In this document: in pieces, positions 1 through 64,000 of the stretch
Layout of the letters: each line of letters begins with the position of its first letter
How positions within the stretch are numbered: position 1 is the first letter of the stretch
IMG/VR virus record: IMGVR_UViG_3300020471_000004
Span: 168,693 to 232,692 of that record
Strand: one strand, 5' to 3'
Length of the DNA stretch: 64,000 nucleotides
The notes under the pieces: model-generated
What the model was told of the DNA's origin: nothing
Database searches by the model: none
Seen by the model: only the letters and a program-made list of their open reading frames with translations
Position numbers and translations under genes: made by a program

Positions 1-45
1 GTAGAAAGAAATCTTCGTCAAACGATGACTTGATATTAGGTTAAT

Positions 46-903
46 ATGGACGACAATAATCCTTACGGCTACCTACAAGAAGACGGTCCTTTAAAAGACG
101 TTCCGTATAGTGTGATACATCGCTTTATACAGAGTCGTCCTCCTGGGTTCCTTGAAATGAACACTGTTCCTAAAGGCATGGACAATACTGTTTCTTACGT
201 AGATGCATTGCCAGTCATCGTAGAAGACAATGCTGTTGTGTACGTTGACGAACAAAACAAAAAGCTAATAGAAGGCCTCTTAGCAAACAGTACTCCTAAA
301 GAAGACGCTTATCTTAATCTTAATGAGATACGCAGTCGTATAGAGACTCGCAAGTCTACTCACCAAAGATCTAGCATAGCACCTAAGCCTAGTTCTTTGA
401 GGGAGGAGTCACCTAACGACACCGCGGTAGAGAACGTTATACCTATAGAGAAGTCTGACGTTCAAAAAAGCTTTGATGCTACCGAGATACTAAGCAAACA
501 AATGGGAGACCTAAGCGTAGAGCATTTGAACCTTATACTTAGCTTTGACAATGCTTCTAGTTATCTAGAGGCATTTGCTAAGGATGCTTTAGGCATTCAA
601 GGTGAAATAAGCGTAGACGAGCATCCTTTTAATTTCATTAGACAGATGTGTAGTGTGAACCTAGTAAGTTCCTACGCAGATAAACTAGCTATGCCTGATG
701 AATACAAAAAGTACTTTATGGAAAAGACCATAGACTACTTTGCAGGACTAGCTCAACGTGAATCCGATGCTGCTTTAAAGATGGAACTTCTACGCCGCAC
801 AAACAATTCCCAACGGTCTAAAGGTACAGTGAGTTCAGAACGATATGACGATACCGAAACACCTAGTTCCGCACACGGTGCTATTGTAAAGCGTAATAAA
901 TGA
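46..903 (+). CDS. hypothetical protein directly upstream of terminase
   Basis: 285-aa ORF, ATGA-coupled to terL; no motif recognised. Confidence 0.55.
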   Translation: MDDNNPYGYLQEDGPLKDVPYSVIHRFIQSRPPGFLEMNTVPKGMDNTVSYVDALPVIVEDNAVVYVDEQNKKLIEGLLANSTPKEDAYLNLNEIRSRIETRKSTHQRSSIAPKPSSLREESPNDTAVENVIPIEKSDVQKSFDATEILSKQMGDLSVEHLNLILSFDNASSYLEAFAKDALGIQGEISVDEHPFNFIRQMCSVNLVSSYADKLAMPDEYKKYFMEKTIDYFAGLAQRESDAALKMELLRRTNNSQRSKGTVSSERYDDTETPSSAHGAIVKRNK

Positions 904-3107
904 GAAAGGTACGAACTAAAAAGCCTGCTTCGTCTGGCGAAACCAAGCCGAGACGAAAAATCAAAAGACGTACAAAGAAAACCCTTGCAGAATCTCCTCA
1001 GGCTGCCGATTTCCTAAAAGAACTTATGGATCTTGGCGCTGATTCAGGAGGTCCTGCTGAAAACTTAGATTTTTTAGAAGACAATTCCGACTACAATCCC
1101 TTAAACGATTCTGACGGCGTTGACATTGTAGGTATGGTTGATGAAGCTATAGGTCAAGAAGGGTTAGTAGCTCCTGACTTAAAGATAGATGACTCTAGCT
1201 GCCCAGAGGCACCTAATGTTGTTGACTGGCTTCTTAAAGATGAATTTCTAGGTTGCGAACCTCCCTATTTAGAGCAAGCACTTATATGTGTTAAGCTATT
1301 TGCCGAATACTGTCCTCACTGCTCTGATACCGAGTGGATGGAGACTGAGAACCATGAACCTCAAGAAGGTCTCGGTGCATTACTAGAAAAAGTGACCATG
1401 TTTAATTTTGGTGTGTGTCCTAGTTGCGGTACACACCGCAGTGATGCAATTGCAGAAGGAGATCTAAATTTCTATAACGAGCTTGCGTGTCTTGCAGGTC
1501 AACGTAGTGGTAAATCAATTGTTACCGCTATGGCTTCTACTTATATTACTCACCGAATCCTCAAAATGCAAAAGCCTACCGAAGTATTCCGCGTAGGTAA
1601 AGGTCAGATTCTTCATGGTACATTTGTTGCACTTACTCAAGGACAAGCTAAGGACACTTTGTGGGAACCTTTCTACGGCTATCTTCTTGAAAGCCCTTGG
1701 TTTAAGAAATATCATGCACTTCTTCGCCATTATGAAAAGAAATACCATCAGGAATTTTTCAAACTCAAAGATACATTTGTGCTTTATAGGCATCGTGCTC
1801 TTACTGTGTATCCTGCAGGTCCTGATAAACGTATACTCCGTGGTAGGACTCGTATTTTTGGCGCAATAGATGAAATCGGTTGGTTCGATAACAACAAGGG
1901 AACCAACAAGGTAAAGATAGATGCTAACGGTGTTTATGAAGCAATGGTACGTTCATTGGCTACAGTTCGTTCAAGCGAAGAGCGACTAGTAGCAATGAAG
2001 TACGACCAAGCAATTACTGCCTATATGCTTAACATAAGTTCACCTAGCTCTATTCGCGATAAGATTTGCGAATTGGTTAGGCAGGCTCAAAACAGTGTCA
2101 AGACCTTAGGTGTCCATGCCCCTACTTGGAAGATGAACCCTAATATCACAAGACAAAGCGGCTTCCTGTTAGAAGAATACCGAAAAGATCCTATTACTGC
2201 ACAGCGAGATTACGGTGCAGAACCTCCTCTAAGTGCTAACGCTTTTATCAATAACAAAGATATGATACAAGAAGCACTTAATCCCAAGACTCGAAACCCT
2301 ATCAAGTACAGACTTGAAGAAATCAAGATTGGTAAAGAGAAGTACCGTTATGCGAGTGTTGATAAAATCCGAACATGCGCTCGCGCAAGTATGCTTGCTC
2401 TCGATGCAGGTTTTACTAATAACAGTTTCAGCCTGGTTGTAGGTACACTAGTAGATGGCGTTCCTACTATCGATATATGTGTAGAAGTAATTCCTTTACC
2501 TGGTATACCTCTTCACTATTCAATGATTTACGAAGAACTGATAAAGCCTATTATTGAGGCTCGTAACGTAAAGATTGTACTTGCGGATAGGTGGAACTCT
2601 ATCAAACTACTACAAGACATGGCTTTCGATTACCAGCACGTTGAGCTTGTGACTCGTCAGTACAGTTTGAAATATCACGATTTTTGGTCTGTTAAGGTTG
2701 CCTTTGAACAGTACACCTTTGTTATTCCTAATCTAGATAAAGGTCAAGACCTAGATGAAGTTCTAAAAGATACTCTTGAAGAATATCCTAGATGCTTCGA
2801 GTACAAACCTGTTGCTCACTTTGCTTTGCAGATACTTACTGTACAGGATACAGGTCGTACAGTTACTAAAGGTGAAGGTGATTTGACCGATGATTTGTGG
2901 CGTGCCGCATGTTTGTTCTATTGGGGATCACAAGAAGACGAGTATATAGAGATACTTACCAAGCCTGTAGAAACTCAGCAGAAAACAATAGGCGCATTAG
3001 GTAAAGCACTTTTGGGATCATCAAGTTCAAGTACAGGTGTAACAGGCACAAGTATTTCAAGTTCAAGCACCGGCGGTGTGATAGGTCTTACAATGAGGAG
3101 AAAGTAA
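900..3107 (+). CDS. terL: terminase large subunit
   Basis: Walker A-like AGQRSGKS, Walker B FGAIDE, coupling motif ISSP, RNase H-type LALDAG and ADRWN; lies near probable portal. Confidence 0.88.
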   Translation: MRKVRTKKPASSGETKPRRKIKRRTKKTLAESPQAADFLKELMDLGADSGGPAENLDFLEDNSDYNPLNDSDGVDIVGMVDEAIGQEGLVAPDLKIDDSSCPEAPNVVDWLLKDEFLGCEPPYLEQALICVKLFAEYCPHCSDTEWMETENHEPQEGLGALLEKVTMFNFGVCPSCGTHRSDAIAEGDLNFYNELACLAGQRSGKSIVTAMASTYITHRILKMQKPTEVFRVGKGQILHGTFVALTQGQAKDTLWEPFYGYLLESPWFKKYHALLRHYEKKYHQEFFKLKDTFVLYRHRALTVYPAGPDKRILRGRTRIFGAIDEIGWFDNNKGTNKVKIDANGVYEAMVRSLATVRSSEERLVAMKYDQAITAYMLNISSPSSIRDKICELVRQAQNSVKTLGVHAPTWKMNPNITRQSGFLLEEYRKDPITAQRDYGAEPPLSANAFINNKDMIQEALNPKTRNPIKYRLEEIKIGKEKYRYASVDKIRTCARASMLALDAGFTNNSFSLVVGTLVDGVPTIDICVEVIPLPGIPLHYSMIYEELIKPIIEARNVKIVLADRWNSIKLLQDMAFDYQHVELVTRQYSLKYHDFWSVKVAFEQYTFVIPNLDKGQDLDEVLKDTLEEYPRCFEYKPVAHFALQILTVQDTGRTVTKGEGDLTDDLWRAACLFYWGSQEDEYIEILTKPVETQQKTIGALGKALLGSSSSSTGVTGTSISSSSTGGVIGLTMRRK

Positions 3108-3736
3108 TGCAAGTATCAAAACACCCTTCTGTAGAAATTGTACCTCAAGAATTGTTTAACAATACTTTAATCAGGTATATGGATTTTGATATTGACGATG
3201 TTGAAACACTTATTGTATTAGCAGAGTCTAATTGGAAATGGGTAGACTCTAAAGGTTGGCACTCCGACAAAAGACCTTTGGAGTATATCTCTCTTATAGC
3301 AAGTGAGGTATACGAAGTATGGACTGCGGTACACAATTATGAAGACAGCGCTCACGAACTAGAGCTGGCAGATATATTTCTAAGAGTTACTGACTTTATT
3401 AAAGAGCTATCTAGTCTTACACAAGGTCAACTTACTCTCAAAGATGCTTTGTTCACAGGTAATGTTTTAGATAACCGCTTTAAGCTTCAACTTAACCAAG
3501 GCGTTACTCTTGACGGACTATTGTTGTGTATGTATCACAAGCTAGCAAGTACTGTAAACTACTTTAGAGACCATAAAATTTCTCCTGACCATTACTTGGA
3601 TATAGAAAGTGCTTTTAACCAAGTTCTGTATCTAACTTTTGTAGCTATGAAACATCTACAGGTCTCCGATGTAATTGAGCCTATAAAGACTAAACTGGAC
3701 ATTAACAGTACCAGAAAAGTCACCAGGCTCAAATGA
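3107..3736 (+). CDS. MazG-like all-alpha NTP pyrophosphohydrolase
   Basis: LIASEVYEV...ELELADIFLR matches the ExxE...ExxD signature. Confidence 0.65.
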   Translation: MQVSKHPSVEIVPQELFNNTLIRYMDFDIDDVETLIVLAESNWKWVDSKGWHSDKRPLEYISLIASEVYEVWTAVHNYEDSAHELELADIFLRVTDFIKELSSLTQGQLTLKDALFTGNVLDNRFKLQLNQGVTLDGLLLCMYHKLASTVNYFRDHKISPDHYLDIESAFNQVLYLTFVAMKHLQVSDVIEPIKTKLDINSTRKVTRLK

Positions 3737-3742
3737 TAATTT
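3737..3742 (+). promoter_or_regulatory. TAATTT motif, candidate late promoter
   Basis: same hexamer in several short intergenic gaps ahead of structural genes; followed by AAGGAG SD. Confidence 0.3.
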
Positions 3743-3765
3743 AATGAAAAACAAGGAGAACAACT

Positions 3766-3987
3766 ATGTCTAAAGCTTTTTTCAACCCGTTAGACCACGT
3801 AGAAGCTAGTACGGTATCAGCTCCCCAGCAAGGTATAGAGTCTAACTCTAAAGCTATGGTCAATGATGATCCTAGTAAATGTCCCAAATGCAGCGGCGCC
3901 ATGAGTGTAAGTTCTATTTTAGATAGACAGGAATCTGTTTACTACTGTGGTAAATGCCGTGTAACTAACCCTATGTTGGCTGAATAA
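3766..3987 (+). CDS. small zinc-ribbon protein
   Basis: CPKC...CGKC; AAGGAG SD; TAATG coupling to next gene. Confidence 0.7.
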   Translation: MSKAFFNPLDHVEASTVSAPQQGIESNSKAMVNDDPSKCPKCSGAMSVSSILDRQESVYYCGKCRVTNPMLAE

Positions 3988-5858
3988 TGATAAGCATTAA
4001 AAACCGTTACAAGTCTACCGAGACTAGACGGCAACTTGTTACCCACGGAAAGCGCAATCATAGACTTAATGAAAGCGAAACTTTTCGAGAGCGTGACATT
4101 GACCGTCTACAGTCTTTGAGCAAGAGTCAAGGTCTGGCGTCTTTATCTGATGCTACACCTAACGTTGCATCGATGCCTTTGGGTATAGATACAGATCCTT
4201 TAATGGACGGAATGGACTACGATCTTCAAGACAAAGTCCTGTTTAACGTGTATCGAGACATGTACTGGCACGACCCTGTGTGCGGTTCTGCTGTAGACAT
4301 GTTTAGTAGTCTGCCGTTCAGCGAGTTCAGCATAGGCGGAGCTAGCGACAAGTACCTAGACCCGTACCGTGAAGCAATCGAAGTGCTTAACTTGCGTAAT
4401 ATATTTCCTGAAATTGCCACTGACTATAAGGTTACAGGCGGCTTTTGTGGATCTCTTTTGCACAACAGAGAAAACAAAAGATTCATTGACCTTATGTGTC
4501 ACAGAATGGATAGTCTTGAAATAAATCCGCTATTCGCCTACGGACAAGACCCTATTCTTATCTTAGAAATGGACAGACAGCTTAAAAGAACTTTAAGCAT
4601 GGACAGTCCTCGAATAGAGCGATTAAAGAAAAGCGTAGGTGAAGATTTCTTTAACAAGCTTCTTACTGAAAAGCTTGAACTGGATCCTATCGGTACTTTG
4701 TACGTTCCTCGAAAGACCTTTTCAAACTCGTTGCCTACCAGTTACTTTAAACGGGTGCTGCCTATATGGCTTATAGAAAAGAACTTGTACCGAGGTACTC
4801 TTGTAGAGTCAGGACGTAGACAGCGCGGTATCATGCACCTTCAATTAGGTGACGGTGATATGTGGGAACCTAGTGAAGATGACTTTAACCAGATAGCTGC
4901 TATGTTTAACAACGCCGATGCAGACCCAATCGGTGCTATAGTTGCAACTCGTTTAGGTGTAGCTGTAGACGAACTCAGACAAGGCGGTGACTTCTGGAAA
5001 GTTACAGACCTTTGGAACGAAACCACATACGTTAAGATGCGAGCGCTAGGTATATCGGAAGCTTTTCTTTCTGGTGACGCCAGCTATGCAAATATGGAAG
5101 GCTCTTTAACAGTATTCGTAGAGTCTATGCGTACTTTCAGAGACAGTCTTACTCGCCGTATATTTTATTCGAAAGTATTTCCACTAGTATCTATGATGCA
5201 AGGTAATACAATCAATAAGCGCGGTAAGATAATTCAAAAGTCTAATCTTATGGACCAAGACTCCGAAGATATTTTGCGTACCATGAATGACGGAAGTAAG
5301 TTGTTTATTCCTACGGTGCACTGGGCTAAACAGTTGAAACCAGAGGCAGACCAGACTTATATGGAAATGCTTCGCCAGCTTCAAGAGCTAGGTGTACCTG
5401 TTCCATTAAGAGCCCTTGCTGCTGCAGGTGGTTTTAACCTCGACTCGTTGATCAACAACCGCGAAGAAGACCTTGCTTTGCAGAAACAGATCAATGACTA
5501 CAATACAGAGTTAGATAAGCTTAAACCTGCAGGTGCAGAAGGTGAAGAAGACGGAGGTTTCGGAGCATTTGCAAGCGCTGACCGACCGAATGGATTCAAG
5601 AGCCGAGTGTTTGACGGTTACAAGCGTAGACCTACTTTAGGCGAACGTGACTTCGGAGAGTCTAGTGAGATATACACTGTGTCTAAATCAGGACGCAAAA
5701 AGCAACACGTATTCCGACAGGCACATGCTAATGAGGTTGCTAACAACAACATTCATAAAGCTATGCGCAGCTTAGACCCTAAGAAACCTACAACTGTTCA
5801 CTTATTTTCTAGCACAAGTACTAGTAAGAAATCCAAGAAGAATGGAAAAACTATTTGA
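3987..5858 (+). CDS. probable portal protein
   Basis: 623 aa near terL; YRDMYWHDPVCGSAVD and ALGISEAFLSG segments resemble portal motifs. Confidence 0.65.
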   Translation: MISIKNRYKSTETRRQLVTHGKRNHRLNESETFRERDIDRLQSLSKSQGLASLSDATPNVASMPLGIDTDPLMDGMDYDLQDKVLFNVYRDMYWHDPVCGSAVDMFSSLPFSEFSIGGASDKYLDPYREAIEVLNLRNIFPEIATDYKVTGGFCGSLLHNRENKRFIDLMCHRMDSLEINPLFAYGQDPILILEMDRQLKRTLSMDSPRIERLKKSVGEDFFNKLLTEKLELDPIGTLYVPRKTFSNSLPTSYFKRVLPIWLIEKNLYRGTLVESGRRQRGIMHLQLGDGDMWEPSEDDFNQIAAMFNNADADPIGAIVATRLGVAVDELRQGGDFWKVTDLWNETTYVKMRALGISEAFLSGDASYANMEGSLTVFVESMRTFRDSLTRRIFYSKVFPLVSMMQGNTINKRGKIIQKSNLMDQDSEDILRTMNDGSKLFIPTVHWAKQLKPEADQTYMEMLRQLQELGVPVPLRALAAAGGFNLDSLINNREEDLALQKQINDYNTELDKLKPAGAEGEEDGGFGAFASADRPNGFKSRVFDGYKRRPTLGERDFGESSEIYTVSKSGRKKQHVFRQAHANEVANNNIHKAMRSLDPKKPTTVHLFSSTSTSKKSKKNGKTI

Positions 5859-6783
5859 CGGTATGAAAAGTAGGACAATACTAAAAGAGGTGTTGTCTTA
5901 CTTAATTAAACGCCAGCGTAAACGAATCAAAGATTGGTTTGTTACGTTCAAATCTAATTGGTTCCAAAAGCCTGCAGGAAGTTTAATAATAGCTTACCAC
6001 AGTATAGTAGATAAACTCTATACCAAAATGTATGAACGAGGTTGGCTAAAGCGTCCTCGTGAAAGTCTTGAAGACGAGTTTGATAAGAAGTCGAAAGTCT
6101 GTTTTGAAAAAGAGTTTATGTCTAAAATGAAGGCTATATTTGAAGACAGGCACCAAGGTAATGCTAACTTGTTTGCAATACAAGACGGTCAGCCTATATT
6201 CAGTGCAGTAGGTGCCTACATATACCGAGACCTAATTAATAGGCTAGAGTTTGACATACACCAGTACCCTCACTCTAGAAGTTTTGTAGGCGGTTCAAGT
6301 GTAGGTAGTGCATGGGCAGCAGGTCTTAAATCTAAGTTCAACAGCGAATTCTCTAAGCTATTTTTGAGTTACATGGACATAGACGTTGACTGGACAGTCA
6401 GCCCTTCTTCAAATGCGTATTACTCTCGCGGTCTTATAAATATGAGCGAATGGTTCATAGCCTATTTTCATGCAGGTCAAGAAACCAAGTTCTTTATAAA
6501 ACGCTTTCTGACCAGCTACATGCGTCTTGTTTATCTAGAGCAACGCAAACTTGATGTTAAAACAGAGTACGTAAATAACCTAAAGAAGAAGTGGGAGCAA
6601 GACCTTGTACATGAGTTCACTATAGGCGTTACTTTAATTGGTATCTCTCAATACGCACTTGTGTACAAAAGTTTACCTGCACACATAAACAAAAGAGTAC
6701 CAAGCTATAGAGCGCGTAATACCTACGAAACCCAAGGTACTTACCGTAAACCTACTCAGCTTTTTGCAGAAAGGAAACATTAA
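5842..6783 (+). CDS. hypothetical protein
   Basis: 313-aa ORF in coupled operon. Confidence 0.55.
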   Translation: MEKLFDGMKSRTILKEVLSYLIKRQRKRIKDWFVTFKSNWFQKPAGSLIIAYHSIVDKLYTKMYERGWLKRPRESLEDEFDKKSKVCFEKEFMSKMKAIFEDRHQGNANLFAIQDGQPIFSAVGAYIYRDLINRLEFDIHQYPHSRSFVGGSSVGSAWAAGLKSKFNSEFSKLFLSYMDIDVDWTVSPSSNAYYSRGLINMSEWFIAYFHAGQETKFFIKRFLTSYMRLVYLEQRKLDVKTEYVNNLKKKWEQDLVHEFTIGVTLIGISQYALVYKSLPAHINKRVPSYRARNTYETQGTYRKPTQLFAERKH

Positions 6784-7163
6784 TGGAAAACCCTGATGAT
6801 TTTATTTCGTGGTCTGAATCTCAAAAGAGCTTGAATCAAAAAGACGTTGCCCAGTTTGTTATAGGCAATAACCTTGCACCTCAGTATGGTATAATCGTCA
6901 ATGTAGAGTACAAACATGGTAAAGTCGCTTACCAATATGCTGTGTTCTTGGATTCTAACACAGGCGGAAAGTTTGTGGGCACTGATCCGAGTACCTTGAC
7001 CCGAATACACTCTGTTTCCCAAATACCTATCGGGATTCTTAAAGGGCTTGTGCGCTTCGATAGCAGATTCCGAGAGTGGTTAAACGGAGAAGTTTTGTGG
7101 AAAGGCTTGTGCTTTGACAGCAAAGAAGAATTCTGTAAAGAACGAGATAAGGATAATTCGTAA
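6783..7163 (+). CDS. hypothetical protein
   Basis: TAATG coupling on both sides. Confidence 0.55.
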   Translation: MENPDDFISWSESQKSLNQKDVAQFVIGNNLAPQYGIIVNVEYKHGKVAYQYAVFLDSNTGGKFVGTDPSTLTRIHSVSQIPIGILKGLVRFDSRFREWLNGEVLWKGLCFDSKEEFCKERDKDNS

Positions 7164-7459
7164 TGGATTTAGAGAAACGTAAACAGTTAAGTGACTGGTA
7201 CGCTAAAGCATTCGACTTAGACTCTGAAATAGATTGGACTCAAGACACGTATCGAATTAACTTAGACGGTTTTGATCGCCAATCTAAAGTAAAACTAATG
7301 CAAGGTATTGTTAGCAGTGTAGGCGATGCTGTTTACGCTCAACAAAAAATTGCACCAAACGACCCGGAGGTAAGCTATTTGTTTTACTTCCATACACTAA
7401 CTGTACCAAATACCGTGATACTAGAGAACCTATACGCGGTACATTCTGAGGATTTATAA
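7163..7459 (+). CDS. hypothetical protein
   Basis: TAATG coupling on both sides. Confidence 0.55.
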   Translation: MDLEKRKQLSDWYAKAFDLDSEIDWTQDTYRINLDGFDRQSKVKLMQGIVSSVGDAVYAQQKIAPNDPEVSYLFYFHTLTVPNTVILENLYAVHSEDL

Positions 7460-7920
7460 TGGATACTGAATTATTCCAATCAATCGTTTTGGATGAAGAA
7501 GACAACAACATAATGGTTGTTACTAATAGCTCTCTTGTTGACTTTACTTTCAGTTTGTTTGACCGTTTCGTTTCAGAAGTTCTTGATAACCAAGAAACGA
7601 TTGAAGACGATGACTCGGGCGAAGAGCTAGTTGCATCTGTTATCAGTTATGCCGAAGCTATTATCGATGATGCCTTGGTAGAAGAGCTTACGCCTACTGT
7701 TACGCAAGTTATTCAAGTGGGCAGCACTTTAATCATTGTTGTGGAACTTGATCAAGAAATTATCGAGTACCTTGACGAAGGCTATGCAGATACCGACAGT
7801 GTAGCTGCTGTTATTTTCGGCGATAGTGATTCGGAAGAAGATGAATCTGATGAAGATGACGATGAATCTGACGAAGATGACGATGAAGATGAAGATGAAG
7901 ACGAATGGGACGTAGACTAA
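7459..7920 (+). CDS. extremely acidic protein
   Basis: 153 aa, no Lys and one Arg, D/E-rich C-terminal tail; GAGG SD. Confidence 0.65.
   Translation: MDTELFQSIVLDEEDNNIMVVTNSSLVDFTFSLFDRFVSEVLDNQETIEDDDSGEELVASVISYAEAIIDDALVEELTPTVTQVIQVGSTLIIVVELDQEIIEYLDEGYADTDSVAAVIFGDSDSEEDESDEDDDESDEDDDEDEDEDEWDVD
7840..7881 (+). repeat. 21-bp tandem duplication encoding DESDEDD
   Basis: gatgaatctgatgaagatgac followed by gatgaatctgacgaagatgac. Confidence 0.7.
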
Positions 7921-8219
7921 GGTTATACCTAAGCCAAACTCTAAGCGTTCATACTCTTGTCAAACAGACAGACCCTATCGTAATACTGGTTAGAGGTTCT
8001 CAACAAGAAGCCTCTGCCTACAAAGACAAGTTGCTTGCTGATTTTGAACTGTTTTATCCAGGCAAAGAGCTAGCACCTGCTTTAGTGTTTGTTTATACGC
8101 GCAAGACCTTTAGTGATAACCACAAAGATCTGTATGAATGGGTAGAAAGCAAAATAGAATCTGGTGATATAAACCTTAACGATACCGAAAACAATATCTT
8201 CGAGTACGTTGATTTATGA
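7905..8219 (+). CDS. hypothetical protein
   Basis: ORF in operon, ATGA overlap with next gene. Confidence 0.5.
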   Translation: MGRRLRLYLSQTLSVHTLVKQTDPIVILVRGSQQEASAYKDKLLADFELFYPGKELAPALVFVYTRKTFSDNHKDLYEWVESKIESGDINLNDTENNIFEYVDL

Positions 8220-8788
8220 GTTTATCTGTTACCCCAGCAGTGGCCCGTTGCGGCTGCTGCTTCTTTCGCCCTCAAAAATGTTTAAGACACAATGAACCTT
8301 GTGTAATGTTCGGTAGCGATAGCCGAACGAAACATTCCAAACAAATGCCCTCCTTTAAGTGTTATCACTCTAGCACTTACGCATATCTAAACCATATACG
8401 TTCTTCTAAGTATATGGTTATAGAAAAATTCTCTGAAAAGTACCTACCTTTACTGTCTAATACTTGTAGCATTCTTATTGTTATAGGACACGTACAACCT
8501 AAAGACCGCTCTGTAATCCACTCAGACCAGATAGGCAATACACCTGTATGCACCTATGCGTTTGGTTCAGTGCGCGAACGTTCTGATATGTTCTTCACTG
8601 ACACTTCAAGTTGGGATTCATTTATGGAACACGTAGGTAACAGACAGTTTAGTTGGATCAACTGTACCATGGGAAGCTTTTATAGGTATGCCCAAAATAA
8701 AGTACACACTCGTTTCTTAAACTGCTTTCGCTATATGACAGACGAACGGTTTAGAAATACAGTTCAAGGCAATTACCTTGTAGAGTAA
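8216..8788 (+). CDS. hypothetical protein with Cys-rich N-terminus
   Basis: 190-aa ORF; true start uncertain. Confidence 0.45.
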   Translation: MSLSVTPAVARCGCCFFRPQKCLRHNEPCVMFGSDSRTKHSKQMPSFKCYHSSTYAYLNHIRSSKYMVIEKFSEKYLPLLSNTCSILIVIGHVQPKDRSVIHSDQIGNTPVCTYAFGSVRERSDMFFTDTSSWDSFMEHVGNRQFSWINCTMGSFYRYAQNKVHTRFLNCFRYMTDERFRNTVQGNYLVE

Positions 8789-8808
8789 AACTGTAAACAT
8801 ACTATATA
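8787..8808 (+). promoter_or_regulatory. AAAACTGTAAAYATAC motif, candidate phage promoter
   Basis: 15/16 identity to 46496-46511; both are intergenic and upstream of + strand gene runs. Confidence 0.55.
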
Positions 8809-8832
8809 AGCAATAACAGAAGAATGCGTTAA

Positions 8833-9885
8833 ATGATATTCAAGAAAGCTAAAAAACCAGTAGTTCATTTAGTGGACGCAAACAACTGGATTAACAGAGC
8901 GTACCATGCAACGCCAGAAATGCACACATCAGACGGGACACCTACTAATGCGCTTAAAGGTTTCTTTAATATGGTCAATAGTCTGTATAAAAAGATTACT
9001 GCCGCAGGACAAGAGCCTTATATTGTTATTTGCTTTGATATTGCTCGAAGAAAGACTTTTAGAGCCCAAATATTTAATGAATGGAAAAAGCGCGATCCTG
9101 AATTGGTAGACGTACTGTTCCCTGATAAGCAAAAACAGTCTTATAAAGGCAACAGAAAGCAAGACAAAAACAAAAGCGAAGACCTTGGCATTCAGATAGA
9201 GCTTGCTAAAGAAATAATAGACTTAGCAGGCTTTTGTTGGTTCGATGGTAACAAGATAAATCAGCCGGTAGAGGCAGATGACATTATTGGTACTCTTGCT
9301 TTTACGCTAGACCCGAAAAAGTGTTTGTGTTTGATCCAAAGTCGTGATAAAGATTTTAAACAGTTGCTTACTCGCCGCAGAGTTAGGTTGTTTATGCCTG
9401 AACAAGCCAACAGTCCTAGTGATTTATATACTATGGACAACATGTTTGCAAAAGACGGGCTTTATCCGCACCAACAGATTGAATTCTTGATGATGGACGG
9501 GGATAAGGTAGACAATATTGCAGGAGTACCAGGGTGTGGACCTGCTACTGCAATAAAGCTTTTAGATCAATGGGGTTCTATTAAAAACATCATTGAAAAG
9601 GCTCCTAGAATTAAAGGTAGAGAAGCCCGTGCTGCTCGTACATTAGCTGGTTTAGAAGTAGACGTAACTGAATCTATTTGGCATGAAGGCAAGGAGAAGA
9701 AAACCAAAGTTAAACGGGTACTACCTTGTCCTGATTTAACTGTAAATAGAGAACTAGCTACGATACGCACTGACGTACCTGGCTTGCCTACAAAACTAAA
9801 ACAAATTCGTATGCGAGAGCCTAACAATAAAGAGCTTCGCAAAATGCGAGATACTTTAGAATTTTCAAATCTATTATGGGTGTAA
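8833..9885 (+). CDS. 5'-3' exonuclease / flap endonuclease (PolA N-terminal, T5 D15 / T4 RNase H family)
   Basis: LVDANN, EADDIIGTLA, SRDKDFKQL, H3TH motif GDKVDNIAGVPGCG. Confidence 0.92.
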   Translation: MIFKKAKKPVVHLVDANNWINRAYHATPEMHTSDGTPTNALKGFFNMVNSLYKKITAAGQEPYIVICFDIARRKTFRAQIFNEWKKRDPELVDVLFPDKQKQSYKGNRKQDKNKSEDLGIQIELAKEIIDLAGFCWFDGNKINQPVEADDIIGTLAFTLDPKKCLCLIQSRDKDFKQLLTRRRVRLFMPEQANSPSDLYTMDNMFAKDGLYPHQQIEFLMMDGDKVDNIAGVPGCGPATAIKLLDQWGSIKNIIEKAPRIKGREARAARTLAGLEVDVTESIWHEGKEKKTKVKRVLPCPDLTVNRELATIRTDVPGLPTKLKQIRMREPNNKELRKMRDTLEFSNLLWV

Positions 9886-9886
9886 C

Positions 9887-10519
9887 ATGGCATTTTTATT
9901 TGATGCAAGCAATTTAAGACAAAACAATTACCTTCACGAACCTGTTGTTTTTGAGAACATTATAAGTCCTGAAATGTGCGATGCTTTGGTTGCTGCCAAG
10001 ACTTCTTTTGAAAAAGAAAATGGTGGAATTCAAGTGGCAGAAGAAGGGCGCAGAGAAGAGTACTTCGAAGATCCTAAAATACGAGTAGTGGACACCTACT
10101 CGTTTGATTGGGAAGATGAAGGCTTACCTGATATAGTTTTTGACCTATATACTGAATTAGAAGCTATCGTAACTAGCGCAAATGAAGATTACGATTTCGA
10201 TTTAGTAGGTATTTGCGAGACTGTAAACTTTCTTCATTACCATACAAACACAGGTATGCGACAAACAGGTCACTATGTAGGTCATACTGATTTCGGCCCT
10301 GAGTTTCTCTCTACTCGTAAGCTTACGACAATTATTCAGCTTACAGACGGTAATGAATATGAAGGGTGTACACTGAACTTACCTGACTGGGGCGATGCTC
10401 CGAGAGAGAAAGGTTCAGCAATAGTTTTTCCTAGTTATATGTACCATAAAGTGTCCCGTATAACTAAAGGTGAACGTCATTGTTTAAATCTATGGTCACA
10501 CGGACCTGCTTTCAGGTAA
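9887..10519 (+). CDS. 2OG-Fe(II) oxygenase (prolyl-hydroxylase-like)
   Basis: HTD...RKLT...YEG...FPSYMYHKV...GER: HxD/H triad plus 2OG-binding Arg. Confidence 0.88.
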   Translation: MAFLFDASNLRQNNYLHEPVVFENIISPEMCDALVAAKTSFEKENGGIQVAEEGRREEYFEDPKIRVVDTYSFDWEDEGLPDIVFDLYTELEAIVTSANEDYDFDLVGICETVNFLHYHTNTGMRQTGHYVGHTDFGPEFLSTRKLTTIIQLTDGNEYEGCTLNLPDWGDAPREKGSAIVFPSYMYHKVSRITKGERHCLNLWSHGPAFR

Positions 10520-10525
10520 AAGATT

Positions 10526-10792
10526 ATGACAATAAGCAAAAAAGAGCAAATAACAGGACTAGCAGTATTGGTTCTTTTCATCCTAGGGTGCCTAACAACT
10601 TCGGTAACTTGGTTATTCTCTGATTCGTTAGGGTACATGATACTAGGGCCAGTACTAGCAAGTTTAGGAGGGATTCTTTCAGCACAATCAAATAGCAGTA
10701 CAATAAAACGCGTCCAAGATTCTTTTGTCTGGTTATGCATACTAGGCATTGCAGTAGGTATGGCGTATGGACTATTTTTATTAAAACAATAG
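10526..10792 (+). CDS. small membrane protein (about 3 TM)
   Basis: three hydrophobic segments in 88 aa. Confidence 0.6.
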   Translation: MTISKKEQITGLAVLVLFILGCLTTSVTWLFSDSLGYMILGPVLASLGGILSAQSNSSTIKRVQDSFVWLCILGIAVGMAYGLFLLKQ

Positions 10793-10840
10793 ACTGACCT
10801 GTGTAGCAGTCGAAAACAAAAAGAAACAAAGGAGAATAAA

Positions 10841-11443
10841 ATGGCATCAGTTGAGAAATTAAAGCAGCTGGCAGAAGGTGGCTTTGGTTCAAGAGCGAAC
10901 TACATTGAATACAAAGTAGATAATGCACTTAGCGTATTTACCAAACATTCACGCGCACCCTTCTCTGTTTTAGTGGCTGACATTGGTCCCCATTTTGTAC
11001 CACGTCTAGGGATACAAAAGAATATATTTTCTTGTTTTCCTCAGCTTCACTCTAATCAAAGCGAGCGAGGTACTTGTGTGCCTGTTCCTGTAGAGTTTGA
11101 CGTAGACATTAAACAAAAAGCAGTAGCAGGTAACCCTAATCGCGTTAAAACTATTATTCGAAAAGGTGTTGTAGGCGCACTGGTTATTCACCCTAATGAT
11201 CCTAGCGAAGTTCGCAAGCCTGAGGATCCTACTTTGTACGATTACATGAAACAAAGCTTTACAGAGCTTGTAAAGTACTGTAACCGATCAGGCGCTAACA
11301 TTGGTATGAATCGAATCGGTACCGAAGACAAATGGCCTAACCACGAGTCTATTATAGAGCAAGTGTGTTACGAGCAGAATTTTAAAGGCAAAGTCTTTGT
11401 GTATACCCCTCGTGAAAAACGTAAACCAGCAGGTGGTCAGTGA
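10841..11443 (+). CDS. degenerate macro-domain protein (Poa1p/TARG1-like)
   Basis: GIQKNIFSCFP, GTC, YDYMKQSF, IGMNRIG, W..HESIIEQV, KVFVY follow the macro fold order; Gly-rich loops eroded; AAGGAG SD. Confidence 0.5.
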   Translation: MASVEKLKQLAEGGFGSRANYIEYKVDNALSVFTKHSRAPFSVLVADIGPHFVPRLGIQKNIFSCFPQLHSNQSERGTCVPVPVEFDVDIKQKAVAGNPNRVKTIIRKGVVGALVIHPNDPSEVRKPEDPTLYDYMKQSFTELVKYCNRSGANIGMNRIGTEDKWPNHESIIEQVCYEQNFKGKVFVYTPREKRKPAGGQ

Positions 11444-12081
11444 TTACTGACCTTTACCAGGTGCCTAAAGAGTCTGACCTAATGGATTTCATCTTTTTAG
11501 ATGGAACTATAGTAAGCACCCGGCAAAAGTCAGAGCAGCACGGCTACAAGGTAATGGATCTTGAAGATTCAGAAGGTCCTCAAGGTAGAGCTTTTACTAT
11601 CTATACTAGCATAACCAAAGTGGTGGCGACAATATCTAACCCCTTAAACACCGAGACTAATCTTAACATAATAGTGAACTACGTTACCCGATGTGTTAAA
11701 GAATACTCTCCGTTTATGTGGGAAAAGTTAATAGACAGCGAAGCCTCTTTCAAGTCGTTTAAAGACATTGCTTTGCACCACTCTCTTGCAGGTACTATTT
11801 TTCACGAAATAGACGATAGTAAGATCGTTCACTACAACATTACTGCGGTAGAAGATTGCGAACCTGAACCTATAGACCACTGTATTTTTGCAAACGGTGT
11901 GTTTATAGGAATCTCTAACAAACTTTCTCTTAGTGTGATAGAGGTAATAAACAGGTTCTTGTTTAACAAAGAAAAATCTAAAGCAGTAGATATGTATAAG
12001 GCTTTGCGTTACGCAAAAGACGACAACAATCTACCTTTGATTCCAGGTATAGATGATTTAAGCGGAGGAGGCGTTGCATAA
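11440..12081 (+). CDS. hypothetical protein
   Basis: GTGA overlap, 213 aa. Confidence 0.55.
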   Translation: MITDLYQVPKESDLMDFIFLDGTIVSTRQKSEQHGYKVMDLEDSEGPQGRAFTIYTSITKVVATISNPLNTETNLNIIVNYVTRCVKEYSPFMWEKLIDSEASFKSFKDIALHHSLAGTIFHEIDDSKIVHYNITAVEDCEPEPIDHCIFANGVFIGISNKLSLSVIEVINRFLFNKEKSKAVDMYKALRYAKDDNNLPLIPGIDDLSGGGVA

Positions 12082-12686
12082 TGAACCAAGAACTAGAAGT
12101 CAATTGGTCTATTTTAGTTATACCATCTACTACAGAAGGTGAAGTAGATGATGCAGATTTGCTTAGGTACATGGACTTTAACTGTGCTTTAAACAGTAGC
12201 CTGGATACCGTTCACTCGTGTTCGAATTCTTTAAACTTAGTATTCGGAACCGACCGTGAGCTTATCGATATTTGGTACGCAGGTAAGCGTAAAGACGAGT
12301 CTACCGAAGAGTTATACATTCAATGGATTTCAGATGTTATTGAACACCTTGAAAGCCAAGAAGTCGATATTCTATTACGAGTAGAGATAGAAGGCTCTGA
12401 CAAGGTAGACGTACTTCGATACACTGACCTTAGTGTGCAGCTAACCCAATGTCGATTTATCTTGGATGATGATATTGACCTTATAAACATGGGCGCAATG
12501 TTAAAAGGCATGGACCCTATACCTTTTGAAGATAACACCTTTGTTACGCTAACATACGAGTCATCTTACTCAGGTTCGTATAAAGCGTCTTCTCCTGTGT
12601 TGGTAGAAGGATACGAAAATACTTTTGATGTGTTTTCGTTGCTAGAGCAGACTAAAAGAAAGTTTAAAGCAATTTCTAAACTATAA
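12081..12686 (+). CDS. hypothetical protein
   Basis: GGAGG SD, TAATG coupling. Confidence 0.55.
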   Translation: MNQELEVNWSILVIPSTTEGEVDDADLLRYMDFNCALNSSLDTVHSCSNSLNLVFGTDRELIDIWYAGKRKDESTEELYIQWISDVIEHLESQEVDILLRVEIEGSDKVDVLRYTDLSVQLTQCRFILDDDIDLINMGAMLKGMDPIPFEDNTFVTLTYESSYSGSYKASSPVLVEGYENTFDVFSLLEQTKRKFKAISKL

Positions 12687-12694
12687 GAAGCTAT

Positions 12695-13510
12695 ATGAAA
12701 CCGATTAAAGTAATACGATATTTTTATCCAGAATCATTTATTAAAAATACATGGAGTAAGAGTCCTGGCTCTAAAAGTGCAGAAGATCTTTTAATTAGGT
12801 TTCACAAAAAGCACGGATGTGTCCTTCACCTAAATCCTGTTAACTCCAAAGAGTTCGAGTTGAAAGGAATATTCTGTCATGCTAAAGCAGACAGAAAAAA
12901 GTCTGATCCTGTACATGACTTTTTTAGCGCAACAGGAAAGGACACATCCTTTTTAGGGATTCCCTCTACGGTTCACAGCATCAAGAGCCTTAGAGCAGGA
13001 AGCAAGATAGAAAGTTTTCTAAATTCTGAGATACAGCCTGTGTACCCTGTGTGGTCAAGTCTGGCACTAAGTATTCAAGAGCTAAGTACCTCGGAATCTA
13101 TATGTATTCTGCAATTCTTTGTCCACAGAGACCAAGCAATACCTATCGTATGTGTGCTTGATACTATGGACGTTGCAGAAAAAGGCGAGACTCCATTCTT
13201 GCCTTTATTTGAGACTCCTATTGGTTGGCATGAAGTTCCTCGAGGCGTGTTCGAAGATATAGTCAACCTTGATTTAAAAGATGCCGCTAGAGGTATCTTA
13301 CAACGTAAAGGACTTAAACAATATAGACCTGATTGGGTAGTTCTAGAAAACCTTAGCCGAATGTCTAAAGAGTTTGCTAAAGAAGGCAAGAACTGGCCTG
13401 AGTATAAACGTACAGGATACAAAAACCAAATTGATACTTTGGTAGACTTTGCTGAACGTTTAGGTCTTGATGTTTCTAAAGTGCTTGACCGAATTAAGGA
13501 ACAGAAATGA
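12695..13510 (+). CDS. hypothetical protein
   Basis: 271-aa ORF in operon. Confidence 0.55.
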   Translation: MKPIKVIRYFYPESFIKNTWSKSPGSKSAEDLLIRFHKKHGCVLHLNPVNSKEFELKGIFCHAKADRKKSDPVHDFFSATGKDTSFLGIPSTVHSIKSLRAGSKIESFLNSEIQPVYPVWSSLALSIQELSTSESICILQFFVHRDQAIPIVCVLDTMDVAEKGETPFLPLFETPIGWHEVPRGVFEDIVNLDLKDAARGILQRKGLKQYRPDWVVLENLSRMSKEFAKEGKNWPEYKRTGYKNQIDTLVDFAERLGLDVSKVLDRIKEQK

Positions 13511-14250
13511 CAACATGTGTAGGCTTTACCCGAAAAAACGCTATGTATATAGTAGCAGATAGGATGACCAACGATGGTCGCTTTCAGGTATCTTGTAGAG
13601 ATGAAAAAATCTACGCTGTAGACAACTGGGCTATCTGTATTGCAGGAAGTGTTAGAGTGAGAGAGATTGCATACGGTATGATTGACCGACTTAGAAACTG
13701 TGCTGAGCCTGATCTTGTGTTGCTTGAAGACGCATGTCCTGCCAAGTATTCTAGAGACCTTATATTGGATCTAGTCAAAGGTAAGGTACCGCAGTCTATC
13801 TCCAGTTGGCCTGGCTATTTTCAGCGTTGCTTAGAAGAGTTTTGGAAACAAGTCCAGAACCTAGTTAAGATGACAGACACCTACGGTCTTAATCTTGCAG
13901 ATGACCCAGATATAGAGACAGAGTGGTTAGTAGTATCTAAAGACCACGGTACTTTCACTATAAGCCGCAATGGTTCTATATCAAAGACACCTTTTGCTGT
14001 AATCGGTTCTGGTCAAAACGCAGTACGTGGCGCTATTACTCTTTTGGCAACTAAAGGTATATCAATGCCTGCTTTAGCTTCAATAGACAAAGACCACGCT
14101 ATTGAGGATTACTTTCTATCACTACACGAAGGTATAAACGGAGATGAAAGTATATTAGATCAACTAAACACCTTAGTGCAAGTGGCAGCAAGTATAGACT
14201 TGACTACCGGTTACGACACTACCCACTTTTATTCGTCTGACAAGGATTAG
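13507..14250 (+). CDS. HslV/proteasome-beta-like Ntn threonine peptidase
   Basis: N-terminal M-T-T, ADR, downstream K (DEKIY), IAGS, AVIGSG, D..TG near the C-terminus. Confidence 0.75.
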   Translation: MTTCVGFTRKNAMYIVADRMTNDGRFQVSCRDEKIYAVDNWAICIAGSVRVREIAYGMIDRLRNCAEPDLVLLEDACPAKYSRDLILDLVKGKVPQSISSWPGYFQRCLEEFWKQVQNLVKMTDTYGLNLADDPDIETEWLVVSKDHGTFTISRNGSISKTPFAVIGSGQNAVRGAITLLATKGISMPALASIDKDHAIEDYFLSLHEGINGDESILDQLNTLVQVAASIDLTTGYDTTHFYSSDKD

Positions 14251-14252
14251 TT

Positions 14253-14888
14253 ATGGCTATTAATGAAAACCTTATTGAGGTAAATCAGAATATATACAGA
14301 GCTCTAGAAGAACTAGGTCCATACGCGCAAATTAATCCTAGAATAGAGTACTATATCAAAATGCTAGGCATGATGCACAGTGCAGGTGAAGACCTTATTA
14401 GTGAGCTACCTGATGCTATGGCAGAGTTAAGCAACATACCTTGTTCTTTCAGCGATTTACTAGACGATGTTAATTTAATAGTGTCTAAAAGCGAAGGCGT
14501 TGTGGGAGTAGGAGCTATTCGAAAGGAACATGGATTCGACTTTACCAAAGCTGTAACTTACAAAGACAATAACTTCACAAGTGCTTTATTAAAAGTGTAC
14601 GCGTGTTATGCATCGGATTCTCCTACAGAGTGTTGCGCAGGAGAATCTATTCAAGTAGACGGTAAAAAGTTTACATCTCTAGCCTGTTCTGATCTTGTTC
14701 AAGGCAAAGACCCGCGCATCCGCATCTATGAAAAAGAGGCACAGAAAGCAGAGACTGTTTTGTACCTAGACAAAGCCAATCTATCTGTTTCTGATGTGTG
14801 TGATATATGGTTCGACCCTTTCATTGGCAAAGTAGACATAAAGTGGTGTAAGCCTTTTAACGGATCTGTTTTATTGGAGATTTTATGA
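14253..14888 (+). CDS. hypothetical protein
   Basis: AAGGA SD, 211 aa. Confidence 0.55.
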   Translation: MAINENLIEVNQNIYRALEELGPYAQINPRIEYYIKMLGMMHSAGEDLISELPDAMAELSNIPCSFSDLLDDVNLIVSKSEGVVGVGAIRKEHGFDFTKAVTYKDNNFTSALLKVYACYASDSPTECCAGESIQVDGKKFTSLACSDLVQGKDPRIRIYEKEAQKAETVLYLDKANLSVSDVCDIWFDPFIGKVDIKWCKPFNGSVLLEIL

Positions 14889-15460
14889 AAGTGCCTGACC
14901 AAACTGCTGCATCAATCTGGGAACAACTTATTTCTACGCGCCCTTCTTCGGCAGTTTCTATAATGCGTAAAGGGTGGACCCCTGATCAGATAGACCAGTG
15001 TATTGCAAAGTACTACCTTAAAGAGTTTGAAGATTGCGAAGCCTACGCCAAGTCTTTTTTAATCAAATACGGACTTTATGAGGTGCCTAGCTCTGTAGTA
15101 AGGCTTACTACCGTAGCCCGAGATATTGGAGTACCTCTATACGCAGCTTACCATGCTTCTAAAAAGTTCGGTAACAGCCCAGAGCTAATTGATTGTCTAG
15201 GGCTTAGGTATATAGAAGTGTTTGATACTCATTTCGAAAGAGAGCATTTCTTTAAAACTTTCGGTATAAAAACCGATAAGGCTAAAGCTGACTTTATGGA
15301 CCTTTACTTCACGCACTACGATACTATAAAGGCTTGTGAAAAATACGGCATTGATGTTCGAGCTCGCTATACGCGCATGACTAATGCTACTGAAAAGGCA
15401 TTTAAGGAAGGCGGTAAGCTTAAAAAGAGCGATACGAACGACAAAATTTTTGAGGTGTAA
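14885..15460 (+). CDS. hypothetical protein, possible HTH
   Basis: LTTVARDIGVPLYAAY resembles an HTH; GGAG SD. Confidence 0.5.
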   Translation: MKVPDQTAASIWEQLISTRPSSAVSIMRKGWTPDQIDQCIAKYYLKEFEDCEAYAKSFLIKYGLYEVPSSVVRLTTVARDIGVPLYAAYHASKKFGNSPELIDCLGLRYIEVFDTHFEREHFFKTFGIKTDKAKADFMDLYFTHYDTIKACEKYGIDVRARYTRMTNATEKAFKEGGKLKKSDTNDKIFEV

Positions 15461-15461
15461 T

Positions 15462-16031
15462 ATGATTCGCGATCCAGATTTTAAGGTATCTACTCACTTT
15501 AAGTTCAAAGAAGTTTTCAAAAGTTACGAGGCAGAGCGCCTAGGCATAGACAACGGTTCTTTTATCACAGAAGATATACTTGCCTGTGCAGTAGCTACTG
15601 CTGAAAACATTCTTGAACCTGTTCGTAAGTGGGTCAAACGTCCTATGACTCCTAGCAGTTGGTTCCGTTGTGAAGAATTGGAATTTCTCCTGTGTAGCGA
15701 GTCGTTCTTTAAAAAACTTATGCGTAAAGGCATACCTGGTGTAGATAAAAATACTTACCTCCAGTACCCTACGCTTTATACCCTAGGCGAGCAGTTTATC
15801 GCTGAATGGAAAGAATACTATGAACGCAAGCAACATCCTAAAGGAATGGCCGTCGATTACGAAATCCCCGGACTTTCAAACCAAACTCTCTTCGAGTGGT
15901 CACGCGACAACCTTCGATTCGATCAGCTTATTCTGGAGTTCCATAGACCAGAACTTGGATCTAACTCGGGATGGGTTCATGGAAGCTATAACTCAAAAGG
16001 GCCTAATAGAGGTCAATTGCTTCGATACTGA
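15462..16031 (+). CDS. peptidase M15 family endolysin candidate
   Basis: STHFKFKE, ILEPVR, SSWFRC, QHPKGMAVD, FDQLILE, WVH; start moved to ATG 15462 after GAGGTG SD. Confidence 0.85.
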   Translation: MIRDPDFKVSTHFKFKEVFKSYEAERLGIDNGSFITEDILACAVATAENILEPVRKWVKRPMTPSSWFRCEELEFLLCSESFFKKLMRKGIPGVDKNTYLQYPTLYTLGEQFIAEWKEYYERKQHPKGMAVDYEIPGLSNQTLFEWSRDNLRFDQLILEFHRPELGSNSGWVHGSYNSKGPNRGQLLRY

Positions 16032-16371
16032 TGTATTTACGGTTATTGGGCTTTACTTGAATGCTGACTTCTACAAGGTAAATGGCGTAATAGGTTCTCA
16101 CCTGTTTGACAATTACCAGTACAACACCACTTTTCGTATGGGCAGAGCATACTTTATTAACGGAGTATGTTTCTATCCAGGATATTACGGTACTTGTGCA
16201 AAGGCACAATGGGTGTTTAACGAGCATGAAGCTAACCTAAAGTCCATTAAACGTAAATTTTGTACTGCGCCTTACGTATGACAAAACGAAAAATGGGATT
16301 GATAAGCGGCATTGTGTTTATAATTCTTTGCCTCTTGTCTGACTTACCCTCAAATAAAGAGATAACTGATC

Positions 16372-16563
16372 ATGCATGTTTATTCTGCGATTGATTGGTT
16401 AAAAGATAATATATCGGAAGTAATTGAAAACTATTTGGTGGGAGACCAGGCAAGCATGTTACTGCTGTCTAGTTTTTCAGAGTGGTGTGTTGATATGAGT
16501 TCAGAGAACTATTGTGACTTACATAATAGTGTAATGTTCTATAAGCAAGCCACATCTCACTAA
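16372..16563 (+). CDS. hypothetical protein
   Basis: last ORF of + block, overlaps the convergent gene by 4 nt. Confidence 0.35.
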   Translation: MHVYSAIDWLKDNISEVIENYLVGDQASMLLLSSFSEWCVDMSSENYCDLHNSVMFYKQATSH

Positions 16564-17138
16564 ATGGCAACTACTAGGGACAGTACTGCAATAATACGCC
16601 AAGTTATAGAGTCTATTTGGTTTTCTGTAGCTTGGCGTTTCAGTTCATCTTGATAGTACTTGTTAAACTCTTGCATACGCCTAGTATGAGCATACTCTAG
16701 TTTAAGCATCCTAAGTACTTGGTTCCTTTCTTCAACGCTTAGTTCTAGTATACGGTCAAGTTTCTCTACTAACTTGCCGTTTTCCCTTGCAGATATTACT
16801 GCATCTCTTATTTTGAATACGGTTTCTGTATCCAAAAGAATATATAATTCATCTCCGCGTTCTGCTAAAGGCAACTGACCTTTATTCGTATCTTCTGAAC
16901 CTACATGTACCTCTTCGTATAGCTCAAAGTTATGGTCATATCTCTTTCTTACTACACGAGCTGCCTTTATTTTTGCTTCTATATCACTAGGGTATTCTAA
17001 TGCTTCGGTACGAGTATGAGTTAAGTTTTCTAATTGATTAAGCTCTTGGTAGGCTGATGGAGTTTCGATACGCTGCTCTGTAGGAACAGCGCACCCGGCT
17101 ATTGTTATACACAACACCCCTAAAATATTTCTTACCAT
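16560..17138 (-). CDS. spanin-like outer-membrane lipoprotein
   Basis: signal with lipobox IAG-C, coiled-coil body, hydrophobic C-terminus; overlaps the i-spanin-like gene. Confidence 0.6.
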   Translation of the reverse strand: MVRNILGVLCITIAGCAVPTEQRIETPSAYQELNQLENLTHTRTEALEYPSDIEAKIKAARVVRKRYDHNFELYEEVHVGSEDTNKGQLPLAERGDELYILLDTETVFKIRDAVISARENGKLVEKLDRILELSVEERNQVLRMLKLEYAHTRRMQEFNKYYQDELKRQATENQIDSITWRIIAVLSLVVAI

Positions 17139-17461
17139 TTTGAACTCTTGAACGATTCTAGGTTTTCTTTGTCACTTTTGGAAGGGTCGTACTTGGGAGC
17201 AGAATCAAGTTTATTGTGTGCTTGCTCTGCTACTTGCCTCAGTTCCTCTTTTTCTTGAGACAAGCTATCAGTAAGCTTTCGGCTTTCTTCAAGCTGTTCT
17301 TTTAGCTCATCTTCGTTAATATCTCTTAACTTCTTTTCAAGTTTCCCTACACGTTTACCTTTAGCGCCTCCTGTTACTGCAAGTGCGATTCCTGCTAGTA
17401 CCATGCCTAAGCCTGCAACAATGGCAAGCCACCATCTTTTATACCAAGGTTCTTGCGTCAT
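17132..17461 (-). CDS. i-spanin-like protein
   Basis: N-terminal TM (WWLAIVAGLGMVLAGIALAV) followed by coiled coil. Confidence 0.6.
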   Translation of the reverse strand: MTQEPWYKRWWLAIVAGLGMVLAGIALAVTGGAKGKRVGKLEKKLRDINEDELKEQLEESRKLTDSLSQEKEELRQVAEQAHNKLDSAPKYDPSKSDKENLESFKSSKW

Positions 17462-17808
17462 TTTGTATCATCCTGTCTAAACGCATCGCTAGCTCTTCGT
17501 CTAGGAACTTTGTTGCTAGGAGGGGCCTTATTAAACATGCTATCAATAGCGTAACCTACCGCAATAAAAGTAAGTAAACTAGGATCTGCTTCTGTGTATA
17601 GAATGGTAAAGTAAGAACTAAACACTGCTATTAAGGCAGTGATGGTTTGAGGTTTGTTTTTAGACCAGTAAGTATTCCAGTCTGCTTCTAACTTGATACA
17701 CTTTTTTACATAGTGTATTAATGTGCCTAATATAGTTATCCCGAAACTAAGTAAGATATAGCCCCAGGAGTAGTCTGCAATAGGACCTAATAGGTGTGCG
17801 ACATCCAT
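17458..17808 (-). CDS. holin-like membrane protein
   Basis: 116 aa, 2-3 TM segments, charged C-tail, directly upstream of spanin-like genes. Confidence 0.55.
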   Translation of the reverse strand: MDVAHLLGPIADYSWGYILLSFGITILGTLIHYVKKCIKLEADWNTYWSKNKPQTITALIAVFSSYFTILYTEADPSLLTFIAVGYAIDSMFNKAPPSNKVPRRRASDAFRQDDTK

Positions 17809-17815
17809 AGGTATT

Positions 17816-17843
17816 AGTTGTAGCCCTAAAGAGAGCTACAACT
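17816..17843 (-). terminator. intergenic hairpin
   Basis: AGTTGTAGC...GCTACAACT 9-bp inverted repeat; no clear U-tract. Confidence 0.5.
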
Positions 17844-17851
17844 TGATCCCA

Positions 17852-18136
17852 TTATAGACCTGCTTCTGAGGCATCAATTGTGCCGTCATCTACTAACTCT
17901 TGTTTACGTCTAACCCAACGCTTTTTGACTTTATCAAAGAAGCTTTTTATTTCTTCTTCGTTGCCTTCAAAAGGTGATTTGTTAAAACCTTCTTCTGCAA
18001 TCAGTCCGCGAAAGAATTTCTGATACTCTTGCTGTAGTACAGATTGCTCTGCACTTTGAGATTCAAGCTTATCTGCTCTGTTTAAGGCACGGTTGCCTAC
18101 AAGGGTTAAGCCGTTAAGATCAAGTTGCGCTTTCAT
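17852..18136 (-). CDS. small probable head-associated protein
   Basis: YQKFF...KSP...KSFFDKV..W resembles a short motif I recall from T4-like head-region proteins; contains ESQSA. Confidence 0.45.
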   Translation of the reverse strand: MKAQLDLNGLTLVGNRALNRADKLESQSAEQSVLQQEYQKFFRGLIAEEGFNKSPFEGNEEEIKSFFDKVKKRWVRRKQELVDDGTIDASEAGL

Positions 18137-18143
18137 AGTATAC

Positions 18144-18719
18144 CTAGTCTTTTAGTACTGCTAGTTGCCCAGCAATCGTGATTGAAATTTCTTTAAGGGT
18201 AGCGTCTCTAACTTCAGGTGCTTTTAGAGAAACTATTTCACCGCGTTGAATCAACATGTCACCTGGTGCTATCGCAGAGAATAAGCCTTCTTTTACATTA
18301 GCTTCGAAAACTATTGTTCCTAATTCACGAACTACGTTGCCGTCACGGTCAATGATCCGTAGATTAAAAGTAGCTTGGCTAGTAGCAGCTTCTTGTGCAA
18401 GCGCCAGGCTTTTATCAAAGTCTGCATAAATAGAGGCGGTTCGTACTGCTATATAATTGGCTACGATAGCATTAGGTTTAGGACGACCTATTACTGTCAT
18501 ACCAATATCGTAAGGTTGCTTTTCGTCATCTTCTTGGATTACCCAATCAGACTTCGCTCCGCTATATACGTATATACCAGGTAGCTTATCACTTACAGGT
18601 GCCGTCAATTGAAAAACTTGTGCGTTAGTAGGTTCAGTAGGAAATTCAGTACCACGGTTATCTATAAATTCCCGTGTGATTTCACTATCGTCTATCAAGT
18701 CAATACCGTCTGCCTTCAT
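18144..18719 (-). CDS. probable virion structural protein
   Basis: beta-rich ORF in the fibre operon. Confidence 0.5.
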   Translation of the reverse strand: MKADGIDLIDDSEITREFIDNRGTEFPTEPTNAQVFQLTAPVSDKLPGIYVYSGAKSDWVIQEDDEKQPYDIGMTVIGRPKPNAIVANYIAVRTASIYADFDKSLALAQEAATSQATFNLRIIDRDGNVVRELGTIVFEANVKEGLFSAIAPGDMLIQRGEIVSLKAPEVRDATLKEISITIAGQLAVLKD

Positions 18720-18952
18720 GACACTCTCACTTTTCCTGTAAACGGGCGCGAGAAAGATATTACCAACGTATTTAGATCTTGATTGACCTGACTCTTAGGT
18801 AATATCTTTTCAAGTTTACCGTCTATACTTACTAGAACATCGCATACAACTTCACGCCCAGAGTTGTGTACCACAGTCCAAGTATCACTAGGTGTGTCTT
18901 GGATGTGGGTATGTCCGTTCTGAATAAAGATTCTTTTACCGTTAATAGGCAT
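18716..18952 (-). CDS. small fibre-associated protein (WTxxHNxG module)
   Basis: TWTVVHNSG...LP...SFS.P.TG. Confidence 0.55.
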   Translation of the reverse strand: MPINGKRIFIQNGHTHIQDTPSDTWTVVHNSGREVVCDVLVSIDGKLEKILPKSQVNQDLNTLVISFSRPFTGKVRVS

Positions 18953-18961
18953 ACAGTCTCC

Positions 18962-19579
18962 TTAGATTGCAATAATCTTACCAGTAGTAGGTGAACTGAA
19001 TTCAACGGTAGCGTTGTTTGTATCTACGTGAAGAATGCTGTGCGGCTGTATTTCATAACCATCAACAATAACACGTATAACAGGTTCATAACCAAGCATG
19101 TGCGGAACATTGACAACAGTTTTGTTATCAAAGGTAACATCAAACCCTATATTAGGTTTAGGAGTCCCGTCAATAGAGCCTAGAAGAACTACAGCTTTAC
19201 CTATCATAGGTGTGTCGTTGAATGAAACAATAGTAGAGTTATTGTCTACTGCTTCAATCTCTGAAGGTATGACAACTTTACCTGTTTCATCAAAACACTG
19301 GACAATAGCGCTGGTGCTGTTCATGTTATGATTAATTGTCCATGTAGCAAGTGCTTCAACCTGTCTGTGTTCATAGGTATAAAGTTCTTGCGTCATAGGA
19401 ATCCAGATAGGCGAATCAGCTAATTCAAGACAAATCATAACACGTTTATCTTTGAATATAAAAGACCCTACTCTAGGTTCTAACGGCCAGTTCTCTACCA
19501 TAGGGAGGGTAACATTGCTTAGGTGGTTACCTAGCAAGTCTAGTCCGCCTAGGTGTTTCGTATTCGAATAATGTCTCAT
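18962..19579 (-). CDS. fibre-associated protein with two HNxG-type modules
   Basis: TWTINHNMN and VNVPHMLG repeats; GGAG SD. Confidence 0.55.
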   Translation of the reverse strand: MRHYSNTKHLGGLDLLGNHLSNVTLPMVENWPLEPRVGSFIFKDKRVMICLELADSPIWIPMTQELYTYEHRQVEALATWTINHNMNSTSAIVQCFDETGKVVIPSEIEAVDNNSTIVSFNDTPMIGKAVVLLGSIDGTPKPNIGFDVTFDNKTVVNVPHMLGYEPVIRVIVDGYEIQPHSILHVDTNNATVEFSSPTTGKIIAI

Positions 19580-19600
19580 GTTTACTCCTACAAGAACGAT

Positions 19601-19623
19601 AAAGAGGGAACCGAAGTTCCCTC
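19601..19623 (-). terminator. Rho-independent terminator, C(UUCG)G loop
   Basis: minus strand reads GAGGGAAC-TTCG-GTTCCCTC-TTT after the 566-aa gene. Confidence 0.75.
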
Positions 19624-19637
19624 AGACCGAATGGCTA

Positions 19638-21338
19638 TTAAGCCGCAGCAGGGGCAACTGCCGTACAGATCACACGAATACCTAGACCTTCAGAAAGGGT
19701 AACCGTTAATTGGTTCGCATCGTCAAATACGATTTCGTCAGGTTGGATAACGTGGTCCTGATCGTCAACGATTGTAACGTTAACGTACTGCTGACCGATG
19801 TTGTGAACAACAGTGTGTGACGCATCTGCTGAACCAGTACCATCGTATACGAAATAGCCTTTAACTACGCGAGCTTCAAGGTCAGAAATTTCGTCTTTAG
19901 CCGCTTGTACCTCAGTATCGACATAAAGCTTAGTAGCAGCTTCAAGGTCAGTAGTAGGTGCACCGTAAAGAACAAGCGCACCAGTCATGGTATCGCCATC
20001 TACGTTGATGTACTTGTTGTCGAAGTAGGTATCGTCTGCCGATACGCCGCTGCTGTCAACAATAATACCAGTACCAGCAGTAACACTTACTGTAACACCG
20101 TCACCACCAGCAAGACCGTTACCTAATGCAGTAGCAGCAAGCTCAACTTCGGTAATACCAGAACCTGCAACTTTAACACCTTGAGCACCTGATGCAAGTG
20201 TACCGCCGTCAAGCAATAGCGCTAGCTGTGCTGCTGTGTCTGTAGATGCAGCAGAACCGTCAACAGTCAGGAATAGACCACCGCCAGTGTAAAGGTCAAT
20301 ACCAACTTCATCAGTAGGTAGTGTACCGATACCAGCACCCATGTTAACATCAATAACGTTACCTGTCTTAGATAGACCGTTACCTGCTGTTAGTCCGTCT
20401 AGACCTGTAAACGGTGCCCATGCGCTGCCGTTGTAACGCATGTAAGTAGAACCGTTAATGTCGTATGCAAGAGTACCTGCAGGAGAAATTGTAGTATCAG
20501 ATACATCGAATTCTACTACGAACTCAGTACCGTCATATTCAACAATGTCGCCGTCTTCAAGACCAGCAATTGTACCGAAGTTAGCGTTAAGGTCAGCACT
20601 GTTAGTAATGATATAACGTGCGCCTGTCGCAGGGCTTGTACCAGGATCAAGAGTCGAGTCTGTCTGGGTATCAAGAACATCGTCTTGCCAGTTAAGAGTC
20701 GAGATAGCTGTATCTAGGTCAACTAGACGAACCGCATCGTTAGGATCAACCGGAGCACCAAGACCTTTAGCTAGATTGCCTGCAAACGCAAGGTTACCAG
20801 CCATTGTGTCACCAGCTTGGTTAACAGGAACATAACCAAGGTCGTCTTGTTTAGAATCGATCTGAGCCTGAATAGGACCAGTAACGCCAGCTACGTAGCC
20901 GATCTCAGCAGAGGTAGTTGCTGATTCAGAAACTTTACCAGACGCATCAGAAACAAGAGCAACAGACGCAGAAAGGTCAGTATCTGTGATTGTAGATGCA
21001 GCACCAGTAATGTTGTCTTGCTTGGTAGCTAGTTCAGTATCTAAATGACCTTTAGATACTGCAACTGTATCGCTAGACGCAGCAGACTGGTCATTAGAGT
21101 TAAGTATTAACTCGCCTGTCATGCCTTCATCTGTACCGTCACGCTTCAAGTACTCTTCTAAGTCACCGCCTTTCGCAAAAGGGAATACTTCTATACCGTC
21201 GTAGAACTTGTACGCTTTTTCTGTGGTGTTGAACCAAATCTGAGAAACTCGAGGACTTACCGGATCGGTCGCCAGGTTTTCGATTACAACGTTTTGTAAC
21301 TCAGCACCGCCGAGTAGTTTAATAGTACCATGTCTCAT
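19638..21338 (-). CDS. fibre / virion structural protein
   Basis: 566 aa Gly/Ala/Thr-rich; GDTMxG repeats, AATKLYVD, AGNGL shaft motifs, C-terminal HNIG module; own terminator and AGGAG SD. Confidence 0.75.
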   Translation of the reverse strand: MRHGTIKLLGGAELQNVVIENLATDPVSPRVSQIWFNTTEKAYKFYDGIEVFPFAKGGDLEEYLKRDGTDEGMTGELILNSNDQSAASSDTVAVSKGHLDTELATKQDNITGAASTITDTDLSASVALVSDASGKVSESATTSAEIGYVAGVTGPIQAQIDSKQDDLGYVPVNQAGDTMAGNLAFAGNLAKGLGAPVDPNDAVRLVDLDTAISTLNWQDDVLDTQTDSTLDPGTSPATGARYIITNSADLNANFGTIAGLEDGDIVEYDGTEFVVEFDVSDTTISPAGTLAYDINGSTYMRYNGSAWAPFTGLDGLTAGNGLSKTGNVIDVNMGAGIGTLPTDEVGIDLYTGGGLFLTVDGSAASTDTAAQLALLLDGGTLASGAQGVKVAGSGITEVELAATALGNGLAGGDGVTVSVTAGTGIIVDSSGVSADDTYFDNKYINVDGDTMTGALVLYGAPTTDLEAATKLYVDTEVQAAKDEISDLEARVVKGYFVYDGTGSADASHTVVHNIGQQYVNVTIVDDQDHVIQPDEIVFDDANQLTVTLSEGLGIRVICTAVAPAAA

Positions 21339-21378
21339 GGATGGAACTCCTAATAGGATTACATTTAAGCTTAATGTA

Positions 21379-22170
21379 TCACATCACACAGGAAATCCTA
21401 ATGTCATGCAATTCTATGTCAGACAACAATTTTGAAAACAGTTTGAATGTATCGAAATCATTATCTAGAGTCGCTTTATCGAAGTAAGACTTTACTGTCC
21501 AATACGCATCTGGCTTGAGAAGACCAAACGTGTTATAGATTTTAAGCCTGGTTTCAATAAGCGAGATCCTTCTGTCTTTATATAAATTAACATCAACAGC
21601 GTCTAAACCTATAAAAGGATAGAAGGTTTCTGTTTCGGTATGCCTTTCTTTTTTAGCCCAGTAAAGATAGTCAAGCTCATACAGTATATGCAGAAGGTGC
21701 GTTATATACTGTGTGCAAAAAGAAACTACCGAATTAAAACAACTGTTAAAGTCATTGCGTAATAGCCTACGAATTCTGTCTGATATAGGATCTTTATAGC
21801 GTAGAAGTATCTTACCGTACACTTCTACAAACCCTTCATCGAACTGGTCTTCGTGACTGCGCATTACGCTCAAGATACCGTCAAAATACTGGTCAAGAAA
21901 ATCAACCTGTCTTTTGATTTCTTCCTTTAACTCGGCATCTGAGTGTGCGTTGTGCTTAACTGATTTGATACCTTCTTCTAGTCCTATTAACCAGTAACGA
22001 ATCTGGTGCATAGAATACAAAAAGGTTTCCTTACAGCTAGTACTAAATCTATTTTCAGATATAACAAGTTGATTAAGTAAAAATTCCCTTACTTTATAAA
22101 AGTCACTCCATGCGCAAGAAGCCACGAGCTGAAAGTGAACATTGTTAGGTACATAGTTAGTCTTAATCAT
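21379..22170 (-). CDS. hypothetical helical protein
   Basis: 263 aa, TAATG coupling. Confidence 0.55.
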   Translation of the reverse strand: MIKTNYVPNNVHFQLVASCAWSDFYKVREFLLNQLVISENRFSTSCKETFLYSMHQIRYWLIGLEEGIKSVKHNAHSDAELKEEIKRQVDFLDQYFDGILSVMRSHEDQFDEGFVEVYGKILLRYKDPISDRIRRLLRNDFNSCFNSVVSFCTQYITHLLHILYELDYLYWAKKERHTETETFYPFIGLDAVDVNLYKDRRISLIETRLKIYNTFGLLKPDAYWTVKSYFDKATLDNDFDTFKLFSKLLSDIELHDIRISCVM

Positions 22171-22820
22171 TATTTTATATCCTGCAAGCCTAATCCATTT
22201 TCTTCTGAGAACTTAGAAGCTATCATTCCTCTAATCTGGGCAAGCCCTGACTCTATATTGGCGAGGTTTGTTCCCAGTTGAGATAGGCTGCCTGAACGGT
22301 TATTTATTATTTCCCTAGTTAGGGACTCTACGCTTGAAAGACGTTTCTCCATTTCTGTGAAGTTAGACTCAAGTATTCCATCTAGGTCGCCGATTGCTGA
22401 GATAAGAGTAGCAAGGTGTCTGTCATTCTTACCTGCTATGTCTGCAACTTCACCAAAGCTATTTCGAAGCTTGGTCGTGATAGACTCAATTTCTTTATTA
22501 AGATTAAGAATAACTGTTTCTAATGTTTCTACCTTGCCTATACTGTTCAAGGTAGTCTCTTGTTTCAAGATAGTCTCTTGTTGAGAAGATATTGTAACCT
22601 GCTGAGACTCTATTGTAGCCGTTAATAGATCTATAGTTTTATCTTTATCTTCTGTCAGCTTTTTTATTTCGTCTTTCTTTGTATCAAGCTGGTTTTGCAA
22701 GGAGTCAGCTTCTTTTAATTTAGGTTCTATAAACATCTTGTAAATAAAAAATATAAAAGACAAGATGATTATTATAGTTCCGTAGCCAAGGTTTCCACCT
22801 AACAGCTTTTCAAGATCCAT
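22170..22820 (-). CDS. membrane-anchored coiled-coil protein
   Basis: N-terminal TM then long heptad region. Confidence 0.6.
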   Translation of the reverse strand: MDLEKLLGGNLGYGTIIIILSFIFFIYKMFIEPKLKEADSLQNQLDTKKDEIKKLTEDKDKTIDLLTATIESQQVTISSQQETILKQETTLNSIGKVETLETVILNLNKEIESITTKLRNSFGEVADIAGKNDRHLATLISAIGDLDGILESNFTEMEKRLSSVESLTREIINNRSGSLSQLGTNLANIESGLAQIRGMIASKFSEENGLGLQDIK

Positions 22821-23221
22821 TATTGTTCACCCACAGTATCGTCTAATTCATCTAGTTGGTCATCAATAGGTAAGCCGGTTGAATCTATCGTTAAAGTAGA
22901 GTTAAATCCACAACTACGATTAGTAGGATTCACGATTAACCTGTACGCATCTTTGATTTGAGGGTCTTCGGTTACTATCATGTGACTTATGGCTGGATTA
23001 GATTCTATACAGCGTGTTTTTGTGCCTTCGATCAAGCACAGGCTACTAATGCAGTAAATATCTTCCTGTTTGACAATACGTTGGTTAACAGTTTCTTTCT
23101 TTACCCAAGTATTATTGAGAGTGATTGCTAGAACTATTAAAAGAGCGCTAATAAGTACCCAGTTAGAGTACTTGTACTTATTTTTCTGATCTTCAGATAG
23201 ATCTGGTTTTTTCTCTGCCAT
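22820..23221 (-). CDS. single-TM protein with Cys-containing soluble domain
   Basis: TM WVLISALLIVLAITL; 4 Cys downstream. Confidence 0.55.
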   Translation of the reverse strand: MAEKKPDLSEDQKNKYKYSNWVLISALLIVLAITLNNTWVKKETVNQRIVKQEDIYCISSLCLIEGTKTRCIESNPAISHMIVTEDPQIKDAYRLIVNPTNRSCGFNSTLTIDSTGLPIDDQLDELDDTVGEQ

Positions 23222-23222
23222 T

Positions 23223-24164
23223 CTACTCCACTATAACGTCAATTGTTTCATGTGCTGCAATGTAGTTATTCTTGTAACCGAGGCTCCTCATTGCGCCTTT
23301 ATCTACATACAGCTTGAAAGGTAGAGGCCACATATCATCAGGATTCTGTCCTTTATGAAAGAATTCTCTAACGATAGGATAGTAGTCTGTTTGGAAAATA
23401 ACGCATTCATTTTTTGTATCAGGTAAGAAGCTAAAGCCTACTGTTAGGTGTTTTTTATTTCTACGGCGAATAATTTCTTTTATCTCGGCAGCACCTACAT
23501 AAGAACCGAATTCATCGTCTATAAGGGTCATCATGTTATTTATTATGACTCCTCTTTGATTCTTGTTAAGTTCAAGGAGAATATCGTCTAGCTGCTGAGC
23601 CGAGGTAACTTCTATTGCTTTTACTGAACCTGTTATACCCTGTAGTGTTTTACGCAGGTTATAACTATCTCTAGCAGTAAGACCGCTACTGTCATAAAGA
23701 ATATAGTAGGTTTCAGGAAACAGATTCATTTCTGTCATTAGGTCAGTAATACGAAGTCCTAGGTTCTGTACTCTGAATAAACTAGAACGAGGCAGGCCTG
23801 CTGTAGTACTGCGGCTAATAAAATACGATTTGGTTCTATACTTTTCGGGAAGTAACGTCTGCAAGTAACCAGCAGCATCTACTTCATCTATTATCACTAT
23901 CGAAGGGTCTACCCGTTGTATGTCCTCAGATACTGAGTGCATAAGCTGTTCGCTGGAGGTTCCTCCGTCACCGTACCCTAGAGTAATATACATTGCGTAT
24001 ACATCGTTGTGTGTTTGAGTAGCAAGCTGGGCACTAAGAGGATGGCTATAGAAACTACCGAGCGGTCTACTAGATACCAAGTATACTATTTGCTTTTGAT
24101 CTGCTTGCGCCACAGCTATGTTTAATAATATAGCTAATAACACCGCTCGAAATACTTTAACCAT
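23223..24164 (-). CDS. exported periplasmic-binding-fold-like protein
   Basis: signal peptide ending AQA; alpha/beta pattern (DPSIVIIDE, YILYDSS) like ABC substrate-binding domains. Confidence 0.45.
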   Translation of the reverse strand: MVKVFRAVLLAILLNIAVAQADQKQIVYLVSSRPLGSFYSHPLSAQLATQTHNDVYAMYITLGYGDGGTSSEQLMHSVSEDIQRVDPSIVIIDEVDAAGYLQTLLPEKYRTKSYFISRSTTAGLPRSSLFRVQNLGLRITDLMTEMNLFPETYYILYDSSGLTARDSYNLRKTLQGITGSVKAIEVTSAQQLDDILLELNKNQRGVIINNMMTLIDDEFGSYVGAAEIKEIIRRRNKKHLTVGFSFLPDTKNECVIFQTDYYPIVREFFHKGQNPDDMWPLPFKLYVDKGAMRSLGYKNNYIAAHETIDVIVE

Positions 24165-25017
24165 CTGCTTTAACTAGTACTGCCTTGCCTGTAATTGCTT
24201 CTGCAAAAATAACGATACTTGCGTTATTAGACGTTCCTTCAATTGTCTTAGACATAGCTGGCAATACTTGCTCTCCTTCACTATCGAATACTGTATAGAT
24301 TATATTGTCTGTACCGAAGTTGTGGGTTAGTGTCCAAGTATCTGACTCTTGGTCAATAGTGAATACTTTACTTACAACACCGTTACCAGTGTTACCACCG
24401 CCATTTCCAATATCACCAAGTTCATCAAGTCTGCGTTTGTTGTCTTGAGCTAAGGTCTCTACTGCACCTAATCTTCTGTAGATGCCCAGAATGATGTTAT
24501 AGAAACTTTGGGTCTGCTGGTTCTGCTGCTTAACGTGATAATCACGAGGAATAGCTTCATCTAGACCGTACTGCTCTCCCGTAGGTAATGATCTTAGCCC
24601 TAGTGGGCCTACCATCGTGTCCCCGTTTTTATTTATAGCACCTGCTAATATTTCATCTACATCTTCAGGTGTGTAAACAGGTTGAGGATTGTCTTCTGGT
24701 GCATAGTACTGAGGAGGACTAAATACTTCTTCATACGTGTCTATAGACACCCATGTATTTTGTAATCCTCCTGAGGCAGTTTTAGACTCTCTTTTGAACG
24801 CTTCTTGGTAATCGCTGCTACTTGGATCAGCATCAATCCAAGTAACATTTAACGGAAGTATAAGGTAATGAGGCTCAGTATACGCTACGACTATCAACGT
24901 CTCTTCATTAGTGGTCGGTTCCCGAACCTTTAGTGTGATAGGTTTGTCAGCAGATAGACCGCGCCCTTCTGCTATGCCTAAGCACCTAGTAACAAACTCT
25001 TGTAGTTTAAGGCCCAT
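24157..25017 (-). CDS. fibre-associated protein
   Basis: INKNGDTMVG, coiled coil, C-terminal TWTLTHNFG module. Confidence 0.6.
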   Translation of the reverse strand: MGLKLQEFVTRCLGIAEGRGLSADKPITLKVREPTTNEETLIVVAYTEPHYLILPLNVTWIDADPSSSDYQEAFKRESKTASGGLQNTWVSIDTYEEVFSPPQYYAPEDNPQPVYTPEDVDEILAGAINKNGDTMVGPLGLRSLPTGEQYGLDEAIPRDYHVKQQNQQTQSFYNIILGIYRRLGAVETLAQDNKRRLDELGDIGNGGGNTGNGVVSKVFTIDQESDTWTLTHNFGTDNIIYTVFDSEGEQVLPAMSKTIEGTSNNASIVIFAEAITGKAVLVKADG

Positions 25018-25511
25018 CAGCTAATCCTATTTTTGTAGAGCTTTGCGCTGTTTTCTTCTCGTCTTGAACTAAATGCTTTAGCTAAAGATAGTACTTCATC
25101 CGGTGAGTGTTCCTTAAACTCCCAACCGTCTTTGTTACACCAAAATTTAGCTTTGTGCTTTTTATCTAAGGCACAGATTCCCAAAGCAAGGTTAAGATTA
25201 GTAATAAACTCTGGCGACACCGGGTAGGTATAACCTTTATGATTTATTGCTTCAAAAAGAGATTTTTTGACTTGTTTGCGCTCTGCGTTTAATGCAAGTT
25301 CTTTACTAAAATTAGCATGTTGCTTGCGTATTGCGACCAGCTTGCCTTGATTTACCTTGAAACTATTAGGGTCTGCTTTCCAAAGCTGGGCCTGCCTTTC
25401 GTCTATTTCTATAACGTTTTCAGTTTCAGTAGGTGCAGTATCCCAGTAACCTCTGATGTTACTGGTGTTCGATTCAGGGTCTTTAGACGGATCGTATTTG
25501 ATAAAAGGCAT
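25017..25511 (-). CDS. tail fibre assembly/chaperone-like protein (DUF4376-like)
   Basis: follows a fibre gene; FWC...W.F.EHS.DEVL.LA pattern. Confidence 0.45.
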   Translation of the reverse strand: MPFIKYDPSKDPESNTSNIRGYWDTAPTETENVIEIDERQAQLWKADPNSFKVNQGKLVAIRKQHANFSKELALNAERKQVKKSLFEAINHKGYTYPVSPEFITNLNLALGICALDKKHKAKFWCNKDGWEFKEHSPDEVLSLAKAFSSRREENSAKLYKNRIS

Positions 25512-25512
25512 A

Positions 25513-26349
25513 TTAATCTCCTAAGGCTACCCAAGTAAAGTCCCATAAATCAGATAGAGGTAAACTAAATGTACCTTTTACCCCGATTGTAAATCCCCCA
25601 ATATCGCTGTTTATAGTTATGTACTCTCCTATTTCATAGTTTTCTGCTTGGAAACTATAAGGGTCTGTAAAGAACACCAGCACTGCGGTAACTCTGTTCT
25701 TAAATGTTTCACTGAATAGTACAGACACTTCTTCTGTACCTGCATCTGATATGAAACGTCCCCATTCAATCATGGCACCGCTACGTACCATTCTTATGTA
25801 AGGGGAACGACCTTGTGTAGTGTTACCTTGAGCGTCTGTTTCTGTGAAGTTGTGCGAACCATCATCGGAGCGAACACCTGCAAAGTACTCAGGCTCTGAT
25901 CCATCTAGTCCTGCGTTACCTGTAGGTCCAGTAGGTCCAGTAGGTCCCACAGGTCCTATAACTCCTTGTATGCCTCGTTCACCAGTAGCGCCTGTAGAAC
26001 CCCGCGGACCTCTATCACCTTTAGGGCCGTCACAGCCTTGGTCACCTTTAGCCCCGTCTCTACCATTGCGTCCAGCTGTACCTGCTTTACCTGTTTTGCC
26101 TCTAGGGCCTGTAGCGCCTGTAGCAAGATTAGTTTCGGTAGGCAGACCTGGTATTCGGATAGTGTGGTCATTGATTGTTATAATCAACATACCTGTTTGT
26201 TTATCATAGTCACCTTTGAATGTGTCTATTAAGGCAGCATCTGATTCACTAGCTTTTTGAGGGGCTAGCCCCTCAGGTGTTTGGCGAACTACGTCACCTT
26301 CTTCACCTTCTGAGCGAATCATTTTTAAGCTTGGTTGTGTTAATGACAT
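25513..26349 (-). CDS. collagen-like fibre protein
   Basis: more than 20 G-X-Y triplets; C-terminal IEWG...F...F tip domain. Confidence 0.8.
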   Translation of the reverse strand: MSLTQPSLKMIRSEGEEGDVVRQTPEGLAPQKASESDAALIDTFKGDYDKQTGMLIITINDHTIRIPGLPTETNLATGATGPRGKTGKAGTAGRNGRDGAKGDQGCDGPKGDRGPRGSTGATGERGIQGVIGPVGPTGPTGPTGNAGLDGSEPEYFAGVRSDDGSHNFTETDAQGNTTQGRSPYIRMVRSGAMIEWGRFISDAGTEEVSVLFSETFKNRVTAVLVFFTDPYSFQAENYEIGEYITINSDIGGFTIGVKGTFSLPLSDLWDFTWVALGD

Positions 26350-26603
26350 TATTCTTCCTTACTAACAGGCTCAAGCCATAGAGGATAATTAGGATCGTCT
26401 TCTGCATGAGTATCAGGGTCATGCTCAGGGTTTCTTATTCGCGTATTTTCAGGACCCATTATATACCATCGGGTATTGTCTGGACTTCTAACTTTCCAGC
26501 CTAGGTCTTGAAAATTGTCTACGCTGCCCCAAGGGTTAGACACATTAAGTCTGTCCCTAACCCGTAGAAGTATCTTTTTAGGAGAGCTTGGCATAGAACT
26601 CAT
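26349..26603 (-). CDS. hypothetical fibre-operon protein
   Basis: VRSPDNTRW resembles the VRDSGNSKW motif at the N-terminus of the 1369-aa protein. Confidence 0.5.
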   Translation of the reverse strand: MSSMPSSPKKILLRVRDRLNVSNPWGSVDNFQDLGWKVRSPDNTRWYIMGPENTRIRNPEHDPDTHAEDDPNYPLWLEPVSKEE

Positions 26604-27079
26604 ATTGAGATACCTATTTTTAAATTTCTTTGGTCTATATTTTCAATAGCGATCCAATCCGTTGTTTCTAAAACAATTGTTTCTGGTTGTCCGTTTCCGT
26701 ACACGTAATTGTTTTGGCTATCAAGTATCATAAACCCTGTAGGTTCAGGAATATCCAGAGTTATTTTACCTACGTGCTTTATACCTAGGGCAGACCATTT
26801 AGGTATCAAATGATATCCTGACTCAGTAACCCACTCTCTACGTGTAGTAGAAATAACATAAGGTGTATCTGATTCACATTCAAGACCAATATTTGCCTGA
26901 GTATCAAAGCAGTAAGACTCTGCTTTAATTAAATTAGTGTTGTAAGTTAGCTTGCTGGCAACAGGTTTGTTAAAACAGACAGAACCGAACATGCTTTGCT
27001 CGGTTGCCTCTAGTTCAAAGGTACGCTTTAATGGCGTAGGTACCAGTCGGGTGTTGTATTGTAATATTCTATATGCCAT
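26600..27079 (-). CDS. hypothetical fibre-operon protein
   Basis: ATGA coupling. Confidence 0.5.
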   Translation of the reverse strand: MAYRILQYNTRLVPTPLKRTFELEATEQSMFGSVCFNKPVASKLTYNTNLIKAESYCFDTQANIGLECESDTPYVISTTRREWVTESGYHLIPKWSALGIKHVGKITLDIPEPTGFMILDSQNNYVYGNGQPETIVLETTDWIAIENIDQRNLKIGISI

Positions 27080-27080
27080 A

Positions 27081-29684
27081 TTAACCGTCCGGGCAGTTTA
27101 GAACTGCTTGTGCTTTGGTACGTGCTTCGTCTTCATCCGCAGCCTGCACTTGTACCTTATCGTTAGGATCCTTTGCGCACCATGCGTCATAAGTGTTAAG
27201 GACTGCCTCTGCAATACGGTCATTAAGTACGCTGTCCTCACCTGTAGTGTAACTGCTAAAGGTTTCAAAACTAGCTTGTGTGACAGCAGAAGGTGCTGTG
27301 GTTAAGATACCATTAAATCCGTCTTCTGCAACTGCCGTGTTATTTGGGTTTCCGCTATTTCTAGAGTCTTCCGCAGCATCTATGCTAGACTGAGGTAACA
27401 GCCTCACTACTGTAATTTTTAGCTCTTCTATATGGGAAGGCAGTGTGCCTATTGTAGAAGACCAAGTACTTCCCTCTTGTGCTACTACAGCGGTAGCGGC
27501 AGGAGTAGCTGCATACTGAGTGCCTGTTACATTACCGTGCGATTCTATAAGCGGATGATTATCGCTGGCACTATTGTATCCAATCAAATTGGGAGCGCCT
27601 GTTCCGTAACCGTCTTCTGCATCTGTTACAAACAAGATACTCACTTTCTTTTGAGCAGTAGGTAAGTTGTCTAATACCCATCTAACATAAGAAGTAAAGA
27701 ACGTAACAGATGCACCTGCTGAACCTACAACGTTTGAACTAGGAATCAAAAAGTCATTAAGAATCTGTACAGCAATATTATCCCTAGTTGCTGATATGTC
27801 GCCATTCAGATTCATATTTTGTCCTAACATAGATCCGCTGATGTCCCGATAAATATACACCTGGAAACTTTCACCTTCAGACGCCAAAGATACTTGAGTA
27901 TCGTTAGGTGAATCGTCAACTATAGTACCGGTACCAGTACTTCTGGTGATGGTACCTATGCTCGGATTTGAAATGGTGACCGTAAACGTTTCGTTGTGTT
28001 CGGGAATATCATCGCACTTGATTGTTATATCAATATCTTTGGACGTGTCGCCTTCTTCAAAAGTTAACGTTCCCGAAGCATTGACATAATCTGATCCAGC
28101 GTCTGCGCTACCTGCATTTGCTGACCAGTCTACAGTGCGAGCGTCACCAACAACCGCTTCATTTGCAGATACGGTGAACCTAGCTGTGGTATCTTGCATA
28201 GATCCTGTACACTCTGGAACGCTAACATCGTTTATACGAAATTCTGTAGTGTTGTTTACCATCAAACAAGGCAGCTCGAAAGTTAATGTTGCGGTGTCGG
28301 TATCTTGAACGCCTGCTTCTTGGTAATCGTTGTCGCTGACTGTAACCGAAATGTCGTACTGTTTAACGGCACGATCATCGTCTTCACCCATAGTATGACG
28401 TAGTTGGAAAATCCCTATTCTTCCATCTGCTTCGGTACCTTTTAGTTTTAAACTACGGTCAGTAGACTTCCAAGCGTAGCTATATTTCCGAAGTTCCCAA
28501 TCAGGCGGGTCTATGAAGTTTACTTCTACTCTAGCTTCTGCGCTAAAAGTTTCTCCTAATGCTAAACACCTATCTTCGCAAGGCACAAGCGGGTCTGGCT
28601 CAGGTTCTGGCTCAGGTTCTGGTTCTGGTTCTGGTTCAGGATCAGGCTCAACATACTCGTACATCTTAGGGCGTTGGTATATCTGTATGCCGTCACCGTT
28701 TTTGAAATCTAGTGTCCAGAAACTTGAAGTAGGCAATCCGTATATGGCAAACCAGTGGTCTCTACCTCCTGTAACTGCAAATCCTCTATCCCTACCTTGG
28801 CTATCTGAGTATTGAAGTAAGTCTACGTCCAAGAAAGCTTGTCCTTGAATACACAGCTCATCGCTACCTTTGTGGTCAAGGGTCGCAAACATATATTCCT
28901 CTTCGGGAGGCATAATCGCCTTGGATATGTTCGTCTTGGCTTTAACCATTGACGAAAACTTACTTACAGTAGTAAAGGTATTATAGAACCCTTTATTAGG
29001 GTCTTCCTCTATCCTTCTACGATAGATTTTATGCATTTGATGGCTACGAGGCCCTTTGAATGTAGTAGAAGTATTTACACCTGTACCACTTAATCTGAAC
29101 CAGTTATCCCAACCAGGCATACCGCTGTAAAATACCATGCGGCTATGGATTTTACTTGAGAACCTGTATGGATCTGCATGGTTTAAGAAAGGCACAGCAC
29201 TGTACCATTTCTCAGAGCTGGAGTCATCATTCTGTACTACAAAAAGGTATTCATAGCCTGTTTCAAAGTTCAGCGTAAGGGATCTGCCTTTCGTAGTGTT
29301 CCATTCTTGAAACGCATAGGTGTCATCGTTAGGATCTAATGACCAATTGTTCGGATCAGGACTTAGCTCTCTTTCACGTATACTCAAGATATAACAAGCA
29401 CTAGAGCTAGACCTAACTATCTCTAGTTTCTTGTAACCGTATTGGGTAACAGTTGCTGCCATAACTTGGTCAAGCCCTGTCGCTCGCCACCCTATAGTAC
29501 CTGAAGTAGGCTGACCTATATCCATATCAGGAATCTTAATGACTCCGTGACCTACTTCATCGTCTTTTCGGGCTTCAACTACGTGAACCATATACTCTCT
29601 ATTTGGTTGCCAGTCATGCCCGAACCAAGTTCTTTTTGAACCGGAGTGCCGGTATATTTCATTCCATGGATTTATCTGTGCCAT
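27081..29684 (-). CDS. fibre/adhesin protein with PE linker, Calx-beta and vWA-like domains
   Basis: (PE)n linker; INDVSV.E...DY..ASGTLTF..G.TSK.I.I....D...E.NETF.V.ISNP; MIDAS-like RDISGSM and LFVTD. Confidence 0.75.
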   Translation of the reverse strand: MAQINPWNEIYRHSGSKRTWFGHDWQPNREYMVHVVEARKDDEVGHGVIKIPDMDIGQPTSGTIGWRATGLDQVMAATVTQYGYKKLEIVRSSSSACYILSIRERELSPDPNNWSLDPNDDTYAFQEWNTTKGRSLTLNFETGYEYLFVVQNDDSSSEKWYSAVPFLNHADPYRFSSKIHSRMVFYSGMPGWDNWFRLSGTGVNTSTTFKGPRSHQMHKIYRRRIEEDPNKGFYNTFTTVSKFSSMVKAKTNISKAIMPPEEEYMFATLDHKGSDELCIQGQAFLDVDLLQYSDSQGRDRGFAVTGGRDHWFAIYGLPTSSFWTLDFKNGDGIQIYQRPKMYEYVEPDPEPEPEPEPEPEPEPDPLVPCEDRCLALGETFSAEARVEVNFIDPPDWELRKYSYAWKSTDRSLKLKGTEADGRIGIFQLRHTMGEDDDRAVKQYDISVTVSDNDYQEAGVQDTDTATLTFELPCLMVNNTTEFRINDVSVPECTGSMQDTTARFTVSANEAVVGDARTVDWSANAGSADAGSDYVNASGTLTFEEGDTSKDIDITIKCDDIPEHNETFTVTISNPSIGTITRSTGTGTIVDDSPNDTQVSLASEGESFQVYIYRDISGSMLGQNMNLNGDISATRDNIAVQILNDFLIPSSNVVGSAGASVTFFTSYVRWVLDNLPTAQKKVSILFVTDAEDGYGTGAPNLIGYNSASDNHPLIESHGNVTGTQYAATPAATAVVAQEGSTWSSTIGTLPSHIEELKITVVRLLPQSSIDAAEDSRNSGNPNNTAVAEDGFNGILTTAPSAVTQASFETFSSYTTGEDSVLNDRIAEAVLNTYDAWCAKDPNDKVQVQAADEDEARTKAQAVLNCPDG
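28594..28648 (-). repeat. 6-bp-period repeat encoding a (Pro-Glu)n linker
   Basis: EPDPEPEPEPEPEPEPDP. Confidence 0.8.
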
Positions 29685-29687
29685 GTT

Positions 29688-32600
29688 TTAGTTTTTCCTA
29701 TAAAAGCTATCGGTGTTATGTATTAATATAGGATTCTTACCTACATAGTAGCTGTCGTTTTCTTCTATATCTATTATAACAACGTCAATAGGATCTTTAA
29801 CACGTTCAAGAGTTCCTACGTACACTTCACGACCTTGCATATTCCACAAGTAGTCACCGATTTGAATATCTCTTACATCCATCCAATGCCAAGTGTCTTT
29901 ACGCTTTACAAAGATCTCATGCTCTTGTGTTATCTCTACATCGCCGTTTATGACCCAGTACTCTCTGAACCAATCGTGTTTAATACTTGTAACAGTACTG
30001 ATTACCTGACGGTTGCCTTCGGTGCTGGTTGTAGTCCATTCTTGCCAACCAGGAGTATTTTCGTCTATCATACCTGGGAACCAAGTAGATACAACTCTAT
30101 CTCCTACGCGAAGACGCTCTGCGTTGATAGTAGAACCGTCTTCTAGATGGACTAGTGTGCCGAAAGATACGCAGCCTCCACCGCCACCTCCAGAGTATAC
30201 CTGTGCTTTCTGCTGGATAGATACGGGTATAGGGGCACTCTTTTGTACTCCGCCTAAATCGTCTTTGACAAATATCTCTACTTCAAGGCTTGCTGTACCT
30301 GCAAGAGACGAATTGGATACTTCACGCTCGAACTGAATACTTAGGTTCAAGTTGTCAGGACTATAGACGTTATAATTAGATGACCTAGGGTCAGGTTCGT
30401 TATTTACATCGAATGCACAAAAGTTTTTGGTGCTTATTCTAGAACCAGGTATTGTGTTGTTGACAACCGTAACGTTCCACTTGTAGGTATATGTACGATT
30501 AGGGTCAAACTCAAACTGAGCAAGTAAGTTAGTAGAGTGTGCTACACCTGCTGCTTTATCATCGACACCAACCGTAGCGCTATCGGCAGTTTTACGCATA
30601 GTGAATACACTAACGTCACCGGGGCTTTCGGTATACGCGGGAGTACCTTCTCCTAGATCACCGTCTGTGGGCCAAGTCATCTCTAACTTGCTTGCATTTA
30701 TTCTAAACGCCAATATAGTTTCAGGGTGCGCGTACTTTGTAGCAGTCACCTTAGCAGTACCAATACTGGTTATAGCAGAAGTATAAACTATATTCATGTC
30801 ACCGCTAGTAGGAGCGCTAGACTCTACTATTGTTGCGATACCTTCACTGTCTAAAATTTCTCCAGCACTAGGATTAGATATAATAACCTTGAACTGCTCG
30901 TTCGGATCCTTGATGCTGTCTGAATATGTGTTAACGCTTATTGTTCCACTACCTGCACCTGCTGGTATTATTAACGTACCTGATTTAGCTTGGTAGTCTG
31001 CTTCGGTAGTAGGTATGCCTACGTTACCATCGCTGACTGTTTTAACTACCAGATTTGTCATACGAGCCGCATTTGACTGAACAGGGAGTCTAGAGTTAGC
31101 AGTATTCATTCCTGCAAATAAATAACTATCTCCTGCTTTATCAATAATAGCCTGAACACTAATACTATCAATGTTGCTTATACCTGAAACATTTGAAGTT
31201 TCGTTTACTATATTAACAACTGCCTTTAAACCAAACGCATTGATTAGGTCTTTGGCGTTAGCATTCATGTATTTGTATGGACTGCTGTACGTTTTGGTAT
31301 CTAGTGCTGCGGTCTGTACCACAACTACAGGTTCGTTGGACTTTTGTGCTGCCCTAGAAACTGCAATTGCCCAAGCAGTCGCCTGCTCTTTACCAAATAC
31401 TTTGGTACTAAAATCAGTAGCACTTGAAATATCAGAGTTTTCAGCCGCGTGTTGTCTCCACTCTCCCCACTGGTCAATGATAACAATATCGTATCGGTCA
31501 ACAATATCTTTAGGCGTGCTATAAGTACTTGACCCTGTTGTAAAGCCGTTATCTCTAGTTTCACCGTGGTCGCCAAAGTTATTTACAAAGTGAACGTCTA
31601 CTTGAATACCAAATATCTTATTCATGCTAGATACTAAGTGATCCATTCCTTTAGTAGCATGGTAAGCGACTTCATACTCTCTTTCATCTACTCTCGGATC
31701 AGGGTCATAAGGTGTTGCGTATTCAAGTATTCTTTGGTGAGATACAATAAGCATCTTGGTAGAACTTGAAAGTGTGCCTAATCTATTTTCGAAAATATTA
31801 GCAAGCATTTGGAAGTAAGGAGGTAACTCAGAGCGGTTGCTAACACTGTGATCAGTATTGCCTGAGTTATAGTTAGAGGCGTTGTAGTACCCTTGCATGT
31901 AATCAAAGTCATCTAGATCGTATAAACGACTAGGATCTGCCTCAAGAACAAGAGTATAGTTTTGGTTCTCGTCATCGTACACTACCGAACTCACAATCCC
32001 GTCTTGTCTAAACAAAGGATAAGGATTAGTAGAACCTGCAACATCACCTGCGGTACTCAGCGCTGTAATATCTTGTGTGGTGTAGTCAACACTTATGTCC
32101 TGGTCAGTAGGGTAGTTTAAGGCAACTGTGAACTTTGCAGTACTACCTTCGTTAACTCGGATAGAGTTAATGGCGATTTGAACATCAGGACACAACGGTA
32201 CTAACTGGTCATCTATTTCTATATTAAGAATAGGTACGTAACAGCCTACCCAATAAGTCCAGCTAGAATCAAGAGGGCTATCGATTCGGACACTAACGTC
32301 CTCTAAGTCATCAAAGTTAGAGGATTCTTTTAGTCTAAACCACTGTAAGAATGATGTGCCTCTACTTTTCTTGGCTGTTACAAGTTCACCGTTTTTATCA
32401 AACACACTTGCGGTATAGGTAAAATCGCCATAACCTGTTATCTTAATAGACGCAACACCGTCACCGTCAAGGGTATTCATTCGGTAATGGTCTTCGGTAC
32501 TGTAGTGACCTGCACTAGATATGCCAGCTTCTGGCATTTCACAAGGGAATCTGTTCTCTTTGTAGCCTGCTGTGTTAGGGTCGTAAAGCATATACTCCTG

Positions 32601-33797
32601 GCTAGACATATCTGCAAGGTATTCACGCTCTTGTGCCATCACTTTAACAACAATATCAGGAACAGGTGTAGCAAATCTCCAAGGGTCAAACACTATTCGG
32701 AGCAGTCCGTCGGTATTTTTGTTGCCCATTGTAGATGCAATACGTTCACCGCCGTGGTATACTTCTACCCAATCAGCATTTTCCCACGTTTCATAGTTAA
32801 GGTGTAGCACATACGGTCCCGCAGCCGGATTAACTAGACCTACTGTGTGTACGTATTCTTGCCACCACTGACCTTCTTTGAATCGGTCACTCATATAAGC
32901 CACACGGCTATGTGCAGGTGCAGGGAAAATACTGGTACCTACGTATTCCATGTTTCTTATTTGTGCTAGGTGTCTGTTGTTGCCAGGTTCAAATACAGGT
33001 AATGCCAGAACAGCTTTGGGCCCTACAACACTGTATTGCCAACGAGTCTTGTCTTCGCCTCTAACCCTGATCATTACGCGAGATTCACCAGCACCTATGT
33101 TAGGGTTAGCACCGAACTCTAGTTTACCTCTACCGAATACTCTGCCACAAGTAGAAGCAATCAAAGCTCCTAGGTAGTACACGTCAATAGAAATTCCAGT
33201 TTCAGCATAACTTGCGTAAAGTATTTCGAACTGACCTGCGGTATCTCCAGTTTCGTATATGGTTTCCGTTACCGCGCTGCCTGTGCTAAAGGTATGGGTA
33301 GACACAAAGCTAGGGTTTTCGTAGGTTCCCCTTCCGTAAAAAGAGTTGATACCTGAATTATCGTAGGTATCTTTTAGATTGTCTATACCCGGTCTATTGA
33401 TAACTTTACCTTCGTATGTACCAAAAGACTTTTCTAAACCAAAGCCTACTTGTCCTGCATCTGGTAAGTCGTAACCTGCAGGATACCCTTCAAGTATATC
33501 AAATTCTGCACCGCCTGAACCTAGACCGTTACCTGAGCCTGCATCTGTTATACTTACTGTATCGGGACAAGCTATTGAATTAAGCTGGGCTAAGTTGGCA
33601 CAGGGATCGTCAAGTGCAGGATCAAACGTACAATCTACGTCTAACCACTTGCTATTGCCAGAGTCCCTTACTTTTGTTTGAGCTGGATAAAACCTTACCC
33701 AGCTGGCATTAAAAGCATCCCGAAAATAGAATTCACTATTACATTGGTCTAACCATTGGTTATTCAAGATGTTTCTTACTGTTACGCGAACACTCAT
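29688..33797 (-). CDS. large fibre protein with split Calx-beta and C-terminal Hint domain
   Basis: repeated beta-sandwich modules, two Calx-beta halves, GGGGGG-C...TQEH...IHNT. Confidence 0.75.
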   Translation of the reverse strand: MSVRVTVRNILNNQWLDQCNSEFYFRDAFNASWVRFYPAQTKVRDSGNSKWLDVDCTFDPALDDPCANLAQLNSIACPDTVSITDAGSGNGLGSGGAEFDILEGYPAGYDLPDAGQVGFGLEKSFGTYEGKVINRPGIDNLKDTYDNSGINSFYGRGTYENPSFVSTHTFSTGSAVTETIYETGDTAGQFEILYASYAETGISIDVYYLGALIASTCGRVFGRGKLEFGANPNIGAGESRVMIRVRGEDKTRWQYSVVGPKAVLALPVFEPGNNRHLAQIRNMEYVGTSIFPAPAHSRVAYMSDRFKEGQWWQEYVHTVGLVNPAAGPYVLHLNYETWENADWVEVYHGGERIASTMGNKNTDGLLRIVFDPWRFATPVPDIVVKVMAQEREYLADMSSQEYMLYDPNTAGYKENRFPCEMPEAGISSAGHYSTEDHYRMNTLDGDGVASIKITGYGDFTYTASVFDKNGELVTAKKSRGTSFLQWFRLKESSNFDDLEDVSVRIDSPLDSSWTYWVGCYVPILNIEIDDQLVPLCPDVQIAINSIRVNEGSTAKFTVALNYPTDQDISVDYTTQDITALSTAGDVAGSTNPYPLFRQDGIVSSVVYDDENQNYTLVLEADPSRLYDLDDFDYMQGYYNASNYNSGNTDHSVSNRSELPPYFQMLANIFENRLGTLSSSTKMLIVSHQRILEYATPYDPDPRVDEREYEVAYHATKGMDHLVSSMNKIFGIQVDVHFVNNFGDHGETRDNGFTTGSSTYSTPKDIVDRYDIVIIDQWGEWRQHAAENSDISSATDFSTKVFGKEQATAWAIAVSRAAQKSNEPVVVVQTAALDTKTYSSPYKYMNANAKDLINAFGLKAVVNIVNETSNVSGISNIDSISVQAIIDKAGDSYLFAGMNTANSRLPVQSNAARMTNLVVKTVSDGNVGIPTTEADYQAKSGTLIIPAGAGSGTISVNTYSDSIKDPNEQFKVIISNPSAGEILDSEGIATIVESSAPTSGDMNIVYTSAITSIGTAKVTATKYAHPETILAFRINASKLEMTWPTDGDLGEGTPAYTESPGDVSVFTMRKTADSATVGVDDKAAGVAHSTNLLAQFEFDPNRTYTYKWNVTVVNNTIPGSRISTKNFCAFDVNNEPDPRSSNYNVYSPDNLNLSIQFEREVSNSSLAGTASLEVEIFVKDDLGGVQKSAPIPVSIQQKAQVYSGGGGGGCVSFGTLVHLEDGSTINAERLRVGDRVVSTWFPGMIDENTPGWQEWTTTSTEGNRQVISTVTSIKHDWFREYWVINGDVEITQEHEIFVKRKDTWHWMDVRDIQIGDYLWNMQGREVYVGTLERVKDPIDVVIIDIEENDSYYVGKNPILIHNTDSFYRKN
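29715..30173 (-). other. Hint (intein-like) domain, 153 aa
   Basis: CVSFGTLVHLEDG, LRVGDRV, ITQEH (TxxH), IQIGDYL, LIHN. Confidence 0.85.
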
Positions 33798-33806
33798 TAG
33801 AATACC

Positions 33807-34301
33807 TTAACTAGGTTTAATCCATAGCGCACCTGAGCCTACAGGGCCTGGGTCTTCGTTATTTATATAGATAGCAACTTTGCCGTCTAGTCCAGATATA
33901 CCTTGAGGACCTGTAGGTCCCATAGGGCCTTGTTCTCCTTGCTTACCTTCAGGTCCTCTGACTCCTCGTTCACCTACTGGACCTCTCGGACCTCTACAGC
34001 CGCGTTCACCTTGTGTGCCGCTTTCACCTATGATACCGTCTGTACCTGACGTGCCTGATACACCCTGAGGTCCTTCTTTGCCTGTACCTACATCGCTTTG
34101 TGTCATAAAGTTAGATATAGTAAGTACAGGGTAACCAGGTATGCTAAGTGTTAAAGTACCACTTATGTTATCGAATGTTCCTGAAAGTTCGGTTGCTTGT
34201 GTTTCTTCGGTAGTTACCACAAGCCCTTTGCCTGTGTTAGACACGTTGCCTGAGCTACTTCCACCATCAATCATGTTTAAAAAAGGTTTAACGATACTCA
34301 T
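33807..34301 (-). CDS. collagen-like protein
   Basis: G-X-Y repeats; C-terminal DPG.VGSGALW. Confidence 0.8.
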   Translation of the reverse strand: MSIVKPFLNMIDGGSSSGNVSNTGKGLVVTTEETQATELSGTFDNISGTLTLSIPGYPVLTISNFMTQSDVGTGKEGPQGVSGTSGTDGIIGESGTQGERGCRGPRGPVGERGVRGPEGKQGEQGPMGPTGPQGISGLDGKVAIYINNEDPGPVGSGALWIKPS

Positions 34302-34309
34302 ACTCTACC

Positions 34310-34948
34310 TCATACGAATTGATCTGTGTCATCTTCATATTGACCTATTGCAGGGTTAACCCATATAGCACCTGGGCCTATTCCAGAACCAGGATCAGTT
34401 TCAGATATGACAATATTAATATTTCCAGCTGGGCCTTGAGGACCAATAGGGCCAGTAGGGCCTGTATCTCCAGTCGGGCCTGTAGGTCCTGTTTCACCTT
34501 TGGGACCTTGCTCTCCTTGAGGACCTCTTTCTCCCATAGGTCCTGCACATCCTGCAGGGCCCGGAGGGCCTACTTGTCCTGGTCTACCGTTTTGACCGTC
34601 TTCACCTTTAGGGCCTGTAGGTCCGATAGGGCCTGCGCACCCTTCGTCTCCTACTTCACCGTCACGACCGTCACGACCATCTTGTCCGTCTTCACCTGGG
34701 TCACCTTGTGGTCCTTGCTGCCCTTCTGGTATACTATCAAATGTAGGAAATCCTGAAATAACAACTTCTTGACCATTAGCGAAACTTAAGGTAAGTACTC
34801 CGCTACCTATGTCATACGAGCCGCCTTCGATTTCACTTACATTTGAGGACACTTCGCTAGAAGTAGCAAGCTTACCTGATTCTACTACTACGGTATTCCC
34901 GTTAGAACCGGCTGCTTTTACCATGTTTAGTGAGGGTTTAGTTAACAT
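34310..34948 (-). CDS. collagen-like protein
   Basis: about 30 G-X-Y triplets; C-terminal DPGSGIGPGAIW; GAGG SD. Confidence 0.8.
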   Translation of the reverse strand: MLTKPSLNMVKAAGSNGNTVVVESGKLATSSEVSSNVSEIEGGSYDIGSGVLTLSFANGQEVVISGFPTFDSIPEGQQGPQGDPGEDGQDGRDGRDGEVGDEGCAGPIGPTGPKGEDGQNGRPGQVGPPGPAGCAGPMGERGPQGEQGPKGETGPTGPTGDTGPTGPIGPQGPAGNINIVISETDPGSGIGPGAIWVNPAIGQYEDDTDQFV

Positions 34949-34955
34949 ATTTTCC

Positions 34956-35417
34956 TCAGCTTATCTTGTTATGTACAAGTACGTTGTTCAAAAAGAACGT
35001 GTCGTACAGGTCAACTGTTACTTCGTAAGTCTGACAATTAGCTTCTATAAAAAGGTTAGACTCGACTTGTATTACCGAGTCTTTGCCGAATAGTTTATCC
35101 CCAGTCACTATTTGATGCGGAAACTTCCACTGCCAGTACCCAGCTCTTTGAGTAAGGATAGGTTGGTCTTTTACAAAGTGCATAGTATTAATTTTGTAGT
35201 AGCCTGTTCTGATAAACGTTTCTTTTAAAACAACTTCAACGTCTACTACTTTACCAGCGATATTACGTGTTGCCCAATCTATCGCAAATTCTTCGTTTCC
35301 GAATCGAGAGCTTGGCATAGCACTGATACGCAAACCTGTTATTTTGTCACCCACAGATATGTCAATGGCATTTCGGGGATGAAAGTCGGAACCTATATAA
35401 GCTATTTGCTTTATCAT
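34956..35417 (-). CDS. stand-alone degenerate Hint-like protein
   Basis: AIDISVGDKI, WQW...IVTGDKL, TYEVTVD..DTFFLNNVLVHN; no Cys1 or TxxH. Confidence 0.7.
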   Translation of the reverse strand: MIKQIAYIGSDFHPRNAIDISVGDKITGLRISAMPSSRFGNEEFAIDWATRNIAGKVVDVEVVLKETFIRTGYYKINTMHFVKDQPILTQRAGYWQWKFPHQIVTGDKLFGKDSVIQVESNLFIEANCQTYEVTVDLYDTFFLNNVLVHNKIS

Positions 35418-36934
35418 TAGTATTTAACCGTTTGCGTTGTGTTATGAACAACTATAGGAGTCTGTCCTGCAAAATAGTTATCGTTAGGCTCTGCATCAAG
35501 AACAACTACGTTTACAGGACCTTCGTTGAATACAATGCTGCTGACTTCGACTTCTCTATCTACTCCCATAAGTAAATCACCTTCTTTCAATTCAGATGCA
35601 TCTAACCATTGCCACTGTGTGCCTTGTTTGGCAAAAACAGGGTGCTTGTCGGTAATTACTACATCGTTGTTGATAGTCCAAGATTTTGAATAAGATGCCT
35701 TAAATGCTACTTTAATTCGAGTAGCTGCGACCTTTCCGTTTTTAAGTTCAGTAGTTTTCCAATCTTGCCAACCTTGTTCTGATTCATCTAACAGACCGTC
35801 ACAAGTATAGCTTTGAACCGAATCTCCTACTCTAACGTATTTGGCTTTTTTGGTAGTACCGTCCCACATAAGAACAGGAGTGTCTTCGTGCAAGCAACCA
35901 CCTCCGCCTACTACAACACCTCCGCCGCCTCCGCCTACAGGGCCTGTATCGACTCTTCGGTTAAAGCCTGAAAACGAAAATATAATATTATCTATTACTT
36001 TACGTTCAGTACTGTTCTTATCAGTGATTGTTACTTTCATTTTGCCTTTGTATTCGTAAGTATCTTGAGGCGCAATGGTTCGCAACATACTCAAACGAAT
36101 AGAGTTTGCGGTTGTTTGGCTTTCTACTACCAGACCAGGTACATCCCAGCTTCCATCGATAGGTTCCCATTTGTATGTAAAGGGCCCGACACCGCCACTC
36201 AGGTTTCTAACAACCAGTGTAGCAATACCGCTAAAAGAATCGTTTACCATTTCGGCAAGTTCGATATGTTGATTGTTAACACTAGCTGTAAGTTCTTCGA
36301 TTTCTTGCTCTTCAGGAACGTCTACAGCGACACCTGCAGGAGCAGCCCACAAAAAGAAACTTGAGTCAGGAGTAGAAGTGCCGTAATACACAGACTCTTT
36401 AGGAGTTTCACCTGTAGGCCCTTGAGGTCCTACAATACAGCTAGGTCCTTGCGGGCCCATAGGCCCTTGGTCTCCGACTTGACCTCGTATGCCTGTATCA
36501 CCACGAGGTCCTACTCCTCCCGGGCATCCATACTTACCTATGACACCTATCTTTCCGTCTTCGCCTTCTAGTCCTGCTATACCTTGTTCACCTGTAGGCC
36601 CTATAGGTCCTTCACATCCAGTTTTACCTTTCTTACCGTCACGACCTACTCTTCCGTTCTTGCCGTTACGACCTCGAGGGCCTTTTATTCCCCGAGGTCC
36701 CTCACCAAAGAAAGTCTGAGTCATGAAGCCTGATATAGAAACTATTTCACCGTTAGCTCTAACAAGGTTAAGCGAGCCTAGCTTTTTATTAAAGCCTACT
36801 TGAACCACAAGCCTTTTGCTGATAGGTTCTTCTGCACTATACTCGATAGAGCGGTTTATTTCGTTTGCTTTTAAGCTTGTGCCTTCTTGATTTGCATTGG
36901 GTACAAAGCTTTTGATACTAGCTTCTTGTGCCAT
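35417..36934 (-). CDS. collagen-like fibre protein with Ig-like and C-terminal Hint domain
   Basis: G-X-Y region, GGVGPFTYKW module, GGGG-CLHEDT...TDKH...VVHNT. Confidence 0.8.
   Translation of the reverse strand: MAQEASIKSFVPNANQEGTSLKANEINRSIEYSAEEPISKRLVVQVGFNKKLGSLNLVRANGEIVSISGFMTQTFFGEGPRGIKGPRGRNGKNGRVGRDGKKGKTGCEGPIGPTGEQGIAGLEGEDGKIGVIGKYGCPGGVGPRGDTGIRGQVGDQGPMGPQGPSCIVGPQGPTGETPKESVYYGTSTPDSSFFLWAAPAGVAVDVPEEQEIEELTASVNNQHIELAEMVNDSFSGIATLVVRNLSGGVGPFTYKWEPIDGSWDVPGLVVESQTTANSIRLSMLRTIAPQDTYEYKGKMKVTITDKNSTERKVIDNIIFSFSGFNRRVDTGPVGGGGGGVVVGGGGCLHEDTPVLMWDGTTKKAKYVRVGDSVQSYTCDGLLDESEQGWQDWKTTELKNGKVAATRIKVAFKASYSKSWTINNDVVITDKHPVFAKQGTQWQWLDASELKEGDLLMGVDREVEVSSIVFNEGPVNVVVLDAEPNDNYFAGQTPIVVHNTTQTVKY
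35441..35896 (-). other. Hint (intein-like) domain, 152 aa
   Basis: CLHEDTPVLMWDG, VRVGDSV, ITDKH, LKEGDLL, VVHN. Confidence 0.85.
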
Positions 36935-36937
36935 ACC

Positions 36938-39355
36938 TTACCTCAATTTAGGATTCACTTCAATATTAAGGTTAACAGTCAGGTCACTACCATAGTCACT
37001 TATTCTGCCGTTGCGTACACGCATCTTGGCAACAACGTCAATAAATCCGCTGGGGTTGTTGGCTTTTATAACTGACCAACCTTGGGTTATTGATTTGTCT
37101 GCATACGCATAAGTACCTTGACGGGTAGGATCTGTTACGTTAAACCCTGCTGAACCTGTACCCTTTATGTTGCGCCCGTATTCAGGTTCATTAACACTAT
37201 GGGTTTTATAACCTAAAACAAAGTCAATGTTTTCTAGTCCGTCCTCTGATGCGAAACCTGGACCTAATCTAGCAGAAAAATCTGCGGTAGCTTTTACTAA
37301 CACGTCACCTTTGAAATTTATACGCTGGGTATAAATGATTTCTTCGGTGTTCTTTTGTCTGCTTTGGTTGTTGAAGATTTGAGGACTGTCTTTTGCTATT
37401 TGTTGGCTTAATGTGCTGCTAACTGTATAGTCAGGGAACGTACCTGTAACTTTAATACCGTCTCCTGATTCTATATTGAATCGGGGAACAGGCATGATTA
37501 TAGGCTCGGCATTGTGACGGATAAGCTTTATGCTTTTGGATGTAACAATGCTATCTGTTATTACGCCGCTTATAGAGTTATCTGGCGTACCTTGTGACAA
37601 AACATTTCGGAATATCTGTACTTCGATAGAGTGATCAGGGTCAATGTCACGTTTGAATATAAGTCGGTTATCAACAACATCGAATAGAGAGCGATTAACA
37701 TGCATACCTTGTTCAGAAACAAACACTAAACCTTTTTCTTGAGGAGCAAAAGGTAACTGTAATACCTTCGTTAGGTCCCTAGTCAAATAGTTTTGAGTAT
37801 GGATGTGTGTTGCGTATCCTTGTACCTCTTGAGTAACGAAAGCATTTATTTCAACACGTAGACCTTGAATAGGCGGTGTAGTAAACACAATCTTTTGACG
37901 TTCAGTATCTACAGTGTACGTGTTAATAGACTGCATAAAGCTATCTATGTAAACAATGAGGTCACTAGAAAGAGAAACAGTCTCTTCCCCTTGTACAGGT
38001 ATATCGAACTCTGTTTGCGAACCGTCTGCAACTGTTTCAGCATATCGAATATTCAAGTATGCACCAGTGCTAGGTGTAAGAGAAAACAAACGAGCATCTA
38101 CTTGCACTTCACTAGGTAAGTCTTCTGCAAACTCTATTTGGTTTTCTTTTATTTCAAATGCTTCACGATGCTGAGTAATACCACTAAGCGCAACCATTGA
38201 GTAGTTGTCGTTAGAAGTATGGGAATAATGATGTATTTGAGATTTTTGAGAAGTTGCCTGTGATAAATCTTTTTGGTACAGCACGAAAGTTCTTATGCCT
38301 GCACTGTCTTCAGGTGCAATAACATAAGCATTCATTTTCAAAGTACCAGGCGGGTGATAAAGAACACTGCCGTTACCGTTAGCTTTTAAAGGAGGTACCC
38401 AGCGCGGATATTCTATTCCTCTTTCTAGAACATAGTTGCTAGGTACCCCGTCAAGGCCCGGCAGACCAGCAGCACCAAGATTACCGTGGCGAGGGTACCA
38501 GATATTTATAACGCTGGTATCGCTTAGGTCGCTGAATGCGCTAGCGGTAGCAATATAAGCAATGTTATCGCCGTTCTGGGTAGCGGTAAAGCGTCGCGTC
38601 TCTCCCGCCCCCGTACCGCTTACTACTTGGACAATAACAACATCGCCAGCTTCAACATCAGCCGTCTCGGTAGCCTCAGGCTGCTTAAACTCAGAAGGGT
38701 CATACACATTCTCGAAACCTACTTCACCGTTGAATATTCGAGTATGTCCGCTGAAAGACCACTGAGCTCCGCCGGGCCCAAACTTCTGAACAATACCAGG
38801 TGAATTGCTATTGTCCAGGTTTGTTTCCAAATCTTGTACTGCAATCGCGTTAGCAATAGCTGTAACAGGACTTGGTAAATCTTCAATACTCATAACAGCA
38901 GGTATTGAACCGTATTCTGAATGAGTAACATCAATATTTTGTGCGTTGCCTTCTTTTATGTGAAGACTTGCATCTATACGCATGCCTTCACCGTTACGTT
39001 TGGTAAAAGGTTGCGCATAAACACAATGACCAATTACGGTATTGTCTTCTAGCATAATAACAAGTTCGCCGATAGCTACGCTAGAGCCTTCGGTAGCAGG
39101 AACACTAGTCGGTATGTCAAACGTAAACCGCACAGTGTTTTCAGAAAGAACCTGAATGTATTGAATCTTTCCTTGGTGAACAGTAGTTGAAACCAAGTTT
39201 TCAGGAATGCCTTCTTGTTCGTAAAAATCTTCTACGTCGGAAACTTCTAGGTTACCTACTTTGAAATATTTAGGTGCTACTAGAATTCCACCGCTATCTG
39301 CATTTAGCAAAGCTTGAGAGCCTGCTGGTGTTAGATGTATAATATCAGGTGTCAT
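36938..39355 (-). CDS. baseplate / tail-fibre attachment protein
   Basis: N-terminus LTPAGSQALLNA is like tail-collar fibre proteins; repeated small beta modules. Confidence 0.6.
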   Translation of the reverse strand: MTPDIIHLTPAGSQALLNADSGGILVAPKYFKVGNLEVSDVEDFYEQEGIPENLVSTTVHQGKIQYIQVLSENTVRFTFDIPTSVPATEGSSVAIGELVIMLEDNTVIGHCVYAQPFTKRNGEGMRIDASLHIKEGNAQNIDVTHSEYGSIPAVMSIEDLPSPVTAIANAIAVQDLETNLDNSNSPGIVQKFGPGGAQWSFSGHTRIFNGEVGFENVYDPSEFKQPEATETADVEAGDVVIVQVVSGTGAGETRRFTATQNGDNIAYIATASAFSDLSDTSVINIWYPRHGNLGAAGLPGLDGVPSNYVLERGIEYPRWVPPLKANGNGSVLYHPPGTLKMNAYVIAPEDSAGIRTFVLYQKDLSQATSQKSQIHHYSHTSNDNYSMVALSGITQHREAFEIKENQIEFAEDLPSEVQVDARLFSLTPSTGAYLNIRYAETVADGSQTEFDIPVQGEETVSLSSDLIVYIDSFMQSINTYTVDTERQKIVFTTPPIQGLRVEINAFVTQEVQGYATHIHTQNYLTRDLTKVLQLPFAPQEKGLVFVSEQGMHVNRSLFDVVDNRLIFKRDIDPDHSIEVQIFRNVLSQGTPDNSISGVITDSIVTSKSIKLIRHNAEPIIMPVPRFNIESGDGIKVTGTFPDYTVSSTLSQQIAKDSPQIFNNQSRQKNTEEIIYTQRINFKGDVLVKATADFSARLGPGFASEDGLENIDFVLGYKTHSVNEPEYGRNIKGTGSAGFNVTDPTRQGTYAYADKSITQGWSVIKANNPSGFIDVVAKMRVRNGRISDYGSDLTVNLNIEVNPKLR

Positions 39356-39390
39356 CGTATACTTCCGTATCTGTTTCTATAAAATTATAG

Positions 39391-42300
39391 TTATTCTTGA
39401 TCGTAGCGAACTGCGAATCTCCCTCTGCTGAACCCTCTAAGTTGAGTTCTGTACAGATACCAAGTTTCGGTCAAACCATCTTCGTAAACGCGAGTTACTT
39501 CGATAGGTCCTGTAGTACTACCGTTGCCTTCTCTATCGCGTTCTGCACCGTCCCAGTTTCCATATAAAGATACAGCACTGTTATTCTCAGGTATATAAGT
39601 AAAACGCGCTCTACCTAAAGATTTAGGGTGTGCAAAATAACCAAACTGATTACTATTAGGATTAACTTCGAATGTACCGGCAGTTCGACTAGTCAAGGTA
39701 CTAAAGTTATCTAGGTAACTGTTGAACGTAGCAGAGTCTGTAATGCCTTCCAAGTAAGCACCGAATATAGGATAGCTAGAATACACTCTAACTTCTCGGG
39801 TTTGTTCAAAGCTAGGGTAATCTTTAGACCTAATAGTTATCTCTATTGTTTTAGACTCGGCAATAGGACTAACCACAAGAGTATTTTCTTCAAGAGATGC
39901 GTCAGACTCGTTGTAATCAAAATAATAAAAACAACTGTCTGATGCGTCCTGTGTATCTTGACCGCTTTGGGTAGTACCTATTAGTGTAGCACCTAGTTCG
40001 TACTCGGCAGCATCAATGATAGCATCTTGTACAGGACTTGATATAATAAGGTCTATGCTTTGCGGAACAAACTGCATAATCAAACTGTACTCAAACTCTC
40101 GGCTTATTGTCTGAGTACCTTCTTGCGCTACAGCCTTCAAAACCATTGCGGTGTTTTGTGTAAGCTTAGGTATTATAAATCCGTCTCGTTCTTGATCGTA
40201 AACTAACCCTACAGGCCCGCTTACTGTATACCACGTTACCATATCTGACGGGTTTGCTACAAGCGTTCCGTCTCTTCTGGTAATAGATACAGTAGGAACA
40301 AATACACTATCTGGGTCATCGTACACATAGGTCTGACCTGTGCGGGATATAACATCAATAGCTTTTGAACTTTCTATTATTACCCTTACACTAGATGCAA
40401 CTGTTTCAACTCTGTCTTGGGAAGCAGCAGGGTTAGAACTATCTACAGCATCGGTACTTCTGGGAAACTCTTCGGTATACACAGCCTTTATTGTTACCAG
40501 CGTGTCTGACTCTAAGGGACTTACCAACAAACCAATTACGTTTCGGTTAGGTTGTGCAAGAGATACTTTACTTGAAGAGGTCTCTAGTGACCATTCTACT
40601 ACCTCTGGGTCATAGAACGTGCCTTGGTCATCTGTTCTTTCTACTTTTGCTCTAAACTGATAGTACAGTCTTTGACTTACAGGGTCTATCTGAGCAAAAC
40701 TATCAGGATTGCCTGGTAGTACAGGAACATCAGGCAAACGTATAACTTTGTTAGCACCTGAGGTGTCATTAGGCAAAGTATTGGTGTTACGTTCAAAACT
40801 TCCATCGTTGGTAATGTTGTTGAGGTACATGCCTACCAGTACTGCATTTGTGCTTTTCATATAAACACTAAGCTGTTCGGTAAACTGGGTTCTAAAATCA
40901 TCATAGTCAGCATAGACTATAAGTTGAGCATTTATGTTGATTCTAGGGTACAGGTAACCTTCGTTATCTATTTCTGCAACTTGGATGTTTTCAAAAACCT
41001 CTGAAAGTTGTTCTTCGGTCAATTCGGCAGCCGTATAGATGCTTAGGTCTGCTTTGGTTGGTAACAGACTTTGGTAGCTGTCATTGGTCAATAGCAGAGC
41101 TTCAAGTACTTCACGCTTGTTGGCTACTTCCACTCTCCAATTATTAGACACCATGTAAGACTCACCACCATCTTCATAGTCTATAACCAGACCATACGAA
41201 AAGTCTAAGGTGTTGTCTGCGTATATTTCACCAGGGCCTTCAATACGACTAGAGTTAATTGTGTTTATTATTTTTAACTCGTCTGCGTTGTTGGTTATAG
41301 TAACTGTTTCTTCCTGTTGGAAGTAACGAGCAGTTACAGTAAAACTTTGTTGCACACCATCTTCCAGCGGACGTGTTTGAATAACGGCTCTCGGGTATTC
41401 TTTACCCCAGTTAGCATCGATAACGTTTCGAACACTCTGTGTCCAGTCAGCCTGAGTTTCTTCTGCTAGGGACTTAAATACTATTTCACCGTCAATAAGT
41501 TTACTGACCTGCTGTTCAGTAAGGGTATTAGAATCTAACCACTCTCGGTCAACTCCAATAAGAATTTCCACAATTCGGTCTAGCGTGTACATACCTTGAG
41601 ACAAGTCAGCTTCTATTTCCTGTCCGTCAAAGCTTGGGCTTATAGTCCAAACAGCTCTAGCTTGCTCTATCTCTCCGTTCTCATAAGTTACCATAGCTGC
41701 AAGCATTACACGGCTAGACTCTGCCATATCAGGTACATAGACAATCTCTAGTTCTGTACTCAGATAGATTTTAGGTGCTACGCTTATGCTCATAGAGTAA
41801 GAAGTAACAGGAACATCTGTAGTATCTAAAGTTTCAGAGTCAAGAACAATTCCTTCCTCTGGCAAGTCAAGGGGGTTGATATAATACACATGGATATTTA
41901 CCAAGCCTGATATGTTACGCAAAGTACTTTCAGAGTCATAAGGCAAGTAATCTATTTGAAACTGTTGGTGCTCTATACCGTCATCTTCGGCTTCAAACAA
42001 GTCTGGTGCTAGTGAAAGAATAACAGGAACGCCTTCAGTATGTTCAAAAGTACCTGTATTTCCGTCACGCACAAAAACACTTAATGTCTCTTGGTTTTGC
42101 TTTAGTTCAATACGGTAAGGAACCAATTGTGTTGTAGAGCTGTCATTCCAGTCTGCGTAGAAACGAACTCGGTTAGTATTACCTTGATTGAGGTTCTGAG
42201 GAGTAACTACTTCTATACGGTCAAGTTCACGGCGCAAAGTATTAACGGTTACTGTCTTGCTGGCGCTAAGGGTAATAACTGATTCGTTATCCTCAGTGTC

Positions 42301-44238
42301 GTAACGATAAACACTAATACGGGCATTGATGTTAACTTGTTCTGAATAAACTCCTAGGTCTTGTGCTACCAACAAACCGTTTTCTATGTTACCAGCCTTG
42401 GCTGTAGCTGTTTGACTACCAAACCAATCTGCTTCCACTACAGTCTGCATACCGTTAGACCAGGTTGCTAGCAGTTGGTAAACAGTTCGGGTATTTTCTA
42501 TTACGGTATCTGGCCCAATGATTTGAATGTCTTCTATCACAAGTCTAGGCTTTTTAAAGTGTACTGCAACAGAGCCTTTTATCATTCTTTCGGATTCAGG
42601 ATCCTGATACACTACCGTAAATTCTGCATCGAAGTCTCGGTATACAATAGGTATATCGAACTCACCTGTTTCTTTTATTGCAGAAGCACTGGTAGAACTT
42701 TCCCATAGGCCTAATTCAAGATCAGTGCTACCTGCTCTCATTTGTGCAGGTACGCTGTACAGTTCTTTGGTAGAACCATCGGTGTAGTCTACCTGTGCTG
42801 TCAAGTAAACTCCTGCCATGCCTTGTATAATATCTTTTTGAGGGTCTAACTCTATCCAGTTTCCGTCAATGTCTTGCTCGAGGATAATTCGTACACGTTT
42901 GGGAATATTGTTGGTTGCAGCAGGAACTAGAGTAACTGCCATAGACTGTGTGCTTTGAGTTCCGTCAACATTTCGGTGTACAACACTTACTGTGGCAGGT
43001 ACTGGTTCAAATATTTCAGTCACATGCAAAACATTTTGGTCAAAGCTGGCTACGTCACTGTCAATATGCCAAGTAATACGGTCAGGGTCACCGAACTCTC
43101 TTACGTTATCATGGCGAGTGATAAGTTTGTAAACGTTCTTTTGGTCCTGTTTAGGATCAACAGGACCTACTATCTGCAAACTATCAGGAATAAAAGGAGT
43201 TCCAATAGGATAAAGCTGTACCGATACTGTACTGGTTTTACCTCTTAGTGTATAGGTAAACTCTATATCTTCTACAAAGTCTATGTCTTTAAACTCTACG
43301 CTTTTGCCGTCAAAGCTTTTTATGTAAGAACCTTGAACGTCAGTAGGGTATTCTGATACTTGTGTCCCATCACTCAAGGTAACCAAAACATGCGCTGGGT
43401 ATTGCCTGAATCCTTGCACCATTGAAGGTATAACAAATCTTTCATCAATAACTACAGGTTCAGATGCATTGACATAGATTTTAGGTTTGATTATGCTAGA
43501 GCCAAACATTTCAATTGTCATCTGTGCAGGTAGCACCAGATAAACAGAACGCACTACTTTTTCAATAGGTGCAAACTGGTAGTATACTTCTATAACTCGC
43601 CATTCTATAAGCGCACGAACAATTCTAGGGTCATCCCTAGATGGATCGATTGTACGGTTTCGGTGACTGTCAATAAGGCTGTCTATTGCGGCTCTTCCTG
43701 CCTCGTTTTGGTCTGAGTACCCTAATGCTTGGCGCAAGTAACTGGTATCTTTGTTTGATATTACCAATTCAAGTGCCTGTTCTAAACCGCGACCGTCAAT
43801 TGATAGATCAACGTGACTAGAAGAGTACCAATCTCCTCCGTCAGGCAAAAGCGTACCATGCTGGTGGTACAAGTCAACATCATCATTGGTGTACAGAACT
43901 TGTTCATCAAAATCTCTGCCTAGCAAAAACTTAATGAATTTAGGATAGTCAGGGTTACCGTCTACTTCCCAGAACTTTATCAACTGGTAAAAAGAACGTG
44001 TAAGTTTTTCACGGTTCTGTTCAAAGAAGTCGTGTGTAAGGTTAAGACCTGCTTGGCGTATAGCTCTTTCGACAAACACGGAGTCAGTATCTTGGTCAAT
44101 GTTTCTTATATTTGCAAATTCTTTTAAAGGATTTCCAATATTTCTATCGAAGACACGCTGAGCAATATCAGCAAAGGTAGACCACAATTCATTTTCTTTT
44201 AATACGTCTACCAATAGGTCTGATCCAGTTTTAGACAT
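39391..44238 (-). CDS. large baseplate wedge protein with Ig-like repeats
   Basis: 1615 aa downstream of gp6-like gene; repeated I.GP..V....Y.L...W modules. Confidence 0.65.
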   Translation of the reverse strand: MSKTGSDLLVDVLKENELWSTFADIAQRVFDRNIGNPLKEFANIRNIDQDTDSVFVERAIRQAGLNLTHDFFEQNREKLTRSFYQLIKFWEVDGNPDYPKFIKFLLGRDFDEQVLYTNDDVDLYHQHGTLLPDGGDWYSSSHVDLSIDGRGLEQALELVISNKDTSYLRQALGYSDQNEAGRAAIDSLIDSHRNRTIDPSRDDPRIVRALIEWRVIEVYYQFAPIEKVVRSVYLVLPAQMTIEMFGSSIIKPKIYVNASEPVVIDERFVIPSMVQGFRQYPAHVLVTLSDGTQVSEYPTDVQGSYIKSFDGKSVEFKDIDFVEDIEFTYTLRGKTSTVSVQLYPIGTPFIPDSLQIVGPVDPKQDQKNVYKLITRHDNVREFGDPDRITWHIDSDVASFDQNVLHVTEIFEPVPATVSVVHRNVDGTQSTQSMAVTLVPAATNNIPKRVRIILEQDIDGNWIELDPQKDIIQGMAGVYLTAQVDYTDGSTKELYSVPAQMRAGSTDLELGLWESSTSASAIKETGEFDIPIVYRDFDAEFTVVYQDPESERMIKGSVAVHFKKPRLVIEDIQIIGPDTVIENTRTVYQLLATWSNGMQTVVEADWFGSQTATAKAGNIENGLLVAQDLGVYSEQVNINARISVYRYDTEDNESVITLSASKTVTVNTLRRELDRIEVVTPQNLNQGNTNRVRFYADWNDSSTTQLVPYRIELKQNQETLSVFVRDGNTGTFEHTEGVPVILSLAPDLFEAEDDGIEHQQFQIDYLPYDSESTLRNISGLVNIHVYYINPLDLPEEGIVLDSETLDTTDVPVTSYSMSISVAPKIYLSTELEIVYVPDMAESSRVMLAAMVTYENGEIEQARAVWTISPSFDGQEIEADLSQGMYTLDRIVEILIGVDREWLDSNTLTEQQVSKLIDGEIVFKSLAEETQADWTQSVRNVIDANWGKEYPRAVIQTRPLEDGVQQSFTVTARYFQQEETVTITNNADELKIINTINSSRIEGPGEIYADNTLDFSYGLVIDYEDGGESYMVSNNWRVEVANKREVLEALLLTNDSYQSLLPTKADLSIYTAAELTEEQLSEVFENIQVAEIDNEGYLYPRININAQLIVYADYDDFRTQFTEQLSVYMKSTNAVLVGMYLNNITNDGSFERNTNTLPNDTSGANKVIRLPDVPVLPGNPDSFAQIDPVSQRLYYQFRAKVERTDDQGTFYDPEVVEWSLETSSSKVSLAQPNRNVIGLLVSPLESDTLVTIKAVYTEEFPRSTDAVDSSNPAASQDRVETVASSVRVIIESSKAIDVISRTGQTYVYDDPDSVFVPTVSITRRDGTLVANPSDMVTWYTVSGPVGLVYDQERDGFIIPKLTQNTAMVLKAVAQEGTQTISREFEYSLIMQFVPQSIDLIISSPVQDAIIDAAEYELGATLIGTTQSGQDTQDASDSCFYYFDYNESDASLEENTLVVSPIAESKTIEITIRSKDYPSFEQTREVRVYSSYPIFGAYLEGITDSATFNSYLDNFSTLTSRTAGTFEVNPNSNQFGYFAHPKSLGRARFTYIPENNSAVSLYGNWDGAERDREGNGSTTGPIEVTRVYEDGLTETWYLYRTQLRGFSRGRFAVRYDQE

Positions 44239-45698
44239 TATCTGCCCTCACGCTCGGTATACTTTAGAACTATGTTAAGCGAATTGAGAGTAACATAGTC
44301 AAGTTTAGATTCAGGTTCAAGGTCGTTTTTAGGAGAAATAACTTCTACGTAGTCTACTCCCTCTCGGCGGCTATCTTGGTCTTGTATGAACTTGCATACG
44401 TCTACCACATCACTTTTACTAAAACGTTTTCCCAACATGCCTGGTTTGCGTTTAAATAAATCAATGATTGCCTGCCTTAGTGTAGCTTTCATTTCTTGTA
44501 GGTTAACCCAAGACTCTACGGATACTTCAACAACTAGGTCAATAAGAATCTTTCTAGGGTTGTAAGTCTGTATTGTGATATGGTTACCTATACGTTCTTG
44601 TGCGTAGGCTACAAAATCATTCCAGTTTGCACTTCTAGGATTAGGATTGTCTCCTCCCCAAGTAGCCGAGTTTGAAGGCAATACACAAACCCGAACAACA
44701 TTTCGCCAACTAGGGTCATTAGGTGCTACATCTCTCTGTGATTGTATCTCGCAATCAGCTACGCCAGGGTATGCCATTATGTTTGCTTTCCAGCTAGAGG
44801 GTCTTACCCAAGTATTCTTAGATTGGTAAATATGAGGTGCATACTTTTTGTAGTAAGAAGCGCTTTTGGGATAAGTACCGCCTGTTATAGATTCTATAGA
44901 AGTTCCTGTAACAAGAGGTTCTGATACAACTGTTGCGCGTGTACCTGTAGTTCCTGTATTGCCGTTCTCACCTTGGGTAACAACGTACTGAACAATCAAT
45001 CGCTCTCTGCTGGTTAGTTGTCTGCCGAAAGTTCCGTCACCAAACAGTAAGCTTGCACGACCGTCACCTGTTGTTGTTTCAAAATACTTGGCATCAGTAC
45101 TGGTTAAATCTGTTAGCGATTCGTCATGCTCCTGCCAAAGAGTATATTCGCCTGTATCTTTGTTCTGGGTATAAACCAACAGGTCGTGAGTTGCTACAAC
45201 AAAGCCTGGTTCATTGAGTTTGAATTCAGGCATAACAAGGTTATAAAGAGCCAAATCAAATTCTTGTCGGCGAACTGTTCCTTCATACAGAACAAATTGT
45301 TTGGTCTCTCTGACCTCTAGTATGATAGCTACAGGGCTATAGAAGCTGCGACCGCTTACATTTATCTGAGCATAAGGGGCAATACTTACTTTTTGTGCTG
45401 AGTTATTTGTAAGGTTAAAAGTAGCCTTTGCGCTTGTGCGGCGATTAAGCTTTACACCTAACATTCGAGTGCAGGCGAATATGCTTGTGTCTCTACGTGC
45501 AGTAGTAAGGAAAGCCTCTAACTGGGCAACGTCAATACCTGTTTGCGCATTAGAGTAAAGCCCTGCCATAACGTCTACCAGAAACGTATTTAGGCTAGAA
45601 GTCTGTTTGTCCTGCCAGGGGTATTCTGAAACAAATTCGTTTTGAATTTCAGTAACTAGATTGTTGAATCCAACAACTGTGTTTGCTAGTGTGGTCAT
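44238..45698 (-). CDS. baseplate wedge protein (T4 gp6 / baseplate J-like)
   Basis: EAFLTTARR, LLFGDGTFG, YVVTQGENGN, GG..P. Confidence 0.85.
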   Translation of the reverse strand: MTTLANTVVGFNNLVTEIQNEFVSEYPWQDKQTSSLNTFLVDVMAGLYSNAQTGIDVAQLEAFLTTARRDTSIFACTRMLGVKLNRRTSAKATFNLTNNSAQKVSIAPYAQINVSGRSFYSPVAIILEVRETKQFVLYEGTVRRQEFDLALYNLVMPEFKLNEPGFVVATHDLLVYTQNKDTGEYTLWQEHDESLTDLTSTDAKYFETTTGDGRASLLFGDGTFGRQLTSRERLIVQYVVTQGENGNTGTTGTRATVVSEPLVTGTSIESITGGTYPKSASYYKKYAPHIYQSKNTWVRPSSWKANIMAYPGVADCEIQSQRDVAPNDPSWRNVVRVCVLPSNSATWGGDNPNPRSANWNDFVAYAQERIGNHITIQTYNPRKILIDLVVEVSVESWVNLQEMKATLRQAIIDLFKRKPGMLGKRFSKSDVVDVCKFIQDQDSRREGVDYVEVISPKNDLEPESKLDYVTLNSLNIVLKYTEREGR

Positions 45699-46195
45699 AG
45701 CTTGCGTAATCCTATTTCTACTTTTTCGTGTACTAGTCCCAAGGACGGAACATCAATATAAATAGCCACATAATACTGACCGTTTGTGTAGTCAGGTTCA
45801 ACCTCTAGGTCTTTCACCACAATGCGGCTGTCATTTCTTTGTGTAATAAGAGCATTTATTAAAGCGCTTCTGATTTCGTTAGAAGTAATTTTATCTAGAG
45901 GCTGGAATAAGAGTCTTTCTATGTCTACACCGAACTCAGGTCTGTACCATCTGCTGCGTAAATTCGTGCCTATGATCATCATTAGGCTTTGAATAACGCT
46001 GTCTTGGTCTCGGACTTGGTCTTGTGCTTTGTTGCCTGCCTGTAGCGATATGTCACTATACTTGTACTGGCGTTGTGCTTGTACAGGCTGAACAACGGAT
46101 GCAAGTGCTTTGGTTTGCGGTGTAGGGTCATTGCTAGATAAATCTACAACACTGTGCTTTTCTGAATAAGAGAGATTTGAAGGGGCGCGTGACAT
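45695..46195 (-). CDS. gp25-like baseplate protein
   Basis: SVIQSLMMIIGT...R.YRPEFG.DI..LLFQP...D.RI. Confidence 0.85.
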   Translation of the reverse strand: MSRAPSNLSYSEKHSVVDLSSNDPTPQTKALASVVQPVQAQRQYKYSDISLQAGNKAQDQVRDQDSVIQSLMMIIGTNLRSRWYRPEFGVDIERLLFQPLDKITSNEIRSALINALITQRNDSRIVVKDLEVEPDYTNGQYYVAIYIDVPSLGLVHEKVEIGLRKL

Positions 46196-46197
46196 TA

Positions 46198-46479
46198 TTA
46201 TCCTGCCTTAACGTTAGTACTGCCTGGTCCTGCTGTGTCTCCGCAAGACAATTTCATACCGGTAGTATGAACACCTTTACCGTTAACTTTGACACTAGAA
46301 CCAGACACTGCTTTTCCTTGGTGACAGCTTCCGCTAAGGCAATGAACTGCGTAACTGTCGCCGTTTCGGACAGCACCCTTGCCGTTAACTTTTACATTGG
46401 TGCTTGCCTGTATACTAGGAACTGGAGGGTAACCATGTCCTACAGATTTATCGCCCAAGCGCATAACTGACTGTCCCAT
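46198..46479 (-). CDS. PAAR-type spike tip protein (T4 gp5.4-like)
   Basis: RLGD..GH, S.NVKVNGK.AVRNGD, GSSSVKVNGK, CGD...GS.NV. Confidence 0.9.
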   Translation of the reverse strand: MGQSVMRLGDKSVGHGYPPVPSIQASTNVKVNGKGAVRNGDSYAVHCLSGSCHQGKAVSGSSVKVNGKGVHTTGMKLSCGDTAGPGSTNVKAG

Positions 46480-46495
46480 AGAAAGTCTCCTGTCT

Positions 46496-46522
46496 AAAAC
46501 TGTAAATATACGTATAAATTAG
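46496..46522. promoter_or_regulatory. divergent promoter region
   Basis: + strand AAAACTGTAAATATAC next to - strand CTAATTT, joined by palindrome TATACGTATA, at the strand switch. Confidence 0.55.
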
Positions 46523-46555
46523 CAAATGCTACCTGATTAAAAAACGAGGTAAACC

Positions 46556-47086
46556 ATGAACCGCCTAGACTTTGAACGCGACTACCCTGCTACGGTGCTT
46601 GATTGCAGATGGTTTGTTAGCGTAGGTAAAATACTTAGTCGTGACCCTTTCTTTGAGGTCCTGCGCAAAGTAAACTCCATTCAAGACGAAAAAGATTCTG
46701 TTGCGTTTGTTCTTAAACCTGCAGGCATTCAGATAGTGATAGACCAACTGGATCCTGTAGCAGCCGAAATTGTGGTAAAGTGTGCTGGTACCGCAGCTAA
46801 TTTTTGGGATAAAGAACAAGAGTTTATTCAAGCTAGAGACCAGTATGAAGAACTGCTAAATAATGAAACAGTCGTTCAAGCAGATGACCTAGCTAAAGTG
46901 TTTAACCGTGCAAATCAAAAGTATTTTGAACGAACAGGTAAATCAGCACTTGTTCTAATAATGCAACAACTACTGGGTTTCGCAAACTACCTAGAGACTT
47001 ACGGTATTAAGTTCGTAGATTGGGACAGCCTAGTACAACAAAACAACCAAGAAGCCTACGTTGAACAGATAAACGTAGACCATTAA
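46556..47086 (+). CDS. hypothetical protein
   Basis: GAGGT SD; first gene of + block. Confidence 0.6.
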   Translation: MNRLDFERDYPATVLDCRWFVSVGKILSRDPFFEVLRKVNSIQDEKDSVAFVLKPAGIQIVIDQLDPVAAEIVVKCAGTAANFWDKEQEFIQARDQYEELLNNETVVQADDLAKVFNRANQKYFERTGKSALVLIMQQLLGFANYLETYGIKFVDWDSLVQQNNQEAYVEQINVDH

Positions 47087-47110
47087 CCATAGCCGAAGTT
47101 TGGAACTATT

Positions 47111-47515
47111 ATGAATTTTCTTTTTATTACAGAGCGTGAAACAACGATTGCTGGCGAAGTCTGCCCTACTCTTTCAGGTGTTGACCTAGAGTCCTTCGAG
47201 ACAGAGATGCCTATTACGGTAAAGCAGCTTAAAGCCGAATACGCACACCCTTTTGATTTGCGACTAGAGCAATTTGAAACGTTCAGTACCTTGTCTTTCC
47301 CACTATTCGGTAGCGATGAAGATTTCGTTAAGTGTTTTGAACAAGTCAAAAAGAACGGTATGATGTTTAGCCATATCTTTCTTGATGTGCGCAATCCTCA
47401 ATACGCTTGGGCTGCCACAGAGTCTTACCGAAAGTGTGTTAATCGTAACGAGCGTGTTTTCAACGCATTTATAAAACACCCTGTATTTCACAACTGGGTA
47501 CCAACAGCAGGATAG
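47111..47515 (+). CDS. hypothetical protein
   Basis: 134-aa ORF. Confidence 0.5.
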   Translation: MNFLFITERETTIAGEVCPTLSGVDLESFETEMPITVKQLKAEYAHPFDLRLEQFETFSTLSFPLFGSDEDFVKCFEQVKKNGMMFSHIFLDVRNPQYAWAATESYRKCVNRNERVFNAFIKHPVFHNWVPTAG

Positions 47516-47640
47516 CTTATGCCTAGTGAAAACTTGTCTCAACAAATGCATGTGACCCGAACCAAAAGCATTTTAGAGAAGCTTGAGGCAGGCGGTCATC
47601 CTAACAAATCTTTACTTATTAACCCTTAAGGAAAAAAACC

Positions 47641-48192
47641 ATGAGCAAAAAAGATATTGCAACAATCGAAGAACGTACTCGCGACCGTGTTCGTGAAGTC
47701 TTTGCAGGTCTTCTTACTGACCAAGAGCTGGACGAGCTGGTAAAGAAAGCATACAATAAGTTCTTTAATGAACCTAGCGAGACTGTGATTATTCAAAAGC
47801 AAGTCAGGGACAGCGGATTCGGACAACCTCACAGAAAAGTTCTTGAAACAACTGGGGTAAAAGCAAGTCCGTTCGAGGTAATATGTTTCGATTTCTTTGC
47901 GCTTGAGGTAAACAAAAAGCTTACCGAGTTGTTCCAAAGTCCAGAAATGCAGGCTTCTATAGAACACCATTGGGTAACAGGTGACTTTGAAGCACAGGGA
48001 GGCAGCAGGTTTCACAACAATGCTACAATAACCCGACTGGGTGATGAGCTACAAAAGCGCAGTGAACAAATGGCAAAGGACAATGCGCACCTTTTCTTCC
48101 AACAGATGTTTGCAAACTACTTGAGCATGTCTCGTAATGAGCTTATCAATGACGTACACAACGTACTTAATGATCCGAACAGGAATTACTGA
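47641..48192 (+). CDS. hypothetical protein
   Basis: TAAGGA SD. Confidence 0.6.
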   Translation: MSKKDIATIEERTRDRVREVFAGLLTDQELDELVKKAYNKFFNEPSETVIIQKQVRDSGFGQPHRKVLETTGVKASPFEVICFDFFALEVNKKLTELFQSPEMQASIEHHWVTGDFEAQGGSRFHNNATITRLGDELQKRSEQMAKDNAHLFFQQMFANYLSMSRNELINDVHNVLNDPNRNY

Positions 48193-48782
48193 TGAGATTA
48201 TACAGAGCGATACCTAGTATGGTAGACGATAAAGTAATGTACCACAACAAGGAAGGACTCTTTTTCGGACATTACCGTAAACTTTGGTTTAAGATAGAAA
48301 CTTCGGATATTGAAATTGACGTACCTGTTAAACCTATCCCTAAGAACAACTGGCCTGTTATCAAAATAGATTCTAGTTGGGACCTAAGCTGTTTTAACGA
48401 AGATGATGTGATGGAAGCAAACATATACCGTTTTCGATGGGCAAATAGCAAAATGGTTCTTACTAAGCCTGATAACTTACAAGAAGTTTCCATTGTAGAC
48501 CTAGAAGGCAAAAATATAGAATCGGATGTTATTGCCTTAATGCGGTATTTCTTTTGCAAAGATAACCTAAGAAACGGATTGCTGTCTTTGTCAGGAACAA
48601 CAATAGCAAAAGGCGGTGTATCTCTTGCACTAAAGCATTATTTAAAAATATTGTCCCAAAGAAAAGAACTTGATGAACCGTATACGTTTGAACACATAGA
48701 ACTTACTTACGGTAAACTAGGTCTAGTTCTACACGTTTGGTTAAATGTACCTAATCCGCAACACTTCTCTATTACGCTATAA
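48192..48782 (+). CDS. hypothetical protein
   Basis: TGATG coupling, followed by terminator. Confidence 0.55.
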   Translation: MRLYRAIPSMVDDKVMYHNKEGLFFGHYRKLWFKIETSDIEIDVPVKPIPKNNWPVIKIDSSWDLSCFNEDDVMEANIYRFRWANSKMVLTKPDNLQEVSIVDLEGKNIESDVIALMRYFFCKDNLRNGLLSLSGTTIAKGGVSLALKHYLKILSQRKELDEPYTFEHIELTYGKLGLVLHVWLNVPNPQHFSITL

Positions 48783-48810
48783 AAAATCGGGGGCTTGTCT
48801 CCCGATTTTT
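48782..48810 (+). terminator. Rho-independent terminator (possibly bidirectional)
   Basis: AAAAATCGGGGG-CTTG-TCTCCCGATTTTT. Confidence 0.75.
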
Positions 48811-49765
48811 GTATCTCCTTCATAACTATAATTTAAAATCAGTAGGAGGGCACTTGGAAATAGAGCACTATCTTAAAGATGAACTAGGTTTCGAACCTCG
48901 ACCTAGCAACAAAAAAGAACCACCTACACTTCCTTTTCTACCTAACGGTCCCTATCAAGAATTTTTAAGAGGCAAGTGGTCAATCAAATTACTTGACCAC
49001 TTTCTTTTAGAAGAAAGAGTTAAAGTCGGAATAATACTACAGGTAACCATCCGAAAAGAGCCTGTAACACTGTTCAAAGGCTTTATAAACAAAAGCGATA
49101 GTGTTAACCAGCTAAAGCGATTGTTGTTAAGCTGTACTGACCTTCTCTCTGTTTCTGAAATAGATTATCCGTGCGAAAGAGTCAATATAAAATATACAGG
49201 ATCAAATTTTCACGAAAGAGGTTTCATACAGCAGTACTATCTGTGGGATTTCGAAGATTTGCTATCTAGTACGGTACCGCCGGGATTCAATGTATTGGTT
49301 CCAGAGGACATACCTGTAGATGAATGTATAGATTTTATAAACAACTATCTTTTGAATATAGGTAGCCCTAGTGTAGGAAAAGAAAATACTGGACGTATTA
49401 GGACTTTTAACAAAAGCTATATATCCCATTTTAACAGTGTCGGCGTAAACGTTTTGGATATTGATTCTCAAGGCAGAATGTTTATACAAGAAGGTCACGT
49501 AAAAGACACTCGGTACGGACTAAAGGACTCAAGGTCTGTTTATATCGTAAGACAAGCCCTTCTTTCGATAAAGGAAAACCGACAACAGGACACTATAAAC
49601 TTTTTTAAAGAAACAGGACTGGTACGAGACATGATCATAGGGCGTACTATTCACGATGATGTACGCATTTCTTTCTTAGGCACAAACGGTTTCGAAAGCA
49701 CAGAAGTAAATGGGCAGTTAGAAAATCTCGTCAGGTACTTTCGGAGAAAATTCGGAAATTTATGA
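48809..49765 (+). CDS. hypothetical protein
   Basis: long ORF; real start probably the TTG after AGGAGG near 48855. Confidence 0.5.
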   Translation: MYLLHNYNLKSVGGHLEIEHYLKDELGFEPRPSNKKEPPTLPFLPNGPYQEFLRGKWSIKLLDHFLLEERVKVGIILQVTIRKEPVTLFKGFINKSDSVNQLKRLLLSCTDLLSVSEIDYPCERVNIKYTGSNFHERGFIQQYYLWDFEDLLSSTVPPGFNVLVPEDIPVDECIDFINNYLLNIGSPSVGKENTGRIRTFNKSYISHFNSVGVNVLDIDSQGRMFIQEGHVKDTRYGLKDSRSVYIVRQALLSIKENRQQDTINFFKETGLVRDMIIGRTIHDDVRISFLGTNGFESTEVNGQLENLVRYFRRKFGNL

Positions 49766-49992
49766 AAACTACTATAGACAGTTGTATTTACCAACAGCTG
49801 GATATAAATACAATAGATGAAACAAAAAGTCTTCAAGAGCTAGGCGCAGATGAACTTGATTGCGTAGAAATAGCTATGCGGATAGAGATTGCGTTTGGTA
49901 TAGATATATTTGACGAGGACTTTGAGCAATTAAAAACTGTAAACGAACTGTATACCTACGTACAGGACTTAATTGAACGTAAGGAAAAATAA
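49762..49992 (+). CDS. acyl carrier protein homolog lacking the phosphopantetheine Ser
   Basis: SLQELGADELDCVEIAMRIEIAFGIDIFDEDFEQLKTV versus AcpP LGADSLDTVELVMALEEEF. Confidence 0.85.
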   Translation: MKTTIDSCIYQQLDINTIDETKSLQELGADELDCVEIAMRIEIAFGIDIFDEDFEQLKTVNELYTYVQDLIERKEK

Positions 49993-50126
49993 TGAAAAGT
50001 CCCAAAGTAATTATAGCTATCTTTATATTGATTCTTGTATTACTTTGGGAATTTTTAACAATAAAAATTCGAATGTTTAAGGAACGTAAAAATGAAAACC
50101 GTAACAGGACTAAACAGACTAATTGA
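49992..50126 (+). CDS. small single-TM protein (not in ORF track)
   Basis: AAGGA SD, MKSPKVIIAIFILILVLLWEFLTIK..., 44 aa. Confidence 0.4.
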   Translation: MKSPKVIIAIFILILVLLWEFLTIKIRMFKERKNENRNRTKQTN

Positions 50127-50916
50127 GTACAGAGAACTTGCCGTAAGTCAGATGGTACAAGCGTTTGCGATGGCTGCTCTGAGTCCTGCTAGACGCCGAA
50201 AGACAGGCGCGGTTATTATAAAACAGATTGAAGGCAAGGAATGGGTACCTCTTAGTCAAGGTTACAACGGAACTCGAACAGGTGACTCTAACCTGTGTGA
50301 AGATATTTACGGTAAGACTTTACCTAATGTAATTCATGCAGAGAAAAACACTTTTATCAAAATGATTACACAAGGCATTGCTACACAAGGCAGTACCTTA
50401 GTAGTTACCTTTATTCCTTGTGCAAACTGCGTACAAGACATAATAGATGCTCGCGTAGCAGAGGTAATATATTGCCAAACAAGCGAAAGAAAGGCAGGAG
50501 GTCTAAAAGAGCTATCTAAAGCTGGAGTTCTTGTAAGTAGAATATCTGAAAAAGAAGTTAGTGAGTTTACTGCAAGCATAAACAAAGGTCTAGAACAAGA
50601 CAAGTTTATGGCAGAAGTCACTGATTCTAATCCTATAAAAGATTGGTTAGACCGTAACCCTGGTATAGAACCTATGGACGTAGTACGCAGGTTCATGGAC
50701 AACATTGCTCCTAGGGAAAGTTTCCAAACGCTCCAGGTCTTTTCTATATTGCCTATCTTAGGTGCACACAAAGACCCTGATGGTACTTTGAGCCTAAAAG
50801 GTTTCGAGGACTGGGTGAACCTGACGTTTATTGAGTATAACAAGTACCTACACTATTCAAAGCATTCTAGCATAAGCCCTGAAAACTTTATAAAGCTTTT
50901 TGAGGAAAAGAAATGA
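50092..50916 (+). CDS. dCMP deaminase with C-terminal extension
   Basis: GAVI, GYNG, HAE, PCANC zinc motifs. Confidence 0.88.
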   Translation: MKTVTGLNRLIEYRELAVSQMVQAFAMAALSPARRRKTGAVIIKQIEGKEWVPLSQGYNGTRTGDSNLCEDIYGKTLPNVIHAEKNTFIKMITQGIATQGSTLVVTFIPCANCVQDIIDARVAEVIYCQTSERKAGGLKELSKAGVLVSRISEKEVSEFTASINKGLEQDKFMAEVTDSNPIKDWLDRNPGIEPMDVVRRFMDNIAPRESFQTLQVFSILPILGAHKDPDGTLSLKGFEDWVNLTFIEYNKYLHYSKHSSISPENFIKLFEEKK

Positions 50917-51245
50917 CAACTATAAATCTCAAAACCAAGTTTAACCCTGATCTGATAGTGCAAGAGCTAGAGCAGGACACACCTGACTTAGTGCAGCAGA
51001 AAGTTTATGATATTATCAATCTCAAAGAGCAAGGTGTAAGAGACGCATTGCGCAAGCTAGGTTATAGAGAGCCTGATTCTCAAGACAACACAGTAAACCC
51101 TGTAGTTATTGACCATGCCTTGTCTACAATATTGACCGAAAGTCTAAGTCGAGTAGGAGTATCTGCAAACAAAATGCAAATAGACTATGCCTTAAATGCT
51201 CTAGTAGGTTACTTGGCTTCTACACATTGCGTGGTAATAAAATGA
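50913..51245 (+). CDS. hypothetical protein
   Basis: ATGA overlaps on both sides. Confidence 0.55.
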   Translation: MTTINLKTKFNPDLIVQELEQDTPDLVQQKVYDIINLKEQGVRDALRKLGYREPDSQDNTVNPVVIDHALSTILTESLSRVGVSANKMQIDYALNALVGYLASTHCVVIK

Positions 51246-51499
51246 ATAGCATTGAACAAGTGGAAGCCTGTGCCCGAAAGCTACTTTCACAAATGTATAA
51301 TTGCCGAGAGTCTAGTTTAACAGACGGTACAGCTATCGAATCAGAATTCGGAATGGACAGCCTGAGCTTTTTTGAGCTGTTGGTGCAGATGGAAGACTGC
51401 CTTGATATAGAGATAGACGAAAACCGTCTACCCTCTGATTTTATCAGTAAGACTTTTAGAGAACAGATTAATGGAATTGCAAGCAGCATCAGAGTATGA
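51242..51499 (+). CDS. acyl/peptidyl carrier protein with intact Ser
   Basis: FGMDSLSFFELLVQMEDCLDIEI; start taken at the ATGA overlap (51242). Confidence 0.75.
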   Translation: MNSIEQVEACARKLLSQMYNCRESSLTDGTAIESEFGMDSLSFFELLVQMEDCLDIEIDENRLPSDFISKTFREQINGIASSIRV

Positions 51500-51755
51500 C
51501 ACTCGTATCTCTGTATTTTTAGCCCTAAGGACCTTTAGACAGTACCAAGGTATCGAAAAAGGCGAGTACTTTATCACTATAGGTAACCACACCCGTAGAG
51601 TAGAACACGTTTATGACCTAGACCGCTCTAAGTTTTTATTAGACACTACTATGGATGTTGATGTTACTCGCGTACAAAAAGTGTATGTCAAAAGCGTTGT
51701 GGTAACAGTCAAAGATACTCCACTAGGGCCTCTAACTACTGCCAAATCAAAATAA
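51471..51755 (+). CDS. hypothetical protein
   Basis: 94-aa ORF. Confidence 0.45.
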   Translation: MELQAASEYDTRISVFLALRTFRQYQGIEKGEYFITIGNHTRRVEHVYDLDRSKFLLDTTMDVDVTRVQKVYVKSVVVTVKDTPLGPLTTAKSK

Positions 51756-51799
51756 TACTTCTGACCTGAACAAAAACACACCTATTATAAGGAAGATCT

Positions 51800-52207
51800 A
51801 TGCCTCCTCTTAAACCGTATTTGGTAAACGCTACCTGGAGAAACATCACAGACTGCGGTCACACTCCTCATATCCATATACACATTGATGAAAGGTGCAT
51901 CGTGCCTACTGAATTCGCTAAACAAGTTGAGCATCCAGACGGCGCCTTTCTAGGAATTACACTAAGTATTTCTCTTACAGCCGCTCCTGATTTGATAATG
52001 AATGACCAAGAAACTGATTTACATTTTAGTAGCAGATTCGGCGGCAAGCATGTAAGATGCTTGGTTCCTTACGACTGTATAGTTGCTATTTACGCAAAAG
52101 AAGACCTAGAACTAGGGCTTGCTTTTGAGTACCAACCGCCGAAAGAACCTGTAGAACAAGAGGCTCCTGTTAGAACCGAAAAACCTGTACTTCAAGTAGT
52201 CAAGTAG
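51800..52207 (+). CDS. sspB: ClpXP adaptor SspB
   Basis: KPYL..A....I.D...TPH, FSSRFGG, VP...IVAIYAKE, C-terminal ClpX-binding tail PVLQVVK. Confidence 0.88.
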   Translation: MPPLKPYLVNATWRNITDCGHTPHIHIHIDERCIVPTEFAKQVEHPDGAFLGITLSISLTAAPDLIMNDQETDLHFSSRFGGKHVRCLVPYDCIVAIYAKEDLELGLAFEYQPPKEPVEQEAPVRTEKPVLQVVK

Positions 52208-52228
52208 ACAACAAAAGGAAAAGCAAGA

Positions 52229-53638
52229 ATGCAATATAAAGTGCCGCGCGTAGTATGTGATGACTTTACAAATGTAGAGTTAAAAAATTCAGACAGAGCT
52301 TACTCAGGCTTTGTTATAAGTTTCTTCAATGTAGGTGAGGACCTGCCGTTTAGTAAAAATCAGACCTTAGCTGGCTTGCGTGTAGAAATGCGAAACGGTG
52401 AAATCTATAGCAACACAAGCCAACCTGTTCGGGTAATGTCTGTAGAAAAAAGCTCTAACACCAATTCTTATCTAGCCGAGTTTGCGTATATTGCCGAACC
52501 GTCTACGAACAGTGCTGATACCCAATATCTGTATTGGGCTAACAAGATACTTGAAGAAGGTGCGCATTCAGGTAACCGTACTGATACAGATACAATCAAG
52601 CTGTTTGGTGATGCACAAATGAAATTTGACCTTCGCGAAGGTCTCCCTGTTCTTACAACAAAGCAAGTTAACATAAGTGCTTTAAAGAAAGAGCTTTGCT
52701 GGTTCATGCGTGGTGAAACCAACATAAAGACTTTAGGTAGCGCAATATGGAACGCATGGTCAACTGAATCTGGTGAACTAGGTCCAGTATACGGCGAACA
52801 GTGGAGAGGCTGGTTATCGTGGCACGAAGTTCACGAGTCTCAATCTGAAAAAATAAAATTCTTAGAAGAACGAGGGTATACCAAAGGTTATCAAGTCGGT
52901 TGTTTTCTTCTATACCACAAGCGTATCGACCAAATTGCAAATCTAGTAAACGAACTAAAGACAAACCCTAATACCCGCCGTATGATCGTTACTGCCTGGA
53001 ATCCTGGTGTAGACCCAGATACCAAGCTTTCGCCTAACAAAAATGCTGAACTAGGTATGCAAGCTCTTCCTCCTTGTCACACTATTTGGCAAGTGGGCTG
53101 TACTCAGATTCCTACCCAAACAGAACGCGAAGCAGAGTGGTTACGATTACAAGCTATAAAGACCATGCATGAAATGGACGTAAGCTTTGACGAAGGCTAT
53201 GTGTTAAGTCATAACCTCTGGGCACTTCATGTTTCTGATACTGCGAAAGCAATGGACGAAACCTCAGAAGAAGTAGTCTTAAAATCTGCTCTAGACCAAG
53301 TAAATGCTCCTGAGTATTACTTAGACCTTAAGCTTTACCAACGTAGTGCTGATTGGTTCCTTGGTGTGCCCTTTAATATAGCCAGCTACGCTATGCTTGC
53401 AGAAATACTGGCAGCACACACAGGACATGTTGCGCGTAACTTCTACCACACGTTCGGCGATTTCCACATTTACGAAAACCATGTAGCGCAGATCAAGATG
53501 CAGATGCAACAAGAACACAGAGCACTGCCCCGCTGTTACATTAAACCTAAGCAAGATATAGCTTACTACACCCATGAAGATATTCATGTATTAGGTTATC
53601 AAGGCGGTATCAAGCTTACAGGTGCAGTAGCAGTATAG
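52229..53638 (+). CDS. thyA: thymidylate synthase
   Basis: LTTK, ELCWF, LGPVYG.QWR, RRMIVTAWNP, LPPCH, YQRSADWFLGVPFNIASY, GDFHIY. Confidence 0.95.
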   Translation: MQYKVPRVVCDDFTNVELKNSDRAYSGFVISFFNVGEDLPFSKNQTLAGLRVEMRNGEIYSNTSQPVRVMSVEKSSNTNSYLAEFAYIAEPSTNSADTQYLYWANKILEEGAHSGNRTDTDTIKLFGDAQMKFDLREGLPVLTTKQVNISALKKELCWFMRGETNIKTLGSAIWNAWSTESGELGPVYGEQWRGWLSWHEVHESQSEKIKFLEERGYTKGYQVGCFLLYHKRIDQIANLVNELKTNPNTRRMIVTAWNPGVDPDTKLSPNKNAELGMQALPPCHTIWQVGCTQIPTQTEREAEWLRLQAIKTMHEMDVSFDEGYVLSHNLWALHVSDTAKAMDETSEEVVLKSALDQVNAPEYYLDLKLYQRSADWFLGVPFNIASYAMLAEILAAHTGHVARNFYHTFGDFHIYENHVAQIKMQMQQEHRALPRCYIKPKQDIAYYTHEDIHVLGYQGGIKLTGAVAV

Positions 53639-53643
53639 AACTT

Positions 53644-53668
53644 AGCGGGCTTGTCCCGCTTATTTTTT
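53644..53668 (+). terminator. Rho-independent terminator
   Basis: AGCGGG-CTTGT-CCCGCT-TATTTTTT. Confidence 0.75.
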
Positions 53669-53678
53669 AGGAAGCACA

Positions 53679-54740
53679 ATGAATATAAAAAGTAGATCAG
53701 AGGCAATACCTCCAACATATACCCAAAGATACAGCTCTACACTAGGTTACATTGACCTACAAGAACCTACGAATACAGGCAAGTACGTTATAATGTACCA
53801 TGCCGGTTGCAATGACGGACTAGTTGGTGCAGGTATAGTGTACAAATACCTCACCTCAAACAAACGAATAGACTTAGACTATGTTAAATGCATACCTGTG
53901 TCTTACGGCAAACCAATACCTGAAATAGATGCAGAAACAGTATTGGTTTATATAGTAGACTTTGCTTATGGCCCGCAAGAGCTTTTTGAATACGCAAAAG
54001 CCAGGCCCGACACAGACTTTCTTACAATAGACCACCATGCAAGTGCCTCAGAAAAGTGGGACGGTGTTACAAACACTCCGAACAATGTGTGTACCTACAT
54101 CGATTCTAGCGGAGAATTTAGCGGTGCAGGCTTAGCGTGGGATATTCTTTATCCTGAAAAAGAAGCACCTGACTTGGTCAAAGACGTACAAGACCGAGAT
54201 TTGTGGAAGTTCAAAAGGTCAAACAGTAAAGAAGTACACCAGTATTTGCTAATGTTAACCAAAGACGACCAGTACATTCCTGAATACGTAGCTAACAAGT
54301 TTCTCAGTCCTAGACTAGAACACAGAGCGTATACTCATGCAGTCTCTCAGGGTATTCCTCTAAAGGCACAGTTCGATACCTTTATTAAAATGTCTGCCCA
54401 AAACGCTTTTGTAAGAGTTCTTACTTTGAGAAATAAAGAGTATTTGGTGGTTATGGTAAACTGCTCTATATACTCTTTTATAAGTGATACTTGTGATTAC
54501 ATTTTGGAAAACGCTGATGAATTTGGCATAAACGAAAATGACACTACTGTTATTGCTTTTAATCAATCTGACTTCGACAAAGTGAATCTTAGTTTTAGAA
54601 GCAAAAACAAAACAGCCAAAGTATTAGCAGAGCATTTTGGAGGTGGAGGTCATCCTAATGCCGCAGGTGCTAAAATAAAATATTTTGAATGGCAAATGGT
54701 AGGAAACTTATTAGACAAAGTACCTAATAAGGAGTCTTGA
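53679..54740 (+). CDS. DHH/DHHA1 phosphoesterase
   Basis: YH..CNDG, VDF, IDHH, DRDLW, GGGGHPNAAG. Confidence 0.88.
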   Translation: MNIKSRSEAIPPTYTQRYSSTLGYIDLQEPTNTGKYVIMYHAGCNDGLVGAGIVYKYLTSNKRIDLDYVKCIPVSYGKPIPEIDAETVLVYIVDFAYGPQELFEYAKARPDTDFLTIDHHASASEKWDGVTNTPNNVCTYIDSSGEFSGAGLAWDILYPEKEAPDLVKDVQDRDLWKFKRSNSKEVHQYLLMLTKDDQYIPEYVANKFLSPRLEHRAYTHAVSQGIPLKAQFDTFIKMSAQNAFVRVLTLRNKEYLVVMVNCSIYSFISDTCDYILENADEFGINENDTTVIAFNQSDFDKVNLSFRSKNKTAKVLAEHFGGGGHPNAAGAKIKYFEWQMVGNLLDKVPNKES

Positions 54741-54744
54741 CATA

Positions 54745-54912
54745 TTGTTTAAAAGTTTAGCAGGGGCATGGTTAATAATTTACTTTATTATTTGTCCCTT
54801 AGCGTCATTATTAGTTATAGCAGGAATTGCCCCAAGCTATTCATTATTAATTTCGTTAGGAGTAGTAATACTAACTATTATCAGAATAGACAAATCACTA
54901 AGCAAGGGCTAG
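54745..54912 (+). CDS. small 2-TM membrane protein (not in ORF track)
   Basis: TTG start 10 nt after TAAGGAG; FKSLAGAWLIIYFIICPLASLLVIAGIAPSYSLLISLGVVILTIIRIDKSLSKG. Confidence 0.5.
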   Translation: MFKSLAGAWLIIYFIICPLASLLVIAGIAPSYSLLISLGVVILTIIRIDKSLSKG

Positions 54913-54928
54913 CGTACTGTTAGCCCTT
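54904..54928 (+). promoter_or_regulatory. hairpin abutting the SD of the next gene
   Basis: AAGGGCTAGC/GTTAGCCCTT stem immediately before AAGGAG. Confidence 0.4.
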
Positions 54929-54941
54929 AAGGAGAATCCGG

Positions 54942-55376
54942 ATGTTAGATCTAACGGTAGAGGAAATTACCGCAAATGCTTATCAATTATTCGGACCTGA
55001 CGTAGATCCCTCTATAGTAGAGAGATATGTTCAGTCTGTCCAATCCCTAGACTTTGAAAACAAAGTTCCTTCTATTCTAAGACTTAACTCTTACGCAAAC
55101 GCCAAACAGGTGTATCAATATGCGCGACTTGATTACAATACTAAAGTAAGAGAGTTGCAAAAGATGAGCGGGGAAATACTTCATGCAGAACCAGACAAGC
55201 CTTATAGTTCCCAGTCTCAACTTCTTGACCACATAAAAAATCTTTTAAATCAAATCAAAATCGTAAACAGCAAACTTGAAACCGCTCATAGGCTTGTAGT
55301 GCCAGGACAAGACCCAAAGGTCGACCAGATAAACTCAGAGCTTGAAGAAATTTACCCTATTGTTCCCAGCGTATAG
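54942..55376 (+). CDS. hypothetical helical protein
   Basis: AAGGAG SD. Confidence 0.6.
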   Translation: MLDLTVEEITANAYQLFGPDVDPSIVERYVQSVQSLDFENKVPSILRLNSYANAKQVYQYARLDYNTKVRELQKMSGEILHAEPDKPYSSQSQLLDHIKNLLNQIKIVNSKLETAHRLVVPGQDPKVDQINSELEEIYPIVPSV

Positions 55377-55419
55377 CTATAAATCTGACAATACTAATTT
55401 ACATTTGTAATACGTTAAG

Positions 55420-55700
55420 TACTACACCGGCTGTAAACCGATTAGGAATGTCTCGGTTTGTAAGACATTATCCAGGTCAGTATTAACACATGTGCTAGGA
55501 GAGGAATAATTCAGGAGAGGGCCTGACCGCGAGATAGCATAACTTTACTGGGCAGGGATCGAACAAGAAGACATTACAAGGAACGTGAGTCTAAAGCGTA
55601 TAGATAATGCTTGCTACGTATTTAATACACAGACGCTCATCTGTCGGACGCTATACGTTTTCCAATATTGTGTTTATTGGTCTTGTTTTAACCTGCACTC
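55420..55700 (+). ncRNA. candidate structured non-coding RNA
   Basis: largest ORF-free gap in the window; multiple interlocking helices, with G-U pairs favouring the + strand. Confidence 0.55.
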
Positions 55701-55731
55701 TTTTCTTTGAGGGAAGATAGAATGGATATAC

Positions 55732-56498
55732 TTAATAGCTCTAATATGTTTAGTGAGATGCCTTCTTCACCGATCAAAGGTTTCACTTCTGAGTTGACCA
55801 ATTTCTTGGCATACACAGGAGAGAGAGGCTTCCATAGACTAGAGCTAGACAAAATAGAAATTATCTCTAACGGAATGCTTACAGGCATAATAGGGACAAG
55901 TGCTGTAGTACAAGGCACTCGTCAACTAGCTGTAGTAAGTATTGCGATAGATTTCGCACGTTTATTTCAATTGATATTCGACAAAGATCTTGTTAAAGGA
56001 ACTGCCGAAGATCCTTGCGTTATCACATTGGCTTGGTTCAAACATCACCGTGACTCCTACCTACAAAGCTTCCGAAGTCCTATCTGTTGGAACTTATCTT
56101 TATACCGAGGTGCTAGTTTAGCTAGAACAGGTACTCATGTAAACAATGCACTTAACAAAGGCATTGACCCTTCTCCTAATATCGATGACGTATTCAATCG
56201 TTACCGCAAAGGTATCGATAATCTCGGTAAAAACTGCAAAGACTACAGTGAAAAAGAATACTGTAAACTTCATAGTATGTTAGCAATGTTGTTAGAGTGC
56301 ACCAGCTTAGACTATTCTAAAATTGGTATGCACATAAACAATCTTCAATTCCTCTCTACGTTGAAAAATCAGTTATGCCAAGTCAAAGAAGGTCACGCAC
56401 CTATTCATCAGTTTGACCCCGGTCGGATTCTAAAGGTATTTAAAAAATCTTTTGATGAAAAATCATTTGAATATATTGTAGATAGTTTAAAGTTGTAA
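55732..56498 (+). CDS. hypothetical protein
   Basis: about 255-aa ORF downstream of the candidate RNA; ATG near 55722-55732 after GAGGGA (track start 55707 is TTG); exact start uncertain. Confidence 0.5.
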
Positions 56499-56510
56499 AA
56501 TCGGAGATAT

Positions 56511-56792
56511 ATGGGTTGGGAAAAAGACAAAAACCAACCTGGCTTTCTTGTTAACTCGGGCTTTTCTAATAGCAACCCGATTGACCTAAGTAAGATAACA
56601 CCAGGTAAAACAAAAGTAGGCTTACATCCGCCTAAAGGATGTTGTGGTAATACTCTTTGTATGGCAGAATATACAGTGATGGGAGTAGGAAGGTATGCAG
56701 ATAAACAAGGTGCTAAAACTATCTTGTTTAGACTGGAAGGCGGATTGTTTATAGAACACACGCAAATCAATTATATACTGACTCCTGAATAA
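56511..56792 (+). CDS. hypothetical protein
   Basis: GGAG SD, ends at terminator. Confidence 0.55.
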   Translation: MGWEKDKNQPGFLVNSGFSNSNPIDLSKITPGKTKVGLHPPKGCCGNTLCMAEYTVMGVGRYADKQGAKTILFRLEGGLFIEHTQINYILTPE

Positions 56793-56834
56793 AAATAAAG
56801 CCGGTCGCATCGTAAAAGATGGCCGGCTTTTTTT
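56791..56834. terminator. bidirectional terminator between convergent blocks
   Basis: AAAGCCGGTC...GGCCGGCTTTTTTT with an upstream A-tract. Confidence 0.8.
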
Positions 56835-56842
56835 GTGGTTCT

Positions 56843-59254
56843 TTAAAAGATTTGTACGTCACCGTCTAAGCTATATAAGTTAGTAGCTCTTTGGCTTCCT
56901 GCTCCGCGTCTTCCTCGAACAAGTCTATAAAGAATCTCACCGTTCTCGACATCTATGCCTGTTACTTCAACAGGAACAAATGCACGACCTTGCTTTATAG
57001 TATAAATAGGAGTCTGAATAAGTAACGTATTTCGTTTAGAGTATTCACGACTTAGCCTGTTTAGTTGGTTACGCTTTTGAGTAACCAGTGCAGCCTTACC
57101 TGTACTCCTTTCCAGTTCACGTAGTTCTTCAATAAGGCTAGATACCTTTGAAGTTATCGCAGACTTAACTTCAATGTTTTGGCTTATCTTTTTCAAAGCA
57201 TGGCAACGCGCTGTCTTTTCCTTAGGATAAGGTTTCATACGTGTTGCAATAGTAACGCTAATTCTAGGAGCAGAGGTTTCTGCCATGAGATCCATCTTAG
57301 CACCTAAAGCGTTACCGTAAAGCCTTTCCAGTCTACGTGTAAAGTTCTCAGCCTCTTCTATGAACTTCTTGTTCACTGTATCAGTAACCAGAACAAACGC
57401 TGCTTTGCCTGATTTAGTTTTACCAATACGTTGGTCTAACTTGGCAGTTTCTTTGGTGAATATACCTGTTAATGCTTTGTCTACCACAATTGCTTTGCGA
57501 AGCTCTTTCATTATAGAGGTTTCATTGCCAGGGTATACAAAAGCACTAGGTTCCCAATCGTCTTTGTATGCAGGAACTTCCACCGTTTCATCGTATAAAG
57601 TAACACCTTTAGGTAAGTACCCGTCTTTTACTTTACGACCTTCTTTACGTACTGCTGTAACTACAGGTCCTACCAGATAGCCTAGATTGTTCTTGTTAGA
57701 TTTCTCTAAGAAAGAAGCCTTATCACTTGAGTACTTAACAATAGTAGCAGAGCTTGCTAGGTTTGCAAATCTAGGCATAAAACGGTCTAGACGTTGACGT
57801 AGATCTTTTTCAGTAGTGTCCCACATAAACGCATATTTAGGATCGTTTGCATCGTGTCTAAAGAAAGCTACGAATACTGGATCTTTTGTGCGCTTAGTAG
57901 ATGTTTTAGGCTTAACTTCAACAGTTTCGGTGCGCATCTGAGTCAGGCTTTTAACTCCGCGTCTAACTACTTGGTCAATAGCACCATTACCCTTCAGAAG
58001 CTTAACACCTGCTCTGCGTCCTGCAAAACCTTTACTGTTCTTGATCAAAAGCTGTGCTTCTCTTTCTGAAAGAACAAACTCTTCACCATCGTGGTCTTCT
58101 ACCAAGTGTACGCCGTCTTTGTCTAGACGGATACCGAATATTTCACCTGTAGAAATAGTAGTTTCGAATTCAGGATGGTGGTCACGGTAACGTCTGTTGG
58201 TCTTGCCTACATACTTGTACCATGCATATTTGGTATAAACCAATTTCTTGGCGCTTTCTGACAGTAGACCTGTGGTGTGTTTTTGAGGAAATATTTCGCT
58301 GCTGCTTACACTCTCTGCAAAATGGATAGCGGCTTGGCGGGCCTCAGTTTGGTCAGAGATAGTGTATACACCTTGACCTTTAGGAACTTCTTCTACAAAG
58401 TTAAGTTCAGGGCGGTAGTGTCCTGTTTGGTCATGCTGAGGAGAAGTAATAATAAGCTTAAAGCCTTTATCATTCTCTGAGTCTAGGCGAACTTTGTATT
58501 CACGGTCTTCACTGCTATAAAAATTTCGCGCTTGGTCGATAGCTTCTTGTGCGTTAGATGGTCTAAAACCGCAATCGCCTTGTTTTACAGACTGACCTGG
58601 TTTGAAGCCGAACATTGCACGATGCGACCACCCGTACCATTTATTGTCCTTAGAAGAAAAACCTATGCTACAAACACGGCTATTTTCTGAAATAGGCATA
58701 GGTAGTATACCCATATTCTCGCAGATATGTTTAGCATCTTCTGGTGTACCGATATAAACACCTTCAGGGTTATACGCACTGCTCATTGTAAAAGGTTTAC
58801 CTAGTTGCAGGTTTTCGCCTACTTCAACGTATTCTTCTACAGTAGTGTAGTAGCCTTGCTTTAAAGTTGATGTATCTTGTGCTACCGTACGCTTGTACAT
58901 ATTAGGATATTCGGTAGATTCATACCCTTCCAGTTGAGCGGCAAAATCATTTGCAAAATTTTGATGTAGATTCGTAGTTTCGTTAGGTCCTGTTTCATCG
59001 TCCCATTCACTTGTGATGTTGCGACTAGGTTCCCACTGCCAGTTACCTCCAGGCTTACTAGGTATCTTTGTTTCGTTACCGATAGGCTGTAGGTTTTGAG
59101 GATCAAACATTTTATCTTCGCGCTCGATTGTAGATACTTCGCTGTGCGAAATAAATGCTTGCTGTGTTTGGAAATCGAAAAAGTATTGCTTGGTGTTCAT
59201 GCCTGACTCAGACAAAAACATTTCATTTTCAATTAAAGTAAATATATGGTGCAT
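56843..59254 (-). CDS. large multi-segment protein, probable internal head protein
   Basis: start likely MHHIFTL; LSES motifs; KWYGWSHRAMFGF segment; basic C-terminal half. Confidence 0.55.
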   Translation of the reverse strand: MHHIFTLIENEMFLSESGMNTKQYFFDFQTQQAFISHSEVSTIEREDKMFDPQNLQPIGNETKIPSKPGGNWQWEPSRNITSEWDDETGPNETTNLHQNFANDFAAQLEGYESTEYPNMYKRTVAQDTSTLKQGYYTTVEEYVEVGENLQLGKPFTMSSAYNPEGVYIGTPEDAKHICENMGILPMPISENSRVCSIGFSSKDNKWYGWSHRAMFGFKPGQSVKQGDCGFRPSNAQEAIDQARNFYSSEDREYKVRLDSENDKGFKLIITSPQHDQTGHYRPELNFVEEVPKGQGVYTISDQTEARQAAIHFAESVSSSEIFPQKHTTGLLSESAKKLVYTKYAWYKYVGKTNRRYRDHHPEFETTISTGEIFGIRLDKDGVHLVEDHDGEEFVLSEREAQLLIKNSKGFAGRRAGVKLLKGNGAIDQVVRRGVKSLTQMRTETVEVKPKTSTKRTKDPVFVAFFRHDANDPKYAFMWDTTEKDLRQRLDRFMPRFANLASSATIVKYSSDKASFLEKSNKNNLGYLVGPVVTAVRKEGRKVKDGYLPKGVTLYDETVEVPAYKDDWEPSAFVYPGNETSIMKELRKAIVVDKALTGIFTKETAKLDQRIGKTKSGKAAFVLVTDTVNKKFIEEAENFTRRLERLYGNALGAKMDLMAETSAPRISVTIATRMKPYPKEKTARCHALKKISQNIEVKSAITSKVSSLIEELRELERSTGKAALVTQKRNQLNRLSREYSKRNTLLIQTPIYTIKQGRAFVPVEVTGIDVENGEILYRLVRGRRGAGSQRATNLYSLDGDVQIF

Positions 59255-59419
59255 ACAAAGTCCATTAATCAGTTGGTACAGGCGGATTGCCTTAGTAGTC
59301 AGGCCCGAGTAGCTTGCAAGTAAACTTCTAAAGTATTGCAAGCTTTTAATATTTGTTCGGTGATTATTTCACCTTTTTACCGTAGAGTGCATTTTAACAT
59401 TACCGAATACGCGCACAAG

Positions 59420-59905
59420 CTAGTCCTCTTTTGTAGGGACGTCAAACAGCGCTCTTTCGCTATGCTCCATTATGTATGCAAGTCTACTGAATTCAGCAAT
59501 GTATTTGTTTTTAAGTAAATCTTTTTCAGGCACTCTCATACCTATGTAGTAAGACTTAGGCTTCCAGTCTACGTTACACCATTCGTGTACTCTTCCTTTG
59601 TGTACATTAAAGCTATGCTGCATAAGGTCCCAACGTCCTTTAGAGTCTTTGAATACATAGTATCCGATATAAACGTCTTGACCTGCGGCTTTGTGAACAG
59701 TGGTAGCGTATTTGGTAGTATCTGTAGCAGGATATTTAGCTACTCTTTTACCTTTAGGTATAATAGGTAACTTGTAAAGTCGCGCACGGATATCCTGCAT
59801 GTGGCTGTAACGTTTTTCTAAACTATCAATAACGTCCGCAGGTAAAGCAAGCGGCTTAGGATGCTTAGATACACTTTCGCTTATTAAGTCTAGAATAATT
59901 TCCAT
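59420..59905 (-). CDS. probable virion (head) protein
   Basis: start MEIILDLISES coupled to the tmk stop. Confidence 0.5.
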   Translation of the reverse strand: MEIILDLISESVSKHPKPLALPADVIDSLEKRYSHMQDIRARLYKLPIIPKGKRVAKYPATDTTKYATTVHKAAGQDVYIGYYVFKDSKGRWDLMQHSFNVHKGRVHEWCNVDWKPKSYYIGMRVPEKDLLKNKYIAEFSRLAYIMEHSERALFDVPTKED

Positions 59906-60579
59906 TAGCGTACCTTTGTTAGAACCCAATTAAGTACGGTAGCAGTTACTTCATCAGGTTCTTTATCAGAAGTATCAACATACAAGTGGTTAGACTCTGT
60001 TATCAGCTCCCTCACCTTAAAGCTAGACAAAGCAGTTCGGTATGCCTCTGAAAGTCGGTCACCGTCATCAAAAGCTTTTTCGATTTGGTCATCTGTGCTG
60101 TCTTGTGCCTGCCTTTCATTGTTAGCAATAGCGAGTTGTTTACGCTTGTGTGCGTTTTGACCGTCTACATCTAGAATGATGTAGTTTACCTGGATGCCTG
60201 CCTGTTTAAATCTATTAAACAAATATTTGCGAGAAGCAAAGAAGAGTTCGTAAAGATCACTCTTGGTATAAATGCACTGGTAAGCATAGGTAGATAAATC
60301 AAACCTGTCTGTTACCCAAACCCGGCTAGAGTCTTGGCTTGACTGTACCATGCGATCAACAAGCAGCGCTCTAGAAAACCACATACCAAAGAACATGCTA
60401 GTGTTATCTACAGGATTGGTTTTTAGAAAAGTTCTAACCTGCTCTCCGAATTCTGTTCCGCCAGGCTCCCGAAACATTGCTGTGTTGTACTTTAAGCCAG
60501 TCAGAGTCTGGTGTATCGCCTCTGCGCATCCTGATTTACCTGAATATTCAGGTCCTTCTACTACAAAAATCTGTTTCAT
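59905..60579 (-). CDS. tmk: thymidylate kinase
   Basis: VEGPEYSGKS P-loop, REPGG, DRF..STYAYQ, ILDVD. Confidence 0.9.
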   Translation of the reverse strand: MKQIFVVEGPEYSGKSGCAEAIHQTLTGLKYNTAMFREPGGTEFGEQVRTFLKTNPVDNTSMFFGMWFSRALLVDRMVQSSQDSSRVWVTDRFDLSTYAYQCIYTKSDLYELFFASRKYLFNRFKQAGIQVNYIILDVDGQNAHKRKQLAIANNERQAQDSTDDQIEKAFDDGDRLSEAYRTALSSFKVRELITESNHLYVDTSDKEPDEVTATVLNWVLTKVR

Positions 60580-61241
60580 TATTCAAACCACGCATGTTCT
60601 GCACTGATAGTACGCTCAGGGCCTAGCTTTTTAGTATTAGGATCCTCTATACGTACTTTTATTTTCTTACCGCTGAAGTCAACACCAATAAGCATACCTT
60701 GATATTGCTTATTAGGGCCTATTAAAATTGTTTTGTTAAAGTTCGACTGTGCCGAGCGAGTCTTTTTAGGATTGAAGTAAATAGACTTCAAATTCTCTGC
60801 ACGTTTAATATGTGCAATACACCATTCGCGAGCCTGTTTGACAAAATCATCAGGTATGCGGTAAATGTCTAGGTTACAAAGAAAAGCCTGAATAGCAGGT
60901 TCTTTATCTTCAAACATATAACTCATAGGTTCTGCAAGTTTAGGGCTTGAACGGGTCACCATGTAACGACTTGAGCCTAATCGGTTTAAAGTAGTAACAC
61001 TATTAGAAAGTTTGCTCTTGTACGTCAATCGATACAGTTTGTTAGCATCTGAACCTGTGTCATTAGAGTCTAGCAACCAAGAAAGGCTTACATTACCAAA
61101 CTGAGTGTTGTCTATAGGTATAGGACTACCTTCACGCTGCGCTCTCTTTTTTCCGAAAGTTCTTACATAGCTGCTCTTTGGTCTTATCGCTGAACTAGAT
61201 GCAAGCTCTTTGGCTTTAGATAAGTTTATAAATATTCGCAT
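60579..61241 (-). CDS. basic protein, probable head protein
   Basis: MRIFINLS...LASSSA leader; AAGGT SD. Confidence 0.55.
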   Translation of the reverse strand: MRIFINLSKAKELASSSAIRPKSSYVRTFGKKRAQREGSPIPIDNTQFGNVSLSWLLDSNDTGSDANKLYRLTYKSKLSNSVTTLNRLGSSRYMVTRSSPKLAEPMSYMFEDKEPAIQAFLCNLDIYRIPDDFVKQAREWCIAHIKRAENLKSIYFNPKKTRSAQSNFNKTILIGPNKQYQGMLIGVDFSGKKIKVRIEDPNTKKLGPERTISAEHAWFE

Positions 61242-61274
61242 AACTGTACCTTATATTGCTATGCAGTTAAATTA

Positions 61275-61625
61275 TTACCACAGATCTTTTAGCGCCCAAT
61301 AGGCTGCTTGAAACTTGTCTTTATAAGCCGGTGTTCCATCTTTCTTTAGGATAGCTTTGTGGCGTTTATGATATCTGTCTCTACGATCTTTATCCTTGTG
61401 CGTAGTGTAATCTTCGTAGTCTTTGTTACCATACTTTACAAGTTTGAATCGATTACCTTTCTTAGCAAGCACACAACGCTTGTGTTTAGAGCCAGTAGGA
61501 TTGTCTATTGGTTTATTCCAAGCTGTAAACTTCATTCCTTTATACTCTAACTTCTTACCGTTTTTTGTAACCTTATCTAAGGGTTGCCCTTCGGAATCTC
61601 CGCTTAGACTTAGGAATATTTTCAT
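61275..61625 (-). CDS. small basic protein (DUF5754-like)
   Basis: LVKYG..DYEDYTTHKD..RR.RY..RH...AAYWA...LW. Confidence 0.55.
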   Translation of the reverse strand: MKIFLSLSGDSEGQPLDKVTKNGKKLEYKGMKFTAWNKPIDNPTGSKHKRCVLAKKGNRFKLVKYGNKDYEDYTTHKDKDRRDRYHKRHKAILKKDGTPAYKDKFQAAYWALKDLW

Positions 61626-62388
61626 AAAGTTGCTCTCTATTTCGTTTCTTTTGAATAGACATTTGCACAGCAGGATCCTTTAGGCGTTGTTTGTAGCTGC
61701 TTGAAGGAAACTTTTTCAAGTACTCTGCTTGCTGGTGTGCATCAAAGGTATAAAGAAAAGTATTTTCATCAACACTTGCGTCAAACTTGTAATCGTCTCT
61801 AAGTACGATTCCGCCTTTATGCGGGTTAAGGTTAGCAACACACAGACCGCCTCGCCAGGCAAGTTTGGTAATTAACCATCTGCGTTTATCCCCTGCAACT
61901 TTACGTCTTCGGGCACTTACCTTATTGTTTAACCAAACTTTAAGTTCTTTCTTGCCGTCCACTACTTGAATAGTAGGCTCTACTTTGTTGTTGCTGTCTA
62001 GACTTGTATATTTATAGGTCAGTACTAACAGTCCAACTTTGTGTTCCTTGCATTGGTCTACAATGAATTGACCTTTATCAGATTCATAAAGCCATTCAGG
62101 AATACAAAAATACATTTTGTTGCAGTAATCTAAATAGCTAGTCCATTTGGAATCTGAGGCGAAGTCTGCCCAGCAGCTTTTTACTTCCGTGAATATTATT
62201 TCACCTTTCATGTTGATAGCAACAAGGTCAGCCCTTGCACCTTTAACTTTTGATACGCCAACTTCTTGGTAAACTGAAAAATTCTTGGCAGCAAAGTAGC
62301 GTACACATGCTTCTGTACTCTTTGCTGTTATTTCTTTTCGTCCGAATATCTTTTGGATATTAACAGACTTGTTCTTTTTATCTGTCAT
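61573..62388 (-). CDS. mmcB: MmcB-family PD-(D/E)XK nuclease
   Basis: EV...RADLVA..KGEI...EVKS..ADF.SD.KW..YLDYC...YF. Confidence 0.8.
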   Translation of the reverse strand: MTDKKNKSVNIQKIFGRKEITAKSTEACVRYFAAKNFSVYQEVGVSKVKGARADLVAINMKGEIIFTEVKSCWADFASDSKWTSYLDYCNKMYFCIPEWLYESDKGQFIVDQCKEHKVGLLVLTYKYTSLDSNNKVEPTIQVVDGKKELKVWLNNKVSARRRKVAGDKRRWLITKLAWRGGLCVANLNPHKGGIVLRDDYKFDASVDENTFLYTFDAHQQAEYLKKFPSSSYKQRLKDPAVQMSIQKKRNREQLYENIPKSKRRFRRATLR

Positions 62389-62407
62389 ACATACAAATTA
62401 GCGTAGG

Positions 62408-62821
62408 CTAACCTGCACGAACAACGTAGACTATTCGAACATCGTTCGTGACTTGATCAAGAGGGAGATAGCCGATAGCGCCTTCATAAGAAGTGACATA
62501 ATCTACTAACTCGCTAGGTCGATCGGCTACGTAAGGGCTTCGGTGAGAATCGATATACAAAATTTTAGACCATATACTTAGCAGTTGCGAGGCTTCTAGC
62601 TCAAGAACTTGAGTATTGAACCTATTAAATACCAGAGGGTCACCAAGTACTGCAACCTTAACAGGAAGATCTATAGTTCTGTAGGTAAGAAGTTCCCCTT
62701 TAAATATTCTAGATATATCCTTTTTAGATATTCGAGAATAGTTCTTTATATTTACGATAACCGCTATGTCTGAGGCAAAACAAGGAACGCACATAAACAA
62801 AAGTATAAACAGAAACTTCAT
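62408..62821 (-). CDS. short exported PBP2-type substrate-binding-like protein
   Basis: signal peptide; AVIVN, I.RIFKG, W, V...GAIGYLP. Confidence 0.65.
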   Translation of the reverse strand: MKFLFILLFMCVPCFASDIAVIVNIKNYSRISKKDISRIFKGELLTYRTIDLPVKVAVLGDPLVFNRFNTQVLELEASQLLSIWSKILYIDSHRSPYVADRPSELVDYVTSYEGAIGYLPLDQVTNDVRIVYVVRAG

Positions 62822-62829
62822 AAGTATCC

Positions 62830-63285
62830 TTAATTACGAATAGGCTCTACGTACTCTCCGGAAACTTCAATCTTTTGCCCTACTATATCTTTCAATCTCA
62901 TAAAGTTTCGCTCTTCTTGTGCGCTAGGTTGGTACTTGATAGAAACGTGAGGCTCGAAGGTAGGGTAGCTGTGATTGAAACCGAAGGTTTTCTTTATTGC
63001 GGCGTGTCTGCGCGTCAGTTGAGGACAGTGTAACTTTAGAACAAGGGCTCTCCATTTATCGCCTGGCTTTCCGAATACATCTATTCCTGATACAGTAGCC
63101 TTGTAAGTACGGTCAGGGCGGCAGCAGCTTTTATACCTATGAATAAGGTCGTTGTCTTTGTCATACATCAAAGTCAGGTGCATATCAGGAATCAAGTTAT
63201 CAAAATAACCGTTGTAGAAGTCTGTTAGTCGCTGTACGCTAAAAGGTTGTACGCGAAGTCCTATGTAGGTGCCAAGTTCCATCAA
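62830..63285 (-). CDS. acb1: 2H phosphoesterase, anti-CBASS Acb1 (T4 57B)-like
   Basis: GTY near N-terminus, HLTLMY, LVLKL...L..RH, HSYPTFEPHVSI.Y, GEYVEP. Confidence 0.75.
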   Translation of the reverse strand: MMELGTYIGLRVQPFSVQRLTDFYNGYFDNLIPDMHLTLMYDKDNDLIHRYKSCCRPDRTYKATVSGIDVFGKPGDKWRALVLKLHCPQLTRRHAAIKKTFGFNHSYPTFEPHVSIKYQPSAQEERNFMRLKDIVGQKIEVSGEYVEPIRN

Positions 63286-63659
63286 AAGTCCTCAAATTTG
63301 CCGACATGTATTGTTTCTAGTTCAATATCTATATGACCAGGTCTATACAGAATTCTTTCAGGTGTAGGTTTACCTGATTGTTTGTGCTGTAAAGAATCGT
63401 AAAGAACTTCTGTTCCGCTCGGATCAAGTACTACCATGTGAGTAGGGCTTTTGTCTTTAATTCTGCTAGGTTTCAAGAGAGCATATTTTAGTTTCTTGCT
63501 AGGATACTTCTTTGCAAAGTTAATTGCATTAGAGTAGCAACTGTTTTTGGCTACTTCTTTTCCGTTCCAAACATCCTGTAACCACAGAATTCTGTCAATA
63601 GGTTTCATGTAAGACTCTGAAATAAGAGCAGAATCTTTACAAGATATTAATATTCGCAT
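63282..63659 (-). CDS. probable head protein, possible Cys-His-Asp fold
   Basis: MRILIS...LISES leader; NSCY.NA...HMVV...YD. Confidence 0.45.
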   Translation of the reverse strand: MRILISCKDSALISESYMKPIDRILWLQDVWNGKEVAKNSCYSNAINFAKKYPSKKLKYALLKPSRIKDKSPTHMVVLDPSGTEVLYDSLQHKQSGKPTPERILYRPGHIDIELETIHVGKFEDF

Positions 63660-63673
63660 AATTTTACCAAGGT

Positions 63674-63691
63674 AGCGGGGTTTCCCCCGCT
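63674..63691 (-). terminator. GC-rich GAAA-tetraloop hairpin
   Basis: minus strand reads AGCGGGG-GAAA-CCCCGCT; no U-tract. Confidence 0.5.
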
Positions 63692-63701
63692 GGTCAAGAG
63701 T

Positions 63702-63998
63702 TTACGAAAAAGCTACGTCTAAATCAGTAGTAGAGTATTCGCGAGAATCAACAAAACCGCCAAGTAGTTTCATATCAGCGTCTGACTCTTCATCGCCTAC
63801 AGTACCTAAATACGATACGTTGGATATTTCTGCTAGAGTAGGTAAGTCTGATTCTGTAACAACATTAGAACCTATATTTCTGTCTAATACCAAGAAAGCA
63901 AACCAAGTAGGCGTGCCTTCATCTATTTGTCTGAACAGTTCTAAACTTTCGCTTAGAGGCCACTGAACAAAGTTATAGTTCGGGAATCGAGGCTGCAT
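63702..63998 (-). CDS. hypothetical protein, possibly truncated by the window edge
   Basis: ORF reaches the end of the window. Confidence 0.4.
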   Translation of the reverse strand: MQPRFPNYNFVQWPLSESLELFRQIDEGTPTWFAFLVLDRNIGSNVVTESDLPTLAEISNVSYLGTVGDEESDADMKLLGGFVDSREYSTTDLDVAFS

Positions 63999-64000
63999 AC

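What the first reader, a model, noticed from the sequence alone, without database searches (positions are those of the whole stretch)
55395..55700. About 270-nt intergenic RNA with up to three pseudoknots and clustered AGGA motifs
Seen pairings: 55432-55441 TGTAAACCGA with 55453-55462 TCGGTTTGTA, crossed by 55447-55452 AATGTC with 55464-55469 GACATT (compact H-type pseudoknot). GGTCAG 55475-80 with CTGACC 55523-28, crossed by TGCTA 55493-97 with TAGCA 55535-39. Long-range GCAGG..GAACAAGA 55552-68 with TCTTGTTT..CCTGC 55681-96, enclosing AAAGCGTATAG 55593-603 with CTATACGTTTT 55651-61, a possible crossing TGAGTCT/AGAC(G)CTCA, and hairpin CCAATA/TATTGG 55662-80. G-U pairs favour the + strand, and a TAATTT motif lies at 55395. 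Five AGGA motifs lie in 55444-55582. Inference: an unclassified phage ncRNA; alternatives are a CsrA/RsmA sponge, a cis-regulatory leader, or the RNA partner of the downstream ~255-aa unknown protein.
Basis: partly seen in the sequence, partly recalled or inferred. Interest (0 to 1): 0.72.

Follow-up and report, generated by a model that had tools for sequence, protein, structure and literature searches.

The report
New structured RNA of marine jumbo phages
The gap at 55377-55721 encodes a roughly 295-base, elaborately folded non-coding RNA that is kept in at least eight lineages of NCTB-like marine jumbo phages, is seen in ocean metatranscriptomes, matches no described RNA family, and has no known function.

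Summary
The finding is real. Comparison with seven other phage lineages confirms most of them: the 5' H-type pseudoknot (core 5 + 6 pairs), TGCTA/TAGCA, the long-range closing helix, and the helices inside it. Two of the three proposed pseudoknots fail. GGTCAG/CTGACC is broken in the closest relatives and clashes with a covarying hairpin. TGAGTCT/AGAC(G)CTCA re-uses a strand of a covarying hairpin.

The RNA lies on the + strand, starts near 55405 behind a conserved box (TACTAATTTA) and ends near 55700. It consists of a 5' hairpin, the pseudoknot, a three-tier stem (P2-P4), and a four-way junction closed by P5.

Support:
- Covariation is strong: 191 of 203 anchored pairs are standard, against 137.5 ± 3.9 when partner strands are swapped between lineages.
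- The RNA is 96-99% identical to a relative whose flanking genes are about 89% identical.
- There is one copy per genome.
- In three marine metatranscriptome runs, only this part of a 2.1-kb stretch was recovered.

Rfam 15 has no match. GGA motifs are neither enriched nor conserved, apart from one A-N-GGA hairpin loop, so it is not a CsrA sponge of the CsrB type. The 258-aa gene is absent in most lineages, so it is not an obligate partner. Function is unknown. My best guess is a stable protein-binding RNA; a cis-acting leader is the main rival.

The parts
55392..55401 (+). Conserved promoter-like box TACTAATTTA.
   Evidence: The same box precedes the RNA in NCTB, L015, L017 and L025 (CACTAATTT in L020). 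TA[CA]TAATTT occurs 6 times in the 232-kb genome, 5 of them intergenic against 0.5 expected. Its role as a promoter is inferred.
55405..55700 (+). The inferred non-coding RNA, about 295 nt. The 5' end is placed from a transcript contig; the 3' end is not mapped.
   Evidence: The X3 RNA-library contig reaches 55405-55407, 5-7 nt after the box. Contigs cover 55407-55601 and nothing else in 54700-56800. The conserved structure ends at 55696.
55407..55425 (+). P1, a 5'-terminal hairpin (55407-13 with 55419-25).
   Evidence: Present in the minimum-energy fold. Relatives have a different hairpin at this place. No covariation test was done.
55437..55469 (+). PK1, an H-type pseudoknot. S1 is 55437-41/55453-57, loop 1 is UUAGG, S2 is 55447-52/55464-69, and loop 3 is A-rich (55458-63).
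   Evidence: On a structure-blind MAFFT alignment of 7 sequences, 93% of cells pair, 7 of 11 pairs change on both sides, 0 of 500 shuffles reach this, and slid controls give 24-46%.
55470..55477 (+). Conserved single-stranded linker AUCCAGGU (family consensus YCAGAAC).
   Evidence: Alignments.
55478..55550 (+). Three-tier stem: P2 55478-82/55546-50, P3 55493-97/55535-39, P4 55511-15/55522-26.
   Evidence: P2 has 4.88 of 5 pairs in cis against 2.41 across lineages, with 3-4 pair types per position at positions 2-5. P3 and P4 have compensatory changes in NCTB and L015.
55552..55696 (+). 3' domain. P5a is 55552-56/55692-96. The conserved internal loop is GAUC (55557-60) opposite UAA (55689-91). 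P5b is 55561-68/55681-88. Together they close a four-way junction of P6, P7 and P8.
   Evidence: Covariance models find it in L015, L025, NCTB, L021 and L022 at the syntenic place. 95.5% of cells pair and 30 pairs change on both sides.
55569..55592 (+). P6 hairpin (55569-72/55589-92 and 55574-77/55585-88, with A55573 bulged). Its loop AAGGAAC carries the only GGA kept in all lineages.
   Evidence: The ACA-W-GGA-W motif is present in all lineages. The stem covaries, though L002 has one broken pair.
55593..55661 (+). P7, with base helix 55593-603/55651-61. Its interior varies in sequence and length between lineages.
   Evidence: G-U in the window becomes A-U in L002. Equivalent helices of different sequence occur in NCTB, L015 and L025.
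55662..55680 (+). P8 hairpin (55662-67/55675-80).
   Evidence: It is missing or merged in L025.
55699..55717 (+). Hairpin UCUUUUCU/AGGGAAGA that would cover the ribosome-binding site of the 258-aa ORF (ATG at 55722).
   Evidence: Present in the minimum-energy fold. Pairing is kept in L002 through U-A/U-G changes, which is weak evidence because pyrimidine and purine runs pair in any case.

Best explanation
SHOWN. The gap encodes one copy of a + strand non-coding RNA of about 295 nt. It belongs to a previously undescribed family confined, so far, to NCTB-like marine jumbo phages. It folds into a 5' hairpin, an H-type pseudoknot, a three-tier stem, and a four-way junction closed by a long-range helix that carries a conserved GAUC/UAA internal loop. 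It is present in environmental RNA libraries where its flanking genes are not detected.

INFERRED. It is transcribed from the conserved TACTAATTTA box, starting near 55405.

INFERRED, and my choice among the untested mechanisms. It accumulates as a stable RNA that acts through its tertiary fold. It would bind one or more proteins of the phage or host, as a scaffold or decoy, through its invariant unpaired nucleotides: the UUAGG loop, the YCAGAAC linker, the GAUC/UAA loop and the A-N-GGA hairpin loop. In this phage, which has no second box, the same transcript probably runs on into the 258-aa and 93-aa genes, so the RNA doubles as their leader.
For: Homology and position:
- The RNA lies in the same syntenic gap in eight lineages whose proteins are only 27-50% identical to those of the window.
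- Covariance models built from the window clade alone find the 3' domain in L015 (E 2e-7) and L025 (8e-5). The rebuilt model finds NCTB (2e-9), L021 (2e-5) and L022 (0.1). The 5'-domain model finds NCTB (5e-5), L015 (8e-4) and L020 (0.01), directly adjacent to the 3' domain.
- There is one copy per genome in three phage records.

Structure:
- Helix strands fixed by conserved anchors give 191 of 203 standard pairs. Swapping partner strands between lineages gives a mean of 137.5 (sd 3.9, maximum 151) over 1854 derangements.
- Pair counts on alignments exceed all 500 shuffles and all slid controls.

Strand: the first pair of P5b is G-U in 6 of 8 lineages, and S2 has G-U in four. These would be C-A mismatches on the other strand.

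Selection: 96-99% identity to L002 inside the RNA, against about 89% in the flanking genes.

Expression: three marine metatranscriptome runs yield contigs only at 55407-55601, at 99% identity or more, and none over the four flanking ORFs.

Against a single cis target: the next gene differs between lineages, and NCTB and L015 have a second box between the RNA and the 93-aa gene.
Against: - No binding partner is identified and nothing ties the RNA to a pathway.
- The 3' end is unmapped and there is no intrinsic terminator.
- In the window, L025, L022 and L017 the next ORF starts 9-25 nt after P5, so the RNA is physically a leader there.
- The RNA-library contigs are unstranded Logan contigs of about 170 nt at low depth (2-11.5). 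They come from two samples of one study and cover only the 5' two thirds.
- The minimum-energy z-score is ordinary (-0.65).
- Helix strands in L017 and L020 were placed by eye, and neither lineage was found by the 3'-domain model.
- The alignments behind one search were fitted to the model and include one chance row.
Confidence: 0.5

Rival explanations
1. It is a cis-acting leader, riboswitch-like or protein-responsive. The fold senses a signal and controls translation or read-through of the genes that follow. The abundant short RNA is the terminated or processed leader.
For: - The next ORF starts 25 nt (window), 22 nt (L025), 17 nt (L022) or 9 nt (L017) after P5.
- A hairpin covers the ribosome-binding site in the window.
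- In L025 the 3' strand of P5b (UCUAAU) is complementary to AUUAGA at the ribosome-binding site, the usual logic of an expression platform (read).
- Many invariant junction nucleotides suit a ligand pocket.
- Leaders are often the most abundant part of a locus in RNA-seq.
Against: - The downstream genes are of at least four unrelated kinds: the 258/266-aa family, a 228-aa ORF, an 82-aa ORF, and the 93-aa family.
- In NCTB and L015 about 100 nt and a second copy of the box separate the RNA from the next gene; L020 and L021 have a variant of the box (TACTTATTT, TAATAATTT) about 15-70 nt after the RNA.
- No riboswitch family matches.
- 295 nt is large for an aptamer.
Confidence: 0.25
2. It is a decoy for a CsrA/RsmA-family regulator. 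The conserved A-N-GGA loop of P6, perhaps with the GGA of loop 1 or of GGAUC, would titrate the host's CsrA.
For: - P6 presents a GGA-centred loop of 6-7 nt (AAGGAAC in the window, AUGGAU in NCTB, AAGGAA in L015) closed by C-G and A-U.
- The NCTB sequence UACAUGGAUGU differs at one position from the SELEX consensus RUACARGGAUGU, which I quote from memory (sequences).
- GGA in this loop is invariant in all lineages.
- A second GGA lies 24 nt upstream in half of the lineages.
Against: - GGA is not enriched in any homologue: 3-8 per RNA, p = 0.07-0.88.
- Four of the five AGGA in the window are not conserved.
- Known sponges are arrays of GGA hairpins, not a pseudoknot plus multi-helix junctions.
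- The host, and whether it has CsrA, is unknown.
- The strong conservation outside GGA is left unexplained.
Confidence: 0.08
3. It is a ribozyme, either self-processing or acting on another RNA. The conserved junction nucleotides would form an active site.
For: - Its size, the pseudoknot, the multi-helix junction and the many invariant unpaired nucleotides are typical of catalytic RNAs.
- The transcript contigs end inside the RNA, at 55573 and 55601.
Against: - No match to any ribozyme family in Rfam 15.
- It does not interrupt a gene.
- The contig ends are as well explained by assembly and by polymorphic sites near 55572 and 55597.
Confidence: 0.07
4. It is not an RNA: a DNA-level element (origin, packaging or recombination site), a missed small protein gene, or chance complementarity.
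For: - A 37-aa ORF with a hydrophobic stretch lies at 55607-55720.
- The minimum-energy fold is no better than shuffles.
- The weak reverse-strand model matches are expected for any helical element.
Against: - The ORF is not kept in any other lineage, and a 1-nt deletion changes its frame in L002.
- Compensatory changes keep pairing while the sequence changes, and G-U pairs mark one strand.
- The model scores 188 bits on the + strand against 23 bits on the - strand.
- RNA-library contigs are confined to the element.
- There are no tandem repeats.
Confidence: 0.03

Closest known systems
Large orphan structured RNAs of bacteria and phages (GOLLD, ROOL, HEARO, raiA-type motifs)
   Same: A few hundred nucleotides, several helices and a pseudoknot supported by covariation, conserved junction nucleotides, phage-borne, and found by comparative analysis without a known function.
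   Different: No sequence or structure match to any of them (Rfam 15). It is smaller than GOLLD and ROOL. So far it is restricted to one clade of marine jumbo phages, with one copy at a fixed syntenic place.
CsrB/RsmY/RsmZ sponges of CsrA/RsmA
   Same: One conserved hairpin with an A-N-GGA loop closed by C-G resembles a high-affinity CsrA site.
   Different: There is only one conserved GGA site and no enrichment of GGA. The architecture is dominated by a pseudoknot and a four-way junction rather than an array of GGA hairpins.
tmRNA (reported in some huge phages)
   Same: About 300 nt, contains a pseudoknot, and has a long-range helix.
   Different: ARAGORN finds none and no Rfam tmRNA model matches. 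There is no tRNA-like end and no conserved tag reading frame: the frame after PK1 is closed early by UAG in NCTB (read). The long-range helix closes only the 3' domain.
Riboswitch leaders with pseudoknots (THF, ZTP, preQ1, cobalamin classes)
   Same: It lies upstream of an ORF, has a ribosome-binding-site hairpin in this phage, contains a pseudoknot and conserved junction nucleotides, and sits in a folate/thymidylate gene neighbourhood.
   Different: No model matches. Downstream genes are unrelated between lineages, and in several lineages a second promoter-like box intervenes.

Membership tests
Any Rfam 15 family | Score at or above the family's gathering threshold, or a repeated weak hit to one family in several homologues | tested here: not met
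   There are 0 hits in the whole window at gathering thresholds. At E up to 10 only chance-level hits appear, to different, mostly eukaryotic families, in the window, NCTB, L021 and L015.
H-type RNA pseudoknot | Two helices in which the loop of the first pairs with sequence 3' of it, each supported by compensatory change | tested here: met
   S1 and S2 on a MAFFT alignment of 7 sequences: 93.2% paired, 7 of 11 pairs with changes on both sides, 0 of 500 shuffles.
CsrA/RsmA sponge RNA (CsrB, RsmY, RsmZ type) | Many GGA motifs, far above chance, mostly in hairpin loops and conserved among homologues | tested here: not met
   There are 3-8 GGA per homologue, as expected from composition. Only the P6-loop GGA is conserved in all.
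CsrA/RsmA sponge RNA (CsrB, RsmY, RsmZ type) | Binds CsrA and relieves its targets | not testable with these tools
   This needs a gel shift or in-vivo titration. The host is unknown.
tmRNA | tRNA-like domain formed by the 5' and 3' ends, plus a tag reading frame after pseudoknot 1 | tested here: not met
   ARAGORN finds no tmRNA or tRNA in the window. There is no Rfam tmRNA hit. No frame after PK1 is conserved.
Riboswitch or cis-regulatory leader | Constant position upstream of functionally related genes, with an expression platform | tested here: inconclusive
   A ribosome-binding-site hairpin is present here, and an ORF abuts the RNA in four lineages. But the downstream genes are unrelated, and four lineages have a second box (exact in NCTB and L015, a variant in L020 and L021) and a 15-110-nt spacer before the next gene.
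Group I intron | Interrupts a gene, with a conserved P3-P7 core | tested here: not met
   It is intergenic and its flanking ORFs differ between lineages. There is no Rfam hit.
CRISPR repeat or repeat-mimic RNA | Match to a repeat family; repeat units | tested here: not met
   The only hit is to CRISPR-DR13 on the - strand: 21.4 bits against a threshold of 37, E = 1. It is a single copy with no tandem repeats.
Type III antitoxin RNA (ToxI-like) | Tandem repeats of a roughly 36-nt pseudoknotted unit next to a toxin gene | tested here: not met
   Tandem Repeats Finder reports none in 55200-55900.

The most novel reading that the evidence does not exclude
This is the first member of a new functional class of large phage RNA. 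It could be a catalytic RNA, a sensor of a nucleotide or folate-pathway metabolite, or an RNA decoy against a host defence or host regulator. It is made at high level by a widespread clade of marine jumbo phages, from a gene cluster that also holds Tad6- and Acb1-type counter-defence genes.
Probability: 0.15. Interest if true: 0.85.

Novelty: new variant of a known kind. Interest (0 to 1): 0.62.

Why it matters
Large, intricately folded non-coding RNAs are rare, and those whose function has been worked out have mostly proved to be ribozymes, ligand sensors or cores of RNA-protein machines.

This one is a new family with solid comparative support. It is under stronger sequence constraint than its neighbouring genes and is visible in ocean metatranscriptomes. 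Near-identical copies turn up in marine, reef and estuary metagenomes from more than ten studies.

It gives a concrete, testable handle on RNA-based biology in jumbo phages that have no cultured representative. It also corrects annotation: the 297-aa gene call in relative L002 swallows part of the RNA.

Tried and rejected
Searches that found nothing new:
- BLAST of the region against 50,697 phage records: no match.
- Relatives of the 258-aa and 144-aa proteins in IMG/VR: none.
- Word-based protein searches: only the same clade.
- Exact-pattern scans. IMG/VR gave nothing, or one GC-rich chance hit. The metagenome scan returned only a contig identical to the window.

What did work was synteny through the Tad6-domain protein.

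Methods that fell short:
- The first covariance model with default filters found only the window clade. Switching the filters off and rebuilding the model was needed.
- mafft-qinsi could not run.

Ideas rejected:
- A conserved small ORF.
- tmRNA.
- A CRISPR repeat.
- Tandem repeats.
- GGA enrichment.
- A general sigma-70 promoter at the 5' end. The scan lists none there; the one + strand hit lies inside the RNA.
- Paralogues in the same genome.
- Presence in the cultured relatives PaBG, Lu11, Y3 and JA29: no hit with either model, although NCTB is found by the same route.

Leads with no result:
- Atlas look-ups of the 93-aa and 258-aa proteins gave only leads below 0.8.
- Literature searches found no earlier description. 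The NCTB genome paper itself is not in the library.

I did not run complex prediction, because any GGA hairpin would be expected to dock on CsrA.

Full report
WHERE THE WINDOW COMES FROM. The window is the last 64 kb of a 232,692-bp IMG/VR virus record. It is a jumbo myovirus. Its large terminase is 74.5% identical to that of Phage NCTB (LT598654) and about 48% identical to those of Erwinia, Dickeya and Yersinia jumbo phages. That places it in the group that PMC7412058 calls 'Lupandier'.

The finding lies in the gap 55377-55721, between a 144-aa ORF (54942-55376) and an ORF whose ATG is at 55722 (258 aa). Upstream lie dCMP deaminase, an SspB-like protein, thymidylate synthase and a DHH phosphoesterase. 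Downstream lie a 93-aa ORF and, converging on it, an 832-aa ORF with a Tad6 domain.

CHECK OF THE OBSERVATION. Folding energy alone does not single the region out. The z-score is -1.72 for the + strand of the gap, -1.33 for the - strand, and -0.65 for the 296-nt transcript I infer. Rfam 15 gives nothing at gathering thresholds for the whole window. At E up to 10 it gives only chance-level hits.

CLOSE RELATIVES. Close relatives came from the 258-aa protein. L004 and L005 (TARA) are nearly identical to the window. L002 and L003 differ by about 11% in the flanking genes but by only 1-4% inside the gap. That is purifying selection on the nucleotide sequence itself.

The few differences are informative:
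- G55597 to A turns a G-U into an A-U in P7.
- G55476 is A in every relative, which breaks GGTCAG/CTGACC.

DISTANT RELATIVES. Reading the NCTB record downstream of its DHH gene showed, between DHFR and the homologue of the 93-aa gene, a stretch that shares three blocks with the window: TACTAATTTA, CCGATTAG...TGTCTCGG and GGATCGAACA...TACA.GGA.

An exhaustive HMMER search with the 832-aa protein gave six further full-length representatives at 36-40% identity. Their contigs all have a gap of 340-610 nt at the same syntenic place, and that gap contains the RNA.

Counting the window clade as two (window/L004 and L002), there are nine distinct sequences from eight lineages: window, L002, NCTB, L015, L017, L020, L021, L022, and L025 (identical but for one base to IMG/VR L027).

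Independent detection by covariance models:
- A model of the 3' domain built from the window clade alone found L015 (E 2e-7) and L025 (8e-5) at exactly those places.
- Rebuilt from those four sequences, it found NCTB (2e-9), L021 (2e-5) and L022 (0.1).
- A model of the 5' domain found NCTB (5e-5), L015 (8e-4) and L020 (0.01), immediately upstream of the 3' domain.
- L017 and L020 escape the 3' model because their internal loop has diverged. I placed their helices by eye.

Each of three whole phage records has exactly one copy. Two other jumbo records, and PaBG, Lu11, Y3 and JA29, have none at E up to 1.

STRUCTURE (window coordinates).
- P1: 55407-13/55419-25.
- PK1, an H-type pseudoknot: S1 55437-41/55453-57, loop 1 UUAGG, S2 55447-52/55464-69 directly abutting S1, and an A-rich loop 3.
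- Linker AUCCAGGU.
- P2 55478-82/55546-50, enclosing P3 55493-97/55535-39, enclosing P4 55511-15/55522-26.
- P5a 55552-56/55692-96.
- An internal loop, GAUC opposite UAA.
- P5b 55561-68/55681-88.
- Inside P5b, with no unpaired linkers: P6 (55569-92, loop AAGGAAC), P7 (base 55593-603/55651-61) and P8 (55662-80).

TESTS OF THE STRUCTURE.

(a) Anchored helix test. I fixed helix strands by their distance from conserved anchors, so there was little freedom of choice. In seven lineages 191 of 203 positions form standard pairs. When the 3' strands are exchanged between lineages the mean is 137.5 (sd 3.9, maximum 151) over all 1854 derangements. P2, P5a and S2 show three to four different standard pair types at most positions.

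(b) Pseudoknot on a structure-blind alignment. On a MAFFT alignment, PK1 has 93% of cells paired, 7 of 11 pairs changed on both sides, 0 of 500 shuffles as good, and 24-46% pairing when partners are slid.

(c) The 3' domain on the model-made alignment. It gives 95.5% pairing and 30 pairs with double changes. Two reservations apply: that alignment is fitted to the structure, and it contains one chance row.

P3 and P4 are kept through compensatory changes in NCTB and L015.

The strand is settled by G-U pairs. The first pair of P5b is G-U in six of eight lineages, and S2 has G-U in four. The model also scores 188 bits on the + strand against 23 bits on the - strand.

WHAT FAILS.
- The AGGA cluster: GGA is not enriched in any homologue, and four of the window's five AGGA are not conserved.

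One GGA is invariant, in the P6 loop. Across the family the motif reads Y-A-Y-A-W-GGA-W, and the loop is usually closed by C-G and A-U.

TRANSCRIPTION. The box TACTAATTTA (55392-55401) precedes the RNA in most lineages. In NCTB and L015 a second copy precedes the 93-aa gene. In this genome TA[CA]TAATTT occurs six times, five of them between genes, where 0.5 would be expected. PMC7412058 reports that phages of this group carry their own sigma factor, so a phage-specific promoter is plausible, but this is inference.

Three marine metatranscriptome runs (two samples, one study) hold contigs of about 170 nt at 55433-55601 and 55407-55573, at 99% identity or more. They hold nothing over the rest of 54700-56800. 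One contig ends 5-7 nt after the box. These contigs carry no strand, are shallow, and do not reach the last 100 nt, so they show presence and enrichment, not ends.

Near-identical DNA is present in marine, coral-reef and estuary metagenomes of more than ten studies.

WHAT IT IS NOT.
- Not a small protein gene. The 37-aa ORF at 55607-55720 is not kept in any lineage and is frame-shifted in L002, where a gene caller fused it to the next gene.
- Not a tmRNA or tRNA.
- Not a CRISPR repeat. The only hit is at E = 1 on the wrong strand.
- Not a repeat array.
- Not a partner locked to the 258-aa gene. That gene has a homologue only in L025 (27% identity). It is absent next to the RNA in NCTB, L015, L017, L020, L021 and L022.

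The 93-aa family is present in all lineages. But everything here is syntenic, so that co-occurrence says little. Its fold look-alikes are weak.

HOW IT MAY WORK. Shown: a conserved, transcribed, single-copy RNA with a complex fold and many invariant unpaired nucleotides. Everything beyond that is inference.

I favour a stable RNA that acts in trans by binding protein. The reasons are that the downstream gene is of at least four unrelated kinds, that several lineages separate the RNA from the next gene by a spacer and a second box, and that only the RNA part of the locus is recovered from RNA libraries.

The main rival is a cis-acting leader. In the window, L025, L022 and L017 the next ORF begins 9-25 nt after P5. 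The window has a hairpin over the ribosome-binding site. In L025 the 3' strand of P5b is complementary to the ribosome-binding site region.

A CsrA decoy is a narrower version of the first idea. It rests on a single site.

The GAUC/UAA loop recalls UAA/GAN or kink-turn-like motifs. In NCTB the 3' strand reads UGA, which would allow tandem G-A/A-G pairs. This is a recollection, not a test.

NOVELTY AND VERDICT. No Rfam family and no paper in the searchable library describes this RNA. It is a new family of the known general kind 'large structured orphan RNA of phages'. Interest is moderate to high because the comparative and expression evidence is unusually good for an orphan RNA, while the function remains open.

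Noticed in passing
window 56843-59341 (-): An 832-aa ORF with a Tad6 (Type I Thoeris inhibitor) domain at residues 161-346 and a KMPT-N domain. Full-length homologues at 36-40% identity occur in all NCTB-like lineages. Hundreds of short Tad6-only proteins occur elsewhere.
   Followed up: partly
window 55392-55401, 54773, 61269 (-); genome positions 2375 (-), 59027 (-): The box TA[CA]TAATTT is almost confined to intergenic DNA (5 of 6 copies). In NCTB and L015 it also precedes the 93-aa gene. It is a candidate phage-specific promoter class.
   Followed up: partly
L002:6001-6894: The relative's gene is called as 297 aa because a 1-nt deletion puts a 37-aa ORF inside the RNA in frame with the 258-aa gene. 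This is very likely an annotation artefact.
   Followed up: yes
window 52229-53638 (+): The thymidylate synthase is 469 aa. The Pfam match starts at residue 99 and is split in two stretches, which suggests an N-terminal extension and an insertion.
   Followed up: no
L020:960-1424, L025:1055-1498: Acb1 (anti-CBASS nuclease) genes lie a few kb from the RNA locus in two relatives. HDOD-domain and Dam-type methylase genes are also nearby. The neighbourhood mixes nucleotide metabolism with counter-defence.
   Followed up: no
window 14889-15383, 16032-16559, 61242-61572; genome 104829-105816: Other gaps of 330-990 nt without a long ATG-started ORF exist in this genome, 36 of them at least 200 nt long. 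I did not examine them for further RNAs.
   Followed up: no
window 55658-55692 (-): A weak match to Rfam CRISPR-DR13 (21.4 bits, threshold 37, E = 1) overlaps hairpin P8 on the opposite strand. I judge it chance.
   Followed up: yes

What the first reader, a model, noticed from the sequence alone, without database searches (positions are those of the whole stretch)
56843..63659. Shared N-terminal leader plus S-x-S motif on unrelated proteins: candidate capsid-targeting and prohead-protease signal
Seen: MRIFINLS..LASSSA (61241), MKIFLSLSG (61625), MRILIS..LISESY (63659), MEIILDLISESV (59905), MHHIFTL..FLSESG plus internal LLSESA (59254); also MKAQLDL..LESQSA (18136) and LQSLS..LASLSD near the portal N-terminus. 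The enzymes interleaved in this block (Tmk, MmcB, Acb1) lack it. Established: T4 and phiKZ-like internal head proteins have propeptides cut by the prohead protease after Glu. Inference: an analogous system with a hydrophobic-S-x-S specificity marks cargo that is packaged and injected.
Basis: partly seen in the sequence, partly recalled or inferred. Interest (0 to 1): 0.6.

Follow-up and report, generated by a model that had tools for sequence, protein, structure and literature searches.

The report
Shared capsid-cargo leader in a jumbo phage
About two dozen unrelated proteins of this jumbo phage, several of them anti-defence proteins, start with the same short peptide tag, which most likely sends them into the phage head and is then cut off by the head-maturation protease.

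Summary
The window is the last 64 kb of a 232.7-kb jumbo phage of the Lu11/PaBG/NCTB group. Every quoted N-terminus is present. Genome-wide, 18 of 267 proteins carry hydrophobic-S-[LIVE]-S in their first 15-18 residues (about 2 expected; 0 in C-terminal windows). Serine codons switch between AGY and TCN, so the signal is a peptide, not DNA. Orthologues in NCTB, JA29, PaBG and Lu11 keep a leader while its sequence drifts. GC-richer Lu11 and PaBG use A-x-A (MKIQLAVA), so the rule is hydrophobic-small-x-small.

Cargo includes a Tad6 fusion, DarA_C, NUDIX, topoisomerase IB and KMPT-N proteins. The leader genes surround a head-maturation protease with the T4 gp21/assemblin fold, whose own N-terminus carries S-x-S. 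A scaffold-like protein has a nearly invariant internal copy. Two leader-type PaBG proteins are published virion components. Phage G's homologous capsid protein is cut after A-L-A.

Best reading: a T4-CTS-like propeptide with small-residue rather than Glu specificity. Cleavage, packaging and injection remain untested. It is a new variant of a known kind.

The parts
56843..59254 (-). 803-aa cargo protein: N-terminal leader, Tad6 (anti-Thoeris) domain, internal leader-like site, KMPT-N domain, C-terminal part of unknown function
   Evidence: Pfam Tad6 PF25188 1.1e-39 (136 bits, cut-off 27) at aa 132-317; KMPT-N at aa 343-407 scores 27.2 bits, just under its cut-off of 28.9. NCTB orthologue of 823 aa at 37.5% identity supports the ATG at 59254.
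59204..59254 (-). Leader of the 803-aa protein (aa 1-17, ends FLSES)
   Evidence: The NCTB orthologue ends its leader with LCSES followed by G, as here.
58253..58270 (-). Internal GLLSES (aa 329-334) just in front of the KMPT-N domain: candidate internal cleavage site
   Evidence: Homologous to the N-terminal MLISLSA and MLISESA plus KMPT-N of two other proteins of the genome (blastp). LLSESAKK is identical in the NCTB orthologue.
58304..58861 (-). Tad6 domain of the 803-aa protein
   Evidence: Tad6 proteins bind ThsB of type I Thoeris (PMC13728456).
59420..59905 (-). 161-aa cargo of unknown function; leader aa 1-11 (nt 59873-59905, MEIILDLISES)
   Evidence: Orthologues in NCTB, PaBG (gp86) and Lu11 (gp202) align only from about aa 21, yet each carries its own leader ending in small-x-small. 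Atlas structure matches cover residues 21-161 only.
59905..60579 (-). Thymidylate kinase, no leader
   Evidence: Pfam PF02223 2.8e-15. In PaBG and Lu11, Tmk sits next to the orthologue of the 161-aa leader-bearing protein, which sits next to the topoisomerase IB.
60579..61241 (-). 220-aa cargo of unknown function; leader aa 1-17 (nt 61191-61241, ends LASSS)
   Evidence: The NCTB orthologue aligns from aa 22 and has its own leader ending FVSES.
61275..61625 (-). 116-aa DUF5754 protein; compact leader aa 1-8 (nt 61602-61625, MKIFLSLS)
   Evidence: Pfam DUF5754 4e-9. The start overlaps the MmcB-like gene by 53 nt; Met31 is an alternative start.
61573..62388 (-). MmcB-like nuclease-fold protein, no leader
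   Evidence: Pfam PF06319 4.2e-15. Same neighbourhood in PaBG (gp88).
62408..62821 (-). 137-aa protein with an N-terminus that looks like a classical Sec signal peptide; a contrast to the leader
   Evidence: The N-terminus MKFLFILLFMCVPCFAS has a long hydrophobic core. No signal-peptide predictor was run. Weak PBP_like_2 match.
62830..63285 (-). Acb1 (anti-CBASS phosphodiesterase family), no leader here
   Evidence: Pfam Acb1 PF23474 2e-15. An Acb1 homologue next to the protease of a 293-kb metagenomic relative does start with a leader (MKPIHISLSA; L077:10967-11506).
63282..63659 (-). 125-aa cargo of unknown function; leader aa 1-16 (nt 63612-63659, ends LISES)
   Evidence: The NCTB orthologue begins MLASMLISIS.
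17852..18136 (-). 94-aa protein with a long leader (aa 1-28, nt 18053-18136, MKAQLDL...LESQS)
   Evidence: The NCTB orthologue keeps MKMQLNL...LESQS; JA29 has MKTVVALA...LSA.
3987..5858 (+). Portal protein with two S-x-S motifs at aa 44-54 (nt 4116-4148)
   Evidence: tblastn to annotated portal proteins. The aligned position reads GLMSTS in NCTB, ILATAA in Lu11 and EATAG in PaBG. This is weak evidence, because small-x-small is a low-information motif.

Best explanation
The leader is an N-terminal propeptide that works like the capsid-targeting sequence of the T4 internal proteins.

It has two overlapping parts. The first is an alternating hydrophobic start, M-(K)-h-x-h. The second is a site h-[S/A]-x-[S/A]. 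In the compact form the two merge, as in MKIFLSLS or MLISLS.

Proteins that carry it are made from the late and structural gene blocks and are recruited into the assembling prohead. They are then trimmed by the phage's gp21/assemblin-fold head-maturation serine protease (genome 31414-32217, outside the window). That protease probably also cuts itself, the scaffold-like protein and the major capsid protein at sites of the same kind. The trimmed cargo stays in the head and enters the next host with the DNA. The cargo includes a Tad6 fusion, DarA_C, NUDIX, topoisomerase IB, KMPT-N proteins, a 1934-aa protein and small proteins of unknown function.

Shown: the peptide-level motif, its enrichment, its conservation, its linkage to the protease gene, and the fold of the protease.

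From the literature: virion presence of two PaBG leader-type proteins, and cleavage of the phage G capsid protein after A-L-A.

Inferred: cleavage exactly after the second small residue, targeting by the leader, and injection.
For: (1) Enrichment and peptide-level selection.

(2) Orthologues keep a leader although it is not alignable. The 161-aa cargo reads MEIILDLISES here..LSSLSLS in NCTB..LASLSMS in PaBG and MKLYLTTASA in Lu11. Topoisomerase IB reads MLVSLS, MLITLS, MHTSLSA and MNVHIAVAAA. Among 150 representatives of the topoisomerase family, many start with ..hS[LIV]SAV.

(3) Lu11 has 12 or more clustered genes starting MKIQLA[VTIL]A next to Tmk and topoisomerase IB, and their starts agree with GenBank.

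(4) The protease matches phrog_18299 'head maturation protease' at 1.5e-92. The AF2 model has pLDDT 86.5. VIA-align gives Z 10.0 to T4 gp21 (5jbl), and 6.1 and 4.8 to VZV and HCMV assemblins. BFVD hits are prohead proteases, including those of PaBG, phiRSL1 and phage G gp19. The gene lies inside the leader-gene cluster. The family's N-terminus carries S-x-S-F.

(5) The scaffold-like 659-aa protein next to the capsid gene has a nearly invariant h-x-S-x-S straight after its acidic run, across 66 homologues.

(6) The PaBG virion proteome contains gp83 (starts MLIKINLLEAVAA, encoded close to the topoisomerase gene) and gp202 (..LNSLSAAID). gp202 appears to be the counterpart of this phage's 1934-aa protein (..GLESSSAAID), judged from its similar length and matching N-terminal ..S-x-S-A-A-I-D motif; the pairing was not printed as an orthologue hit. 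PaBG virion proteins are also processed (PMC7412058).

(7) The phage G capsid protein goes from 282 to 255 aa by N-terminal sequencing (PMC5646251). That places the cut after V-A-L-A (sequence from L074). It is a homologue of this phage's capsid protein.

(8) The internal LLSESAKK at a domain junction of the Tad6 fusion is conserved in NCTB.

(9) Cargo types fit injected proteins: DarA_C, and phrog_1926 'released from the phage upon host infection'.

(10) An Acb1 homologue carries the tag in a relative but not here, which suggests the tag is portable.
Against: No mass-spectrometric or Edman N-terminus exists for any leader-bearing protein of this phage group, so removal of the leader is unproven.

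Small-x-small is a low-information motif, so the proposed sites in the capsid protein and the portal could be chance. Three candidate sites exist in the first 100 aa of the capsid protein.

The internal LLSES may be conserved as part of the KMPT-N domain rather than as a cleavage site.

The known proteases of this fold that serve T4 and phiKZ cut after Glu. About a third of the leaders here have E at the x position, which allows a different register (I-S-E|S).

Some regex hits are false: the 668-aa protein at genome 5864-7870, whose orthologues lack the motif, and the paralogue family at genome 46-52 kb.

The complex prediction could not be run.
Confidence: 0.6

Rival explanations
1. The leader is a packaging or docking tag that is not cut. 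Its short beta-strand-like peptide binds the scaffold, the capsid interior or the portal and stays on the mature protein. The S-x-S is then part of the binding epitope.
For: The compact leaders are only 6-8 residues long with an alternating hydrophobic pattern. The P1 DarB N-terminal packaging signal shows that targeting can be separated from cleavage (PMC9024508). In T4, targeting and processing map to different residues of the CTS (PMC9026906).
Against: The same motif occurs internally and is nearly invariant in the scaffold-like protein. It also occurs in the protease's own N-terminus and at a domain junction of the Tad6 fusion. An N-terminal docking tag would not be needed at those places. 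Phage G cuts its capsid protein at a site of this type.
Confidence: 0.15
2. The leader is removed by the co-encoded KMPT-N/HExxH metallopeptidase (genome 27881-28819), in the head or after ejection. This would follow the self-processing proposed for polyvalent injected proteins. The serine protease would not be involved.
For: A protein with a KMPT-N-like region (similarity from blastp and phrog_36535, not Pfam) and an HELAH motif lies in the cargo cluster. PaBG encodes a SprT-like protein with a leader-like start in the same neighbourhood. Pfam names KMPT-N as a metallopeptidase-fusion domain.
Against: BLAST finds orthologues of the metallopeptidase only in NCTB and JA29, whereas the leader occurs in all five phages. 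The motif sits in the core head-assembly proteins that prohead serine proteases normally process. The serine protease is a core gene with 231 close homologues.
Confidence: 0.08
3. The motif has nothing to do with the virion. It would be a translation-start or N-terminal stability feature (for example favourable early codons, or an N-terminal recognition signal for a cytoplasmic factor) shared by a temporal class of genes.
For: MK starts with A/U-rich codons are common in highly expressed phage genes. Three leader genes (genome 113-127 kb) lie on the plus strand, away from the head module.
Against: Synonymous codon variation, including AGY versus TCN, argues against an RNA-level signal. PaBG gp83 and gp202 are virion proteins. 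The motif also occurs internally in head-assembly proteins. The genes cluster around the protease in five genomes and in metagenomic contigs.
Confidence: 0.07
4. Chance, shared ancestry of an N-terminal domain, or a DNA repeat at gene starts.
For: Three proteins share the KMPT-N domain directly after the motif.
Against: Apart from the KMPT-N set and one paralogue pair, the leader proteins show no pairwise similarity. Enrichment far exceeds the shuffled controls. Codons differ.
Confidence: 0.02

Closest known systems
T4 capsid-targeting sequence (CTS) of internal proteins IPI-III, processed by prohead protease gp21
   Same: A short N-terminal peptide (10 aa in T4) shared by otherwise unrelated, fast-evolving head-internal proteins, some of them anti-restriction proteins. 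The protease has the same fold (Z 10.0 to 5jbl). The protease carries its own motif near its N-terminus. Targeting and processing determinants overlap within one peptide (PMC9026906).
   Different: The T4 motif ends in Glu (L/I-x-E). Here both key positions are small residues (S or A) and Glu is only an optional middle residue. The leader sequence is unrelated to MKTYQEFIAE. The phage group, the capsid protein (HK97-type, 359 aa) and the cargo set are different.
phiKZ / 201phi2-1 / SPN3US head-protein propeptides cut at S/A(/G)-x-E by gp175/gp245
   Same: A jumbo phage with many head and ejection proteins that carry propeptides. There is a small residue at P3. Multiple sites occur per precursor (PMC9026906; PMC10052503 and PMC7411985, listed).
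   Different: P1 is Glu in those phages. Their propeptides are often long and differ from one another, whereas here a compact common leader exists. This phage belongs to the Lu11/PaBG/NCTB ('Lupandier') group, which is separate from the phiKZ-like phages (PMC7412058).
Phage P1 Dar system (DarA, DarB, Hdf and others) with the DarB N-terminal packaging signal
   Same: Anti-restriction proteins built into the head during morphogenesis and delivered with the DNA. One cargo here has a DarA_C domain. In P1, an N-terminal signal of fewer than 30 aa suffices for packaging (PMC9024508).
   Different: No shared leader motif across the cargo is known in P1. The P1 capsid protein is cut after Glu120. Sequence similarity of the signals was not tested.
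Herpesvirus assemblin and phage G capsid maturation (small residue at P1)
   Same: Proteases of the same fold. Assemblins cut (V/L/I)-x-A|S (my own knowledge). The phage G capsid protein is cut after V-A-L-A. So small-residue specificity has precedent within the fold and within a homologous capsid system.
   Different: No portable cargo leader has been described for them. Assemblin substrates are scaffold proteins only.

Membership tests
T4-type CTS / prohead-protease propeptide system | A short N-terminal peptide shared by otherwise unrelated proteins of one phage | tested here: met
   18 proteins against 2.2 expected. No pairwise similarity beyond the leader, except the KMPT-N set.
T4-type CTS / prohead-protease propeptide system | The phage encodes a prohead serine protease of the gp21/assemblin fold | tested here: met
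   phrog_18299 at 1.5e-92. Z 10.0, rmsd 3.1 over 148 residues to 5jbl. Invariant H131 and S188. Pfam S77 itself gave no match.
T4-type CTS / prohead-protease propeptide system | Cleavage after Glu in L/I-x-E | tested here: not met
   Most leaders have no Glu (ISLS, and LAVA in Lu11). Glu appears only at the variable middle position.
T4-type CTS / prohead-protease propeptide system | Leader-bearing proteins are present in virions | tested here: inconclusive
   Literature only, and only for a relative: PaBG gp83 and gp202 are in the virion proteome (PMC7412058). There are no data for this phage.
T4-type CTS / prohead-protease propeptide system | The leader is removed in the mature virion and is sufficient to package a foreign protein | not testable with these tools
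   Needs N-terminomics and reporter fusions.
phiKZ-like S/A/G-x-E propeptides | Glu at P1 | tested here: not met
   As above. The phage is also outside the phiKZ-like groups (portal and capsid relatives).
Sec signal peptide cut by signal peptidase I (A-x-A rule) | A hydrophobic core of about 10-15 residues between a basic n-region and the small-x-small site | tested here: not met
   Leaders are 6-17 aa with alternating rather than continuous hydrophobic residues. The 137-aa protein at 62408-62821, which starts with a long hydrophobic core and looks like a Sec signal peptide, differs clearly (no predictor was run).
Tad6 (type I Thoeris inhibitor), for the 803-aa cargo | Match to Pfam PF25188 above its curated cut-off | tested here: met
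   136.2 bits against a cut-off of 27, profile positions 6-145 of 145.
Tad6 (type I Thoeris inhibitor), for the 803-aa cargo | Binds ThsB and blocks its active site | not testable with these tools
   Function known from PMC13728456; not assayed here. The domain sits in an 803-aa fusion rather than a protein the length of the 145-position Pfam profile (no other Tad6 protein sizes were examined).
P1 Dar-type head-internal anti-restriction proteins | DarA-family domain in a head-module gene | tested here: met
   DarA_C PF18789 at 1.7e-7 (32 bits, cut-off 27) in the 157-aa leader protein at genome 25280-25753. phrog_1926 'released from the phage upon host infection'.

The most novel reading that the evidence does not exclude
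The 6-8-residue protease-recognition peptide is itself the whole packaging signal. Cargo would be captured by docking to the still-inactive maturation protease (or to the scaffold) in the prohead core, and released inside the head when the protease fires.

Because the tag is so short, it moves freely between genes (Acb1 with or without it; a Tad6 fusion). These phages could therefore keep re-equipping their injected first-strike arsenal.

The tag would let one read the injected proteome of hundreds of uncultivated jumbo phages directly from sequence. It would also give a minimal handle for loading foreign proteins into large capsids.
Probability: 0.3. Interest if true: 0.75.

Novelty: new variant of a known kind. 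Interest (0 to 1): 0.62.

Why it matters
If the leader marks head-packaged cargo, one could list the proteins that a jumbo phage delivers together with its DNA from sequence alone. Here that list would include an anti-Thoeris Tad6 fusion, a DarA-type protein, a NUDIX hydrolase, a type IB topoisomerase, a 1934-aa protein and several proteins of unknown function.

This bears on an open question: which anti-defence proteins act before any phage gene is expressed. The Lu11/PaBG/NCTB group has cultured members, and the protease family has 231 close homologues in public data.

It would also show that gp21-fold prohead proteases have evolved a small-residue specificity, coupled to a common cargo tag. 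And it would offer a very short tag for loading proteins into T=27-class capsids.

Tried and rejected
1. A DNA or RNA motif at gene starts. Rejected: the codons for the conserved Ser and Leu differ between genes, including AGY versus TCN.

2. A T4-like register I-S-E|S. It fits only the ISES and LSES leaders, not ISLS, SSS, SGS or the Lu11 LAVA leaders. Small-x-small covers all of them.

3. The HslV/proteasome-like peptidase (window 13507-14250) as the maturation enzyme. Rejected: it has no orthologue in NCTB, JA29, PaBG or Lu11.

4. Pfam scans of the genome for Peptidase_S77, S78, S49 and ClpP were all empty. The protease was found only through PHROGs and by its fold.

5. The word-based protein search with the 161-aa cargo returned only itself, and the search for related loci found nothing. 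These blanks say little, because local BLAST against the fetched genomes found orthologues.

6. My first EM motif runs failed. One timed out and one locked onto Met1. The corrected run gave a clear motif only for this genome and Lu11 and was diffuse for JA29, NCTB and PaBG.

7. Topoisomerase homologues with N-terminal extensions were checked for an internal site at the junction. The result was mixed and is not used as evidence.

8. The phiRSL1 head region shows no obvious leaders in the nine ORFs read.

9. Capsid-protein sites at aa 30-34 and aa 86-88 are compatible with the motif but are not distinguishable from chance. The site aligned with the phage G cut (A-L-G|A, about aa 100) is the best guess.

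No verdict.

11. Atlas leads for the 161-aa cargo (YunG-like) and the 220-aa cargo (KOW-like) are weak.

12. The PDB sequence search and the Pfam scan of the scaffold-like protein gave nothing useful.

Full report
**What the window is.** The window is the last 64 kb of a linear 232,692-bp virus record, estimated 93% complete. The portal (3987-5858) is 74% identical to that of Phage NCTB. It is about 51% identical to the portals of Dickeya JA-phages, Erwinia pEa_SNUABM phages and a Yersinia phage. The capsid protein finds the same set plus Lu11, PaBG and, more distantly, BcepSauron, phiRSL1 and Bacillus phage G. This is the 'Lupandier' group of jumbo myoviruses defined in PMC7412058. I fetched the whole genomes of JA29, NCTB, PaBG and Lu11. 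I called genes in all five with one simple caller. Where I compared my starts with GenBank annotation (Lu11 and PaBG), they agree.

**The observation.** Tmk, the MmcB-like protein and Acb1 indeed lack the leader. Genome-wide, [LIVMF]S[LIVE]S occurs 18 times in the first 15 residues against 2.2 expected (p 3e-11). Shuffled N-termini reach 7 at most. The last 18 residues give 0 hits and residues 41-58 give 4. An unsupervised EM search recovers L-I-S-L-S-E. Typical starts outside the window are MLISLS, MLVSLS, MKLLISLS, MLISES, MKINLDLSSES, MIITLNSES and MKAQISLS. The Ser codons of the motif come from both codon boxes and the Leu codons vary. So the conserved thing is a peptide and not a nucleic-acid signal. 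Apart from three proteins that share a KMPT-N domain and one paralogue pair, the carriers are unrelated.

**Conservation.** JA29 and NCTB show the same enrichment, each with 13 proteins against about 2.5-2.8 expected. JA29 uses M-[EQKH]-h-x-[VIF]-S-[LI]-S. Lu11 has a run of at least a dozen genes that start MKIQLA[VTIL]A. PaBG has ..LLEAVAA..NEALAG, MELAIAS and ..LASLSMS.

For the same orthologous protein the leader region does not align, yet a leader is always there:
- The 161-aa cargo of the window has four different leaders in four phages.
- So does topoisomerase IB.
- So do the KMPT-N proteins and the NUDIX protein.

Among 150 representatives of the topoisomerase family at 25-47% identity, many begin with ..h-S-[LIV]-S-A-V.

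The three AT-richer genomes use S-x-S (17:1, 13:2 and 13:3 over A-x-A). The two GC-richer genomes use A-x-A (14:4 and 15:5). This swing is larger than the change in overall Ser and Ala content. The common rule is therefore hydrophobic-small-x-small. An alternating hydrophobic start (residues 3 and 5) is statistically linked to such a site further on, with odds ratios of 4.1, 4.6 and 3.0 in this genome, JA29 and Lu11. That fits a two-part leader whose parts merge in the compact form.

**What carries it.**

In the window:
- An 803-aa protein with a Tad6 anti-Thoeris domain and a KMPT-N domain (the KMPT-N match, 27.2 bits, is just under Pfam's cut-off of 28.9).
- A DUF5754 protein.
- Three proteins of unknown function, of 161, 220 and 125 aa.
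- A 94-aa protein with a long leader.

Elsewhere in the genome:
- A DarA_C protein that also matches a PHROG described as released from the phage upon infection.
- A type IB topoisomerase.
- Two KMPT-N proteins.
- A NUDIX hydrolase.
- A 1934-aa protein.
- Several proteins of unknown function.

In a 293-kb metagenomic relative, an Acb1 homologue next to the protease starts MKPIHISLSA. So the tag can be present or absent on the same kind of enzyme.

**Link to head maturation.** The leader genes of genome 13.9-42 kb surround a 267-aa core gene (31414-32217). It matches the PHROG 'head maturation protease' at 1.5e-92. Its AlphaFold model (pLDDT 86.5) superposes on T4 gp21 with Z 10.0, and on the herpesvirus assemblins with Z 6.1 and 4.8. 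It also hits many predicted prohead proteases in BFVD. The family has 231 close homologues, with invariant His131 and Ser188 and a Cys3-His cluster. Its N-termini almost always contain S-x-S-F, much as gp21 carries its own motif (PMC9026906).

Next to the capsid gene (18747-19826) lies a 659-aa protein with two zinc ribbons and a long acidic run. In 66 homologues the acidic run is followed by a nearly invariant h-x-S-x-S, for example LESDS, FDSES or LTLSVSS. The Tad6 fusion has an internal LLSESAKK exactly in front of its KMPT-N domain. This is identical in NCTB although the proteins are only 37.5% identical. In PaBG and Lu11, Tmk lies beside the 161-aa orthologue, which lies beside the topoisomerase gene; in PaBG the MmcB-like gene is there too and the block adjoins the capsid module.

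**Outside evidence.** The PaBG virion proteome lists gp83 and gp202 (PMC7412058). gp83 is the 320-aa protein encoded close to the topoisomerase gene and starts with a leader. gp202 starts ..LNSLSAAID. It appears to be the counterpart of this phage's 1934-aa protein, which starts ..GLESSSAAID; I infer this from the similar length and the matching N-terminal motif, not from a printed orthologue hit. The same paper reports proteolytic processing of virion proteins and a capsid protein about 20% lighter after maturation. For phage G, N-terminal sequencing gives a mature capsid protein of 255 of 282 residues (PMC5646251). In the sequence, this puts the cut after V-A-L-A. The aligned position here is A-L-G|A, which is conserved in all five phages. 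Herpesvirus assemblins, of the same fold, cut after Ala (my own knowledge).

**Mechanism and its limits.** The best reading is a T4-CTS-like propeptide. It would recruit cargo to the prohead and then be removed by the gp21-fold protease after the second small residue. The trimmed cargo would remain for delivery with the DNA.

Steps shown: the motif, its conservation, its genomic linkage and the protease fold.

Steps taken from the literature on relatives: virion presence, and one cleavage site of this type.

Steps inferred: the exact cut, targeting by the leader, and injection.

Small-x-small is too weak a motif to assign sites in the capsid protein or the portal with confidence. The internal LLSES could be part of the KMPT-N fold. 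An uncut docking tag, or processing by the co-encoded HExxH peptidase, remain possible. I found no paper in the library that describes this leader.

**Verdict.** This is a real feature that recurs across the five genomes and the metagenomic relatives examined. It works like the T4 and phiKZ propeptide systems but does not meet their defining Glu specificity, and its leader sequence is unrelated to the T4 CTS. It is a new variant of a known kind, of good interest to phage biologists, and directly testable in cultured relatives.

Noticed in passing
window 13507-14250 (+): A 247-aa HslV/proteasome-beta-like peptidase (Pfam Proteasome 24.8 bits; phrog_1040 'peptidase HslV family') that starts MTT, as expected for an N-terminal Thr nucleophile. 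It has no orthologue in NCTB, JA29, PaBG or Lu11.
   Followed up: partly
window 56843-63285: The block reads as an anti-defence islet, holding a Tad6 domain (anti-Thoeris) and Acb1 (anti-CBASS). The Tad6 domain sits in an 803-aa leader-bearing fusion rather than a protein the length of the 145-position Pfam profile.
   Followed up: partly
window 63702-63998 (-) and the record ends: The last ORF is cut by the end of the record; its NCTB orthologue is 175 aa. Comparison with NCTB suggests that roughly 13-16 kb are missing between the two ends of this linear record, which fits the 93% completeness estimate.
   Followed up: partly
window 61573-61625: The leader-bearing start of the 116-aa DUF5754 ORF overlaps the 3' end of the MmcB-like gene by 53 nt in another frame. 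An in-frame Met31 would avoid the overlap but lacks the leader.
   Followed up: no
G000:C1:20620-22599 (L039:1121-3100, minus strand): A 659-aa protein between the cargo genes and the capsid gene, with two CxxC...CPSC zinc ribbons, a roughly 100-residue Asp/Glu run and a conserved C-terminal domain. It is labelled 'ATPase' in PHROGs and in RefSeq relatives, but no ATPase motif or Pfam match was seen. It looks like a scaffold, so the label is probably wrong.
   Followed up: partly
G000:C1:25761-27434 (L031:5761-7434, minus strand): A type IB topoisomerase (Pfam Topoisom_I 1e-19) with the leader, so it is probably carried in the virion. This recalls the topoisomerase IB packaged in poxvirus particles (my own knowledge). 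948 relatives were found at E up to 0.001.
   Followed up: partly
G000:C1:27881-28819 (L031:7881-8819, minus strand): A 312-aa protein with a KMPT-N-like region and an HELAH metallopeptidase motif inside the cargo cluster. It starts MKIDV but has no S-x-S.
   Followed up: partly
G000:C1:15511-17130 and 57317-58963: Two tail-sheath paralogues (phrog_23 at 6.5e-85 and 3.5e-81), matching the two-component sheath reported for PaBG.
   Followed up: no
window 49762-49992 and 51242-51499 (+): Two small ORFs (76 and 85 aa) whose sequences look like acyl-carrier proteins (..GMDSLS.. in the second). They were not scanned against any family library.
   Followed up: no
window 62408-62821 (-): A 137-aa protein with an N-terminus that looks like a classical Sec signal peptide and a weak periplasmic-binding-protein-like match, lying between cytoplasmic anti-defence genes.
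   Followed up: no
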